NCBI GenBank assembly: GCA_002269645.1
Contig: NIVC01001564.1
Location: forward strand, 124,001 to 188,000
Length of the DNA: 64,000 nucleotides
Source of the DNA: Macrostomum lignano
Lineage: Eukaryota
Direction of reading: 5' to 3'
Under the pieces are notes generated by a model. It ran no database searches, had not been told where the DNA came from, and was given only the letters and a program-made list of their open reading frames with translations. The position numbers and the translations under genes were made by a program. Positions 1-64,000 of the stretch are shown here, one piece after another; the first letter of the stretch is position 1, and each line of letters opens with the position of its first letter.

Positions 1-509
1 TAGCAATCATCGTACAGTGAATATCGCTGATGGCCAGCTTCATCGCCAGCACTCGGTACTCGGCGAGGTCACCTCACTGGAGCTCCCAGCCGGAGTCTGC
101 GGCCACAGCAGTCACCATGACAGCAGAGAATGAATGCATGGCGTTACTGGACAAGAAACTTCTTCAGATTGATATGAACTTGGAACTGCTTGTTCTTTCG
201 GTTTTCTGCAGCAAAGATAGATATGCGTTTTGAGCCTCACGGATAGCACCGTTTTATATCAAAACTGCCCAGTGCCGTGTCGCCTACCAGCATTTTTGAG
301 CGTGCATTCCGTAATTGACCAAGACAGGCAGTTTACCAATCTATTATCTTGAGTAGCTTGCCCCGTTAGGAATCCGGATTTTCAAGATCTGTCAACAGGA
401 ATATGAGATACTTCCAGGATCAGAGAGCAGTTGGCGATTTATTTACTATATTTTTATTACATCATGCGCAACTGAAGCAGAAAGAATCTGCATTCGATTT
501 TTTAAGAAA

Positions 510-640
510 TGAGCTGCATGTGGAGGCCGTTAAGTTAAGTGTCTTGCGCTCAAGGACACAAATTTTTTCAGTAGGATCGGAAATCGAACCCCGACCTTCA
601 AGTCATGAGTTCGACGCTCTAACCACTAGGCTACAACCCC
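510..640 (-). mobile_element. tRNA-derived SINE (5' portion) with CORE/Meta-like central domain
   Basis: The minus strand reads GGGGTTGTAGCCTAGTGGTTAGAGCG (A box) ... GGTTCGATTTCC (B box), followed by TTGTGTCCTTGAGCGCAAGACACTTAAC. A related copy lies at 32250-32418. The anticodon stem does not pair well, so this is not a true tRNA. Confidence 0.7.
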
Positions 641-921
641 CTAGCAGTTCTCTGCAGTTGCTAAGGAACTGCGTGCATGAAAAGAATTGATTTTGAATGA
701 TCAATTTGAGAAATTGACGAGCGAACGAACAGAGACACAAACTCCCCTTGAGCAGCCTTGAGAAATGTCTTGAACGAGTCTAACAGTCTAGATGGAGCTG
801 AGATCAGTCTCCTTTTTGGTGTTTCAATTTTTTTTACGAACAAACACAGGGACCTAATTGTCTTAGCATACAATATTTTTGCTAGAATAAATATATAACA
901 AAGGAGACTTTCTAACTCCAG

Positions 922-2065
922 ATTTTATACCGAGAGCACCTTGAATCGCATACAACAGTTTGGGGCAGTAGCTAATGCCCTTTTATGCCAATTAACCAAA
1001 GTGGATTTTGATTCCAAAGTGGAGGAAGCGGTTTATAAATTGACTGCAGGTGATACAGGTACGTGTGACCTTAGCCCAGCAGGATATTGTGTATAAACAG
1101 CCTTACCGGATCAAAGCAGCTGTTGTTGCAGTTTATTAATTAAATAGGCCAAAGTTCCTGATGATCCGAGATGTGTTTTTGTTCAATAAATACTGCTGAA
1201 TAATAAATAAATGAATAGGCAAACTTCTACATGCCAGACAAGCGCAAAATATGAAACATTTTTGGAATATGCAAAAAGCACAGTAATGAATCATGCAAAA
1301 TTGCTGTTTTCTTTACATGAAACTCGATTGCTTATCTGCCTTAACGACTGCCCCACCGATTGCCCCACCGGTTGCCCCACTAGTTGCTCCACCGGTTGTC
1401 CTACTAGTTGCTTCACCAGTTTTCCCACTAGTTGCTTTATCGGTTGTCCCACTAGTTGCCCCAACGGTTGAAATATTTCAAGCTAAAATTAAGCCGTTAA
1501 ATATTTAGCCAGTCAGTCAGTCACAGGCTTCAGTGTGTGCTGCTCTATGGCAATTTGCCATGGAAACAGTCCCAGCAAAACCGGTTGCTATGGAAACAGC
1601 GCCAAAAACAAACTCGGTTGCCATGGAAACAGCGCCAACAACAAACTCGGTTGCCATGGAAACAGACTCATCAGCACCGGTTGCCATTGAAACAGCCGAC
1701 TCGCGGCACCCCATCCCCAGCGATCGGCTCCGCCTCCCCGTGACGGAGCTGCGGAACGGCGCCCTGCAGTCGGCGCTGATGCTATCAGTGTTGAGTGGCC
1801 GTGCCGACCTCGCCGAGCGGCTGCTGTCGCTGGATCCGTCGCAGGTGCAGCGGTACTACGACAGCGGAGGGCGCAACCTGAGCCATCAGTGGCTGCGGCG
1901 GTGGTCGCCCGGCTACTGCGGCTGCTACAAGACAGCCGGACATTGGTGGCGGGGCTGCGGGCCTCCCTGACGATGCCTGACGGCGGCTGGCGAACGCCGG
2001 TGCAGGCGACGGTTCGACGGGACTCTCGGGAAAGAGAGAAGTTAGTAAAGGCTTTAGAAATTTAG
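922..2065 (+). CDS. Probable 3' end of an ankyrin-repeat gene: exons 922-1058 and 1696-2065, with a -1 frameshift near 1885
   Basis: Splice signals are CTAACTCCAG acceptor, CAG|GTACGT donor and AACAG acceptor, with compatible phase 1. The translation has ankyrin-like helices (QSALMLSVLSGRADLAERLL; GWRTPVQATV) and the last exon is GC-rich and coding-like. Confidence 0.45.
1348..1470. repeat. 12-bp minisatellite (CCACTAGTTGCC-like), intronic
   Basis: About 10 imperfect tandem units are visible. Confidence 0.85.
1555..1695. repeat. ~30-36-bp minisatellite with a TTGCCATGGAAACAG core, intronic
   Basis: The core is repeated 5 times. It explains the AMET repeats in ORF 1533..1970. Confidence 0.85.
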
Positions 2066-2451
2066 AAAGCACCTAAAAATCAATTGAAACGTTGCGAATA
2101 TTGATAGTTAATATCAATATTATTTTCTAACATTGGCGCAATTTTATAAACTTTTTTATGCTACTATGAGTAACTCAAGTCGTCGCGCTAAGATGCTACG
2201 CTAAGAGCGCGATTGAATTCTAGTGTAGCATGAGCATGGTGTAGAATTCGTCTCGTTGCAAACTGTCTTTGTGAAAGAAAAGTTTTCTAAAACTTGATTT
2301 AGTAAATTGATACACCTATATACTTTTTCAATTTTACGAGAAAATCTTTCACTCTTAGTTAATGAGATAGAGCGATTACCAGCCGTTGTATGTGTGCAAG
2401 CTACGAGCGTATAACGTAACAGTAACAGCTAATACTTAGTACCACGGCAAT

Positions 2452-2578
2452 TTCATGGCAGTTCCACGGAAATTCCATGGCAGTTCCATGGAAATTCGAT
2501 GGCAGTTCCACGGAAATTCCATGGCAGTTCCATGGAAATTCCATGGCAGTTCCACGGAAATTTCATGGCAATTCCATA
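2452..2578. repeat. 22-bp tandem repeat (TCCATGGCAGTTCCACGGAAAT) with internal palindromes
   Basis: About 6 units are visible. Confidence 0.9.
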
Positions 2579-3221
2579 GTCAGGCTTTAAAAGTTCATCC
2601 AAAACAAATCCAAGCAATTTCGAATGCGCAGGTGCCGATCTAGCTATGTTTATGCACAAAACCTACAAGGTACAACTGTTCAAATAAAATGTATCGTTAA
2701 AATGATCTTCTTAGTTTTAGATCGAAACAAAAATATTTTGCTGGAAATTTCCATGCGAATTTTTTTAATTTACTTTGGCAATCCCTCAAGTAAATTTCAC
2801 GGCCTCTTAGCTCTCTTAGCAGAATGTCAAACCCCGTTCTGTTCGAGAAGGTGGAGCGTACAAGCGCAGTGTACTGTACACTAACCTGTCCAGTCCATTG
2901 TGCGCATAAAGTGTGCAATCCAATTGTCTGTTCTCCAAGGAATGAAAAACATACGAGTCCCGAGGCCATGCAGTCATTATTATTTAAAGCTGCCGCCTAT
3001 TTTTTATATCATCAATTTTATACTAAGCACCAAATTATAAACATCTGCCAAGATACTACCTTGTACGATTGTTTACTACCTTGTAGACAGTCAATGTTCC
3101 TACAGACAAAGCAAAACAGTCACATAGAAGACCTTGATATTTCATGTCGTTTTCATAGCATAAATGTCTCACTCTGGCATTCCCAAGTCAATTCCACGGC
3201 CTTTTCGCTCTCCAGCCGCCA

Positions 3222-5113
3222 ATGTCGACCCCCGGACTGTCCGAGAAGGCTTCGCTGGCCCAGCCGGCGGACGAGAAGGCCGTGCCGCCTCAGCTGCGCT
3301 GCAACAGCTGCTCCAAGCCGGTGTTCAACGCCTTCCAGACTCCTCACGGCTGCCGCATCTGCCAGTCCTGCGTGCAGGCCAAGCTGCACCCCACCGAGAG
3401 GCGCCTCTGCCCCGGAACCACCGAGGCCTGCAAGGATGAGGATGAGGAGATCCGCATCTGCCAGTCCAGCTGCGTGCCCGACATCGCCACGAGACGGGAG
3501 ATCAGCAAGCTGACCGTGTTCTGCCCCAATAGAGACGGAGGCTGCAAGGACCAGATGAAGTGGAGGGAGGTGGACACTCACCTGGAAAAGTGCGAATACG
3601 AGAAGGTCAGCTGCGAGTTGTGCCGGGACTCGATACTGAAGAAGAGACTCAAGTCCCACCTCAGTGACGAGTGTCGGAACGACGGGTGACCTGCGGTTTG
3701 TGCCAGCAGTCGGTGGTGCACAGCGAGATGGAGAAGAGCCACAGGAACCTGGACTCGGCCACGTGCTGTCCGAGATACACAGACTACTGTCCGTTCTGCA
3801 AAGACAAGTCCAGGAAGCTGAACCGCAAGGACTTTGTTGAACACCTAAAAACTTGTCCAGACAAACCGAACGAGTGCAAGTACAGCCACCTGGGCTGCGA
3901 GAGAAAAGCCAGAAAGTCGGACCTTGAGAAGCACTACAGAGACGAAGTCGACCATCATTTGACGCTTTTGGACTCGAAGCTGAGGCAGGTGGCCTCCGGT
4001 CCGAGATTTGCACCGCCGACTGCTGCGACTGCCGCAGCCACCGTCGTTCCCGCCGGAGGCACCGGAGAGGTGGAGGAGGTGAAGCGGAAGGTGGCCGACA
4101 TTCATGACCACTTCAAGAAGCTGCAGGTGAATGTAGCGAACTGGGCTCACACCACGCTTGAGTTTGAGCAGATGGCTGACAAATTCGGGGGCATCTCGCA
4201 AATGCGACAGTTCTTGAAGAACTTAGATGAGAAAATCAGACAGATGGAGACACCTGGAGTGGAAGAGCAACGATGGGTGACCTGTGATTTGTGCAAGAAA
4301 GAATTACTGCACAGCGATATGGAGTCAATCCACAGGAACCTGGACTCGGCCACGTGCTGTCCGAGATACACAGACTACTGTCCGTTCTGCAAAGACAAGT
4401 CCAGGAAGCTGAACCGCAAGGACTTTGTTGAGCATGCAAAAATATGTTCAAAATATACTGTTACAATCTCCGGTTTACTTCAGTACCTACAAGACATAGG
4501 CACTCGGCTGCGACTGACTTCTAACTTGAGCAATGCTGAAGGCACTGTCGATGCGAGCTCTTCAATGGTGCAGCAGAAGCTGAATGAGATCGAGTTCCGA
4601 CTGCTGAATCTCGAAGGCACGAGCTATGACGGGTTTCTGGTGTGGAAGGTGAGCAACTTCACCAAGAGGCGGCGGGAGGCCATGGACAAGCGGGTGACCA
4701 GCATTTTCTCCCAGCCCTTCCTTTCGCGTCACCAGGATTTCAAGTTCAGAGTTCGCCTCTTCCTCAACGGCAACAAGTCCGGTAAAGGAACTCACGTGTC
4801 GGTGTACCTGGTGCTCATGCAGCACGAGTTCGATGACATCCAGGAGTGGCCGCTGAAGGCGACCGTCTCCTTCAAGATGGTCAACCTGAGGAATCGCGCT
4901 GACGATGTAGCCAAGACGGTGAGATTCGACTCTGGCAATCAGAGACCGTCTGGCCGGGAGGACCTGTCGGTGTGCTGTGGTGAAGCCAAGTTCATGAGCA
5001 TCAGCCAGTTCAAGAACTCGGACCGGTTCGTCAAGAATGACAGCTTCTACCTGGAGGTTGACGTAGCCGTGGATGGCGAGAGCGGCCAGGGGCGCAGGGG
5101 AAGGAGGAAGTAG
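3222..5113 (+). CDS. TRAF-family protein (RING, TRAF zinc fingers, coiled coil, duplicated zinc finger, MATH/TRAF-C); intronless, with one -1 frameshift near 3680
   Basis: ORF 3222..3689 has a RING-like CNSC..H.CRICQSC and the motif D...RREI..L.VFCPN..GC. ORF 3671..5113 has zinc fingers and a MATH domain (SYDGFLVWKVSNF, SIFSQPF, GTHVSVYLVLM, WP). Confidence 0.92.
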
Positions 5114-5379
5114 CCGCTTGTTGAGTCAGGCTTTATCCAACATTATGCCGGCCGATTGTTGACTACTAAGTATCAATTACTGCTTTCTTTAGTTCAATTT
5201 CAACTAGATTTGTCACTCTATTTAAGTTTTATGATCAAATCGGTCGTCGACGGTCTAGTAGCTACGCTTGCATTATATCATTAATTTTTTGCTTATTTTT
5301 TCTGTGTTAGAAGAAATACGCGTAAAATGAATGACTTCTAATTGATTTTTTCTTGCCAACAACTTGGATAGCGTTTTTA

Positions 5380-6658
5380 CGACGGCTGAGCAATAAGTTT
5401 CCGGATGTGCGCAGACTGAAATAGTTAGAGAGAAAAAACAGTTACATCTTTTCAAAGTACTCTCCAGCAGATTCGATGCAAATTTTCATGCGCTCAAACC
5501 ACTTGCTGAAGCAGCTGGACCAATCTGAAGCAGGCACCTTCTCCACATGCCGGATGAAGGCCTCCACTGCAGCTCCTGGTGATCCATAGCGGATTCCACG
5601 CATCCTGCGCTTGATTTTGGAAACACAAAAAAGTCGCAGGGGGCCAGGTCGGGGCTGTAGGGTGGATGACCGAGCTCTTGAATGCGCTCTCCGGCCAGAA
5701 ACTCCGCCACCTGTCGAGCCTTGTGGGCCGGGGCGTTGTCGTGATGGAGAAGGATGCCCCGAGCTCGAGTCCTTGGGCGACGCCTGGAGAGAGCGCTCAG
5801 CACTTGTGGCAGGCAAACGTTGGCGTACCAGTTACTGGTGACTGTGCGCTGCTGCACGAGTGGAACCGTGGCCAGATGACCAGTTTTCGCCACAAAAACG
5901 GCTACCATCTGCTTCGCCACGCTGCGCTCTCGCCGAAGCTTGTTGGATGGTGGGGTGCCGCCAACTGGAGTCCACTGGGCCGACTGCTGCTTAGTCTCCG
6001 GGTCGAAACTATAGATCCAGGACTTTTCACCACTGACGATATCCCAGACCGAGTTTGAGCTGCCTCCGTTGAATCTGTCAAGCATGGTGCGGCACCAGGT
6101 CACCCGAGCCTCCTGCTCCGGAGCCAGCTGATGAGGCACCCAGCGTGCAGAAATCTTGCTCAGGTTGAGCTGTGCAAATGCAGGATCGTCCTGATGGATC
6201 CTGATGTGATGCCCATCTGTGCCTCTATCTGGGCCACAGTCACTCGGGCATCATCCTCAACCATGGCCCGGACAGCAGCAACATTATCCTCAGTCGTTGC
6301 GGAGACAGACCAGCCGCTGCGCTCCTCATCATCCAGACTCTGCCTGCCGGGATCTAGATGGTGCTTCATCCCCAAAAAGCTCCTTGCAATCGCTCAAGAC
6401 TTTCTTGCTGACGCAAACCACTTTTAAAATCGTAATAAAATCATTGCTCTAAAATGACTCCTATTGAGCTCAATTGTGAATTTGATTGATAGAGTGGGTA
6501 TGCTAGCTTGGTTTGGATGCTGCACTGGCTAAAAATGACCAGTGTGTCTGAAATTTTACAAACATTGTACTTATATAATGTACTTGACACCTATGGTGTC
6601 AGATTTTGTCAGCCGCCTTTCAACTATGCACATCCAGAAACTTATTGCTCAGCCCTCG
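5380..6658 (-). mobile_element. Mariner (DD34D) DNA transposon, frameshifted, with an internal ~30-bp deletion
   Basis: TA target duplications at 5378-79 and 6659-60, 31-bp TIRs CGAGGGCTGAGCAATAAGTTTC(C/T)GGATGTGC, and transposase motifs LHHDNAPAH and PYSPDLAPCDF. Confidence 0.95.
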
Positions 6659-7878
6659 TAATCCAAAAAATTATATATACTTCGGTATTAATTCACATGT
6701 TAATTGTGTGACTTCAATTATTTTTTATTCGCTATTACAATTGACAGGCAAAATTATAGGATGATGATGATGTAATGTCCATTTGGGTTTCCAGTATAAA
6801 AACTGGCAGTCTAAAACTTGAATTATGTTATACGAGCTAGATTGATGTCGGATATTGTTTAAACGTAGTATTTGTTGTAGCGAACTCACCGAAGCTTTAA
6901 CTAGTTAGTTAATTCCGGTAAATACAGGTCAAACCTTAGAGATTTAGTATATTGTGATGATTTTTCCTGTTTCACTATCTTAAACTATTCAGTAAAAATG
7001 AGTAGTCATGTACAATTTTATTTCTGCTTTTCATTTCACTAGCGCACTCTCTCAAATATGCACTATAAAGCAATGAAACTGATTTAGCTACTTATTCTAT
7101 GGTGCTCTTGTTGTTTTTTGTTCATTGTCTTGTTTATTTTACTTTGCTGTAGATGTCTTGGTTATTTACCTATATCCTACTGACATTGCTGAGTCCTGAC
7201 TGAGTTATATATGAGCCGATTATTGATTATCGATTTATTTGATTGAAAAACAAACGCTCGATTCCAAGTGCAGTCACAATTATTTGGGGTTAAACTGAAA
7301 TCTCAGTTTGTGATTGTGATTGTGAAGTGTACATGCCTAACGATAAATAAAGTTAGGGCCGCCGTACACTCCTGTGTGTGTGCCTGTGCGTATGACTGCG
7401 TACGTATCCGCGCGCTTGTGTGCCTGATCAGGGGAGTCGGCGGAATGGACAGTCAGCAATGCCTCTCGCCGGTTGTGTGACAATGTCGCTTAATGTACAC
7501 CAGGGCGCACACAGACCCCTGCCTCTAAAAATGGTTTGTAAGAAACAATCTGTGGTAAAATTTGCTTAAAATATTTGTTAAAACTACAAACAGTAAAATA
7601 AAAAATAAATAAACTTTTTTTGTTTTTTTTTGTTGGTAATGTTGAATTTAGACCAGGGTTGATTTATTAAGTTGCAAAGAAACAGTCAGACCGGTAAACA
7701 CAGGTGTCAACATGTACATAGCAAAGTTGTTTAATTGTAGAGCAATATTTTATAAGCAACGCTAATTAAAAAAACAGCACACGGGACACGCGCGGAAAAG
7801 TCTTCTAACCGTGGTCGAACCATTGACGCAGATAAAATGCAGAAGTAACTTAGTTAAACCGAAACTCTCTACCCACAT

Positions 7879-7967
7879 TCAGCTCTCATCGTCGCTGTCC
7901 TTTGCCAGACTGCCGAGCACCTCCGAGGGCACGGGCAGCTCAGAGATCTCAATGTTTTCTCCGCCAC
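7879..7967 (-). CDS. XAB2: Duplicate of the SYF1/XAB2 terminal exon (GGGENIEISELPVPSEVLGSLAKDSDDES*)
   Basis: Identical to 17810-17898, with an intact TGCACAG acceptor and TGA stop. Confidence 0.8.
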
Positions 7968-8139
7968 CTGTGCAATGAATTGTTCAATGGAATTATTAAT
8001 TAGGCAATATTTTTGACTTTATATTTTAAAACAAGCAATGCACGCGGATTGCACTACTTGTATAGTAGAAATACAAGAAAATAACGCTCGTACAAATGGA
8101 AATAAAATCCGTATTACAGTATAAAATGCGATCTCATTG

Positions 8140-8575
8140 GGATTAATGAAGGGAAATTCTCAATGAGATTCTCAGGCATTCAAAGACAATTCTCACTGAG
8201 ATCTAAAGACGATTCTCAATGAGATTCTCAGATATTGAAAGACGATTCCTCAGGTATTCAAAAACAAATCTCAATGAGATTCTCAGTTATTCAAAGACGA
8301 TTCTCAGTGAGATTCTCAGGTATTCAAAGACGATTCTCAATGAGATTCCTCAGGTATTCAAAGACGATTCTCAATGAGATTCCTCAGGTATTCAAAAACG
8401 ATTCTCAATAAGATTCTCAGGTTTTCAGAAGATTCTCAATGAGATTCTCAGGTATTCAAAAGACGATTCTCAATAAGATTCCTCAGGTATTCAAAAGACG
8501 ATTCTTAATGAGATTCTCAGACATTCAAAGACGATTCTTAAAGAGATCTAAAGACGATTCTCAATGAGATTCTCA
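8140..8575. repeat. ~33-bp minisatellite (GATTCTCAATGAGATTCTCAGGTATTCAAAGAC) in the duplicated last intron
   Basis: Tandem units are visible, and the same array occurs at 18070-18505. Confidence 0.9.
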
Positions 8576-8649
8576 ATCAGTCAAAAATGATTTTGAATGA
8601 GATCTTTTTAAAAAAAGTCTTTGAAGAAACCAAACCCCAACCCACTCAC

Positions 8650-9305
8650 CATCGCTATCCTCTCCAGCCTCCTCCATCACTTCTCCGCCAGCGTCGCTAT
8701 CCTCAGAGTCATCATCATCGCCGCCAATCTGGAGCTCCTCCGGATTCGCCTTGCCGCCAGCTCCGTTGCTATTGGCAACGCCAGAGGCGGCCGACTCCGA
8801 GGCAGCAGGCGCAGTTCGCATAACCCCGGCGGGTTGTTCCTGATCTTTGCCGCGTACAAATAAAATTCCTTTAGGCTGAGCAGACTGGTGCTGCTGCTGC
8901 TCAAGAGCTCGCATCGGATCGCTGCTCGAAGGGCCGGCAGAGTCGTCAGCCTGATCGTCCGAGTCGGCTGAACCAGCCGCAGCGGCCGCCGCAGCCGTAT
9001 AATTGAGCTGAGTACTGAACGCCGCAGTCACTGACCGTTTCACCCTGAGCATCTCTCTGAGCGTCTCTTCGCTGCCGTTGGCAATCTCGAATTCTTGCCA
9101 GGCGTGCCAGAACTGCTCGTGCAGCCGCGGGTCGCAAATCTGGGCGCAGTAGGCGTAGACGGACCTGGCCCGGTCCACTTCGCCTAGGCGGGTCTCCAGC
9201 TCGGCGAAGCGCAGGCAGAACTCTCTGGCCTCGGCGTCTGGCAGAGATTCGATGGCTTTCTCGTACACTGCTCGGGTGTGAGTGACGCCTAGCAGTTCCG
9301 CGACC
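8650..9305 (-). CDS. XAB2: Duplicate of the SYF1/XAB2 penultimate exon (656 nt, frame intact)
   Basis: CCCGCAG acceptor and G|GTGAGT donor are intact. The translation AELLGVTHTRAVYEKAI... matches the XAB2 C-terminal HAT repeats. Confidence 0.85.
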
Positions 9306-9369
9306 CTGCGGGACGGTTTTGTGGTTTGGGTGTGTATAGTTAGTTGGTTAATAAGTAAGTCAGTCATTT

Positions 9370-9422
9370 CTGTTTGTTTGTCTGTCTGTCTGTCTGTCTG
9401 TCCTCGTGTCTGTCTGTCCTCG

Positions 9423-9459
<37 letters not shown>

Positions 9460-9462
9460 TCG

Positions 9463-9540
<78 letters not shown>

Positions 9541-9652
9541 GTTGTCTGTCTGTCTGTCTTCGAGTCTGTCTCTCTGTCTTCGTGTCAGTCAGTCAGTCAG
9601 TCAGTCAGTCAGTCAGTCAGTCAGTCAGTCAGTCAGTCAGTCAGTCAGTCAG
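9370..9652. repeat. Compound microsatellite (TCTG)n then (TCAG)n
   Basis: Directly visible in the sequence. Confidence 0.97.
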
Positions 9653-10224
9653 GGGGCAAACGGCAACTTAAACCGAGGGACTCTGTGACATCCGCCAGCT
9701 TTTCGTTTTTCGAGGAGGCTCTTCCCCCTCCTTTTCGTTCTGGCCTGGCGTGGAAGCGGCTAGCTTCCTCGTCTTGGTCTGCTGGTGGGGGACGGATCAA
9801 CCCCTGCTGCTTTTTTGCGGGGCAGGTGGCTGCTAAGTAGTTGGCTGCTGGCTAAGCGCCAACTACCCATCGACAGCCCTTAGTTGCAACTGGTACCACA
9901 CGGGTTCTCGAGGGCCGCTCTTGTGGGGGAGGGCTCGGGCGTCGGCTGTCAACTCGACCTGGCGCCTGTGTCCCAAGCCCGCAGCCGGCCTCCCGCCCCC
10001 TGATCTTGCAGAGTGTGGACCGGGGGCCTGCCGGAGCCTCGCCTGGGAGCAATCCTGGGATAAGACGGCAACCCAAAGCTTCTCTGCTGTTTACCGTGGC
10101 AGAGGGTAGCTCCACGGAGCTGGCTGGGGGTATATCCAGTCCCCGAGCGGTTACCCCCCCTCTTTTCTACATTTCAGTTTTTCCATTTCAGCCTACTCTG
10201 CATGGATAAATCAAAACCACCTGA

Positions 10225-14940
<4,716 letters not shown>

Positions 14941-15280
14941 TCCTTGTGCTCTTTTACCTTGGGGTTGCGATAGGGGCCTCGCGGCCTATTCGCGGCGCCT
15001 GCGCCCCCCGTCAGTAGTAAGTAAGTAAGTAAGTTATCTGATATTATGCCGGCCTATTTTTGACTACTAGTATCAATTACTGCTTTCTTTAGTTCAATTT
15101 CAACTAGATTTGTCACTCTATTCAAGTTTTATGATCAAATCGGTCGTCGACGGTCTAGTAGCTACGCTTGCATTATATCATTAAATTTTTTGCTTATTTT
15201 TTCTGTGCTAGGAGAAATACGCGTAAAATGAATGACTTCTAATTGATTTTTTCTTGCCAACAACTTGGATAGCGTTTTTA

Positions 15281-16590
15281 CGAGGGCTGAGCAATAAGTT
15301 TCCGGATGTGCCCAGATAGAAATAGTTAGAGAGAAAAAAACAGTTACATCTTTTCAAAGTACTCTCCAGCAGATTCAATGCAAATTTTCATGCACTCAAA
15401 CCACTTGCTGAAGCAGCTGGACCAATCTGAAGCAGGCACCTTCTCCACATGCTGGATGAAGGCCTCCACTGCAGCTCCTGGTGATCCATAGCGGATTCCA
15501 CGCATCCTGCGCTTGATTTGTGGAAGCACAAAAAAGTCGCAGGGGCCAGGTCGGGGCTGTAGGGTGGATGACCGAGCTCTTGAATGCGCTCTCCGGCCAG
15601 AAACTCCGCCACCTGTCGAGCCTTGTGGGCCGGGGCGTTGTCGTGATGGAGAAGGATGCCCCGAGCTCGAGTCCTTGGGCGACGCCTGGAGAGAGCGCTC
15701 AGCGCTTCTGGCAGGCAAACTTTGGCGTACCAGTCACTTTGACTGTGCGCTGCTGCACGAGTGGAACCGTGGCCAGATGACCAGTTTTCGCCACAAAAAC
15801 GGCCACCATCTGCTTCGCCACGCTGCGCTCTCGCCGAAGCTTGTTGGATGGTGGGGTGCCACCAACTGGAGTCCACTGGGCCGACTGCTGCTTAGTCTCC
15901 GGGTCGAAACTATAGATCCAGGACTTTTCACCACTGACGATATCCCAGACCGAGTTTGAGCTGCCTCCGTTGAATCTGTCAAGCATGGTGCGGAACCAGG
16001 TCACCCGAGCCTCCTTCTGCTCCGGAGTCAGCTGATGAGGCACCCGGCGTGCAGAAATCTTGCTCAGGTTGAGCTGCGAATGCAGGATCGTCCTGATGGA
16101 TCCTGATGAGATGCCCATCTCTGCCTCTATCTGGGCCACAGTCACTCGGGCATCATCCTCAACCATGGCCCGGACAGCAGCAACATTATCCTCGGTCGTT
16201 GCGGAGACAGACCAGCCGCTGCGCTCCTCATCATCCAGACTCTGCCTGCCGCGCCGAAATTCGGCAAACCAGTCAAAAACGGTGGATCTAGATGGTGCTT
16301 CATCCCCAAAAAGCTCCTGCAATCGCTTAAGACTTTATTGCTGACGCAAACAACTTTTAAGATCGTGATAAATCATTGCCCTAAAATGACTCCTATTGAG
16401 CTCCATTGTGAATTTGATAGATAGAGTGGGTATGCTAGCTTGGTTTGGGTGCTGCACTGGCTAAAAATGACCAGTGTGTCTGAAACTTTACAAACATTGT
16501 ACTTATATAATGTACTTGACACCTATGGTGTCAGATTTTGTCAGCCGCCTCTCAACTATGCACATCCAGAAACTTATTGCTCAGCCCTCG
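15281..16590 (-). mobile_element. Mariner (DD34D) DNA transposon, 1310 bp, with two -1 frameshifts
   Basis: TA TSDs at 15279-80 and 16591-92, the same TIRs as the first copy, an HTH region GDEAPSRSTVFDWFAEFRRGR and the motif HHDNAPAH. Confidence 0.95.
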
Positions 16591-17809
16591 TAATCCAAAA
16601 AATTATATATACTTCGGTATTAATTCACATGTTAATTGTGTGACTTCAATTATTTTTTATTCGCTATTACAATTGACAGGCAAAATTATAGGATGATGAT
16701 GATGTAATGTCCATTTGGGTTTCCAGTATAAAAACTGGCAGTCTAAAACTTGAATTATGTTATACGAGCTAGATTGATGTCGGATATTGTTTAAACGTAG
16801 TATTTGTTGTAGCGAACTCACCGAAGCTTTAACTAGTTAGTTAATTCCGGTAAATACAGGTCAAACCTTAGAGATTTAGTATATTGTGATGATTTTTCCT
16901 GTTTCACTATCTTAAACTATTCAGTAAAAATGAGTAGTCATGTACAATTTTATTTCTGCTTTTCATTTCACTAGCGCACTCTCTCAAATATGCACTATAA
17001 AGCAATGAAACTGATTTAGCTACTTATTCTATGGTGCTCTTGTTGTTTTTTGTTCATTGTCTTGTTTATTTTACTTTGCTGTAGATGTCTTGGTTATTTA
17101 CCTATATCCTACTGACATTGCTGAGTCCTGACTGAGTTATATATGAGCCGATTATTGATTATCGATTTATTTGATTGAAAAACAAACGCTCGATTCCAAG
17201 TGCAGTCACAATTATTTGGGGTTAAACTGAAATCTCAGTTTGTGATTGTGATTGTGAAGTGTACATGCCTAACGATAAATAAAGTTAGGGCCGCCGTACA
17301 CTCCTGTGTGTGTGCCTGTGCGTATGACTGCGTACGTATCCGCGCGCTTGTGTGCCTGATCAGGGGAGTCGGCGGAATGGACAGTCAGCAATGCCTCTCG
17401 CCGGTTGTGTGACAATGTCGCTTAATGTACACCAGGGCGCACACAGACCCCTGCCTCTAAAAATGGTTTGTAAGAAACAATCTGTGGTAAAATTTGCTTA
17501 AAATATTTGTTAAAACTACAAACAGTAAAATAAAAAATAAATAAACTTTTTTTTTTTTTTTTTGTTGGTAATGTTGAATTTAGACCAGGGTTGATTTATT
17601 AAGTTGCAAAGAAACAGTCAGACCGGTAAACACCGGTGTCAACATGTACATAGCAAAGTTGTTTAATTGTATAGAAATATTTTATAAGCAACACTAATTA
17701 AAAAACAGCACACGGGACACGCGCGGAAAAGTCTTCTAACCGTGGTCGAACCATTGACGCAGATAAAATGCAGAAGTAACTTAGTTAAACCGAAACTCTC
17801 TACCCACAT

Positions 17810-20800
17810 TCAGCTCTCATCGTCGCTGTCCTTTGCCAGACTGCCGAGCACCTCCGAGGGCACGGGCAGCTCAGAGATCTCAATGTTTTCTCCGCCACCT
17901 GTGCAATGAATTGTTCAATGGAATTATTAATTAGGCAATATTTTTGACTTTATATTTTAAAACAAGCAATGCACGCGGATTGCACTACTTGTATAGTAGA
18001 AATACAAGAAAATAACGCTCGTACAAATGGAAATAAAATCCGTATTACAGTATAAAATGCGATCTCATTGGGATTAATGAAGGGAAATTCTCAATGAGAT
18101 TCTCAGGCATTCAAAGACAATTCTCACTGAGATCTAAAGACGATTCTCAATGAGATTCTCAGATATTGAAAGACGATTCCTCAGGTATTCAAAAACAAAT
18201 CTCAATGAGATTCTCAGTTATTCAAAGACGATTCTCAGTGAGATTCTCAGGTATTCAAAGACGATTCTCAATGAGATTCCTCAGGTATTCAAAGACGATT
18301 CTCAATGAGATTCCTCAGGTATTCAAAAACGATTCTCAATAAGATTCTCAGGTTTTCAGAAGATTCTCAATGAGATTCTCAGGTATTCAAAAGACGATTC
18401 TCAATAAGATTCCTCAGGTATTCAAAAGACGATTCTTAATGAGATTCTCAGACATTCAAAGACGATTCTTAAAGAGATCTAAAGACGATTCTCAATGAGA
18501 TTCTCAATCAGTCAAAAATGATTTTGAATGAGATCTTTTTAAAAAAGTCTTTGAAGAAACCAAACCCCAACCCACTCACCATCGCTATCCTCTCCAGCCT
18601 CCTCCATCACTTCTCCGCCAGCGTCGCTATCCTCAGAGTCATCATCATCGCCGCCAATCTGGAGCTCCTCCGGATTCGCCTTGCCGCCAGCCCCGTTGCT
18701 ATTGGCAACGCCAGAGGCGGCCGACTCCGCAGCAGCAGGCGCAGTTCGCATAACCCCGGCGGGTTGCTCCTGATCTTTGCCGCGTACAAATAAAATTCCT
18801 TTAGGCTGAGCAGACTGCTGCTGCTGTTGCTCAAGAGCTCGCATCGGGTCGCTGCTCGAAGGGCCGGCAGAGTCCTCAGCCTGATCGTCCGAGTCAGCTG
18901 AACCAGCCGCAGCGGCCGCCGCAGCCGTATAATTGAGCTGAGTACTGAACGCCGCAGTCACTGACCGTTTCACCCTGAGCATCTCTCTGAGCGTCTCTTC
19001 GCTGCCGTTGGCAATCTCGAATTCTTGCCAGGCGTGCCAGAACTGCTCGTGCAGCCGCGGGTCGCAAATCTGGGCGCAGTAGGCGTAGACAGCCCTGGCC
19101 CGGTCCACTTCGCCTAGGCGGGTCTCCAGCTCGGCGAAGCGCAAACAGAACTCTCTGGCCTCGGCGTCCGGCAGAGATTCGATGGCTTTCTCGTACACTG
19201 CTCGGGTGTGGGTGACGCCTAGCAGCTCCGCCACCCTGCGAAACGGTTTTGTGGTTGGGTTTTCATAGTTAGTTGGTTAATAAGTAGGTCAGTCATTTCT
19301 GTTTGTCTGTTTGTCTGTCTGTCTGTCTTAGTGTCTGCCTGTCCGTCTGTCTTAGTGTCTGTCTGTCTATCTGTCTGTCTTAGTGTCTGTCTTAGTGTCT
19401 GCCTGTCCGTCAGTCAGTCAGTCAGTCAGTCAGTCAGTCAGTCGGTCAGTCAGTCAGTCAGTCAGTCAGTCAGTCAGTCAGTCAGTCAGTCAGTCAGTCA
19501 GTCAGTCAGTCAGTCAGTCAGTCAGTCAGTCAGTCAGTCAGTCAGTCAGTCAGTCAGTCAGTCAGTCAGTCAGTCAGTCAGTCAGTCAGTCAGTCAGTCA
19601 GTCAGTCAGTCAGTCAGTCAGTCAGTCAGTCAGTCAGTCAGTCAGTCAGTCAGTCAGTCAGTCAGTCAGTCAGTCAGTCAGTCAGTCAGTCAGTCAGTCA
19701 GTCAGTCAGTCAGTCAGTCAGTCAGTCAGTCAGTCAGTCAGTCAGTCAGTCAGTCAGTCAGTCAGTCAGTCAGTCAGTCAGTCAGTCAGTCAGTCAGTCA
19801 GTCAGTCAGTCAGTCAGTCAGTCAGTCAGTCAGTCAGTCAGTCAGTCAGTCAGTCAGTCAGTCAGTCAGTCAGTCAGTCAGTCAGTCAGTCAGTCAGTCA
19901 GTCAGTCAGTCAGTCAGTCAGTCAGTCAGTCAGTCAGTCAGTCAGTCAGTCAGTCAGTCAGTCAGTCAGTCAGTCAGTCAGTCAGTCAGTCAGTCAGTCA
20001 GTCAGTCAGTCAGTCAGTCAGTCAGTCAGTCAGTCAGTCAGTCAGTCAGTCAGTCAGTCAGTCAGTCAGTCAGTCAGTCAGTCAGTCAGTCAGTCAGTCA
20101 GTCAGTCAGTCAGTCAGTCAGTCAGTCAGTCAGTCAGTCAGTCAGTCAGTCAGTCAGTCAGTCAGTCAGTCAGTCAGTCAGTCAGTCAGTCAGTCAGTCA
20201 GTCAGTCAGTCAGTCAGTCAGTCAGTCAGTCAGTCAGTCAGTCAGTCAGTCAGTCAGTCAGTCAGTCAGTCAGTCAGTCAGTCAGTCAGTCAGTCAGTCA
20301 GTCAGTCAGTCAGTCAGTCAGTCAGTCAGTCAGTCAGTCAGTCAGTCAGTCACAGCGCACACACTGCAGTCAATTTACCTGTTAATATAAATGTTGAACA
20401 TGGGAGCACGCTGATTGGCTGGCAGGCGCTCCAACGCTCGCTCGTACACATTCATAGCTCGCTTGGCCAGTCCGTGCTCCTCTTCCAGCTTGGCGTACAG
20501 CAGGAAGAAGGGGCGGGACAGCTCCGCCGGGCAGTGCTCCAGGCACTGCTCAAATAGGTCCCGAGCACGCTCGAGCTTGGCGCCGCCGTAACGGTCGGAG
20601 AAATGAATCAAGTAGGTCTTCCACAGCTCCTCGACGTTCGGCCATTTGAATAGAGCGATGCCGCGTTCGTACACCTGCGAGTGACAACGCAGAACACTGC
20701 ATAGATACCACCAACTGGAACCCACACTTCAGAACACTAAATGGAACCCACACTTCAGAACACTAAATGGAACCCACACTTTATGACACCATCAAATGGA

Positions 20801-23800
20801 ACCCACACTTCAGGACACCATCAACTCGAACCCAAACTTCAGAACACCATCAAATGGAACCCACACTTCAGGACACTATCAACTGGAACCCAAACTTCAG
20901 AACACCATTAAATGGAACCCACACTTCAGGCCACCATCAAATGGAACCCAGACTTCAGGACACCATCAACTAGAACCCACACTTCAGAACACCATCAAAT
21001 GGAACCCACACTTCAGAACATCATCAAATGGAACCCAAACTTCAGAACACCATCAAATGGAACCCACACTTCAGGACACCATCAACTGGAACCCACACTT
21101 CAGAACACCAAATGGAACCCACACTTCAGGACACCATTAAATGGAACCCACACTTCAGAACACCATTAAATGGAACCCACACCTCAGGACACCATCAAAT
21201 GGAACCCACACTTCAGAACACCATCAACTGGAACCCACACTGCATAGATACCACAAACTAGAAACCCACACTTTATGACACCATCAAATGGAACCCACAC
21301 TGCATAGATACCACAAACTAGAAACCCACACTTTATGACACCATCAAATGGAACCCACACTGCATAGATACCACAAACTAGAAACCCACGCTTTATGACA
21401 CCATCAAATGGAACCCACACTGCATAGATACCACAAACTAGAAACCCACACTTTATGACACCATCAAATGGAACCCACACTGCATAGATACCACAAACTA
21501 GAAACCCACGCTTTATGACACCATCAAATGGAACCCACACTGCATAGATACCACAAACTAGAAACCCACGCTTTATGACACCATCAAATGGAACCCACAC
21601 TGCATAGATACCACAAACTAGAAACCCACGCTTTATGACACCATCAAATGGAACCCACACTGCATAGATACCACAAACTAGAAACCCACACTTTATGACA
21701 CCATCAAATGGAACCCACACTGCATAGATACCACAAACTAGAAACCCACACTTTATGACACCATCAAATGGAACCCACACTGCATAGATACCACAAACTA
21801 GAAACCCACGCTTTATGACACCATCAAATGGAACCCACACTGCATAGATACCACAAACTAGAAACCCACACTTTATGACACCATCAAATGGAACCCACAC
21901 TGCATAGATACCACAAACTAGAAACCCACGCTTTATGACACCATCAAATGGAACCCACACTGCATAGATACCACAAACTAGAAACCCACGCTTTATGACA
22001 CCATCAAATGGAACCCACACTGCATAGATACCACAAACTAGAAACCCACGCTTTATGACACCATCAAATGGAACCCACACTGCATAGATACCACAAACTA
22101 GAAACCCACACTTTATGACACCATCAAATGGAACCCACACTGCATAGATACCACAAACTAGAAACCCACGCTTTATGACACCATCAAATGGAACCCACGC
22201 TTCAGGACACCACCTGTAACTCACCCTAAAAGCCTCTTCAAAATAGGCGCTCTCCTCCAGCATAACGGCATAGTTAATAACAATCTGCGGAGTTGCGATC
22301 TGCAGATCCAGCATTCGGTCATAGGCAGCCCTGGCCGTGGCCAGAGTGCCATAGGATTCTTCTAAATCAACATAGAAAGACCAGAGCTTAAGCGACTTGT
22401 GCAGGCGGGCTTGCACAGGCTCTGACCGGTCGTAGAAATCCACTTTGTGCGACGGCGGGGCCACAGCTTTGGCCAGGAGGGCCAGAGCCTTCTCTGGCGG
22501 CCCGTGGCGCAGCTCCATCTCAGCCCACTGGCACCACACGTAGGCCAAATCGTCCACTGTTCTGCAGTGTTTGGAGGAATTTTATCTTCCTCATTTTTTG
22601 TCTGTTTTTAGTCCACTAAAATATTACCAGTGCCTTGCCCTTTCGCCCCTGAGAGTTTTTAACTACTTCGATATAATCTTCCAAGTCCCTGAATCGTCCA
22701 ATTATTGCAATTTTCTAACTTCATCAATTTTCAGAATCTCCCTAGTCTACCTAATCTTCTATATAATCTTTCTAATCTCTTCAGTCTTCCTAATCTACTA
22801 GATCTTCCTAATCCTTCTAATATTCCTAATCTCCTCAGTCTCCCTAATCTCCTCAATCTCCCTAATCCCCTCAATATCCGTAATCCCCTTAATCTCCCTA
22901 ATCTCCTTTATCTCCCTAATCTCCTCATCTTCCTAATCTCCTCAATCTTCCTAATCTTCTCAGTCTTCCTAATCTCCTCAGTCTTCCTAATCTCCTCAAT
23001 CTCCCTAATCCCCTTAATCTCCCTAATCTCCCCAATCTTCCTAATCTTCTCAATCTCCCTAATCTCCTCAATCTCCCTAATCCCCTTAATCTCCCTAATC
23101 TCCTCAATCTTCCTAATCTTCTCAATCTCCCTAATCTTCTCAATCTCCCTAATCTTCTCAATCTCCCTAATCTTCCCAATCTCCCTAATCTTCCCAATCT
23201 CCCTAATCTTCCCAATCTCCCTAATCTCCTCAATCTCCCTAATCCCCTTAATCTCCCTAATCTCCTCAATCTTCCTAATCTTCTCAATCTCCCTAATCTT
23301 CCCAATCTCCCTAATCTTCTCAATCTCCCTAATCTTCTCAATCTCCCTAATCTTCTCAATCTCCCTAATCTTCCCAATCTCCCTAATCTTCTCAATCTCC
23401 CTAATCTCCTCAATCTCCCTAATCCCCTTAATCTCCCTAATCTCCTCAATCTTCCTAATCTTCTCAATCTCCCTAATCTTCCCAATCTCCCTAATCTTCC
23501 CAATCTCCCTAATCTTCTCAATCTCCCTAATCTCCTCAATCTCCCTAATCCCCTTAATCTCCCTAATCTCCTCAATCTTCCTAATCTTCTCAATCTCCCT
23601 AATCTTCCCAATCTCCCTAATCTTCTCAATCTCCCTAATCTTCTCAATCTCCCTAATCTTCTCAATCTCCCTAATCTTCCCAATCTCCCTAATCTTCTCA
23701 ATCTCCCTAATCTCCTCAATCTCCCTAATCCCCTTAATCTCCCTAATCTCCTCAATCTTCCTAATCTTCTCAATCTCCCTAATCTTCCCAATCTCCCTAA

Positions 23801-25589
23801 TCTTCTCAATCTCCCTAATCTCCTCAATCTTTCTAATCTTCTCAATCTTTCTAATCTTCTCAATCTCCCCAATCTCCTCAATCTTCCTAATCTTCCTAAA
23901 TATTCCTGATCTCCTTAAATCATCCTAATCTCCTCTCTCTCTAATCTTGCTTTCCCCTATCTGTAAAATCCTCTTATTCCAATTGGAAGATATGAACAAT
24001 TCCCACCTGTGATCGGCAGCGGCAGCCTTTTCAAAAACAGTCCTAGCGTCAGACAGCTGGTCGTGCTTCTCGTAGAACTTGGCGAACTCCGTCCAGAGGG
24101 TGCAGGCCCGACCAGCGCTAGCCTTGTGCGGATCCACAGTCTTCACGGCCTCCATGTAGGTGCCGATCTGCTCAGCCGGCCGGTCCGCCAGCAGCTGCAC
24201 CCGCTTGTGCCACTCCGGCACGCAGTGCGGGTTCTGCCTGAGCAGCACGGAGTTCAACAGCAGCGGCCGGCGCTCAATCAGGTGCTCAAATCTGAGCATG
24301 GCCAAGTCAGACTCAAGCGACTCTTCAGAGTCACCGGCAGCGGCGGAGCCTTCCTCGGCTGCCTCCATCAGCTGGCGCACCAGGCCTTCCTCAAATTCGG
24401 CGCTGGCGTCGAACACCTGGCTGAAGTCGCGCACGGTGGTGACCGTGGCCAGGGCCTCTTCGAATACGTCTCTGCGGTTTGGGAGGCGGGAATAATTAAG
24501 GGATGGACTCCAAGAGGATTAGCTTTGAGCACTGAGAATGAATGGTCGATTGCTAGCGTCAAATTATACCTAAGTTGGATTTTAGACCAGGGTTCGATTC
24601 TCAATCTGAAGTACCCTGAGTTCGATTCTCGATCTGGAGTACCCTGAGTTCGATTCTCAATCTGGAGTACCCTGAGTTCGATTCTCAATCTGGGGTACCT
24701 GGGTTCGCGTCTCGATCTAAAGTACCTGGGTTCGATTCTCAATCCGGAGTACCTGGGTTCGCGTCTCGATCTAAAGTACCTGGGTTCGATTCTCAATCTG
24801 GAGTACCTGGGTTCGATTCTCAATCTGGAGTACCTGGGTTTGATTCTCGATGTGAAGTACCTGGGTTCGATTCTCAAGCTGGAGTACCTGGGTTTGATTC
24901 TGGCACCAAAGAGTACCTGGGTTCGATTCCGGCACCAAAGAGTAGCTGGGTTCGATTCTGGCACCAAAAACTACTTGGGTTCGAGCTGCTTGAACTCACC
25001 TGGCCCTGCTGATATTCCCAGCTCTTAAGTGCCATTCAGCCAGGGCAGTCCACAGTCTGCCAACCTGATCGGTGTACCGACTAATCCCCTGCCGAATAAT
25101 TGCCTCGGCGTTGACGCTGGTGACCTCCAATGGATTTCTCGACAGCAGATTGCACAGCTCCTGCCACAGAGCGTGCTTGGACTTGCCCCTTGAACTCTGA
25201 AACGAATCGTCATTGATGATGGCAACCAGGTTGGCAACGGCTTCGTCCAATCGCTGGTGCTCCAATAAAAAATCGACGAAATCTTCGCGACCTTCCGGCT
25301 TGAAGCGGACGTAGCGGCGGAGGACGCGCAGCGCCGTCTCCAGGCAGCCGTGCGGAGCGTGCAGGCGGACCAGGCGAAGGTAGGGCGGCCACAGCCGGTC
25401 GTGCTGGGTGAGGGGCAGCGAGCGGAGTGCGCGATCGAAGGCCCGGCGAGACTCGGTGATTCGGCCTTGCCTGTGGAGGTGCGAATTGGAGCAGCAATTG
25501 GAACACAATAAAGACACTAAGACACGAGGACACAGACAGACAGACAGAAAGACAGACAGATGGACAGACAGACACAGACACAGACAGAC

Positions 25590-25666
<77 letters not shown>

Positions 25667-26018
25667 GGCAGCCTTACCTGGTGAGAAAGCGGCAATAGTC
25701 CAGCCAGATTCTGGGCATCTTGTGCATGTGCACCAGCGCTCTCTCGTGAGCGGCATTGGCAACGCTGAGCTCAGCCTGCAGATCTGCATCGCTAACATCG
25801 GGCGAGTTGGCCCGCGCTCTGGCCAGCAGTCTCCGGTAGCGGAGGTAGCGGTACCAGAGTTTGTAGCTGCCCGGCAGCTGCTTCACCGCCCGTTCGTAGA
25901 TCTGGCACACAGCCACCGGGCGCCGGCCGTCAGCCTTGTGCTCAACATAGCGAAGCCAGGACTTCACTGAGTACGGGTTGCGAAGAATCTCCTCCTCGTA
26001 GGGGAGATCTTCTTCTTC
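17810..26018 (-). CDS. XAB2: Pre-mRNA splicing factor SYF1/XAB2. Exons: 26018-25678, 25470-25000, 24471-24007, 22561-22225, 20674-20379, 19235-18580, 17898-17810
   Basis: All junctions are GT-AG with consistent phases (2655 nt in total). The translation matches XAB2 throughout (EEDLPYEEEILRNP, LLLNSVLLRQNPH, IATPQIVINYA, KLERARDLFEQ, NPEELQIG). The start codon is in an upstream exon. Confidence 0.95.
18070..18505. repeat. ~33-bp minisatellite in the last SYF1 intron
   Basis: GATTCTCAATGAGATTCTCAGG units are visible. Confidence 0.9.
19295..20351. repeat. Microsatellite: short (TCTG)-like tract, then ~0.9 kb of pure (CAGT)n, intronic
   Basis: Directly visible in the sequence. Confidence 0.98.
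20696..22215. repeat. Intronic minisatellite: ~29-bp units (20.7-21.24 kb), then 16 copies of a 60-bp dimeric unit (21241-22200)
   Basis: The 60-nt display lines are identical except at one A/G site. Confidence 0.97.
22740..23925. repeat. Intronic 9-bp-based satellite (CTCAATCTC/CCTAATCTT) with a ~180-bp higher-order period
   Basis: Lines 23221/23401 and 23521/23701 are identical. Confidence 0.95.
24585..24985 (+). repeat. Intronic 27-29-bp minisatellite built on a tRNA T-arm/B-box (GTACCTGGGTTCGATTCTC)
   Basis: About 15 units are visible. Confidence 0.9.
25520..25670. repeat. (GACA)n microsatellite, intronic
   Basis: Directly visible in the sequence. Confidence 0.95.
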
Positions 26019-28823
26019 CTGAGGCGTGAGGGAATAAATAAACAGGGTGTTAATAATGCTACCAAAAAGGTAAAAAAACATATGTGAAAAGTTTATGTTT
26101 ATGAAGTTAATGAATTGAGCTTCTGATCCTGGCTAATATAAATTTCATCTTATCTCATCATGATTATAAAAATTTCATCAATATGACACAATTTAGAGTC
26201 TAAATACCAAAACTTCAACAATAAATGAACATTTTTGCCTCAAGGAGAATCATGGAATACACTTGGCATATAGAACTTTAAGGTCCAACACTGGTGTACA
26301 AAAATGGCCAATTTAGTTTGGCAGATATGGTATAGCAAAATTTTAATCAACCCTATTGGAATAAGTTTCAAAAACCTGCAGATACACGACACATGTGCAA
26401 AAAAGTAGCATAAATGTGTGACATAAGACAAAAGAATTAAAAAGTGCAACATGATGCAAAAAAATATTCATTTGAAAAATTAGAAAATTTGGCAGAAAAT
26501 GACAGGTAAACAACCAATACTGAAACCCAGAAAATAGAGTAAACATTCTGAAACTTTTTACTCAAAGTCTCAAATGACAACTATGTTACTTCCACAGTTG
26601 TTCACATACCATGCTTCTGGCACTGCTGCCAGTTGACCACAATGTGCTGCAACACAAATACTGCCCTGCTCTTCAACTCTACCACGCAATGCAACACTGC
26701 CTGCATTTTTTGAATTCCTGATTTCTTGAGTGAACAGCCAAAAATACTAAAATTTCCATTTCAGTGTACACCTTCCATGATCCAGACTATGGACTATAAG
26801 TATATATAAGATTCCATCAATCTTATACTTTTGCAAGTTTAATTATTTTCTAAGAATTTTAAATTTTGCATCTACTTACATCTAAAACCATTGTTTATTG
26901 TTGCATTTTTATTTTAGGACCACCCAGTAACTGGTTTTACTACTTGTAGTTGACAGTTTTGACAATTGATTTGTTGAAACTCATCAATCTTTTCATTGAA
27001 TCTAATAAAGTATTCATGATTACACTAGCCTTGGTTATGGTAGTGCACTAGGCCTAAGACTTGATTAAATTGCAGGACTATTTAAGTTATAAATTTATTC
27101 ATATCTGTGAATTGACCACTGACAAATTCTACCTACCAAACTGATAGTAGATTATAGTCATTACAGTGATACAACATTTTGACAACAAATGTTTTAGTGA
27201 CAAACAAAAGTAATTTTAATGAAAAGAAAAAGACCCTTTTGGTAATAGTCATTATGGTTTTAAACAAAAAATATCTTGCTAATTTTAAGTGATATAAAGC
27301 CTAAAATTTTGAAGGTTTGCTGAAACCTTAGTATTGCTTCATTTAATTTTTGTTTACTTTTATAAAGTTGCAATATTTTATATTTGTACATTTTCCAAAT
27401 TCAATGAATATTTCTCTTAGCTTTTTGGTAGGCAAATTATGAGGAGGATCATTTATGTTTATGTTTAAATATTCTAGGACAAATTCAAAATGATCTGTAT
27501 AAAAACAAAACAATAAAACAATTTAATTTTTTCAAAATATATTAATCTTTTGACAGAATTTTTGAAATTTACAAAATATAAATCTTAACAGAATAACTAC
27601 AAACTGATACTATGAAGTGCCTTCTATCACTAAAATGACCAACAACTCAACAAATTTTTCTTTTTTATCAAATGTGAAATGTGTTAATCATAGAAGCAAC
27701 TTGTTACCAAAATGTTTATCACTAAAACAACTTGGGCAATCTTTAAGATTTGTTTGCTAAATTTGAATTTGTGTGAAATTTGTGCTAAAATATGGCAGGA
27801 GACACAGAAACAATGTCTATAGGACAAAAAGTTGTATAGTCAAGACAGAAGGCAAGAAATTAAAAAAAAGTGAATGTCTATGGTAAACTATACTAAACTA
27901 CTATACTAAAGAGAGTCTATGGTAAACTATCCTAAACTACTGTACTAAAGAGAGGGGCACAAAGAAATTTCAAATTCTCATTATTGATTTTTGCTAGTAT
28001 AGATTTCTTATCATGGCTAGGGACATCCTGTAGTACCAAGTTTTATTGTCCAACAAAATTTGCTTCAGAACATTGCTAACCTAACCAACTAGAACTATAC
28101 TCTCTTTGAGCTTGGTAGTAAGCTGCAAGACATATGGTCAATAATCAATTGGCTGGCAATATATTGTTTAATTTGGAACTATTACCACTGCAGTTTTTGA
28201 CCAGCTAGCAAAATCATCATGCACCTTCAATGTCAAGCAGGTGATTGGTATGTCAAAGGCTTTACCTGGGATTGCAAGGATTGTCTATTGCAAACTTTAA
28301 TCTACAAGGACTCATTCTTTGAGGCCTGAAAGCTCAGCCTAGTGCAGCTAGTCTACAGCTCATTTACTAGTGGCTAATTGATGTGGAACAAGGAGAAGCT
28401 ATTAGACAAGCCTATAAACACTCATTAATTAGTATAATTTCATTATGGACATCTGTACCCAAGTACTCATTGACTATTTAATCAAACTAAGAGACCTTGG
28501 TCGAGAGATCAAAGTAGATAGGTCCTATTTTATGCATAGAAAATTTTATTAAGATGCACACTAGCCTGGCTAATAAGTGCCAAGAATAATAGAACATGGC
28601 ATTGGAAATGCATGATAGCACTAGTTGAAGATAGAACTGTGGCAACTTTGCTGCTAATTATTATTTGGCATATTTTTCCCAGGTACTCACATATTGATTG
28701 ATAGCTAACAAACATATAACCAACTACTTAACTCTGGTATTATGAACTACTAATTGCATTTTGTGAATTTGCAAGATGCAAAAATTTATATAAATCTTAT
28801 TGAAGGTTCATATAGGCTCATAC

Positions 28824-28841
28824 CAAAGCTTCCTTTGGCAT
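28824..28841 (-). CDS. XAB2: Candidate first coding exon of SYF1 (ATG CCA AAG GAA GCT TTG | GTATGA; MPKEAL)
   Basis: The phase-0 donor matches the phase-0 acceptor at 26018, and a GC-rich patch lies just upstream. There is no homology support, so this is inference only. Confidence 0.35.
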
Positions 28842-29249
28842 AATAGCTCGTACATAGCTTGAGTACTATACTTTTCAAGTCACTTCTTAAAGAATTTCTT
28901 TGTTGTTAAAACGAAGTGCCATTGAAACCGGCGCGGGTCAGTTCCGAAGAACTCTGCCGCAGTTATATTTTGTATTTGATCGAAAGAATTAAAAATATTT
29001 ACAGATTTCGATTTGAAAATTTATACGAATATTGAAATAAAAATATACATAAATAAAAACTATTTTTCAATATTTTGCAGTATTTTGCACGCATTTGGGG
29101 ATAAAAAAGAGGGGAGGGAAATCCCACACAAAGAAGGGATCTAATAAAAGCAGGATATCTAAAAAATACGTGCTAGGTATAAAGAATTTCTTTAGTGCAA
29201 GATATACTTATAAAATATATTTAGTAATATCATGTATTGGATTGGGCAC

Positions 29250-29929
29250 CCCTATTGGAATAAGTTGACAAAATGTGGACAACCGTCCGTCGCATTTTCG
29301 GATTCTCCTGGTGTCGCATCGCGCGACAGTGGTGTCAAGTGGTGTGTCGCGTCGCGCAACACTGGAAACCTGGTGTCGTCATGCGTCACGTCACGGCCTG
29401 GACCTGTAGCCAAAATCTTGCAAACTGTGTTTCATTATAATATGTTCACGGTTGTTTCTCGGTATTTAAATGTTTCAAACTATCTAATCAAATGTTTGAT
29501 AATAACAAGTTATTGAATTGTTCTTTTTTATTTTGACAGTAAAGTAACTAATACTTCAAATATAATTTTTAGAAAAGTTACTTGTTAGTTACAATGCATG
29601 CACTGTTTTTCTAAGTGTTGTACCTTTGTTATTTTACTGTTTATTGTTTTTAAATTTCTTTTCTTTTTCTGCGAAATTGAAAGGAATACTCTCGTCCCTC
29701 ACCCCATGTTTTCGGTGTTGGGAGTGAATAGCAGAACGGGAATTGTCAATTGCAACGTGGCTGCTGTGGTGTCCTCCCCCCCCAGTCATTCAGTCAACAG
29801 AAATTGGTGTTGCCTCGCGCGTCGCCGCAACCCAATAAACAAAATTTGGTGTCGCGTCGCGCTTTTGAGGGCACCATTTTGGCACCCATGTCGCGCATCC
29901 GTGGGTTTTTGAAACTTATTCCAATAGGG
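29250..29929. mobile_element. Non-autonomous TIR element (680 bp) with 8-bp TSD TTGGGCAC
   Basis: TIRs CCCTATTGGAATAAGTT(G/T)..CAAAA, a perfect TSD at 29242-49 and 29930-37, and internal GTGTCGCGTCGCG repeats. A solo diverged end starts near 26351. Confidence 0.85.
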
Positions 29930-30484
29930 TTGGGCACTATTACCCCTGAAATGGACTTATGAATGCAATCAACTAACTAATGATTTTAACTTCTTGTTTA
30001 TAGTTTATTTGTTAATTTCTAATTATGTTTTGTTATTATTAAGATTAGAAATAAATTTTTATATAAGTTTTAATTTAGCAAACAATTCTTGAAAGTTGCC
30101 ACAACTTGTTACCAAAATGACCTGTATCTACTGATAGACTTTATGCAAGAGACAAATCTTTTAAGCCATTTCATAAGCCTGCATCCATTTGAATTGCAAA
30201 TTACTAAGAAAATAATCTAAACATGCAAAGTAAAATATTGCCAAAATTGCTGACACCAACATTATAATTTTCTTTATGGAAAATAAAAACAAGAGGATAA
30301 TCTTTTGACATCAATAACCTTCTAAAATATCATGGGCATTAATAGTGCCATAAAAATCCAAATGAAATACTACCACATAAATAAGGCAGTTGTTATTTGT
30401 CCAATGACTAGATGAATAGCCTTTTTGCTATTTGTCCAGTTAAATTTCTAACACAAGTATCTATTTATCTATAAATAGTGTTTG

Positions 30485-30595
30485 GGCTATCCTGTAGTTT
30501 CGCACGTTAAATTATTTTACGGAATTATTTCGCCCTCTATTCAAGGGTGGTGGGGGTGGGGGTAATAATTTAACGTGCGAAACTACAGGATAGCC
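30485..30595. mobile_element. 111-bp hairpin MITE (GG termini, 8-bp TSD; Merlin-like)
   Basis: Perfect 32-bp TIR GGCTATCCTGTAGTTTCGCACGTTAAATTATT and flanks AGTGTTTG/AGTATTTG. Confidence 0.75.
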
Positions 30596-30618
30596 AGTAT
30601 TTGTTTAGTGATAAATAT

Positions 30619-30709
30619 GGCATAGTTCTAGTTTACTTCGTTATATTCCAACCCCCCTACCCTTGAATAGAGGGCGAAATAATTTAACGCAGTAAACTAG
30701 AACTATGCC
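30619..30709. mobile_element. 91-bp hairpin MITE, sibling of 30485-30595 (Merlin-like)
   Basis: TIR GGCATAGTTCTAGTTTACT(G/T)CGTTA(A/T)ATT and a perfect 8-bp TSD ATAAATAT. Confidence 0.75.
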
Positions 30710-30746
30710 ATAAATATTCTAAATTTTGAAGACCCTTTTCTTCATA

Positions 30747-31035
30747 CATGCGCAACCTCCAAAATTCGGTCGGCCATGCGACTTAGTTTTAACAAAAATG
30801 TGACGTAGTTTTTGGCCAAAAATGCGACTTACATGTAATAAAAACTGTAAAGCAAAATTAACGCAACTTTGGGTAAACGGCAGGAGTAACTATAACTGTC
30901 TTATTAGGGCAAAATGGCTCGTCAGCTACTTAGTAATACTACTTAGGTTTTTTTGGGTGGGTATTTTTGCGACTTCCTTGATTGGCTGCCAAATCGGTCG
31001 GCCGGATCGGCCGACTCGGCCGACTGTTGCGCATG
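30747..31035. mobile_element. TA-flanked MITE (TIR CATGCGCAAC)
   Basis: TA on both sides. An inverted homolog lies at 55127-55414. Confidence 0.8.
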
Positions 31036-32249
31036 TATGCTTTTCTTGTATCCTGATTAATATTTTGTTACGCTCGTATATACTAGTGAAAGCAAAGTAG
31101 ATATCTTTAATGCATATGCTATTTGGCATAACTTGGTATAATATAAGACAAACACTAGTAGGCCTATAACAACATGATAATCAAGATAAGAAGTCTGATG
31201 TCCAGGAATATTCACCTTTGTAGTTTCTGTAAAATAAAATGTCAATTTAACTGGACAAATAGCGAAATGTCTTTGTGTCCGGTATTAACCAGATGAATAG
31301 GGAAACATGGCTATTATCCAGTAACTGGACAAATAACAACATCGCAGCATCGCTATTCGTCCAGTCACCAGACAAATAACAACTGCCTATAAATAATGCA
31401 ATTTTCATAGCTCCTCAATGCTTGGAAACTTGTTATGGAAACAATATACCAAAATTGTACTGTCTTTAAGATTAATATTCAATGCTATTTGATATAAAAT
31501 ATCTGCGATTAAATGCTATTAGGAGCCTAAAGCAAATATAGGCCTGTCGCACTTTGCAAAGCAAATTATGGCCCTAACTTTTGGATATGACTGAAACAGT
31601 GAAAGCCAGGTGTGAAATAAAAAATAAAGTAACAATGCCGATTGAATGAAAATTGAACATAACTTACAAAGAAAATACTTCCTGGATCCATTAGTATCAA
31701 TAATTGACAATAAGCATAATAAATTTCGAGGTAATCAAGAAGTAAAAATCGTTACTCTTCTCGGAAAACACATTTTAAACTTTCCGCGAAATATTGCCAT
31801 GTGTTAACAAATACCAATGATTTTACTACTCAGTTTTGCCTAACCTTTCATAAAATTATACCTTTTTAGCTAAATTTAAAAATTTTAATTTTAAAACTTA
31901 TAGAATATCATAGATACGTTGCCGTTTAAAAAGATTTTATAAGCGGTAGATGTACCGTCATTCCATCGTCAATGCAATTGATATGAAATTGAAATTGTTC
32001 CAAATTTTCTTGCACGGATGTAAGTTATGTATATAGCCTCTTATTGATCTCTTTTAAACAATTTTTAATCCTTCACTAGCCTTTACATATTTTACGAAGC
32101 TACTGGTAGACGTCGAAAATCCAGAATATTGCACGAATCTTAAGATGCATTAGATATAGCAAAATACTGTATTACAATTTTTTTAATGTGCGCATTTGAA
32201 GACTGCGTACGGCTGCTCAGTCCAAGGACTAGGGAGTTGCAACACACCC

Positions 32250-32418
32250 TCAATCACGCCAGCTAAAGCTGGTTAACAATTTTACAGCTGGGTGAACTGG
32301 AGCAATGCAAAGCTAAGTGTCCTGCTCAAGGACACAAATTGTCCCAGTAAGATTGGGAATCAAACCCGACCTTCAAGTGAAGTCCGACGCTGTAACCACT
32401 AGACTACAACTACAACCC
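32250..32418 (-). mobile_element. tRNA-derived SINE with CORE/Meta-like domain
   Basis: Homologous to 510-640. The minus strand contains TTGTGTCCTTGAGCAGGACACTTAGC..GCTCCAGTTCACCCAGCTGTAAAA. Confidence 0.7.
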
Positions 32419-32596
32419 ACTTAAATAAAAGAAGGAAGTAATTCAAGATGATAATTCTCTTCAACAATTATTTTTTTTCAATCCAACCGCACACGTAGCC
32501 TGGATTTATTACCCCGCCAAGCCAGCCAACCTAATAGCATTCAAAAAGTCTGCAGCGCTTGCATAGACAAGTAGCCAGAGCTAGTCCTCGTCAGAT

Positions 32597-33735
32597 TTAA
32601 ACTTTTTTGTGTCCCTCGGCATAGACCTGATAGGCGATGCGGTCAAGATCTCGCCTGCCCTGCGACGTCAGCTGCCGGCCGCCGGCCTCGTCCTTGGCAA
32701 CAAGGCCCATCGACTCGAGGCCTTGGAGACTCTTGCGGAGCGGGCCCCGGTAGCAGCGGGACGAGTGGTTGGGCTGGTGGCCACGGCGCCTCACCTTGCC
32801 GTACACCTGGGGGAATTGGGAATAGGTTACAGTAGTACAGATGAAATTCAATTTGGGTGATTCACAACTTTTTATACCAGCAATTCCAAGGTTTTCTCGA
32901 CTTGAAGATCTACCTAAGAGGGTGCTGGTGATCCACCAACTAAGGATCTGAGGCCCAGCAATTCAGGATCTGGGAGGCTGGCCCAGCAACTGATGATCTG
33001 GGAGGCTAGTCCAGCAACTGAGGATCTGGAAGACTGGCCCAGCAACAGGATCTGGAAAGCTGGCCCAGCAACTGAGGATTTGGGAGGCTGGCCCAGCAAC
33101 TGAAGATCTGGGAGGCTGGCCCAGCAACTGAGAATCTGGGAGGCTGGCCCAGTAACTGAGGATCTGGGAGGCTGGCCCAGCATCTGAGGATCTGGGAGGC
33201 TGGCTCAGCAACTAAGGATCTGGGAGGCTGGCCCAGCAACTGAGGATCTGGGAGGCTGGTGGCCAAGCAACTGAGGATCTGGGAGGCTGGCCCAGTAACT
33301 GAGGATCAGGGAGGCTGGCCCAGCAACTGAGAATCTGGGAGGTTGGCCCAGCAACTGAGGATCTGGGAGGCTGGCCCAGCAACTGAAGATCTGTTACTGG
33401 GCAATTTCAAAACGAACCACCTGGAGCATGGAATATGAAAGCCATAGTAAGTCCATCACTCCCACACTCACTTTGGTCAGAGCGCCAACTCCCACAGGGG
33501 CGCGCACGTACAGGTGGCGCAGCAGAGAGGCGGAGCGCACAAAGAACCAATCGGAATCAGCGGGCGCCAGCTCGTTGGCTGCAGACAGTTTAACAACGTC
33601 AGCCCATTCCGGCACAGCCAGCTTGCCAGTCTTCTTCAAATAGGCGGCCAGAGCTCGGACTAGCTTCTGCTGGCTGACACTTTTTACGCCAACAAATGTG
33701 TGGGCGGACTTGCCGCTTGCAGCTTGCTGTGCCAT
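32597..33735 (-). CDS. RPS19: 40S ribosomal protein S19 (eS19), 157 aa; exons 33735-33472 and 32806-32597
   Basis: Motifs [26 protein letters not shown] and [16 protein letters not shown]. The intron AAA|GTGAGT...CCCAG|GTG is phase 0. Confidence 0.95.
32942..33392. repeat. 28-bp minisatellite (GAGGATCTGGGAGGCTGGCCCAGCAACT) in the RPS19 intron
   Basis: About 16 units are visible. Confidence 0.93.
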
Positions 33736-33999
33736 CTGCAAATGACAGCGTGCAGTGCAACAGTTAACTCCGTGTCATTGGGTTTATAAATGTTAAATTT
33801 AATTATTTAGCAATTTAGCAAATTTATAGGAAAGCTGCCTACTAAGCTTATGACTAGACATACTTAGTAACAAAAAACAATGTAAAGATTAGCATAAACA
33901 AATGTATAATAAATTTTCATCATAAAATTTGAGCATAAAAAATATGTTATTGTTTAAATTACAAACAAAAGTTTTATTATCTCTCTCTCTCTCTCTACT

Positions 34000-36900
34000 T
34001 CTACTAATACTAAAACTGACGCGATGTTTGTCTGTCTGTATGTTGTAAGTGAACTCCTACAATTCTGGCAAGTCAGCGTCGAAACTTATATGGGATGGGA
34101 AAACTGCAAATTTTCCGGAGCAGGCTTTAGGCTATTTTAATTTTTAATTTTCCCATTTTAACATCCCTACCTAAAAAAGCAGAAAACTGCTTTTTTAACC
34201 CCCAATAACCTTCTTTGGCCACTCTGCCTGGGGCTGCAGCCAGTTTGTAAAAATAGCCACCCCAACCTCCGCCCGCGGGCCGCTGTGTATTGAGGGGTGG
34301 TGGGTGCGCGTGTTCTGGGTTCAATGCAAATAAAACCCCCCGCGTGTTGGGGGGTTGAGTTTAATTTAATGCTTCCCCCCAGAACGGGGGTTGGGCTTGG
34401 GCTGAGTGTACATAGCAGTTGTACAGTGTAAACAGATAGACTGTGTCGAGATTCATTTGGTTTTATTATTGGCGCCTTTTTTCTATAGGCAGCCCTGTGT
34501 ATTAGCTTAGCAGTGAAATTCAATGAATTGCGAGCTTCTCTAGCAAGCAGTCGGGAAATCGGTAAATTTCAAACGCTAACTGTTCCTCGAGTTTTAAACT
34601 TTGAGAGGAGAAACTTATATTGCTGGAAAGATCTTGCAACGCAGAGTTCGAGGATATAAGTTGTTTGCTTTATATATGAAAACTAAAAGCTTTTCATTGG
34701 GAAAACTATTCCCATACTTTTAACTTTTTGCAAAAATTGTAATCAGTTTTGCGAGACGTAATAGATAAAGTTGGGGGGAGGGTTCAACTTCTCACTGCTG
34801 CTGTGTATTGGAGGGTTGATTTAGATTGACTGACTGACTGTGAAATCAGTTGCGCAATGAATTGATTCAATTAGTTCAATATTTTTATCAGTGCCTTTTA
34901 ACACGAAGCTGTGCGTAGTTCTAACCCTAACCCTAACCCTAACCCTAACCCTAACCCTAACCAATGAATCCGGAGAGTTGAGTTGTTTGACGGAAAAAAT
35001 TCGATTGAGTCCAGTTTAGCGGAGACGATTTCAATGTTTTAATTTTGACGAAGAGGATTTCTGTTTCGTGGAGAGGATTTCGATGGTGTTCAGTTTCGTG
35101 GAGAGGATTTCGATGGTGTTCAGTTTCGTGGAGAGGATTTCGATGGTGTTCAGTTTCGTGGAAAGGATTTCGATGATGTTCAGTTTCACGGAGAGGATTT
35201 CGATGATGTTCAGCTTCACGGAGAGGATTTCTGTTTCGCGGAGATAATTTATGATTGATTTCTGTTTTATGGAGACCATTTTGATGGATTTAAGTTTCAA
35301 GGAGAGGATTTCGAAGGAGTCCAGTTTCACGGAGAGGATTTCGATGGTTTTCAGTTGCACGGACAGGATTTCTGCTTCGCGGAGAGGATCTTGATGGATT
35401 TGGCATCTTCAATCAGTCAGAGAAGAGAGTAAAGAGAAGAATGAAAAGAGAAGAGAGATGAGATGATAGAAAACAGAGTAGAAATGAGTGGAGAGATTAG
35501 ACATGACAGATAGGAGAGAAGAGGGGAGTAAGGCGGGAACAAAGGAGAGAGAAGAGAAGAGGAGAGTGGAGATGAAGGGAGAGGATATGAGAGAGGAGAT
35601 ATGAGATAGCAGAGAGGAGACAGGAGAGAAAAGAAAGGAGGGATAAGAGCGTACAGAGGCAATAGAAGAGAGGCAAGAGAGGAGAGAGGTGAGAGAAGAG
35701 AGATGAAAGATCAGAGATCAGAGATTTAAGAGAAGAAAGTAGTGAGGAGAAAGAAGATGGTAAAGATGAGAGTGCAGAGAGGAGAGAAACGAGAGGAGAC
35801 AGGTGGTAGAAAGGAGTGTAAAAACAGCAGATAAGAAAGGGGAGGGTGAGAGTGAGAGCATATAGGGAAGTGTAAAAGGGGAGCAGAGGAGAGAGAATAG
35901 ATAAGTGAGTAGAGAAGAGATATGAGAGAGGAGAGAAAAGGGGAGAGATAAGATAGAAGATAGGAGAGTAGACAGGAGAGGGTACAGACGAAAGACGAGG
36001 GAGAAGAGATAAATAAGGTAGTAGAGATAAATAAGAGAGTAGGGGTAGAGATGAGATGAGAGAGAGAAGAGAGAAGCGAGTCACGATAATAGCGAAGAGA
36101 GGAGAGAGTAGATATGAGAGACGTAAGAGTCTTTGAGCTATGGTCTTTGAAAGGTTTGTAAAGAATTTGGAGACGATTTGGAAGATGGGGTTCCAGACAT
36201 GGAATTTCAGTTGATGGATAATTCAGGGAATGGAATTCCGGTGATGGGAGTTCTTCCCCTTTCTCCTCCGAAGGAGGAGTTCCACTTTAATACTAAAAAC
36301 CGACGCGATGTTTGTCTGTCTGTATGTAGTAAGTGAACTCCTACAATTCTGCCAAGTCAGCGTTGAAACTTATATGGGAAAACTGCAAATTTTCCGGAGC
36401 AGGCTTTAGGCTATTTTAATTTTTAATTTTCCCATTTTAACATCCCTACCTAAAAAAGCAGAAAACTGCTTTTTTAACCCCCAATAACCTTCTTTGGCCA
36501 CTCTGCCTGGGGCTGCAGCCAGTTTGTAAAAATAGCCACCCCAACCTCCGCCCGCGGGCCGCTGTGTATTGAGGGGTGGTGGGTGCGAGTGGAAATAAAA
36601 CCCCCCGCGTGTTGGGGGGGGGTTGAGTTAAATTTAATGCTTCCCCCCAGAACGGGGGTTGGGCTTGAGCTGAGTGTACATAGCAGTTGTACAGTGTAAA
36701 CAGATAGACTGTGTCGAGATTCATTTGGTTTTATTATTGGCGCCTTTTTTCTATAGGCAGCCCTGTGTATTAGCTTAGCAGTGAAATTCAATGAATTGCG
36801 AGCTTCTCTAGCAAGCAGTCGGGAAATCGGTAAATTTCAAACGCTAACTGTTCCTCGAGTTTTAAACTTTGAGAGGAGAAACTTATATTGCTGGAAAGAT

Positions 36901-39900
36901 CTTGCAACGCAGAGTTCGAGGATATAAGTTGTTTGCTTTATATATGAAAACTAAAAGCTTTTCATTGGGAAAACTATTCCCATACTTTTAACTTTTTGCA
37001 AAAATTGTAATCAGTTTTGCGAGACGTAATAGATAAAGTTGGGGGAGGGTTCAACTTCTCACTGCTGCTGTGTATTGGAGGGTTGATTTAGATTGACTGA
37101 CTGACTGTGAAATCAGTTGCGCAATGAATTGATTCAATTAGTTCAATATTTTTATCAGTGCCTTTTAACACGAAGCTGTGCGTAGTTCTAACCCTAACCC
37201 TAACCCTAACCCTAACCCTAACCCTAACCAATGAATCCGGAGAGTTGAGTTGTTTGACGGAAAAAATTCGATTGAGTCCAGTTTAGCGGAGACGATTTCA
37301 ATGTTTTAATTTTGACGAAGAGGATTTCTGTTTCGTGGAGAGGATTTCGATGGTGTTCAGTTTCGTGGAGAGGATTTCGATGGTGTTCAGTTTCGTGGAG
37401 AGGATTTCGATGGTGTTCAGTTTCGTGGAAAGGATTTCGATGATGTTCAGTTTCACGGAGAGGATTTCGATGATGTTCAGCTTCACGGAGAGGATTTCTG
37501 TTTCGCGGAGATAATTTATGATTGATTTCTGTTTTATGGAGACCATTTTGATAGATTTAAGTTTCAAGGAGAGGATTTCGAAGGAGTCCAGTTTCACGGA
37601 GAGGATTTCGATGGTTTTCAGTTGCACGGACAGGATTTCTGCTTCGCGGAGAGGATCTTGATGGATTTGGCATCTTCAATCAGTCAGAGAAGAGAGTAAA
37701 GAGAAGAATGAAAAGAGAAGAGAGATGAGATGATAGAAAACAGAGTAGAAATGAGTGGAGAGATTAGACATGACAGATAGGAGAGAAGAGGGGAGTAAGG
37801 CGGGAACAAAGGAGAGAGAAGAGAAGAGGAGAGTGGAGATGAAGGGAGAGGATATGAGAGAGGAGATATGAGATAGCAGAGAGGAGACAGGAGAGAAAAG
37901 AAAGGAGGGATAAGAGCGTACAGAGGCAATAGAAGAGAGGCAAGAGAGGAGAGAGGTGAGAGAAGAGAGATGAAAGATCAGAGATCAGAGATTTAAGAGA
38001 AGAAAGTAGTGAGGAGAAAGAAGATGGTAAAGATGAGAGTGCAGAGAGGAGAGAAACGAGAGGAGACAGGTGGTAGAAAGGAGTGTAAAAACAGCAGATA
38101 AGAAAGGGGAGGGTGAGAGTGAGAGCATATAGGGAAGTGTAAAAGGGGAGCAGAGGAGAGAGAATAGATAAGTGAGTAGAGAAGAGATATGAGAGAGGAG
38201 AGAAAAGGGGAGAGATAAGATAGAAGATAGGAGAGTAGACAGGAGAGGGTACAGACGAAAGACGAGGGAGAAGAGATAAATAAGGTAGTAGAGATAAATA
38301 AGAGAGTAGGGGTAGAGATGAGATGAGAGAGAGAAGAGAGAAGCGAGTCACGATAATAGCGAAGAGAGGAGAGAGTAGATATGAGAGACGTAAGAGTCTT
38401 TGAGCTATGGTCTTTGAAAGGTTTGTAAAGAATTTGGAGACGATTTGGAAGATGGGGTTCCAGACATGGAATTTCAGTTGATGGATAATTCAGGGAATGG
38501 AATTCCGGTGATGGGAGTTCTTCCCCTTTCTCCTCCGAAGGAGGAGTTCCACTTTAATACTAAAAACCGACGCGATGTTTGTCTGTCTGTATGTAGTAAG
38601 TGAACTCCTACAATTCTGCCAAGTCAGCGTTGAAACTTATATGGGAAAACTGCAAATTTTCCGGAGCAGGCTTTAGGCTATTTTAATTTTTAATTTTCCC
38701 ATTTTAACATCCCTACCTAAAAAAGCAGAAAACTGCTTTTTTAACCCCCAATAACCTTCTTTGGCCACTCTGCCTGGGGCTGCAGCCAGTTTGTAAAAAT
38801 AGCCACCCCAACCTCCGCCCGCGGGCCGCTGTGTATTGAGGGGTGGTGGGTGCGAGTGGAAATAAAACCCCCCGCGTGTTGGGGGGGGGGGTTGAGTTAA
38901 ATTTAATGCTTCCCCCCAGAACGGGGGTTGGGCTTGGGCTGAGTGTACATAGCAGTTGTACAGTGTAAACAGATAGACTGTGTCGAGATTCATTTGGTTT
39001 TATTATTGGCGCCTTTTTTCTATAGGCAGCCCTGTGTATTAGCTTAGCAGTGAAATTCAATGAATTGCGAGCTTCTCTAGCAAGCAGTCGGGAAATCGGT
39101 AAATTTCAAACGCTAACTGTTCCTCGAGTTTTAAACTTTGAGAGGAGAAACTTATATTGCTGGAAAGATCTTGCAACGCAGAGTTCGAGGATATAAGTTT
39201 TTTGCTTTATATATGAAAACTAAAAGCTTTTCATTGGGAAAACTATTCCCATACTTTTAACTTTTTGCAAAAATTGTAATCAGTTTTGCGAGACGTAATA
39301 GATAAAGTTGGGGGGAGGGTTCAACTTCTCACTGCTGCTGTGTATTGGAGGGTTGATTTAGATTGACTGACTGACTGTGAAATCAGTTGCGCAATGAATT
39401 GATTCAATTAGTTCAATATTTTTATCAGTGCCTTTTAACACGAAGCTGTGCGTAGTTCTAACCCTAACCCTAACCCTAACCCTAACCCTAACCCTAACCA
39501 ATGAATCCGGAGAGTTGAGTTGTTTGACGGAAAAAATTCGATTGAGTCCAGTTTAGCGGAGACGATTTCAATGTTTTAATTTTGACGAAGAGGATTTCTG
39601 TTTCGTGGAGAGGATTTCGATGGTGTTCAGTTTCGTGGAGAGGATTTCGATGGTGTTCAGTTTCGTGGAGAGGATTTCGATGGTGTTCAGTTTCGTGGAA
39701 AGGATTTCGATGATGTTCAGTTTCACGGAGAGGATTTCGATGATGTTCAGCTTCACGGAGAGGATTTCTGTTTCGCGGAGATAATTTATGATTGATTTCT
39801 GTTTTATGGAGACCATTTTGATAGATTTAAGTTTCAAGGAGAGGATTTCGAAGGAGTCCAGTTTCACGGAGAGGATTTCGATGGTTTTCAGTTGCACGGA

Positions 39901-42900
39901 CAGGATTTCTGCTTCGCGGAGAGGATCTTGATGGATTTGGCATCTTCAATCAGTCAGAGAAGAGAGTAAAGAGAAGAATGAAAAGAGAAGAGAGATGAGA
40001 TGATAGAAAACAGAGTAGAAATGAGTGGAGAGATTAGACATGACAGATAGGAGAGAAGAGGGGAGTAAGGCGGGAACAAAGGAGAGAGAAGAGAAGAGGA
40101 GAGTGGAGATGAAGGGAGAGGATATGAGAGAGGAGATATGAGATAGCAGAGAGGAGACAGGAGAGAAAAGAAAGGAGGGATAAGAGCGTACAGAGGCAAT
40201 AGAAGAGAGGCAAGAGAGGAGAGAGGTGAGAGAAGAGAGATGAAAGATCAGAGATCAGAGATTTAAGAGAAGAAAGTAGTGAGGAGAAAGAAGAGGGTAA
40301 AGATGAGAGTGCAGAGAGGAGAGAAAAGAGAGGAGACAGGTGGTAGAAAGGAGTGTAAAAACAGCAGATAAGAAAGGGGAGGGTGAGAGTGAGAGCATAT
40401 AGGGAAGTGTAAAAGGGGAGCAGAGGAGAGAGAATAGATAAGTGAGTAGAGAAGAGATATGAGAGAGGAGAGAAAAGGGGAGAGATAAGATAGAAGATAG
40501 GAGAGTAGACAGGAGAGGGTACAGACGAAAGACGAGGGAGAAGAGATAAATAAGGTAGTAGAGATAAATAAGAGAGTAGGGGTAGAGATGAGATGAGAGA
40601 GAGGAGAGAGAAGCGAGTCACGATAATAGCGAAGAGAGGAGAGAGTAGATATGAGAGACGTAAGAGTCTTTGAGCTATGGTCTTTGAAAGGTTTGTAAAG
40701 AATTTGGAGACGATTTGGAAGATGGGGTTCAAGACATGGAATTTCAGTTGATGGATAATTCAGGGAATGGAATTCCGGTGATGGGAGTTCTTCCCCTTTC
40801 TCCTCCGAAGGAGGAGTTCCACTTTAATACTAAAAACCGACGCGATGTTTGTCTGTCTGTATGTAGTAAGTGAACTCCTACAATTCTGCCAAGTCAGCGT
40901 TGAAACTTATATGGGAAAACTGCAAATTTTCCGGAGCAGGCTTTAGGCTATTTTAATTTTTAATTTTCCCATTTTAACATCCCTACCTAAAAAAGCAGAA
41001 AACTGCTTTTTTAACCCCCAATAACCTTCTTTGGCCACTCTGCCTGGGGCTGCAGCCAGTTTGTAAAAATAGCCACCCCAACCTCCGCCCGCGGGCCGCT
41101 GTGTATTGAGGGGTGGTGGGTGCGAGTGGAAATAAAACCCCCCGCGTGTTGGGGGGGGGGGGTTGAGTTAAATTTAATGCTTCCCCCACAACGGGGGGTT
41201 GGGCTTGGGCTGAGTGTACATAGCAGTTGTACAGTGTAGGGCCTAAACAGATAGATAGGAATCAGGACTGTGTCGAGATTCAATTGGTTTTATTATTGGC
41301 GCCTTTTTTTCTCCATAGGCATCCCTGTGTATTAGCTTAGCAGTGAAATTCAATGAATTGCGAGCTTCTCTAGCAAGCAGTCGGGAAATCGGTAAATTTC
41401 AAACGCTAACTGTTCCTCGAGTTTTAAACTTTGAGAGGAGAAACTTATATTGCTGGAAAGATCTTGCAACGCAGAGTTCGAGGATATAAGTTTTTTGCTT
41501 TATATATGAAAACTAAAAGCTTTTCATTGGGAAAACTATTCCCATACTTTTAACTTTTTGCAAAAATCAGTTTTGCGAGACGTAATAGATAAAGTTGGGG
41601 GGAGGGTTCAACTTCTCACTGCTGCTGTGTATTGGAGGGTTGATTTAGATGGACTGACTGACTGTGAAATCAGTTGCGCAATGAATTGATTCAATTAGTT
41701 CAATATTTTTATCAGTGCCTTTTAACACGAAGCTGTGCGTAGTTCTAACCCTAACCCTAACCCTAACCCTAACCCTAACCCTAACCCAACCCTAACCAAT
41801 GAATCCGGAGAGTTCAGATGTTTGACGAAAAAAATTCGATTGAGTCCAGTTTAGCGGAGACGATTTCAATGTTTTAATTTTGACGAAGAGGATTTCTGTT
41901 TCGTGGAGAGGATCTTGATGGATTTGGCATCTTCAATCAGTCAGAGAAGAGAGTAAAGAGAAGAATGAAAAGAGAAGAGAGTTGAGATGATAGAAAACAG
42001 AGTAGAAATGAGTGGAGAGATTAGACATGACAGATGGGAGAGAAGAGGGGAATAAGGCGGGAACGAAGGAGAGAGAAGAGGAGAGGAGAGAGGAGACGAG
42101 AGGGGAGATGTGAGATAGCAGAGGGGGACAAGAGAGATGATAGGAGAGAGAATAGATATGAGGGATAAGAGCGTACAGAGGTAATATAAAAGAGGGGAGA
42201 GTAGAGGAGAAAGAAGGAGTGAGATGAGGGATGAGAGATGAGAGAGGAGGGGAGAGAGAAGAGAGGAGAAAAGAGGGGAGAAATGAGACAGGAGAGAGTA
42301 GAGACGAAAGACCAGGGAGAAGATATAAATAAGGTAGTATAGATGAGAGGAGAGAGAGGAGAGAGAGAAGCGAGAGGAGAAGAGAGAGGAGAGAGGAAAG
42401 AGATGAAAGATCAGAGATAAGAGAGTTAAGAGAAGGAAAGTAATGAGGAGAGGAGAGATGAGAGATGCGATGAGAAAAGAGATGAGTGAGAACATAAGAG
42501 AGAAGAGATTAGAGATTAGAGAAGAGAGGGGAGAAGATGAAAGGAGAAAGGAGAGGAGAGAAGAGAGAATGGAGAGGATAGAAAAGAGAGAAGAGAAGAG
42601 ACAGGGGATAGTGGTAAGGAGGAAAGAAAGATGGGAGACAAGAAAGTAGAGTGTGAGAGCGTATATGAGATATGAGAAATGAGAAGCAGATAGGAGAGAA
42701 AAGAGAAGAGAGAGAGGGTTAAGAGAGACGATAGATAAGTAAGGAGAGATGACATATGAGAGAGGAGAGAAGAGGGAGAGATAAGAGAGAAGAGGAGACA
42801 GGAGACATAAGTGAAGAGGAGAGATATGAGAGAAGAGAGGAGACAAGAGACAGGAGAGGGTACAAACGAAAGACGAGGGAGAAGAGATAAATAAGGGAGT

Positions 42901-43147
42901 AGGGGTAGAGATGAGATGAGAGAGAGGAGAGAGAAGAGAGTCACGATAATAGCGAATAAAAGAGAGAGGAGATATGAGAGACGTGAGAGTCTTTGAGCTA
43001 TGGTCTTTCAAAGATTTTGTAAAGAATTTGGAGACGATTTGGAAGATGGGATTCAAGTCATGGAGTTTCAGCTGATGGATTTCAGGGAATGGAATTCCGG
43101 TGATGGGAGTTCTTCCCCTTTCTCCTCCGGAGGAGGAGTTCCACTCG
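34000..43147 (+). mobile_element. Tandem array of four ~2.27-kb Helitron-like composite units
   Basis: Units start near 34000, 36288, 38555 and 40825. The 5' TCTACTAATACTAAAA..TGTTTGTCTGTCTG resembles non-autonomous Helitron heads. Each unit has (CTAACC)n, 30-bp repeats, a GA-rich block and a terminal CTCCTCCG(A/G)AGGAG palindrome. Confidence 0.65.
34921..34962. repeat. Interstitial telomeric block (CTAACC)7; further copies at 37188-37229, 39458-39499 and 41745-41797 (~9 units)
   Basis: Directly visible; it reads TTAGGG on the minus strand. Confidence 0.97.
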
Positions 43148-46100
43148 TCTACATATAAAAATCAAACTCTGTGTGTCTGTGTGTGTGTGTGTCTGTGTGT
43201 GGACAATTTTGATCGCTATGGACTCCCAAACCGCTCAACCAAATTACACCAAACTTTACACCCACCCTAAACTTACTACGGAGAATGTCTTAGGCTACCT
43301 TTTAATTTCCTAAATTTGAGTCTTCCTACCTAAAAGTGCAAAAAACTGCTCAAAATGCGCAATTTTTTTCACTAAATCTTCCATAGCGCCGCTTCACTTC
43401 TACCGATTTGCTTCAAATTTGACGCAGACAATTTTAAACTATTTTGGCACAATCATGTAAAATTTCGAGTCTGAAAGTTAATCCTGAACGGCGCTGTGCA
43501 CTTTTAAAGTTTGGCTGTTTTTTCAGCGAGGCAGCCACCCCAACCTCCGCCCGCCTGCCTCTCTTTCCCGATCTGGGCCCAGATGTGTAAAAGGGTTTCA
43601 GAATTGACTAACTTTCAGCTGCCATAAGTTTGCTCCAAGTAAAGCGATTGACTTCAAACTTGACACAATTCTTCATTGACTTATTCTCTGTCTAAATGTA
43701 AAGTTTCAACTCTCGAACTCAATCAGAACAGAAACTGTAAACATGTAAAGTTTGTCTGCTTTTTCTGTTGTTTGTGCCACTCACTCACTCATTCCCCCAG
43801 AGCCAGACGAAGGGTCAGGCGATAGGGCTCAATGTACATAGCGAGTGTACAGTGTTTTGGAATAACTTTTTAATAGCCCTCTCTGTACCCCCGGAGAGGC
43901 GTGGAGAGGAGAGACAGTTTAGCGAGAGATTCAAACCACTGTCCTCTGTATAGACAAGTCTGCAACAGTTTAACTGTGGATGGCAAATTAAGAGTCAAGA
44001 CAATGTGGGATGGTTTGTAAAAATAGCGAAAAACTAATGAATAACTGTTTACAATGCAATCCTACTAAATTAGTTAGTTACACCATGAAGCTTTTAACAT
44101 TAAGATTCGCATAAGGTAACTTTAAAATTTAAATGGCTTCTAAGAAATGCGTATTTCCTTGGTTGTTAGACTGCTGTAGAGTTCCAGCTGTGGTGGTGGA
44201 GCTGGAGATACACAAATTCCTCTCAGGGCTGCTAATTGGCCAGAAAGATGCCGTGATTAAAGCATGAGATGAGAAATGATAACAATGATAGTACTATGTC
44301 CCACAAACTGGCTTTCAAAGCAGGGATCGGCAGATTTTTACCTGAACGGCCAGATAAAGAATCCAACTCATGGCTGCGGGCTAGATGAGAGTGAAAAGGA
44401 AAAGGAATAGACTATTAGAAAGGGAGGAGGGGCGAGAGGGGGATAGAGAAAAGATAGAAGATATCAGGAGAGACGAGGGGGTGAGGAGAGAGCAGAGAAT
44501 ATGGGAGGAAGAAGCGAGAGAAGGGGAGAGAGGAGGGAGAGGAAAGAGTAGAGGTAAGAAGAGGGAGAGAGAAGAATGGAGAGAGGAGACATAATCGATG
44601 AGAGAGGAAAGTAGAGAAGAGTGAGAAGAGATGAGGAGAGATTAGAGAACAGAGAGGCAGATGAGAGAGGATCGAGAGGAGAGATTAGAAAGGATAGAGA
44701 AGAGAGGAGATAAGAGGGGGAGAGAGGGGAAGAGAGAGGAGTGAGAAGAGAGGAGATAAGAGATGAGAGAGTTGAGAAATAAGACAGGAGAAAGGAGAGA
44801 TGATAGAGTAAAAGGAAGAGGAGGAGAGAGGAAAGAGATTATATTGCAGAGATGAGGGAGATGAAAGGAAAGATGAGAGAGTAGAGATGGGAGATGAAGG
44901 AAGAGAGAGCAGAATACAAAGAGACAAGAGAAGAGAAAAGAGGGGAGAGAGTATACAAGAGGGAAGAGAAGAGAGGAGTAGGAAAGAGAGGAGTCAGAAG
45001 AGGAGAAAGAAAGAGTACACAGGAGATAGGAGAGTAGAGACGATAGAAGAGAGAGGGTAATGAGAGAGCAAAGATGAGTGTGAACAAAGGATATATGAGA
45101 GGAGAGAGGAGAATGGAGAGAGAAGAGAGAAGACAAGAGAGGGAGAGAGTATTGAAGAGGGAAGAGAAGAGGCGAGAAGAAAGAAGAAAGGAAAGAGAGT
45201 CCTGAGTCAAAAAATGGGAAAGAGAAGAATACAAGAGGAGAGAGGTGAGAGAACATATGAGAGTAAAAACGACAGATGACAGAAGGGAGATGAGATAGCG
45301 GAAACGAGAGTCAACAGACGAGAGATGGGAGAGTAGAGAGAAAAGAGGAGAGATAAGAAATAAGCGATGAGAGGTGGAGACAAGGGAGAGGAGAGATGAG
45401 AAGTTAGTGAGGAGAGAGGAGGGGAGGGGAGAGAATCTGAGTGAGGAGAGAGGATGGGAGGGGAGAGAATCTGAGTCAAAAGAGAGGATGGGAGGGGAGA
45501 GAATCTGAGTGAGGAGAGAGGATGGGAGGGGAGAGAATCTGAGTGAGGAGAGAGGATGGGAGGGGAGAGAATCTGAGTGGGGAGAGAGGATGGGAGGGGA
45601 GAGAATCGAGAGGCCAGGGGAAATTGGTGTAAAGGAGAAGATAGGAGAGGAAAGAGGGGAGAGATTAGAGAGAAGAGAGATGAGAGGAGAGAGAGAAAGG
45701 GGGAGAGGAGAGAGAGCAGATAGAAATGAGAAAAGAGAAGACAGAGAAGATAAAAGAAGAGAAATGAGAGATAAGAGAGGAAAGAAGAGAAAACTGAGAG
45801 GTGAGGGAAGAGACGATAGAAGAGATGAGAGGAGAGAGTGGAGAGAAGAGAGGAAAAAGGAGAGAGGAGAGATGAGGGAAGTGTTGAGAGAGAGTACAGT
45901 AAAGAGTGAGAAGAGGGGAGAGGGAACAGAGAGTAGAGAGCAGAGAGAAGAGAGAGCAGAGAAGAGAGAGTAGAGAGCAGAAAGAAATGAGAAGAGATAA
46001 AAGAGGAGAAAGGAGATTTTTGAGATCAAAGACCAGAAAGAAGAGAGGAGGAGAGAGAAAATAATAGAGGGGAGAGGGAAGAGACGAGAGAAGAGGGGAG

Positions 46101-49100
46101 AGAGGAGAGAGGAGAGGTGAGAGACGAGAGAGAAGATAGGAAACAGAAGAGAAGATAGAAGTTTCAAAGGATACAAGGGACATAGGGAGAAGAAGAGGTA
46201 GAGGCCAGAGTTTGCTTGACATTCTGGGCAGCACCCCAGCTAATAATTTCAATATTTGCCACAAATCCTAATTTTACATGAATGTACTCTATTTTATTTT
46301 TAGCTCTATCCTAAATTACTAACTATTAATAGTTTTTGTTTAAGTATGACTTCCAATTGTAGAATACACGCAAAAATAGTTCCGGGGATTGGAGTTCCCC
46401 GGGTTCAAAATCCGCGGGTTTCAACAGCTTGTCACATCTATAAGTTTAAAAATTTTCAAAACCACTTGACCTTTGTAATAATAACACTTCACTATTGGTG
46501 ATTTTGCCTGTCTCTTTGTCTTACCATACTATCAATTTGTATAAAAATAGGCAGGAAAAGCAGGAAAAGGCAGGAAAATAGGGTAGCACTTAGTGAGTGG
46601 GCTCAAAAGACGCGGGGCATTGGAGCGCTACAATGATCCGAAATGGATTCTTTGATTGCACTTTAACTTGCTAACTTAAACTACAAAAAATGTGTTTTTT
46701 TGAGGTTGAAAAATTGGCATTTTTTTAACTTTGCCTCACTGCAACGAAAAAGGACACACAATAGCGCAGCCTTTGAGCTGCTGCCTAATGTCAACAACAC
46801 CTGAGGCTGTTTGATGCACTAGTTTTTTGGGATAAAATGTACTTTTGACATGGCTGCCTATCTGCACTTCTGAATTTTTTGTGCACTTTTGAGGGGGCTA
46901 TTGCATCAAGATGAAAATTTTTTTTAGATTTTTTTCACCAAATCACTCAATTGGATGTCAACACGTTGTCTATTTGGAAACACCAAGATCTAGCCAATTG
47001 GGCCATTAATAACTTGCCCAGGTACCAAAAAGTGCCTAAAAACGTCAGTTTTAAAAAATTGCATCACATTTTTAAAAAGTACTCTCCAAAGTTAATAAAG
47101 TGTTTTACACTACGATTTTGAGACTTTAACACAAAGTGTCAAACCTATGGAAATTTGTTTTCCTAGATTTTCTAAGCATTTGGACCTACCTGTGCTTAGC
47201 AGTGACCTGGAAACCAGGGAAAAAAGAGGCTGGGGGCTTTGCTGAAAATTAGATGTTGTTAAGGTGAATGAAAATTTAAAAAAGGGCGAATTTTTTCGAG
47301 TGTAGTGTCAAATTGTAGCTCATCGAATGCCTGTTTGATTGATGTAAGACACTCTGGAAAAACCCTGTTAACAGATACTTTTTACCTATTAATTAAAAAT
47401 GGCTATTTTGGGGGTACAAACTTTGAAATAAAAAAATAAGAATTTTTGCACACTGATTTTTCTGCATTTTCAATATTGTTTAGCCAAATAGCTGAAGTTA
47501 CACCGGTCATACACTAATATGGATGGAAAATTTGTATTTTTGAGAAAATTGCCTTTGAATTTTGAGAAGGCCACTTTTAAGCAAATTTTGAGTATACTTT
47601 TGCTAATAACTCTGCATTGGCAAGGCCTAGAAACTCAAGTTTGGTGTCTAGAATTACTAGAAATAGCACTATGGATGCACTATGCAAATAAATTAGTTTT
47701 GAAAACTAATTTTTAGGTTAACAGGTCTTAATACCTGTTTGAATACCTGTAGGAACAGGTGAAAATGCATATTTTGGTGCCTAGCAGCCACAAAAATTGT
47801 TAATATAGTTTTAAAATGCATTAGATAGATGTACCTTGATGTTGTGATTGTAACAACAAGTGACTTGCATTTGTAGATAAAGGCGTTGCGATGCAGTGAG
47901 CAGAAATGCATGAAAAAGCAGCAAAAATTGTAGAAATGGCTCTTATTAGCAATAATCAATATAGTGTATGTACCGTGGGCCTCTTTCATAAGCAAATCAT
48001 AACTTAGTGGCTATGTCAACTGCCTTGAAATTGTGTTTAGCAAGGTGTGTTTAGCATTTGGAAGATGGGATTCAAGTCATGGAGTTTCAGCTGATGGATT
48101 TCAGGGAATGGAATTCCGGTGATGGGAGTTCTTCCCCTTTCTCCTCCGGAGGAGGAGTTCCACTCGTCTACATATAAAAATCAAACTCTGTGTGTCTGTG
48201 TGTGTGTGTGTCTGTGTGTGGACAATTTTGATCGCTATGGACTCCCAAACCGCTCAACCAAATTACACCAAACTTTACACCCACCCTAAACTTACTACGG
48301 AGAATGTCTTAGGCTACCTTTTAATTTCCTAAATTTGAGTCTTCCTACCTAAAAGTGCAAAAAACTGCTCAAAATGCGCAATTTTTTTCACTAAATCTTC
48401 CATAGCGCCGCTTCACTTCTACCGATTTGCTTCAAATTTGACGCAGACAATTTTAAACTATTTTGGCACAATCATGTAAAATTTCGAGTCTGAAAGTTAA
48501 TCCTGAACGGCGCTGTGCACTTTTAAAGTTTGGCTGTTTTTTCAGCGAGGCAGCCACCCCAACCTCCGCCCGCCTGCCTCTCTTTCCCGATCTGGGCCCA
48601 GATGTGTAAAAGGGTTTCAGAATTGACTAACTTTCAGCTGCCATAAGTTTGCTCCAAGTAAAGCGATTGACTTCAAACTTGACACAATTCTTCATTGACT
48701 TATTCTCTGTCTAAATGTAAAGTTTCAACTCTCGAACTCAATCAGAACAGAAACTGTAAACATGTAAAGTTTGTCTGCTTTTTCTGTTGTTTGTGCCACT
48801 CACTCACTCATTCCCCAGAGCCAGACGAAGGGTCAGGCGATAGGGCTCAATGTACATAGCGAGTGTACAGTGTTTTGGAATAACTTTTTAATAGCCCTCT
48901 CTGTACCCCCGGAGAGGCGTGGAGAGGAGAGACAGTTTAGCGAGAGATTCAAACCACTGTCCTCTGTATAGACAAGTCTGCAACAGTTTAACTGTGGATG
49001 GCAAATTAAGAGTCAAGACAATGTGGGATGGTTTGTAAAAATAGCGAAAAACTAATGAATAACTGTTTACAATGCAATCCTACTAAATTAGTTAGTTACA

Positions 49101-52100
49101 CCATGAAGCTTTTAACATTAAGATTCGCATAAGGTAACTTTAAAATTTAAATGGCTTCTAAGAAATGCGTATTTCCTTGGTTGTTAGACTGCTGTAGAGT
49201 TCCAGCTGTGGTGGTGGAGCTGGAGATACACAAATTCCTCTCAGGGCTGCTAATTGGCCAGAAAGATGCCGTGATTAAAGCATGAGATGAGAAATGATAA
49301 CAATGATAGTACTATGTCCCACAAACTGGCTTTCAAAGCAGGGATCGGCAGATTTTTACCTGAACGGCCAGATAAAGAATCCAACTCATGGCTGCGGGCT
49401 AGATGAGAGTGAAAAGGAAAAGGAATAGACTATTAGAAAGGGAGGAGGGGCGAGAGGGGGATAGAGAAAAGATAGAAGATATCAGGAGAGACGAGGGGGT
49501 GAGGAGAGAGCAGAGAATATGGGAGGAAGAAGCGAGAGAAGGGGAGAGAGGAGGGAGAGGAAAGAGTAGAGGTAAGAAGAGGGAGAGAGAAGAATGGAGA
49601 GAGGAGACATAATCGATGAGAGAGGAAAGTAGAGAAGAGTGAGAAGAGATGAGGAGAGATTAGAGAACAGAGAGGCAGATGAGAGAGGATCGAGAGGAGA
49701 GATTAGAAAGGATAGAGAAGAGAGGAGATAAGAGGGGGAGAGAGGGGAAGAGAGAGGAGTGAGAAGAGAGGAGATAAGAGATGAGAGAGTTGAGAAATAA
49801 GACAGGAGAAAGGAGAGATGATAGAGTAAAAGGAAGAGGAGGAGAGAGGAAAGAGATTATATTGCAGAGATGAGGGAGATGAAAGGAAAAATGAGAGAGT
49901 AGCGATGGGAGATGAAGGAAGAGAGAGCAGAATACAGAGAGACAAGAGAAGAGAAAAGAGGGGAGAGAGTATACAAGAGGGAAGAGAAGAGAGGAGTAGG
50001 AAAGAGAGGAGTCAGAAGAGGAGAAAGAAAGAGTACACAGGAGATAGGAGAGTAGAGACGATAGAAGAGAGAGGGGAATGAGAGAGCAAAGATGAGTGTG
50101 AACAAAGGATATATGAGAGGAGAGAGGAGAATGGAGAGAGAAGAGAGAAGACAAGAGAGGGAGAGAGTATTGAAGAGGGAAGAGAAGAGGCGAGAAGAAA
50201 GAAGAAAGGAAAGAGAGTCCTGAGTCAAAAAATGGGAAAGAGAAGAATACAAGAGGAGAGAGGTGAGAGAACATATGAGAGTAAAAACGACAGATGACAG
50301 AAGGGAGATGAGATAGCGGAAACGAGAGTCAACAGACGAGAGATGGGAGAGTAGAGAGAAAAGAGGAGAGATAAGAAATAAGCGATGAGAGGTGGAGACA
50401 AGGGAGAGGAGAGATGAGAAGTTAGTGAGGAGAGAGGAGGGGAGGGGAGAGAATCTGAGTGAGGAGAGAGGATGGGAGGGGAGAGAATCTGAGTGAGGAG
50501 AGAGGATGGGAGGGGAGAGAATCTGAGTGAGGAGAGAGGATGGGAGGGGAGAGAATCTGAGTGAGGAGAGAGGATGGGAGGGGAGAGAATCTGAGTGGGG
50601 AGAGAGGATGGGAGGGGAGAGAATCGAGAGGCCAGGGGAAATTGGTGTAAAGGAGAAGATAGGAGAGGAAAGAGGGGAGAGATTAGAGAGAAGAGAGATG
50701 AGAGGAGAGAGAGAAAGGGGGAGAGGAGAGAGAGCAGATAGAAATGAGAAAAGAGAAGACAGAGAAGATAAAAGAAGAGAAATGAGAGATAAGAGAGGAA
50801 AGAAGAGAAAACTGAGAGGTGAGGGAAGAGACGATAGAAGAGATGAGAGGAGAGAGTGGAGAGAAGAGAGGAAAAAGGAGAGAGGAGAGATGAGGGAAGT
50901 GTTGAGAGAGAGTACAGTAAAGAGTGAGAAGAGGGGAGAGGGAACAGAGAGTAGAGAGCAGAGAGAAGAGAGAGCAGAGAAGAGAGAGTAGAGAGCAGAA
51001 AGAAATGAGAAGAGATAAAAGAGGAGAAAGGAGATTTTTGAGATCAAAGACCAGAAAGAAGAGAGGAGGAGAGAGAAAATAATAGAGGGGAGAGGGAAGA
51101 GACGAGAGAAGAGGGGAGAGAGGAGAGAGGAGAGGTGAGAGACGAGAGAGAAGATAGGAAACAGAAGAGAAGATAGAAGTTTCAAAGGATACAAGGGACA
51201 TAGGGAGAAGCAGAGGTAGAGGCCAGAGTTTGCTTGACATTCTGGGCAGCACCCCAGCTAATAATTTCAATATTTGCCACAAATCCTAATTTTACATGAA
51301 TGTACTCTATTTTATTTTTAGCTCTATCCTAAATTACTAACTATTAATAGTTTTTGTTTAAGTATGACTTCCAATTGTAGAATACACGCAAAAATAGTTC
51401 CGGGGATTGGAGTTCCCCGGGTTCAAAATCCGCGGGTTTCAACAGCTTGTCACATCTATAAGTTTAAAAATTTTCAAAACCACTTGACCTTTGTAATAAT
51501 AACACTTCACTATTGGTGATTTTGCCTGTCTCTTTGTCTTACCATACTATCAATTTGTATAAAAATAGGCAGGAAAAGCAGGAAAAGGCAGGAAAATAGG
51601 GTAGCACTTAGTGAGTGGGCTCAAAAGACGCGGGGCATTGGAGCGCTACAATGATCCGAAATGGATTCTTTGATTGCACTTTAACTTGCTAACTTAAACT
51701 ACAAAAAATGTGTTTTTTTGAGGTTGAAAAATTGGCATTTTTTTAACTTTGCCTCACTGCAACGAAAAAGGACACACAATAGCGCAGCCTTTGAGCTGCT
51801 GCCTAATGTCAACAACACCTGAGGCTGTTTGATGCACTAGTTTTTTGGGATAAAATGTACTTTTGACATGGCTGCCTATCTGCACTTCTGAATTTTTTGT
51901 GCACTTTTGAGGGGGCTATTGCATCAAGATGAAAATTTTTTTTAGATTTTTTTCACCAAATCACTCAATTGGATGTCAACACGTTGTCTATTTGGAAACA
52001 CCAAGATCTAGCCAATTGGGCCATTAATAACTTGCCCAGGTACCAAAAAGTGCCTAAAAACGTCAGTTTTAAAAAATTGCATCACATTTTTAAAAAGTAC

Positions 52101-53063
52101 TCTCCAAAGTTAATAAAGTGTTTTACACTACGATTTTGAGACTTTAACACAAAGTGTCAAACCTATGGAAATTTGTTTTCCTAGATTTTCTAAGCATTTG
52201 GACCTACCTGTGCTTAGCAGTGACCTGGAAACCAGGGAAAAAAGAGGCTGGGGGCTTTGCTGAAAATTAGATGTTGTTAAGGTGAATGAAAATTTAAAAA
52301 AGGGCGAATTTTTTCGAGTGTAGTGTCAAATTGTAGCTCATCGAATGCCTGTTTGATTGATGTAAGACACTCTGGAAAAACCCTGTTAACAGATACTTTT
52401 TACCTATTAATTAAAAATGGCTATTTTGGGGGTACAAACTTTGAAATAAAAAAATAAGAATTTTGCACACTGATTTTTCTGCATTTTCAATATTGTTTAG
52501 CCAAATAGCTGAAGTTACACCGGTCATACACTAATATGGATGGAAAATTTGTATTTTTGAGAAAATTGCCTTTGAATTTTGAGAAGGCCACTTTTAAGCA
52601 AATTTTGAGTATACTTTTGCTAATAACTCTGCATTGGCAAGGCCTAGAAACTCAAGTTTGGTGTCTAGAATTACTAGAAATAGCACTATGGATGCACTAT
52701 GCAAATAAATTAGTTTTGAAAACTAATTTTTAGGTTAACAGGTCTTAATACCTGTTTGAATACCTGTAGGAACAGGTGAAAATGCATATTTTGGTGCCTA
52801 GCAGCCACAAAAATTGTTAATATAGTTTTAAAATGCATTAGATAGATGTACCTTGATGTTGTGATTGTAACAACAAGTGACTTGCATTTGTAGATAAAGG
52901 CGTTGCGATGCAGTGAGCAGAAATGCATGAAAAAGCAGCAAAAATTGTAGAAATGGCTCTTATTAGCAATAATCAATATAGTGTATGTACCGTGGGCCTC
53001 TTTCATAAGCAAATCATAACTTAGTGGCTATGTCAACTGCCTTGAAATTGTGTTTAGCAAGGT
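43037..53063. repeat. Near-perfect tandem duplication of 5019 bp (43037-48055 and 48056-53063) containing a second Helitron-like head (43148, 48167) and a GA-rich block
   Basis: The ORF track is duplicated at an offset of ~5018. The head TCTACATATAAAAATC..TGTGTGTCTG..CTCCCAAACCGCTCAACCAAATT resembles non-autonomous Helitron 5' ends. Confidence 0.93.
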
Positions 53064-53184
53064 TCAAATCCAAAATAGTCTGTTTTTTTATTTTATGTTT
53101 TTAGTGAACATAAATTTTTTGCACTTTTAACTTTAAAGTTTTATTTTAAGTGTTATATAAAGTTATAATTTTATATAAAGTTAG

Positions 53185-53790
53185 TCTACTAGACTTACTA
53201 ATGCCAGGGGTATAGGGGGCAGCAAGACTGCCACTAGCCTTATGGAAGCCAAGGGTGTGGGGGGCAGCAATCCTCCCACTATAGCCTCACTAATGCTAGG
53301 GGTATAGGGGGCAGTGAGCCCCTTATTAGCCTTACTAATGCCAGGGGTGTGGGGGTGGTGAGCCTCCACTATAGCCTTACTAATGCCAGGGGTATGAGGA
53401 TGGCAAGCCCCCTACTAGCCTTAGTAATGGCAGGGGTGTGGGGGGGGCAGCAAGCCCCCCGCTAGCCCTTCAAAAGCCAGAGGTGTAGGGGTGGCAAGCC
53501 CCTCCACTAGCCTTATGGAAGCCAGGGGTATGGGAGGTGGTGAGCCTCCCACTATAGCTTTATTAATGCCAGGGGTGTGGGGGACAGCAATCCCCCCCCA
53601 CTATGGTCTCACTAATGCCCCAAGGGTATGGGGATGGGGGGCGGCAAGCCCCCCACTATAGCCTTACTAATGCCAGGAATAAAGGGGATGGTGAGCCCCC
53701 TACTAGCCTTACCAACACCAGGGGTGTGGGGGGTGATGAGCCTCCCACTAGCCTTACAAAAGCCAAGGGTGTGAAATCAGCTAGCCCCCC
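53185..53790. repeat. ~45-bp GC-rich hairpin minisatellite (AGCCTTACTAATGCCAGGGGTRTGGGGGGCAGCAAGCCCCCC)
   Basis: About 13 diverged units, each with a G-run/C-run stem. Confidence 0.85.
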
Positions 53791-55126
53791 CCTCCCCCTA
53801 CTTGTGGCCTTTTTTACCCAACTGCAAAGTCAAACAGGTGAGCATATAATAACTGAATATAGCTTTGTAGTTTGTTTTTAATTTAGGCCATAAAAGATAA
53901 AACATAATATAACCATTGTATTACCTTTGAAGACAATAGCGTCTTCATTCACTAGTTTTTTATCTTGGCTTACTAACTGGACTTAAGTTAAGAGTCAGAA
54001 GACAGAAGTTTATGCAGTATATACTATTGAGAAGTGAAAGTAGTAAGAGAATACAAAGTAGATCCTAAATCGATACATGTAAGAATAACCAAAGGCCGTG
54101 ACCCCTCTGATCTTGGTAATGCCTAGGATTAGAAGTATATCCCATACATCTACCAGTAAACCAATATACTACTCAGGCCAGAATAATAGTAGAACACTAT
54201 TATAATAGTAGAACGCAACTTATATACTAAGAATAATACTCAGACAACTACTCAAACTCTAAACAAAGTTTTAACAAAGTTAAATAAAGTTAAAAAGTTT
54301 GTTATGTCATATTTAGTTGAACTAGACATTGTATTAGTGTGTCACCCAGAAAAGTATATAGTAGTCTAACATTATAGTAATATGCCACCAAAAGTATGTT
54401 GCTTTTCTATGTAGGTAGATATCAAATAGGGCCCTAGATGTTCTCTCAGAATCCTAGTCCTTTCAACTCAGTCCCTTTTAAAAAACAGAGAGCGATTGCT
54501 GGTTTTTGCCATAGATATAGCTTAAAGGCCATAGACATAGCCTTTAGCTATCTCAAACTAGTAACTATAGTCAGTGGGTTTATTTTTTGTATGCCAAGTG
54601 TGCATATGCACCCTAAATTTTAAAATCACACTTTGAAATTGAAAAGTGAGTGCAGTTTAGGTGCCGTCTTATAACTTATTTTTCTATTAAAGCCATATTC
54701 ATATTGCCTTAAAATAAGAATAAGAGAAATTGCACTTTGAGCCTTAAAATTGCATTATAAAAGAGAGCATAAGGTGTGATTTTGCACTTTGTCTCTAGCA
54801 AAAAAGAAAACACTGACTATAGTATAGAAATAAAATTAACATTTGTTTGCCATGTAATTGCCACATCTTATATTTGCATGAGTTCAAATATTTACTCAAG
54901 GTAACTAACAAAGTTGCTATTTTTCTAAAAATAATTAAGGGCAAGGCTAAGAGTCCAAAACTAGAGGATTGCCCAATTATGAATATAATCATTTTAACCA
55001 CACATGTGCAACCCCCCTGATTTACACTGGCCATGCGACTTATTTTTTGACCAAAAATGCAACTTACCCGTGAAAGAAACCCTAATGCAATTTTGGGTAA
55101 ACTGCAGGAGTTACTATGATTATATA

Positions 55127-55414
55127 CATGCGCAACAGTCGGCCAAGTTGGCCCTTGGCCGATCTGGCTGACCAATTTGGCAGCCAACCATGGAAGTTGC
55201 AAAAATGCCCACCTGAAAAACACCAAGTAGTAGCACTAAGTAGCTGACGAGGCATTTTGGTTTATAAGACAGTTATAGTTACTCCTGCCGTTTACCCAAA
55301 GTTGCGTTAATTTCGTTTTACATGTATTGTAAGTCGCATTCTTGGCCAACAAATACATTGCATTTTTGTGAAACCTAAGTTGCACGGCCAACCGAATTTT
55401 GGAGGTTGCGCATG
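55127..55414. mobile_element. TA-flanked MITE, inverted homolog of 30747-31035; a partial copy is adjacent at ~54995-55120
   Basis: TIR CATGCGCAAC and TA flanks. Confidence 0.8.
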
Positions 55415-55473
55415 TATGTATGATTATCTTATAAGGGCTAAATGCCTCGTCATCTAATTAGTACTATGTCTGT

Positions 55474-56612
55474 TAGTGTTCCGCCGTCGCGAGTTTTGAC
55501 CTCCGTAACCGTAACCGTAGCCGTAAGAAAGAAGCAACTTCCGTAGCCGAATTTTGCCGTCATTACGGGCTAAAAAAGTCCGTAACCGTAATTTGCCGTA
55601 ACCGTAGCCGTAATGTATAACAAAAATTGATATTTTTGCATGAAAAGTAGGGCAGACAGAAAAGGACAGATAAAAAGGATAAAAGGATAGCAATAAAACC
55701 TATTTGTTGTTCGTTCATGCATTAATATTCATTTATTTTTTCGTAAATATAATATCTTTATCGAAGTATTCTATAGCATTGTTGTATGCAATTGTGTGCT
55801 TGGTGCCTTTTTCAGTTTTCTGTGTCGTGATTCTGTTTTGTTTCGCTACAATATGAATATATGACTGACGTGCCAAGGTCAATGTGTATGTTTAATATCA
55901 TTAAATAAATATATGAATTTGTTCAAATAAAACTGCTTCAAAATTTCCGATGACTAAGAAATTGCATGTTACATTTTTTCATTTTCATTTTATTGCATTG
56001 TCTATTATATTGTCTTCTTTGGTTTCAATCAATTTTCAATCATAATTCATATTCTTATCCTATTAGTATTTATTTAGTATTTCCTTATTAATATTCTTTC
56101 ATCCTTATCCTCATAATCAAAATCTAATATCCTATTTTTATGCTAAGGAGCTAAATGCTACATATGGCTAAGAAATAAGAATGCCAGATTCTTAGTCTCT
56201 TGTAGGCTTTGACTGGCTCTCTCTGTCTCGCTGTTATCATGCTATCACTATGCTATGCTATGCCGTATGCCTAATGAGAAAATTCGTGAAAAAAATCGTT
56301 TTTCATTTTCAAGAAGTTTCGTAGATATTTAGAAACTTAACAAATGTAAAAAATAATAATAACTAGTAAAACAAAATGAAAACTGGTTGAAGTTGATATA
56401 AAAAAAATCTTTTATAACACTAAACAGTTAAAAATAAATAATTTTTGTTACGGCTACCAATTATGGCAAGTCTAGAAAAATCTCCGTAATCCGTAACCGT
56501 AACCATAAGCTCAAAATATGTCCGTAACCATAATCCGTAATGAAAATTTGGCTTCAAAAGTGTCGTAGCCGTAATTTGCCGTAGCCGTAGCCATAATTAC
56601 GGTGGAACACTA
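55474..56612. mobile_element. Non-autonomous hAT-like element (1139 bp)
   Basis: TIR TAGTGTTCC(G/A)CCGT, a perfect 8-bp TSD ATGTCTGT, and subterminal CCGTAA/CCGTAG repeats at both ends. Confidence 0.88.
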
Positions 56613-57156
56613 ATGTCTGTATTCTCTAGGCTGGGAATTTTTGCAACTTACCCCTGGTCCACCACAATTTATGGTGGCCAGATTAGCCAGGTTGGCCAGC
56701 CAGCAGTTGCAGATGTATGATTTTAACTATATCTTAACTTGACATAAACATATAGTAGGTACATGGCAATATGGCATAGATTCCTTTGATTAATAATTAG
56801 GCATAATATAGCCATAGGAATTTTGCTTCTTTGCTAACCTTCTTGCTACAATACATTGCTAGGTTAGACCTAGTATAACCAAGACAACTATAGGCCTATG
56901 GCTATACCAAGATAGCCATAGATCTAAATATCTAAATTGATAATTAATAGACCTAAGTCTAAGACTAGGTATATTTTTTTCATTTCCTATAGGCTATGTA
57001 GGCCTATAGGCTATAGGCCCCTATTTGGCAAATATGAAGTTTGTAATTGTAGGCCTAGGCTAGTTTGCTATCAACTTATTAAAAAGATAACCATATCATT
57101 ATCAAGGAGAAGAATCAGAAGATAATAGTTAGGTTTTAGTAATGCCGCCAGTATGC

Positions 57157-57864
57157 TGTAAGGTTTACTGGTTTATACAGAGCTTGCGTGCGCGGCAGCC
57201 GTCCACATAGTGTTTTAATTGCGTGTACGTCAGGTCTGCATCTTAGTGAATAAGGTGGTTTGAAAAGATAGATACTTCGGGCAGTAGTAGTAGTAGTAAG
57301 TTTGGCTCAGGCAGGAAGCCTGTTTGGCCAATATATTTCAATGTATTTAATAGATCAAGAGTAGAAGGAAATATTTATGATAAGTACCCGTCGCTGTAGC
57401 GATTTTAGCAAATTTGAATTGCCGCCTACGTTGAGTTCGAACGAATCAAGCCGGAAGATCGCGCAGTTAATCTCAGAAACCGGGTTACTCCGTCTGCCGG
57501 GTTCCTTAATTCTGGGGGGAGTGTTGTTGAAGTCATAGTCGAGTGGTCGTAAATGGGCGTCGTTCAAGTTGGGTCCTATGATACCGAAGTTTAATGTGCG
57601 TCGATTTGCGTTGAAACTTACTAAGAGTAGCGTAGGGCTGGAACATTTGATTATCAGAAGCTTGCTTGGAGTTGAGAATTGGGTTATTTTGTAATGAACG
57701 CGCAACCGAGAAATACGTGTATTATTCAAGAGTGCCAAAAAGCATATTATATAGAGGGGCGAGGGGGGCTGAGCAATCGATAGCAACGTACATGATTGGG
57801 GGACGGGGCGGCTGGGGCGCAGATGTGCGTACAATAAATTATAGTTACAAGTGCATCACTGACA
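57157..57864 (-). repeat. Probable 3' LTR of the Gypsy element
   Basis: On the minus strand a PPT (AGAAGAGAGA) directly precedes TGTCAG. CCAAT, GC boxes and TATATAA lie at 57745-57830, with ATTAAA downstream. The candidate end ...AGTAAACCTTACA is uncertain and no second LTR is in the window. Confidence 0.5.
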
Positions 57865-58235
57865 TCTCTCTTCTAATAGCAAAAATCGAGAGGAATTAAA
57901 ATCAATTGTTCGAAGAATTATCACTAATCACTCCTTTCTAATAGCAAAAAAAACGAGAGGAAATAAAATCAATTTCTCGAAGGAATTATCGCTTCCAAAA
58001 CATTTCATTATTTGCGCATTAGGCATGTGCGAGAACTCAAAAAAATATTTCTATTAAAACAAATGCAAAAATTAATTTTTTTTCAAAATTTTTAGACAAA
58101 AAAAATCAACAACGAAATTCGATTTAGATAAGGAATAAAATATTTGGAATATTTTCTCAGCAACAAAATCAGCGGATTAATTGAAAATCCATGTTACAGT
58201 CCTTGAAAACAAACAAAAGTCACTGTCCCTATCAC

Positions 58236-60933
58236 TCACACGTCATGTCTGTAGCGGAGAGGCGGAATGCCCTTTGTGGCCCTGGCAGAGCGGCGCAGTG
58301 GCTCTTCAGGCTCCGCAAGGTCTGATGCCGCCAACTCATCGCCGGCCGGAGCCGCCTGGGCCGCCCGCTGGACGTCTTCGGCTTCAGCAGTGGACTGCTG
58401 CGGCGGCACTGGTCGCAGGTCCCGGCGATTGCGAATCAGCTCCCTGCCGCTTTGAGTCAGCAGTCGGTAGTTGCGGTGCTCCGGGTCAGCTTGCGTCACA
58501 ACAGCTGGCTCCCATCTGAAACCATGCCGAAAACGAACTGCATCTCCCTGATTCAATGTTGAGAGCGGTCGGGCTTGCTGGTCGTAGTGCCGTTTTTGAG
58601 CAGCCTGCAGCGGGGCTTTAGAGAATCCGGTTGTTCTGTCTTTGAGCAGCGCCTCCTCACCTGCTGGCAGCTTCGTACGAATCAACCGACCGAACATGAG
58701 CTCGCTGGGGCTGGTGCTCGTACCGCTAATTGGTGAAGCTCGATATTCCATTAGCGCAATTTCAGGCTGATCAGCTTTCCTCAGGATGCTCTTTGCCACT
58801 TTGACTGCCTTTTCAGCCATCCCGTTGGACTGTGGATATCCGGGTGACGAGCGCGTGTGCACGAACCAAACTGTGCAGCAAACTCTTGAAACTTAAACGA
58901 GCTGAATGGGGGCCCATTGTCACTGACCAGCTCTTCGACGATACCGAACCTGGCGAACATCGACTTAATTCGAGCAATCACTAGGTCAGCTCCAGACTGT
59001 TGACCTAACTTTGCCAGTTCGATCCAGTTGCTGTAATAGCAGGTAACGACTAGCCACTTGTCGCCATTGAAGTCCAGCAGATCACAACCAACCTTGGTCC
59101 ATGGTGCATTCGGAATCTGATGGTTCAACAGCGGTTCCTTTGGGTTGGCCGGCTGAAACGTTTGACAAGTGCTGCAGTTCTTCACGAAGTTCTTAATGTC
59201 CGCTGACATGCCTGGCCAGTACAGAATTTGACGAGCTCGGGCCTCCGTCTTGCCCGCGCCAGCATGACCTTCGTGTAAAATTTGCAGAATCTTCTGTCGC
59301 AACGATGCTGGAACAATAACGCGGTCCAACTTCATCAGCACGTCATCATTGTAGGTCAAGTCCTCCTTGAAGCTCCAATACGGACGGACAGAGTGGCAAA
59401 TGTTCCAAAAGTTGCTTGGCCAACCCGTCAGAACAAACCGGGCTACAGAACTTAAGTCCGAATCTTTGCGGGTCTCGTCTCGGATTTCTTGCAAAGGAAT
59501 GGCGGAAATCGGGAGGCTCTTGCTCATTTGATGCACCTCCACCTCAATTTCGTCGTCTAGAGCAGCCTCGGCCTCCGGAAGGTAAGCTCTTGAAAGCGTA
59601 TCGGCAATCAGCATCTTGGATCCCGGTGCCCAGGATACACGCAGATTGTATCTTTTGAGTTGGTACAGCATTCGAGCAATGCGTGGCGGAACATGCAGCA
59701 AGTCACGCTTAAAAATAACCTCCAGGGGCTTGTGGTCTGTAGTCACTCGTACTACTGGAAGGCCATATATGTAGTCATGAAATTTCTTGCAAGCAATAAC
59801 AACGGCCAGAGTCTCCTTCTCAATCTGAGTATAGTTCTTTTGCGTGTTGGTCAGCGCAGCCGATCCATACGCCACAGGCTGTCCATTCTGCAGCAAAACG
59901 CAACCAACTCCGACCGATGAACTGTCAACTTGAAGCTCAACTTCCATATCGGCGTCAAACAACCTTAGCACAGGAGCGTCCGACAGAACATCTTTTAGCT
60001 TCTCAAAAGCTTGCTGCTGCTTCTCTTGCCAGTCAAAAAGCACCTCCTTCTTGAGCAGGGCACGAAGAGGTTCAGTGATGTCCGATGCATTCGGAATAAA
60101 CTTGCCCAGGTAGGTTGCCATGCCAAGCAGCCGCATCACTGCCTGCTTATCACCTGGAACCGGAAGCTCTTGAATGGCTTTTACTTTAGCAGGATCTGGA
60201 CGAACACCGTCAGATGAGATCACGTGACCAACATAGTTTACTGAAGTAACACCAACTTTCAATTTCTTGCGATTTAGCTTTAAATTCGACTGACGGGCCT
60301 CACTGAGCACCTTGAGTAGCTTCTGATCGTGCTCTTCGCGGGTCCGTCCCCAGACAAGCATATCATCAACAATTACCTCAGCCCAGCTGCTGAAAATTTT
60401 GCTTAGCTCACGTTGGTAGACTTCCGGTGCATCAATAGTTCCTGGGGCAGGCGAACAAATTTGTATCTGTCCCACGGAGTGTTGAAAGTACAGAGCTGTG
60501 TACTTTCTTCGTCAAGTCTTATCTGCCAAAAACCAGTCTTTGCATCCAGCACGGTGAAATACTTGGCACCTGGAATGCGCGCAACAACTTGCTCGACTGT
60601 TGTCATCGGGTAGTGAGCGCGCTTGATAGCTTTGTTGAGATGTGTCGGATCGATACACAGTCGCAGGCTGCCATCTGGCTTGTGCACAGTAACCAAAGAG
60701 TTTACCCAATCCGTTGGCTCAGAAACTTTAACGATGACTCCGAGGGCCTCCATGCGCTTTAACTCCTCCTGAACTTTGCCTTGCAGCGCAAAGGGAATCT
60801 TTCTCGGAGCATTGACGACAGGAACAGCATGTTCATCGAGAGTAAACGAGTGCACGTAAGGCAAACAGCCAAGCTTGTCGTCAAACAGGTCACTGAATTC
60901 CTCTAGCACGAACTTTTCGTCAATCACCGGTGG
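58236..60933 (-). mobile_element. Ty3/Gypsy pol (RT-RNaseH-integrase) with two -1 frameshifts (~60445, ~58870); 5' part interrupted
   Basis: RT motifs LRLCIDP, LDAKTGFWQI and IVDD. RH motifs VDSS, IEKE, TDHKPL and ADTLSR. Integrase HHCC, CDLL, SDNG and SNGMAE. Confidence 0.93.
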
Positions 60934-60989
60934 CTGTCTCCCAAGAAAACGAAAGGTGAAGGTTACCCAGAAGGAAGGTGGGATGCCAG

Positions 60990-61490
60990 CCGAAGCGGCC
61001 CGCTGCGCTCTACCGCGATGGCGGAATTGGTACCGCTCTACCGCGCTGCTCGTCCAGTCGCCGACCCGCATGATAGCGTCGGGGATGCCGGCATTCGCGG
61101 CGGACTTGGCGCCCCCCCCCGCCGCAACGATCGAGTGCCCGGAAAAGCTGGCCAGCTCTGAATACCCAGCCGCCCGCAGGGCCGTCTTCAGCCGCTTGGC
61201 AAAGGCGTGCGCGGTGAGCGGCGCGAGGGCTGCGGGCCCCGCGAAGAGATGATGTTGAGCATCTTGAGGATGGTTGATGAGCAGCTGCTTCTCGAGCGCT
61301 GCAACTGGCCGGCAAAGTCGATTGCCGGCTTGGAGCCGCGACAGAAAGACACGGTGCTGGCGCGCACCAAACTGGTTGGTTTTCGACCTTGGAATGACGA
61401 GAATATAGTGCCGGCACTAGCCGGCCTGATGCAGCTCGCGCTGAGGTCCCGAAGGAGGTCAAACCAACCGGCGACGCACAGATTGGCCCG
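60990..61490 (-). mobile_element. Tyrosine recombinase C-terminal half of an Ngaro/DIRS-type retroelement
   Basis: The open frame from 61410 reads HYILVIPRSKTNQFG...LCRPVAAL...FSGHSI...GDWTSSAVERY, including the catalytic Tyr. Confidence 0.85.
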
Positions 61491-63153
61491 CAGCGGTGTC
61501 GGAATTCATATTTCAAAGTGGGGGGGGGCTATTGGTGGGAGGGCACATTGCACATGATTTTTTTAATCTAAGGGCACCCTAACTCCTGCTGTTATGTCAG
61601 TTTGTGAAATTAATTGTGACAATCAGGCCAATATTCAATGCTGTGTCCGGAATTAAAGTTAGCCAAAAGTCTGAAAAATGTTCGAATTTTCAACTAATTC
61701 AAACATTGCGCAACTCCACTGCACTATCAATTTATTTAGTAAATATCTCAAATGAATGAAAATTGCCAAGGCAAGACCAGTGGCTGCCTCCTTCAGTTCC
61801 TCTTGGCGCTGTCTCTTTATTCTATTATCTGACGGCATTTTAGTGCTTTTAGTTGCAGCGCCAGCAGCGGTTTAAGTCTTGGGATTGCGGCGGACTCGGA
61901 ATTTCGATCAGAGATGCCAAAGTACGAGCTAAAAGGGCTGAATACTAAAACAGGGGTTGGCAAACTCCGGCCTAAGGGCCTAATGTGGCCCGCAAAGCCT
62001 CTCTATCCGGCCCTTGGGTTCTTTGAATCTTCACAATAGCAATCCGGCCTGCTCTATGTTTGTGTCTCTTCTTATATTATCCTGTCCTCTCCTTTCCTCT
62101 CTTCTCCTCTCCTTTCCTCTCTTCTCCTCTCCTTTCCTCTCCTCTCCTCTCCTTTCCTCTCCTCTCCTCTCCTGTCCTCTCCTCTCCTCACCTTTCCTCT
62201 CCTCTCCTCTCCTCTGCTTTCCTCTCCTCTCCTCTCCTCTCCTCTCCTCTATTCTCATCTCCTCTCCTCTCCTCTCCTCTCCTCTCCTCTCCTTTCCTCT
62301 CCTCTCTTCTCTCCTTTCCTTTCCTCTTTTCTCATCTCCTCACGTCTCTCCTCTCCTCTCATCTCACCTCTTTCCTCTCCTCTCATCTCACCTCTTTCCT
62401 CTCCTCTCCTCTCCTCTCCTCTCCTCTCTTCTCATCTCCTCTCCTCTCCTCTCCTCTCCTCTCCTCTCCTCTCCTTTCCTCTCCTCTCTTCTCTCCTCTC
62501 CTTTCCTTTCCTCTTTTCTCATCTCCTCACCTCTCTCCTCTCCTCTCATCTCATCTCTCTCCTCTCCTCTCATCTCCTCACCTCTCTCCTCTCCTCTCAT
62601 CTCTCGTATCCTCTCCATTCTCTTCTCTCTCCTTTCCTCTCTTCTCTCTAATATTTCGACTCTCCTCTCCTCATTTATCTCCTCTCTCCTCTCTCCTCTC
62701 CTATATTATCTCTCTTCTAGTCTACTCTCTTCTTTATTCCTTCGCCTCTCCTTTCTCCTGCGCTCGTATTTCTCTTCTCTATTCCCTATCCTCTCTCCCT
62801 ACAGCCCGCAGTCATCAGAGACTCCTGGGCGCGCGTTTCGCTTAGGGGGCCCAGCGAAGCGCACCCAGAAGGGCAGCCATGCGCTGCTCTCAATCTGGCC
62901 CTTGAGGTAAAAAGTTTGCTGACCCCTGCACTAAAAGCACTATAGGCTTAGGCACATTAGATAAAAACCGTAGTGGAATGGGATTGAGAACAACATGAAC
63001 TATTATATCAGCTGGTACGAGCGTAAGCTTCCAAGACTCAGAAAAGCCAAAGCCGAAAACGGCCGAGACTTGCTTGAAATAAAAAAGGGCACTTGCTGGA
63101 TCATGCTGAAAAGTGGGGGGGGGGGGCTTCAGCGTCCCATGCCCCCCCCCCTG
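61491..63153. mobile_element. Composite hAT-like non-autonomous insert splitting the YR gene; includes a Charlie-like end at 61951 and a CT-rich tract at ~62080-62770
   Basis: Left end CAGCGGTGTCGGAA..AAAGTGGGGGGG and right end GGGGGGCTTCAG..CCCCCTG. No TSD; about 25 YR codons appear deleted. Confidence 0.55.
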
Positions 63154-64000
63154 GAGTGCTCGGCGCAGTCGCTGGAGGTCGGCTGGCAGAAGCGCTTGCT
63201 TGCTCTTTGGAGCAGCACCAAGGAGCGGTCGGGCTCCGCGCAGCGTGAGCTGTACCAGCGGTTGCTTGGTAGGGTCGACCACACCGTTCGCCTTGTAGAA
63301 CCAGGACACGGCTGCGAGGTGACATGACAGACTGCTGACGGAGAACAGTCGGTTTCCGGCCAGCTCCGCCAGCTAGTTGCACACGTCGGCAGGCTGCGCT
63401 GACAGTGGCCGAACTCCATGGGCATCGCAGAACCGCAGCCAGAATGCGCACTCGGTGGCGTAGGCGGCGCTGGTTGAGCTTGCGAAGCCACCGCCGAGCA
63501 GTTGGCGGGCGGATGAGCTGAGGCCAGGCACAGGAGACCACAGGAGGCGGACCTGAAAAAGAAGGTGAGAAGCAGCGGCAGGACTCAAGCAAGCAGATGC
63601 AAGCAAGCGGGTAGGCACGTAGCAGGTGCCGTAGAAACGAAAAAGAAAGTTAGCAAGCTGGCTAGGGTCGTTAGCTCTAAACAGCGGATCCGCGAGAAGC
63701 TGAAAGCGGCCCGGCACGTGGTACGCGCGCACGATAAAGTCACGTTGGATGCAGGTCAGAGTGACGAGCCTCTGCAGGTCGGCGATGCCCGCGGTACTTG
63801 GCCGAGTTAGAGTTGATGATGCCGCAGGCAGCGGTGCTGTGCGTTTACACCGCAACGGAGCGGCCGCTGAGGGCCACTTGGTGCTTCAGGATAGCGACCA
63901 CCAGAGGGGCAGCGGACTCCTTGAGGTTGATGTGGAGCTCTTCAAACTCGCTACCGCAGTCGAGCTGCCATAGTAATAAAAAGCCAGGTCGAGTCACTGT
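63154..64000 (-). mobile_element. Ngaro/DIRS-type element: RNase H end and YR N-terminal domain, continuing beyond the window
   Basis: RH end AYHVPGRFQLLADPLFR. YR N-domain ASSTSAAYA..FWLRFC..G..P, LAAVSWFY..NG..DPT and LTLRGAR, with a premature TAG at 63373. There is no DIRS1-type methyltransferase between RH and YR. Confidence 0.8.

Follow-up and report, generated by a model that had tools for sequence, protein, structure and literature searches.

In the genome of the flatworm Macrostomum lignano, we found a young LINE lying exactly between two direct copies of a 4.5-kb segment that separates a TRAF-family gene from the body of the gene for the splicing factor SYF1. We consider it about an even chance (probability roughly 0.5) that the tandem duplication is real and LINE-associated, bringing together two versions of the TRAF-SYF1 interval that had diverged beforehand. 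The window analysed is a 64-kb stretch of contig NIVC01001564.1, and the linkage of the two copies is known here from the contig sequence alone.

The 3' part of the TRAF-family gene (3222-5113, forward strand) was recognized from ORFs with Pfam matches to MATH_2 (E=7e-26) and zf-TRAF (E=5e-7). Its stop codon ends at 5113, and 19 bases (5114-5132) separate it from the first copy, A (5133-9652). Copy A comprises the TRAF 3' flank, the degenerate remnant of a mariner-like DDE transposase on the reverse strand (5486-6375; ORFs matching DDE_3 at E=2e-7 and Transposase_1 at E=1e-5), the SYF1 3' UTR, the last two SYF1 exons and the start of a microsatellite-bearing intron. In blastn alignments, 5133-6349 matched 15034-16251 at 96.6% identity and the remainder of A, 6350-9652, matched 16284-19585 at 97.1%, in direct orientation; the mariner-like remnant also has a counterpart in the second copy, A' (15034-20352). 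The unique part of A' ends at about 19297; beyond it come (TCTG)n and then (GTCA)237, which fills the SYF1 intron. Between A and A' lies a unique insert of 5,381 bp (9653-15033), the LINE. The order TRAF - A - LINE - A' - rest of SYF1, with copies of about 4.5 kb, had been proposed in a sequence-only reading of this DNA and was borne out by these alignments.

The LINE ends in CCCCCCGTCAGTAG(TAAG)4, with the tail at 15018-15033, and A' begins directly after it at 15034 (TTATC), the counterpart of 5133 in A, in agreement with the earlier description of this junction. The right end of A falls within a microsatellite (9369-9652) composed of (TCTG)n and then (TCAG)16.5, which is truncated by the LINE 5' end; its counterpart in A' runs on as a 948-bp (GTCA)237 array ending at 20352. 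The 7-nt microhomology mentioned in the sequence-only reading is AGTCAGG, present on the forward strand at 5124-5130, 2 nt to the left of A, and again as the final 7 nt before the LINE (9646-9652), at the microsatellite/LINE junction. Outside microsatellites the 7-mer occurs just twice in 1-20400, and the chance of finding it at both relevant sites is roughly 1e-3 to 1e-2. No short target-site duplication separate from A was found around the LINE at its two junctions. There are no Ns or gaps across the window, including both junctions.

The LINE is near full-length, lies on the forward strand and, from its domain content and the names of its best matches, appears to be I/LOA-like. A 5' UTR is followed by ORF1 (from an ATG at 10202, or at 10285 as the window reads, to 11124), by ORF2 (11124-14940) and by (TAAG)4. 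ORF2 encodes an AP-endonuclease (PF14529, E=1e-22), RT (PF00078, E=1.5e-30), RNase H (PF00075, E=1e-12) and a CCHC motif. The element shares with I/LOA-group retrotransposons this sequence of ORFs and ORF2 domains with CCHC at the C-terminus, an overlap of the ORF1 stop and ORF2 start (TAATG), and a simple-repeat tail in place of poly(A); it differs in belonging to a Macrostomum-specific family and in its tail unit, TAAG. The best named match (P0141), a homologue of the 'Lian-Aa1 retrotransposon protein', is 33% identical. Since a relative (L001, 55% identical) also ends in a simple-repeat tail, (ATG)4(AGTG)3, the 3' junction can be taken as the genuine LINE end, while a UTR of roughly 550 nt and complete ORFs suggest that the other junction lies exactly at the 5' end of the element.

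ORF2 is 99-100% identical to many M. lignano copies; for the family, identities of 98-100% were found with M. lignano entries only, and it has one copy in the 64-kb window. Private amino-acid changes number at most 3 in 1,021 codons, all within the 5' third of the LINE. G/C homopolymers carry three 1-nt deletions, the first between 10202 and 10258 and the other two near 11432 and 11568; the 5' part also holds 12 of the 18 G/C runs of five or more. A 27-nt indel looks like a subfamily marker. The position of the private changes hints weakly that the LINE may combine parts of two copies, as either LINE-LINE recombination or an assembler switch within it could produce.

Both copies contain an intact pair of SYF1 exons on the reverse strand. 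The last exon (7879-7967 in A, including the TGA stop) is identical to that of A' (17810-17898), which is contiguous with the rest of SYF1. The 656-nt penultimate exon (8650-9305; Pfam HAT_Syf1_CNRKL1_C, E=3e-50) has its counterpart at 18580-19235. The AG acceptors, GTGAGT donor, open frame and TGA stop that had been reported for A are present in both copies, and the donor at 20379 of the upstream exon (20379-20677, reverse strand, 5' limit approximate; Pfam E=2e-43) is in frame with the penultimate exon of either. Our recount of the nucleotide differences between the exon sets gave exactly the 17 reported before, 13 synonymous and 4 replacements (S/A, D/E, H/Q, S/A), all confined to 8762-9302 within the penultimate exon. 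A formal estimate by the Nei-Gojobori method (dS 0.079, dN 0.007, omega 0.09; binomial p=5.8e-6) revealed that the signal of coding constraint is real.

The divergence between A and A', 1.63% overall, is a sharp mosaic in which substitution-free blocks alternate with blocks at 2.8-3.8%. Two blocks of about 1 kb are without substitutions, their contents including the last exon and a 33-bp intron minisatellite, and the penultimate exon differs by 3.1%; the boundaries of the identity blocks do not follow exon limits. M. lignano possesses three subgenomes, whose divergence has been given as 1.39-1.58% from k-mers, 1.91-2.41% from alignments and 2.2% genome-wide (PMC10733133), and the A/A' divergence appears to match this level. 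Had the copies diverged in place, at 1.63%/2 per copy, about 19 private residues would be predicted in the LINE. With at most 3 present, the Poisson probability is about 1e-5 by a hand estimate, and divergence in place was rejected on the age of the LINE. As the LINE is far younger than the divergence between A and A', the copies differed already before the join. The differences are best read as variation, older than the join, between two functional full-length SYF1 genes, and the copy-A exons would look constrained because, up to that point, a different full-length SYF1 had used them as its working 3' end. The sequence-only reading had concluded that the copies diverged under constraint and, from this, that A was no recently made, dead duplicate. 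This step does not hold, because the dN/dS signal need not postdate the duplication when the LINE is so young, the divergence mosaic and its level that of the subgenomes.

The versions joined would be two of the three subgenome copies, most simply two heterozygous copies of the large chromosome. Version Y may have gained the LINE 19 bases past the TRAF stop, probably by target-primed reverse transcription (TPRT), and the 5' side of the LINE would have been joined to a broken or stalled end of the (TCAG)n intron microsatellite in version X. If this took place in the same event, a break in the homologue may have captured the cDNA end, with a product that is architecturally a 4.5-kb 'giant target-site duplication' comparable to L1-bridged tandem duplications. 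If it took place later, AGTCAGG may have been used for a microhomology-mediated template switch or end-joining. Either route would give TRAF(X) - A(X) - microsatellite - LINE - A'(Y) - microsatellite - rest of SYF1(Y), in which TRAF would have an intact 3' flank, SYF1 its own last exons in A', and the copy-A exons would be a passenger.

In favour of a real join, the duplication and one LINE share their ends at both sides. The absence of a short target-site duplication would be expected, because A itself would be the duplication. The consensus also carries the junction between microsatellite and LINE 5' end linked to A-type diagnostic variants. This disfavours a simple misjoin, because neither a LINE-free chromosome nor one with the LINE in the TRAF flank could supply such a junction. 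The presence of AGTCAGG at both sites is more in keeping with a microhomology-mediated biological junction than with a software overlap. Against a real join, joins of homologues in the germline are rarer than those of sister chromatids, and each sub-mechanism requires one coincidence of the order of 1e-2 to 1e-3, either the 7-mer arising by chance or the LINE landing beside it.

Microhomology-mediated replicative rearrangements with template switching between homologues are known as FoSTeS/MMBIR in the field of human copy-number variants. The present locus shares with them the 7-nt microhomology at a breakpoint, a breakpoint within a long, uninterrupted tetranucleotide repeat at which replication could stall, and a product that is a tandem duplication of two different haplotypes. 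It differs in that no more than 2 nt separate the other breakpoint from the LINE insertion site, which under FoSTeS/MMBIR would be chance. No evidence of replication stress or of complex MMBIR-type junctions was found at this locus.

Direct tandem duplications bridged by human L1 have been documented in tumours (Rodriguez-Martin et al. 2020, PMC7058536, Fig. 7) and in L1-overexpressing cells, where small tandem duplications were seen at L1 insertion sites (Mendez-Dorantes et al. 2024 preprint, PMC11702581). There, as here, the LINE lies between two direct copies, the upstream one stopping at its 5' end and the downstream one beginning at its 3' tail; the ordinary short target-site duplication is absent, and the proposed mechanism is that the TPRT-extended end is joined to another DNA end, located downstream on a different chromatid. 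Those cases concern L1 with poly(A) in somatic cells, whereas ours concerns a full-length, RNase H-bearing, I/LOA-like LINE with a (TAAG)n tail in a flatworm germline genome, and a duplicated segment of only 4.5 kb. In addition, the copies here were 1.6% diverged beforehand, so that the partner would have been a homologue or homeologue rather than the sister chromatid.

The most serious alternative, which we regard as somewhat less probable than a real join but well worth considering, is that the assembler set one interval, taken from two subgenome copies, in tandem as A and A', and that the duplication is present on no chromosome. Its likeliest route would be that this LINE family sits within the intron microsatellite of one haplovariant and immediately after the TRAF stop of another, and that the contig path switches between them inside the near-identical 5.4-kb LINE. 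Two haplovariants would display just this combination of subgenome-level divergence and a much younger LINE, and mostly synonymous exon differences are expected between two functional genes. With copies that are 99-100% identical to one another, this LINE family is a classic bridge for misjoins; moreover, the leftover deletions in the G/C homopolymers suggest poor polishing there, and the restriction of private changes to the 5' third would agree with a switch. The one public M. lignano assembly named in the literature consulted, Mlig_3_7, was produced from PacBio reads at about 130x long-read coverage with Canu (errorRate 0.04) and Pilon (PMC5730564), and this 4% tolerance exceeds the A/A' divergence. 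Its users have called it redundant, error-containing and partly chimeric between paralogues (PMC10733133; PMC5730564; PMC12801592), and errors, expanded or collapsed haplovariants and chimeric paralogues have been reported, with 93% of read pairs at more than one locus (PMC10733133).

As in the false (heterotype) duplications and chimeric paralogues that arise when heterozygous or polyploid genomes are assembled, and that have been discussed for Mlig_3_7 (PMC10733133), the adjacent copies differ by haplotype or subgenome divergence, coding differences are mostly synonymous and a high-copy repeat lies at the junction. In contrast to them, the sequence runs from one copy to the other without a gap or contig end, each junction is a clean LINE terminus free of Ns, and the A-type/microsatellite/LINE-5' junction cannot be derived from simple haplovariants without an additional real insertion. 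The assembler explanation thus requires a real molecule on which A-type sequence and (TCAG)16.5 are linked to the LINE 5' end. This implies that the family inserted a second time, independently and with unchanged orientation, into the same 4.5 kb of another haplovariant, and that a misjoin was made despite about 130x coverage (PMC5730564), or else a chimeric read broken exactly at the LINE end. The 7-nt match is far too short for a software overlap, and the 5'/3' asymmetry of the LINE is weak, given the concentration of G/C runs at the 5' side and the apparent subfamily marker.

A much less probable account is an old duplication through the AGTCAGG microhomology, with both exon sets selected as alternative SYF1 3' ends, gene conversion erasing differences in two blocks, and a young LINE landing later at the junction. 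The two intact exon pairs with good splice sites and matching phase, omega of 0.09 (p=6e-6), a mosaic of the kind produced by gene conversion between tandem paralogues, and the 7-mer as a possible mark of the original junction would all agree with it. However, the LINE must then have hit within a few bases of an existing junction (a chance of about 1e-4, as the family has a single copy in 64 kb), the divergence is no different from the genome-wide subgenome value and so needs no extra history, and the identity blocks disregard exon boundaries. Use of copy A would also require transcription past the poly(A) signals of A' (ATTAAA at +142 and AATAAA at +209 past the stop) and then through 5.4 kb of antisense LINE, and neither SYF1 C-terminus was found in any protein of a 5.8-billion-sequence database. 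Among the candidate explanations in the sequence-only reading, recombination between haplotypes or homeologs, through the LINE or the 7-nt microhomology, and concatenation of two haplotypes by the assembly lead. A functional alternative 3' end from copy A has no positive support, as the differences read as pre-existing between full-length SYF1 genes, and this analysis yielded no evidence for a new functional end of SYF1. Least probable of all is a giant target-site duplication on one chromatid or its sister, in which a single retrotransposition with cuts staggered by 4.5 kb left initially identical copies that later diverged in place or received gene-conversion patches from homeologous loci; the layout matches a target-site duplication exactly, L1-bridged duplications between sister chromatids have been described (PMC7058536) and about 2 kb of A/A' is still substitution-free, but the conversion variant needs three separate homeologue tracts since a very recent insertion, two of them reaching the duplication ends exactly, and an identical minisatellite beside a 3%-different exon is left unexplained.

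Beyond the duplication, the remaining SYF1 exons were located on the reverse strand within 22200-26081 (approximately 22557-22200, 24434-23925, 25517-24996 and 26081-25674), and the introns among them are filled with satellite.

Repeat finding and blastn identified a direct duplication in which positions 5133-6349 correspond to 15034-16251 (96.6%) and 6350-9652 to 16284-19585 (97.1%). The order along the window is copy A (5133-9652), a plus-strand LINE of 5,381 bp that is single-copy within the window (9653-15033), and copy A' (15034 onward), with this single LINE standing between direct host copies. The LINE ends in ...CCCCCCGTCAGTAG(TAAG)4 at 15033, and base 15034 is the first that is homologous to 5133. 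The sequence-only reading had described a LINE between two direct copies, a (TAAG)4 tail abutting the first base of A', a TRAF gene to the left and the rest of SYF1 to the right, and our results agree throughout: the TRAF-family gene (plus strand) has its stop at 5113, and the rest of SYF1 occupies 20379-26081 on the minus strand. The LINE is flanked as ...GTCAGTCAG-LINE-TTATCTGATA..., and no short repeat common to the two flanks, that is, no short target-site duplication, was found around it. The duplicated segment appears to stand in place of the ordinary short target-site duplication.

At its right end, A runs into a compound microsatellite of (TCTG)n and then (TCAG)16.5 that terminates at 9652; LINE-specific sequence with a UTR of ~550 nt begins at 9653, the putative 5' end of the element. 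In A' the same microsatellite extends as a (GTCA)237 array (19405-20352), directly followed by the next SYF1 exon on the minus strand. This array, 948 bp in length and 99% pure, makes up nearly all of a 1,143-nt intron in SYF1, which is an essential spliceosome gene, its length being a long-read consensus value that is uncertain in the animal; A retains only 16.5 tetranucleotide units before the LINE. No Ns or gaps are present in the window, and the sequence is continuous across both junctions. A 7-mer, AGTCAGG, occurs twice outside microsatellites in 20 kb, and one occurrence ends 2 nt before the start of A, a placement with a chance probability of ~1e-3 to 1e-2.

We then examined the SYF1 exons carried by the two copies. 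The last two exons, both on the minus strand, lie at 9305-8650 and 7967-7879 in A and at 19235-18580 and 17898-17810 in A'. In each copy the acceptors are AG, the donor is GTGAGT, the frame is open and the stop is TGA. The upstream SYF1 donor at 20379 leaves AG/G, which either copy completes, and the intact acceptors, donor, frame and stop previously noted in A were confirmed, in a phase compatible with both copies. The N-terminal, middle and C-terminal Syf1 HAT-repeat domains PF23233, PF23220 and PF23231 follow in order on successive minus-strand exons (E values of 1e-31 to 1e-50); the gene is an ordinary SYF1/XAB2 pre-mRNA splicing factor. Every SYF1 intron is filled with tandem repeats, including a 60-bp unit x24 (20765-22198), an 18-bp unit x65 (22772-23947), a 27-bp unit x12 (24586-24984) and (ACAG)36 (25532-25671), the last being the TCTG part of the A/A' microsatellite in reverse complement. 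Neither the A-type nor the A'-type SYF1 C-terminus is represented among 5.8 billion proteins, the best match being 48% identical; many M. lignano LINE fragments are present in this collection, unlike the SYF1 C-terminal exons. Existing M. lignano SYF1 gene models apparently stop at the microsatellite intron. In the Rfam scan of the window no structured RNA was detected in A, and the sole match was a marginal tRNA-like one at 572-640 (minus strand, 30.3 bits; gathering score 29).

We obtained the same count of exon differences as reported earlier, 17, comprising 13 synonymous changes and 4 replacements. A formal Nei-Gojobori calculation gave a dS of 0.079, a dN of 0.007 and an omega of 0.09 (binomial test against neutrality, p=5.8e-6), indicating that the synonymous excess is real. 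Over the whole segment before the microsatellite, 69 of 4,226 aligned positions differ between A and A' (1.63%). These differences form a mosaic: substitutions amount to 2.8% in 5133-6619, 3.4% in 7622-7768 and 3.8% in 8762-9368, with none in 6620-7621 or 7769-8761. Under a uniform rate, a mismatch-free run of 1 kb has a probability of ~7e-8. The last SYF1 exon, the whole last intron, which holds a 33-bp minisatellite in 12 copies, and the 3' portion of the penultimate exon fall in identical blocks; the 17 exon differences are all confined to the last diverged block. The block boundaries do not follow functional or exon boundaries, and an identical intron minisatellite beside an exon differing by 3% is the reverse of the pattern expected if the copies had diverged in place under constraint. 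In the first diverged block (2.8%), the minus strand also carries the degenerate remnant of a mariner-like DDE transposase (5486-6375; A' counterpart 15388-16310).

Most loci are present in three subgenome copies (S, L1 and L2) in the inbred DV1 line, and within-subgenome heterozygosity is negligible (PMC10733133). Divergence between M. lignano subgenomes is 1.39-1.58% by k-mers and 1.91-2.41% by alignment, and values of 2.2% genome-wide and 1.1% in coding sequence have been given (PMC10733133). The 1.63% between A and A' falls within this subgenome range of 1.4-2.4%.

The age of the LINE was assessed. It encodes ORF1, for which no Pfam match was found, together with an AP-endonuclease (PF14529, E=1e-22), a reverse transcriptase (PF00078, E=1.5e-30) and an RNase H (PF00075, E=1e-12), the ORF1 stop overlapping the ORF2 start as TAATG. 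Judged by domain content, it is an ordinary RNase H-bearing (I/LOA-like) LINE. Its ORF2 is 98-100% identical to dozens of M. lignano UniRef entries, everything else being at most 57% identical, which indicates that the window derives from this flatworm or one very closely related. Compared with 39 other copies, the element in the window has private differences in 3 of 1,021 comparable codons, one of them beside a frameshift. Three frame breaks are present, each a 1-nt deletion in a G/C homopolymer (G5 to G4, GGG to GG, C7 to C6), reflecting either long-read consensus errors left uncorrected or a small number of real mutations; whichever their origin, the LINE is very young and appears essentially full length. 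Had A and A' diverged in place, ~0.8% change would be expected per copy and in the LINE, corresponding to ~19 neutral replacements in the examined codons. At most 3 private residues were found (probability ~1e-5 by a hand Poisson estimate), and the copies, with their mosaic divergence of 1.63%, are not as young as the LINE.

The divergence therefore predates the LINE that forms the junction, and its mosaic ignores exon boundaries, so that the earlier claim of coding constraint on both copies after the duplication fails. Because the A/A' divergence equals that between subgenomes, the 13:4 synonymous excess is best read as a record of the purifying selection that two full-length SYF1 genes experienced before their 3' parts became neighbours. 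It is uninformative on whether copy A works in its present position.

We consider a real, LINE-associated join of two diverged chromosome versions to have a probability of about one half, three possible routes taken together. L1-bridged direct tandem duplications are known in which target-primed reverse transcription extends a DNA end that then becomes joined to another, downstream end on a different chromatid (PMC7058536 Fig. 7; PMC11702581). Their architecture fits the present case in that the duplicated copies meet the LINE at its 3' tail and, apparently, at its 5' end, with no short target-site duplication present; as in known LINE-mediated tandem segmental duplications, a single LINE lies between direct copies. 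The present case, if real, would differ from these in being in the germline, non-mammalian, full length and between diverged homologues. As the copies were already diverged, and are far older than the LINE, the partner in such a join must have been a diverged homologue or homeologue and not the sister chromatid.

In the first route, an end extended by target-primed reverse transcription would be joined to a downstream DNA end of the homologue or homeologue. In the second, the LINE would insert into one chromosome version 19 bases (5114-5132) past the TRAF stop, with the loss of 2 nt and without a target-site duplication; later, a fragile (TCAG)n end of the other version would pair with the AGTCAGG directly upstream of the LINE and prime the copying of the LINE and A'. 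The rarity of the 7-mer favours this second route, which leaves the adjacency of LINE and 7-mer to chance. In the third, unequal recombination between two LINE copies lying 4.5 kb apart in two versions would generate a composite LINE. All private changes do lie in the 5' third of the element (10202-11941), namely the three homopolymer frameshifts, a 27-nt indel and 2-3 residues, with none in the 3' 1,000 codons (11942-14940), and other family copies display no such asymmetry (0.21% versus 0.24%). The indel consists of 27 extra nt in ORF1 at ~10334-10360 (nine residues, TSTPATGAS) found in none of the other M. lignano copies compared; it is flanked by GG(T/G)GCGTC repeats and probably either marks a subfamily or reflects a deletion shared by most of the sampled copies. 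Most G/C homopolymers of the LINE also sit in its 5' third, and the clustering may reflect either homopolymer density or a composite element. As homopolymers concentrate in the 5' part and the indel is repeat-flanked, we keep it as no more than a weak hint of the third route. The window sequence by itself does not separate the three routes. The parental haplovariants would include a full-length SYF1 with A-type exons, or an empty site ...GAGTCAGGCTTTATC..., and the microhomology route would be matched by a parental site ...GAGTCAGG-LINE, which would also fix the number of G residues at the LINE 5' end.

Recombination and assembly concatenation, both proposed in the sequence-only reading, remain the two leading explanations. 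The latter, in which two haplovariants were falsely concatenated through a misjoin bridged by the LINE, is a serious contender to which we assign appreciable but less than even odds. The assembly in current use was built from PacBio reads (~130x coverage; public run SRX1063031) with Canu at 4% error tolerance and polished with Pilon (PMC5730564). This tolerance exceeds the A/A' divergence, which is itself that of the M. lignano subgenomes, and a 5.4-kb repeat whose copies are 99-100% identical could readily bridge a misjoin. Users of the assembly call it redundant, error-containing and partly chimeric between paralogues (PMC10733133; PMC12801592). However, the junction running from A-type sequence through (TCAG)16.5 to the LINE 5' end could be supplied neither by a LINE-free version nor by one with the order TRAF, flank, LINE. 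A chimera would need a second real insertion of the same family and orientation within the same 4.5 kb, followed by a misjoin despite ~130x coverage, or else a chimeric read broken exactly at the LINE end. The 7 nt are too short for a software overlap. Assembly false duplications share with this locus copies at subgenome divergence, but here no gap, Ns or contig end separates the copies. If the join is not real, the structure is a textbook false duplication.

A more far-reaching version of the join between chromosome versions, which we regard as unlikely, is that a single aberrant germline retrotransposition in this neopolyploid flatworm bridged two permanently heterozygous copies of the large chromosome. 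The resulting 4.5-kb 'giant target-site duplication' would have transferred sequence from one subgenome to another and left spare, intact and slightly different SYF1 3' exons as a candidate alternative end. An old duplication retained for functional alternative SYF1 3' exons, with the LINE landing later at the junction, is improbable: the exons of both sets are intact, in compatible phase and with splice sites that could be used, but a late landing at an old junction is a coincidence of ~1e-4. No positive evidence was found for the functional alternative 3' end that had been put forward earlier, and the poly(A) signals of A' itself, ATTAAA and AATAAA, lie at +142 and +209 from its stop, ahead of the 5.4 kb of antisense LINE that would have to be transcribed through. 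Least probable of all is that a giant target-site duplication arose on one chromatid and its copies then diverged, a scenario which the age of the LINE rejects and which gene conversion could rescue only with three tracts, two of them stopping exactly at the duplication boundaries.

If real, the locus would represent a clean germline LINE-mediated tandem segmental duplication that is neither mammalian nor due to L1, and its partner would be a diverged homologue instead of a sister chromatid. Retrotransposition intermediates would then exchange sequence between the supposedly isolated M. lignano subgenomes, and exon sets would be duplicated without breaking either neighbouring gene. If an artefact, it would be a concrete case in which a heterozygous LINE insertion and near-identical haplovariants yield a false tandem duplication whose intact second exon set mimics gene gain and makes the dN/dS signal misleading. 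In both cases, a low dN/dS between adjacent copies is no proof that both function in their present place, and the date of a join must be set against the date of divergence.

Several searches addressed the LINE 5' end and flanked copies of the family. A relative from a JGI metagenome (55% identical) also ends in a simple-repeat tail; its contig begins inside the element and gave no 5' end. Among gene models reading into the 5' UTR, the furthest (P0083) reaches 9994, 340 nt from the first base of the element, and most stop at ~10130-10175. The LINE 5' start, searched as an exact pattern in metagenome contigs, gave no matches, and exact-protein look-ups for flanked genomic copies found neither the LINE ORF1 nor a full-length relative (P0030) on record. 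A LINE-fusion gene model (P0078, RING-type), considered as a possible record of the neighbouring TRAF gene next to the LINE in an independent assembly, proved unrelated. We also rejected 5' or 3' transduction of A by the LINE, for which the insertion point would have to equal the segment's own start, and a microsatellite-specific LINE, as the (GTCA)237 array is free of insertions and the target unit differs from the TAAG of the tail.

Other repeats were observed in the window. The TRAF coding region contains an internal 182-nt direct repeat (3678-3859 and 4269-4450, 87% identity) that doubles a zinc-finger module (CCPRYTDYCPFCKDKSRKLNRKDFVEH twice). A second tandem duplication of 5.0 kb (43037-48046 and 48056-53063, 99.8% identity) lies in a strongly G-skewed region; no LINE is present at its junction, and its long minus-strand ORFs (e.g. 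44839-46176) gave no Pfam match. Likewise, no Pfam match was found in a G-skewed tandem array at 34005-41921 (period ~2.27 kb, ~3.5 copies, 92-98% identity). A ribosomal protein S19e gene (32597-33741, minus strand; Pfam E=1e-26) has an intron with a 28-bp minisatellite x16 (32952-33393), and pol fragments of a Gypsy-type LTR retrotransposon (reverse transcriptase, RNase H and integrase) occupy 58236-61071 on the minus strand.
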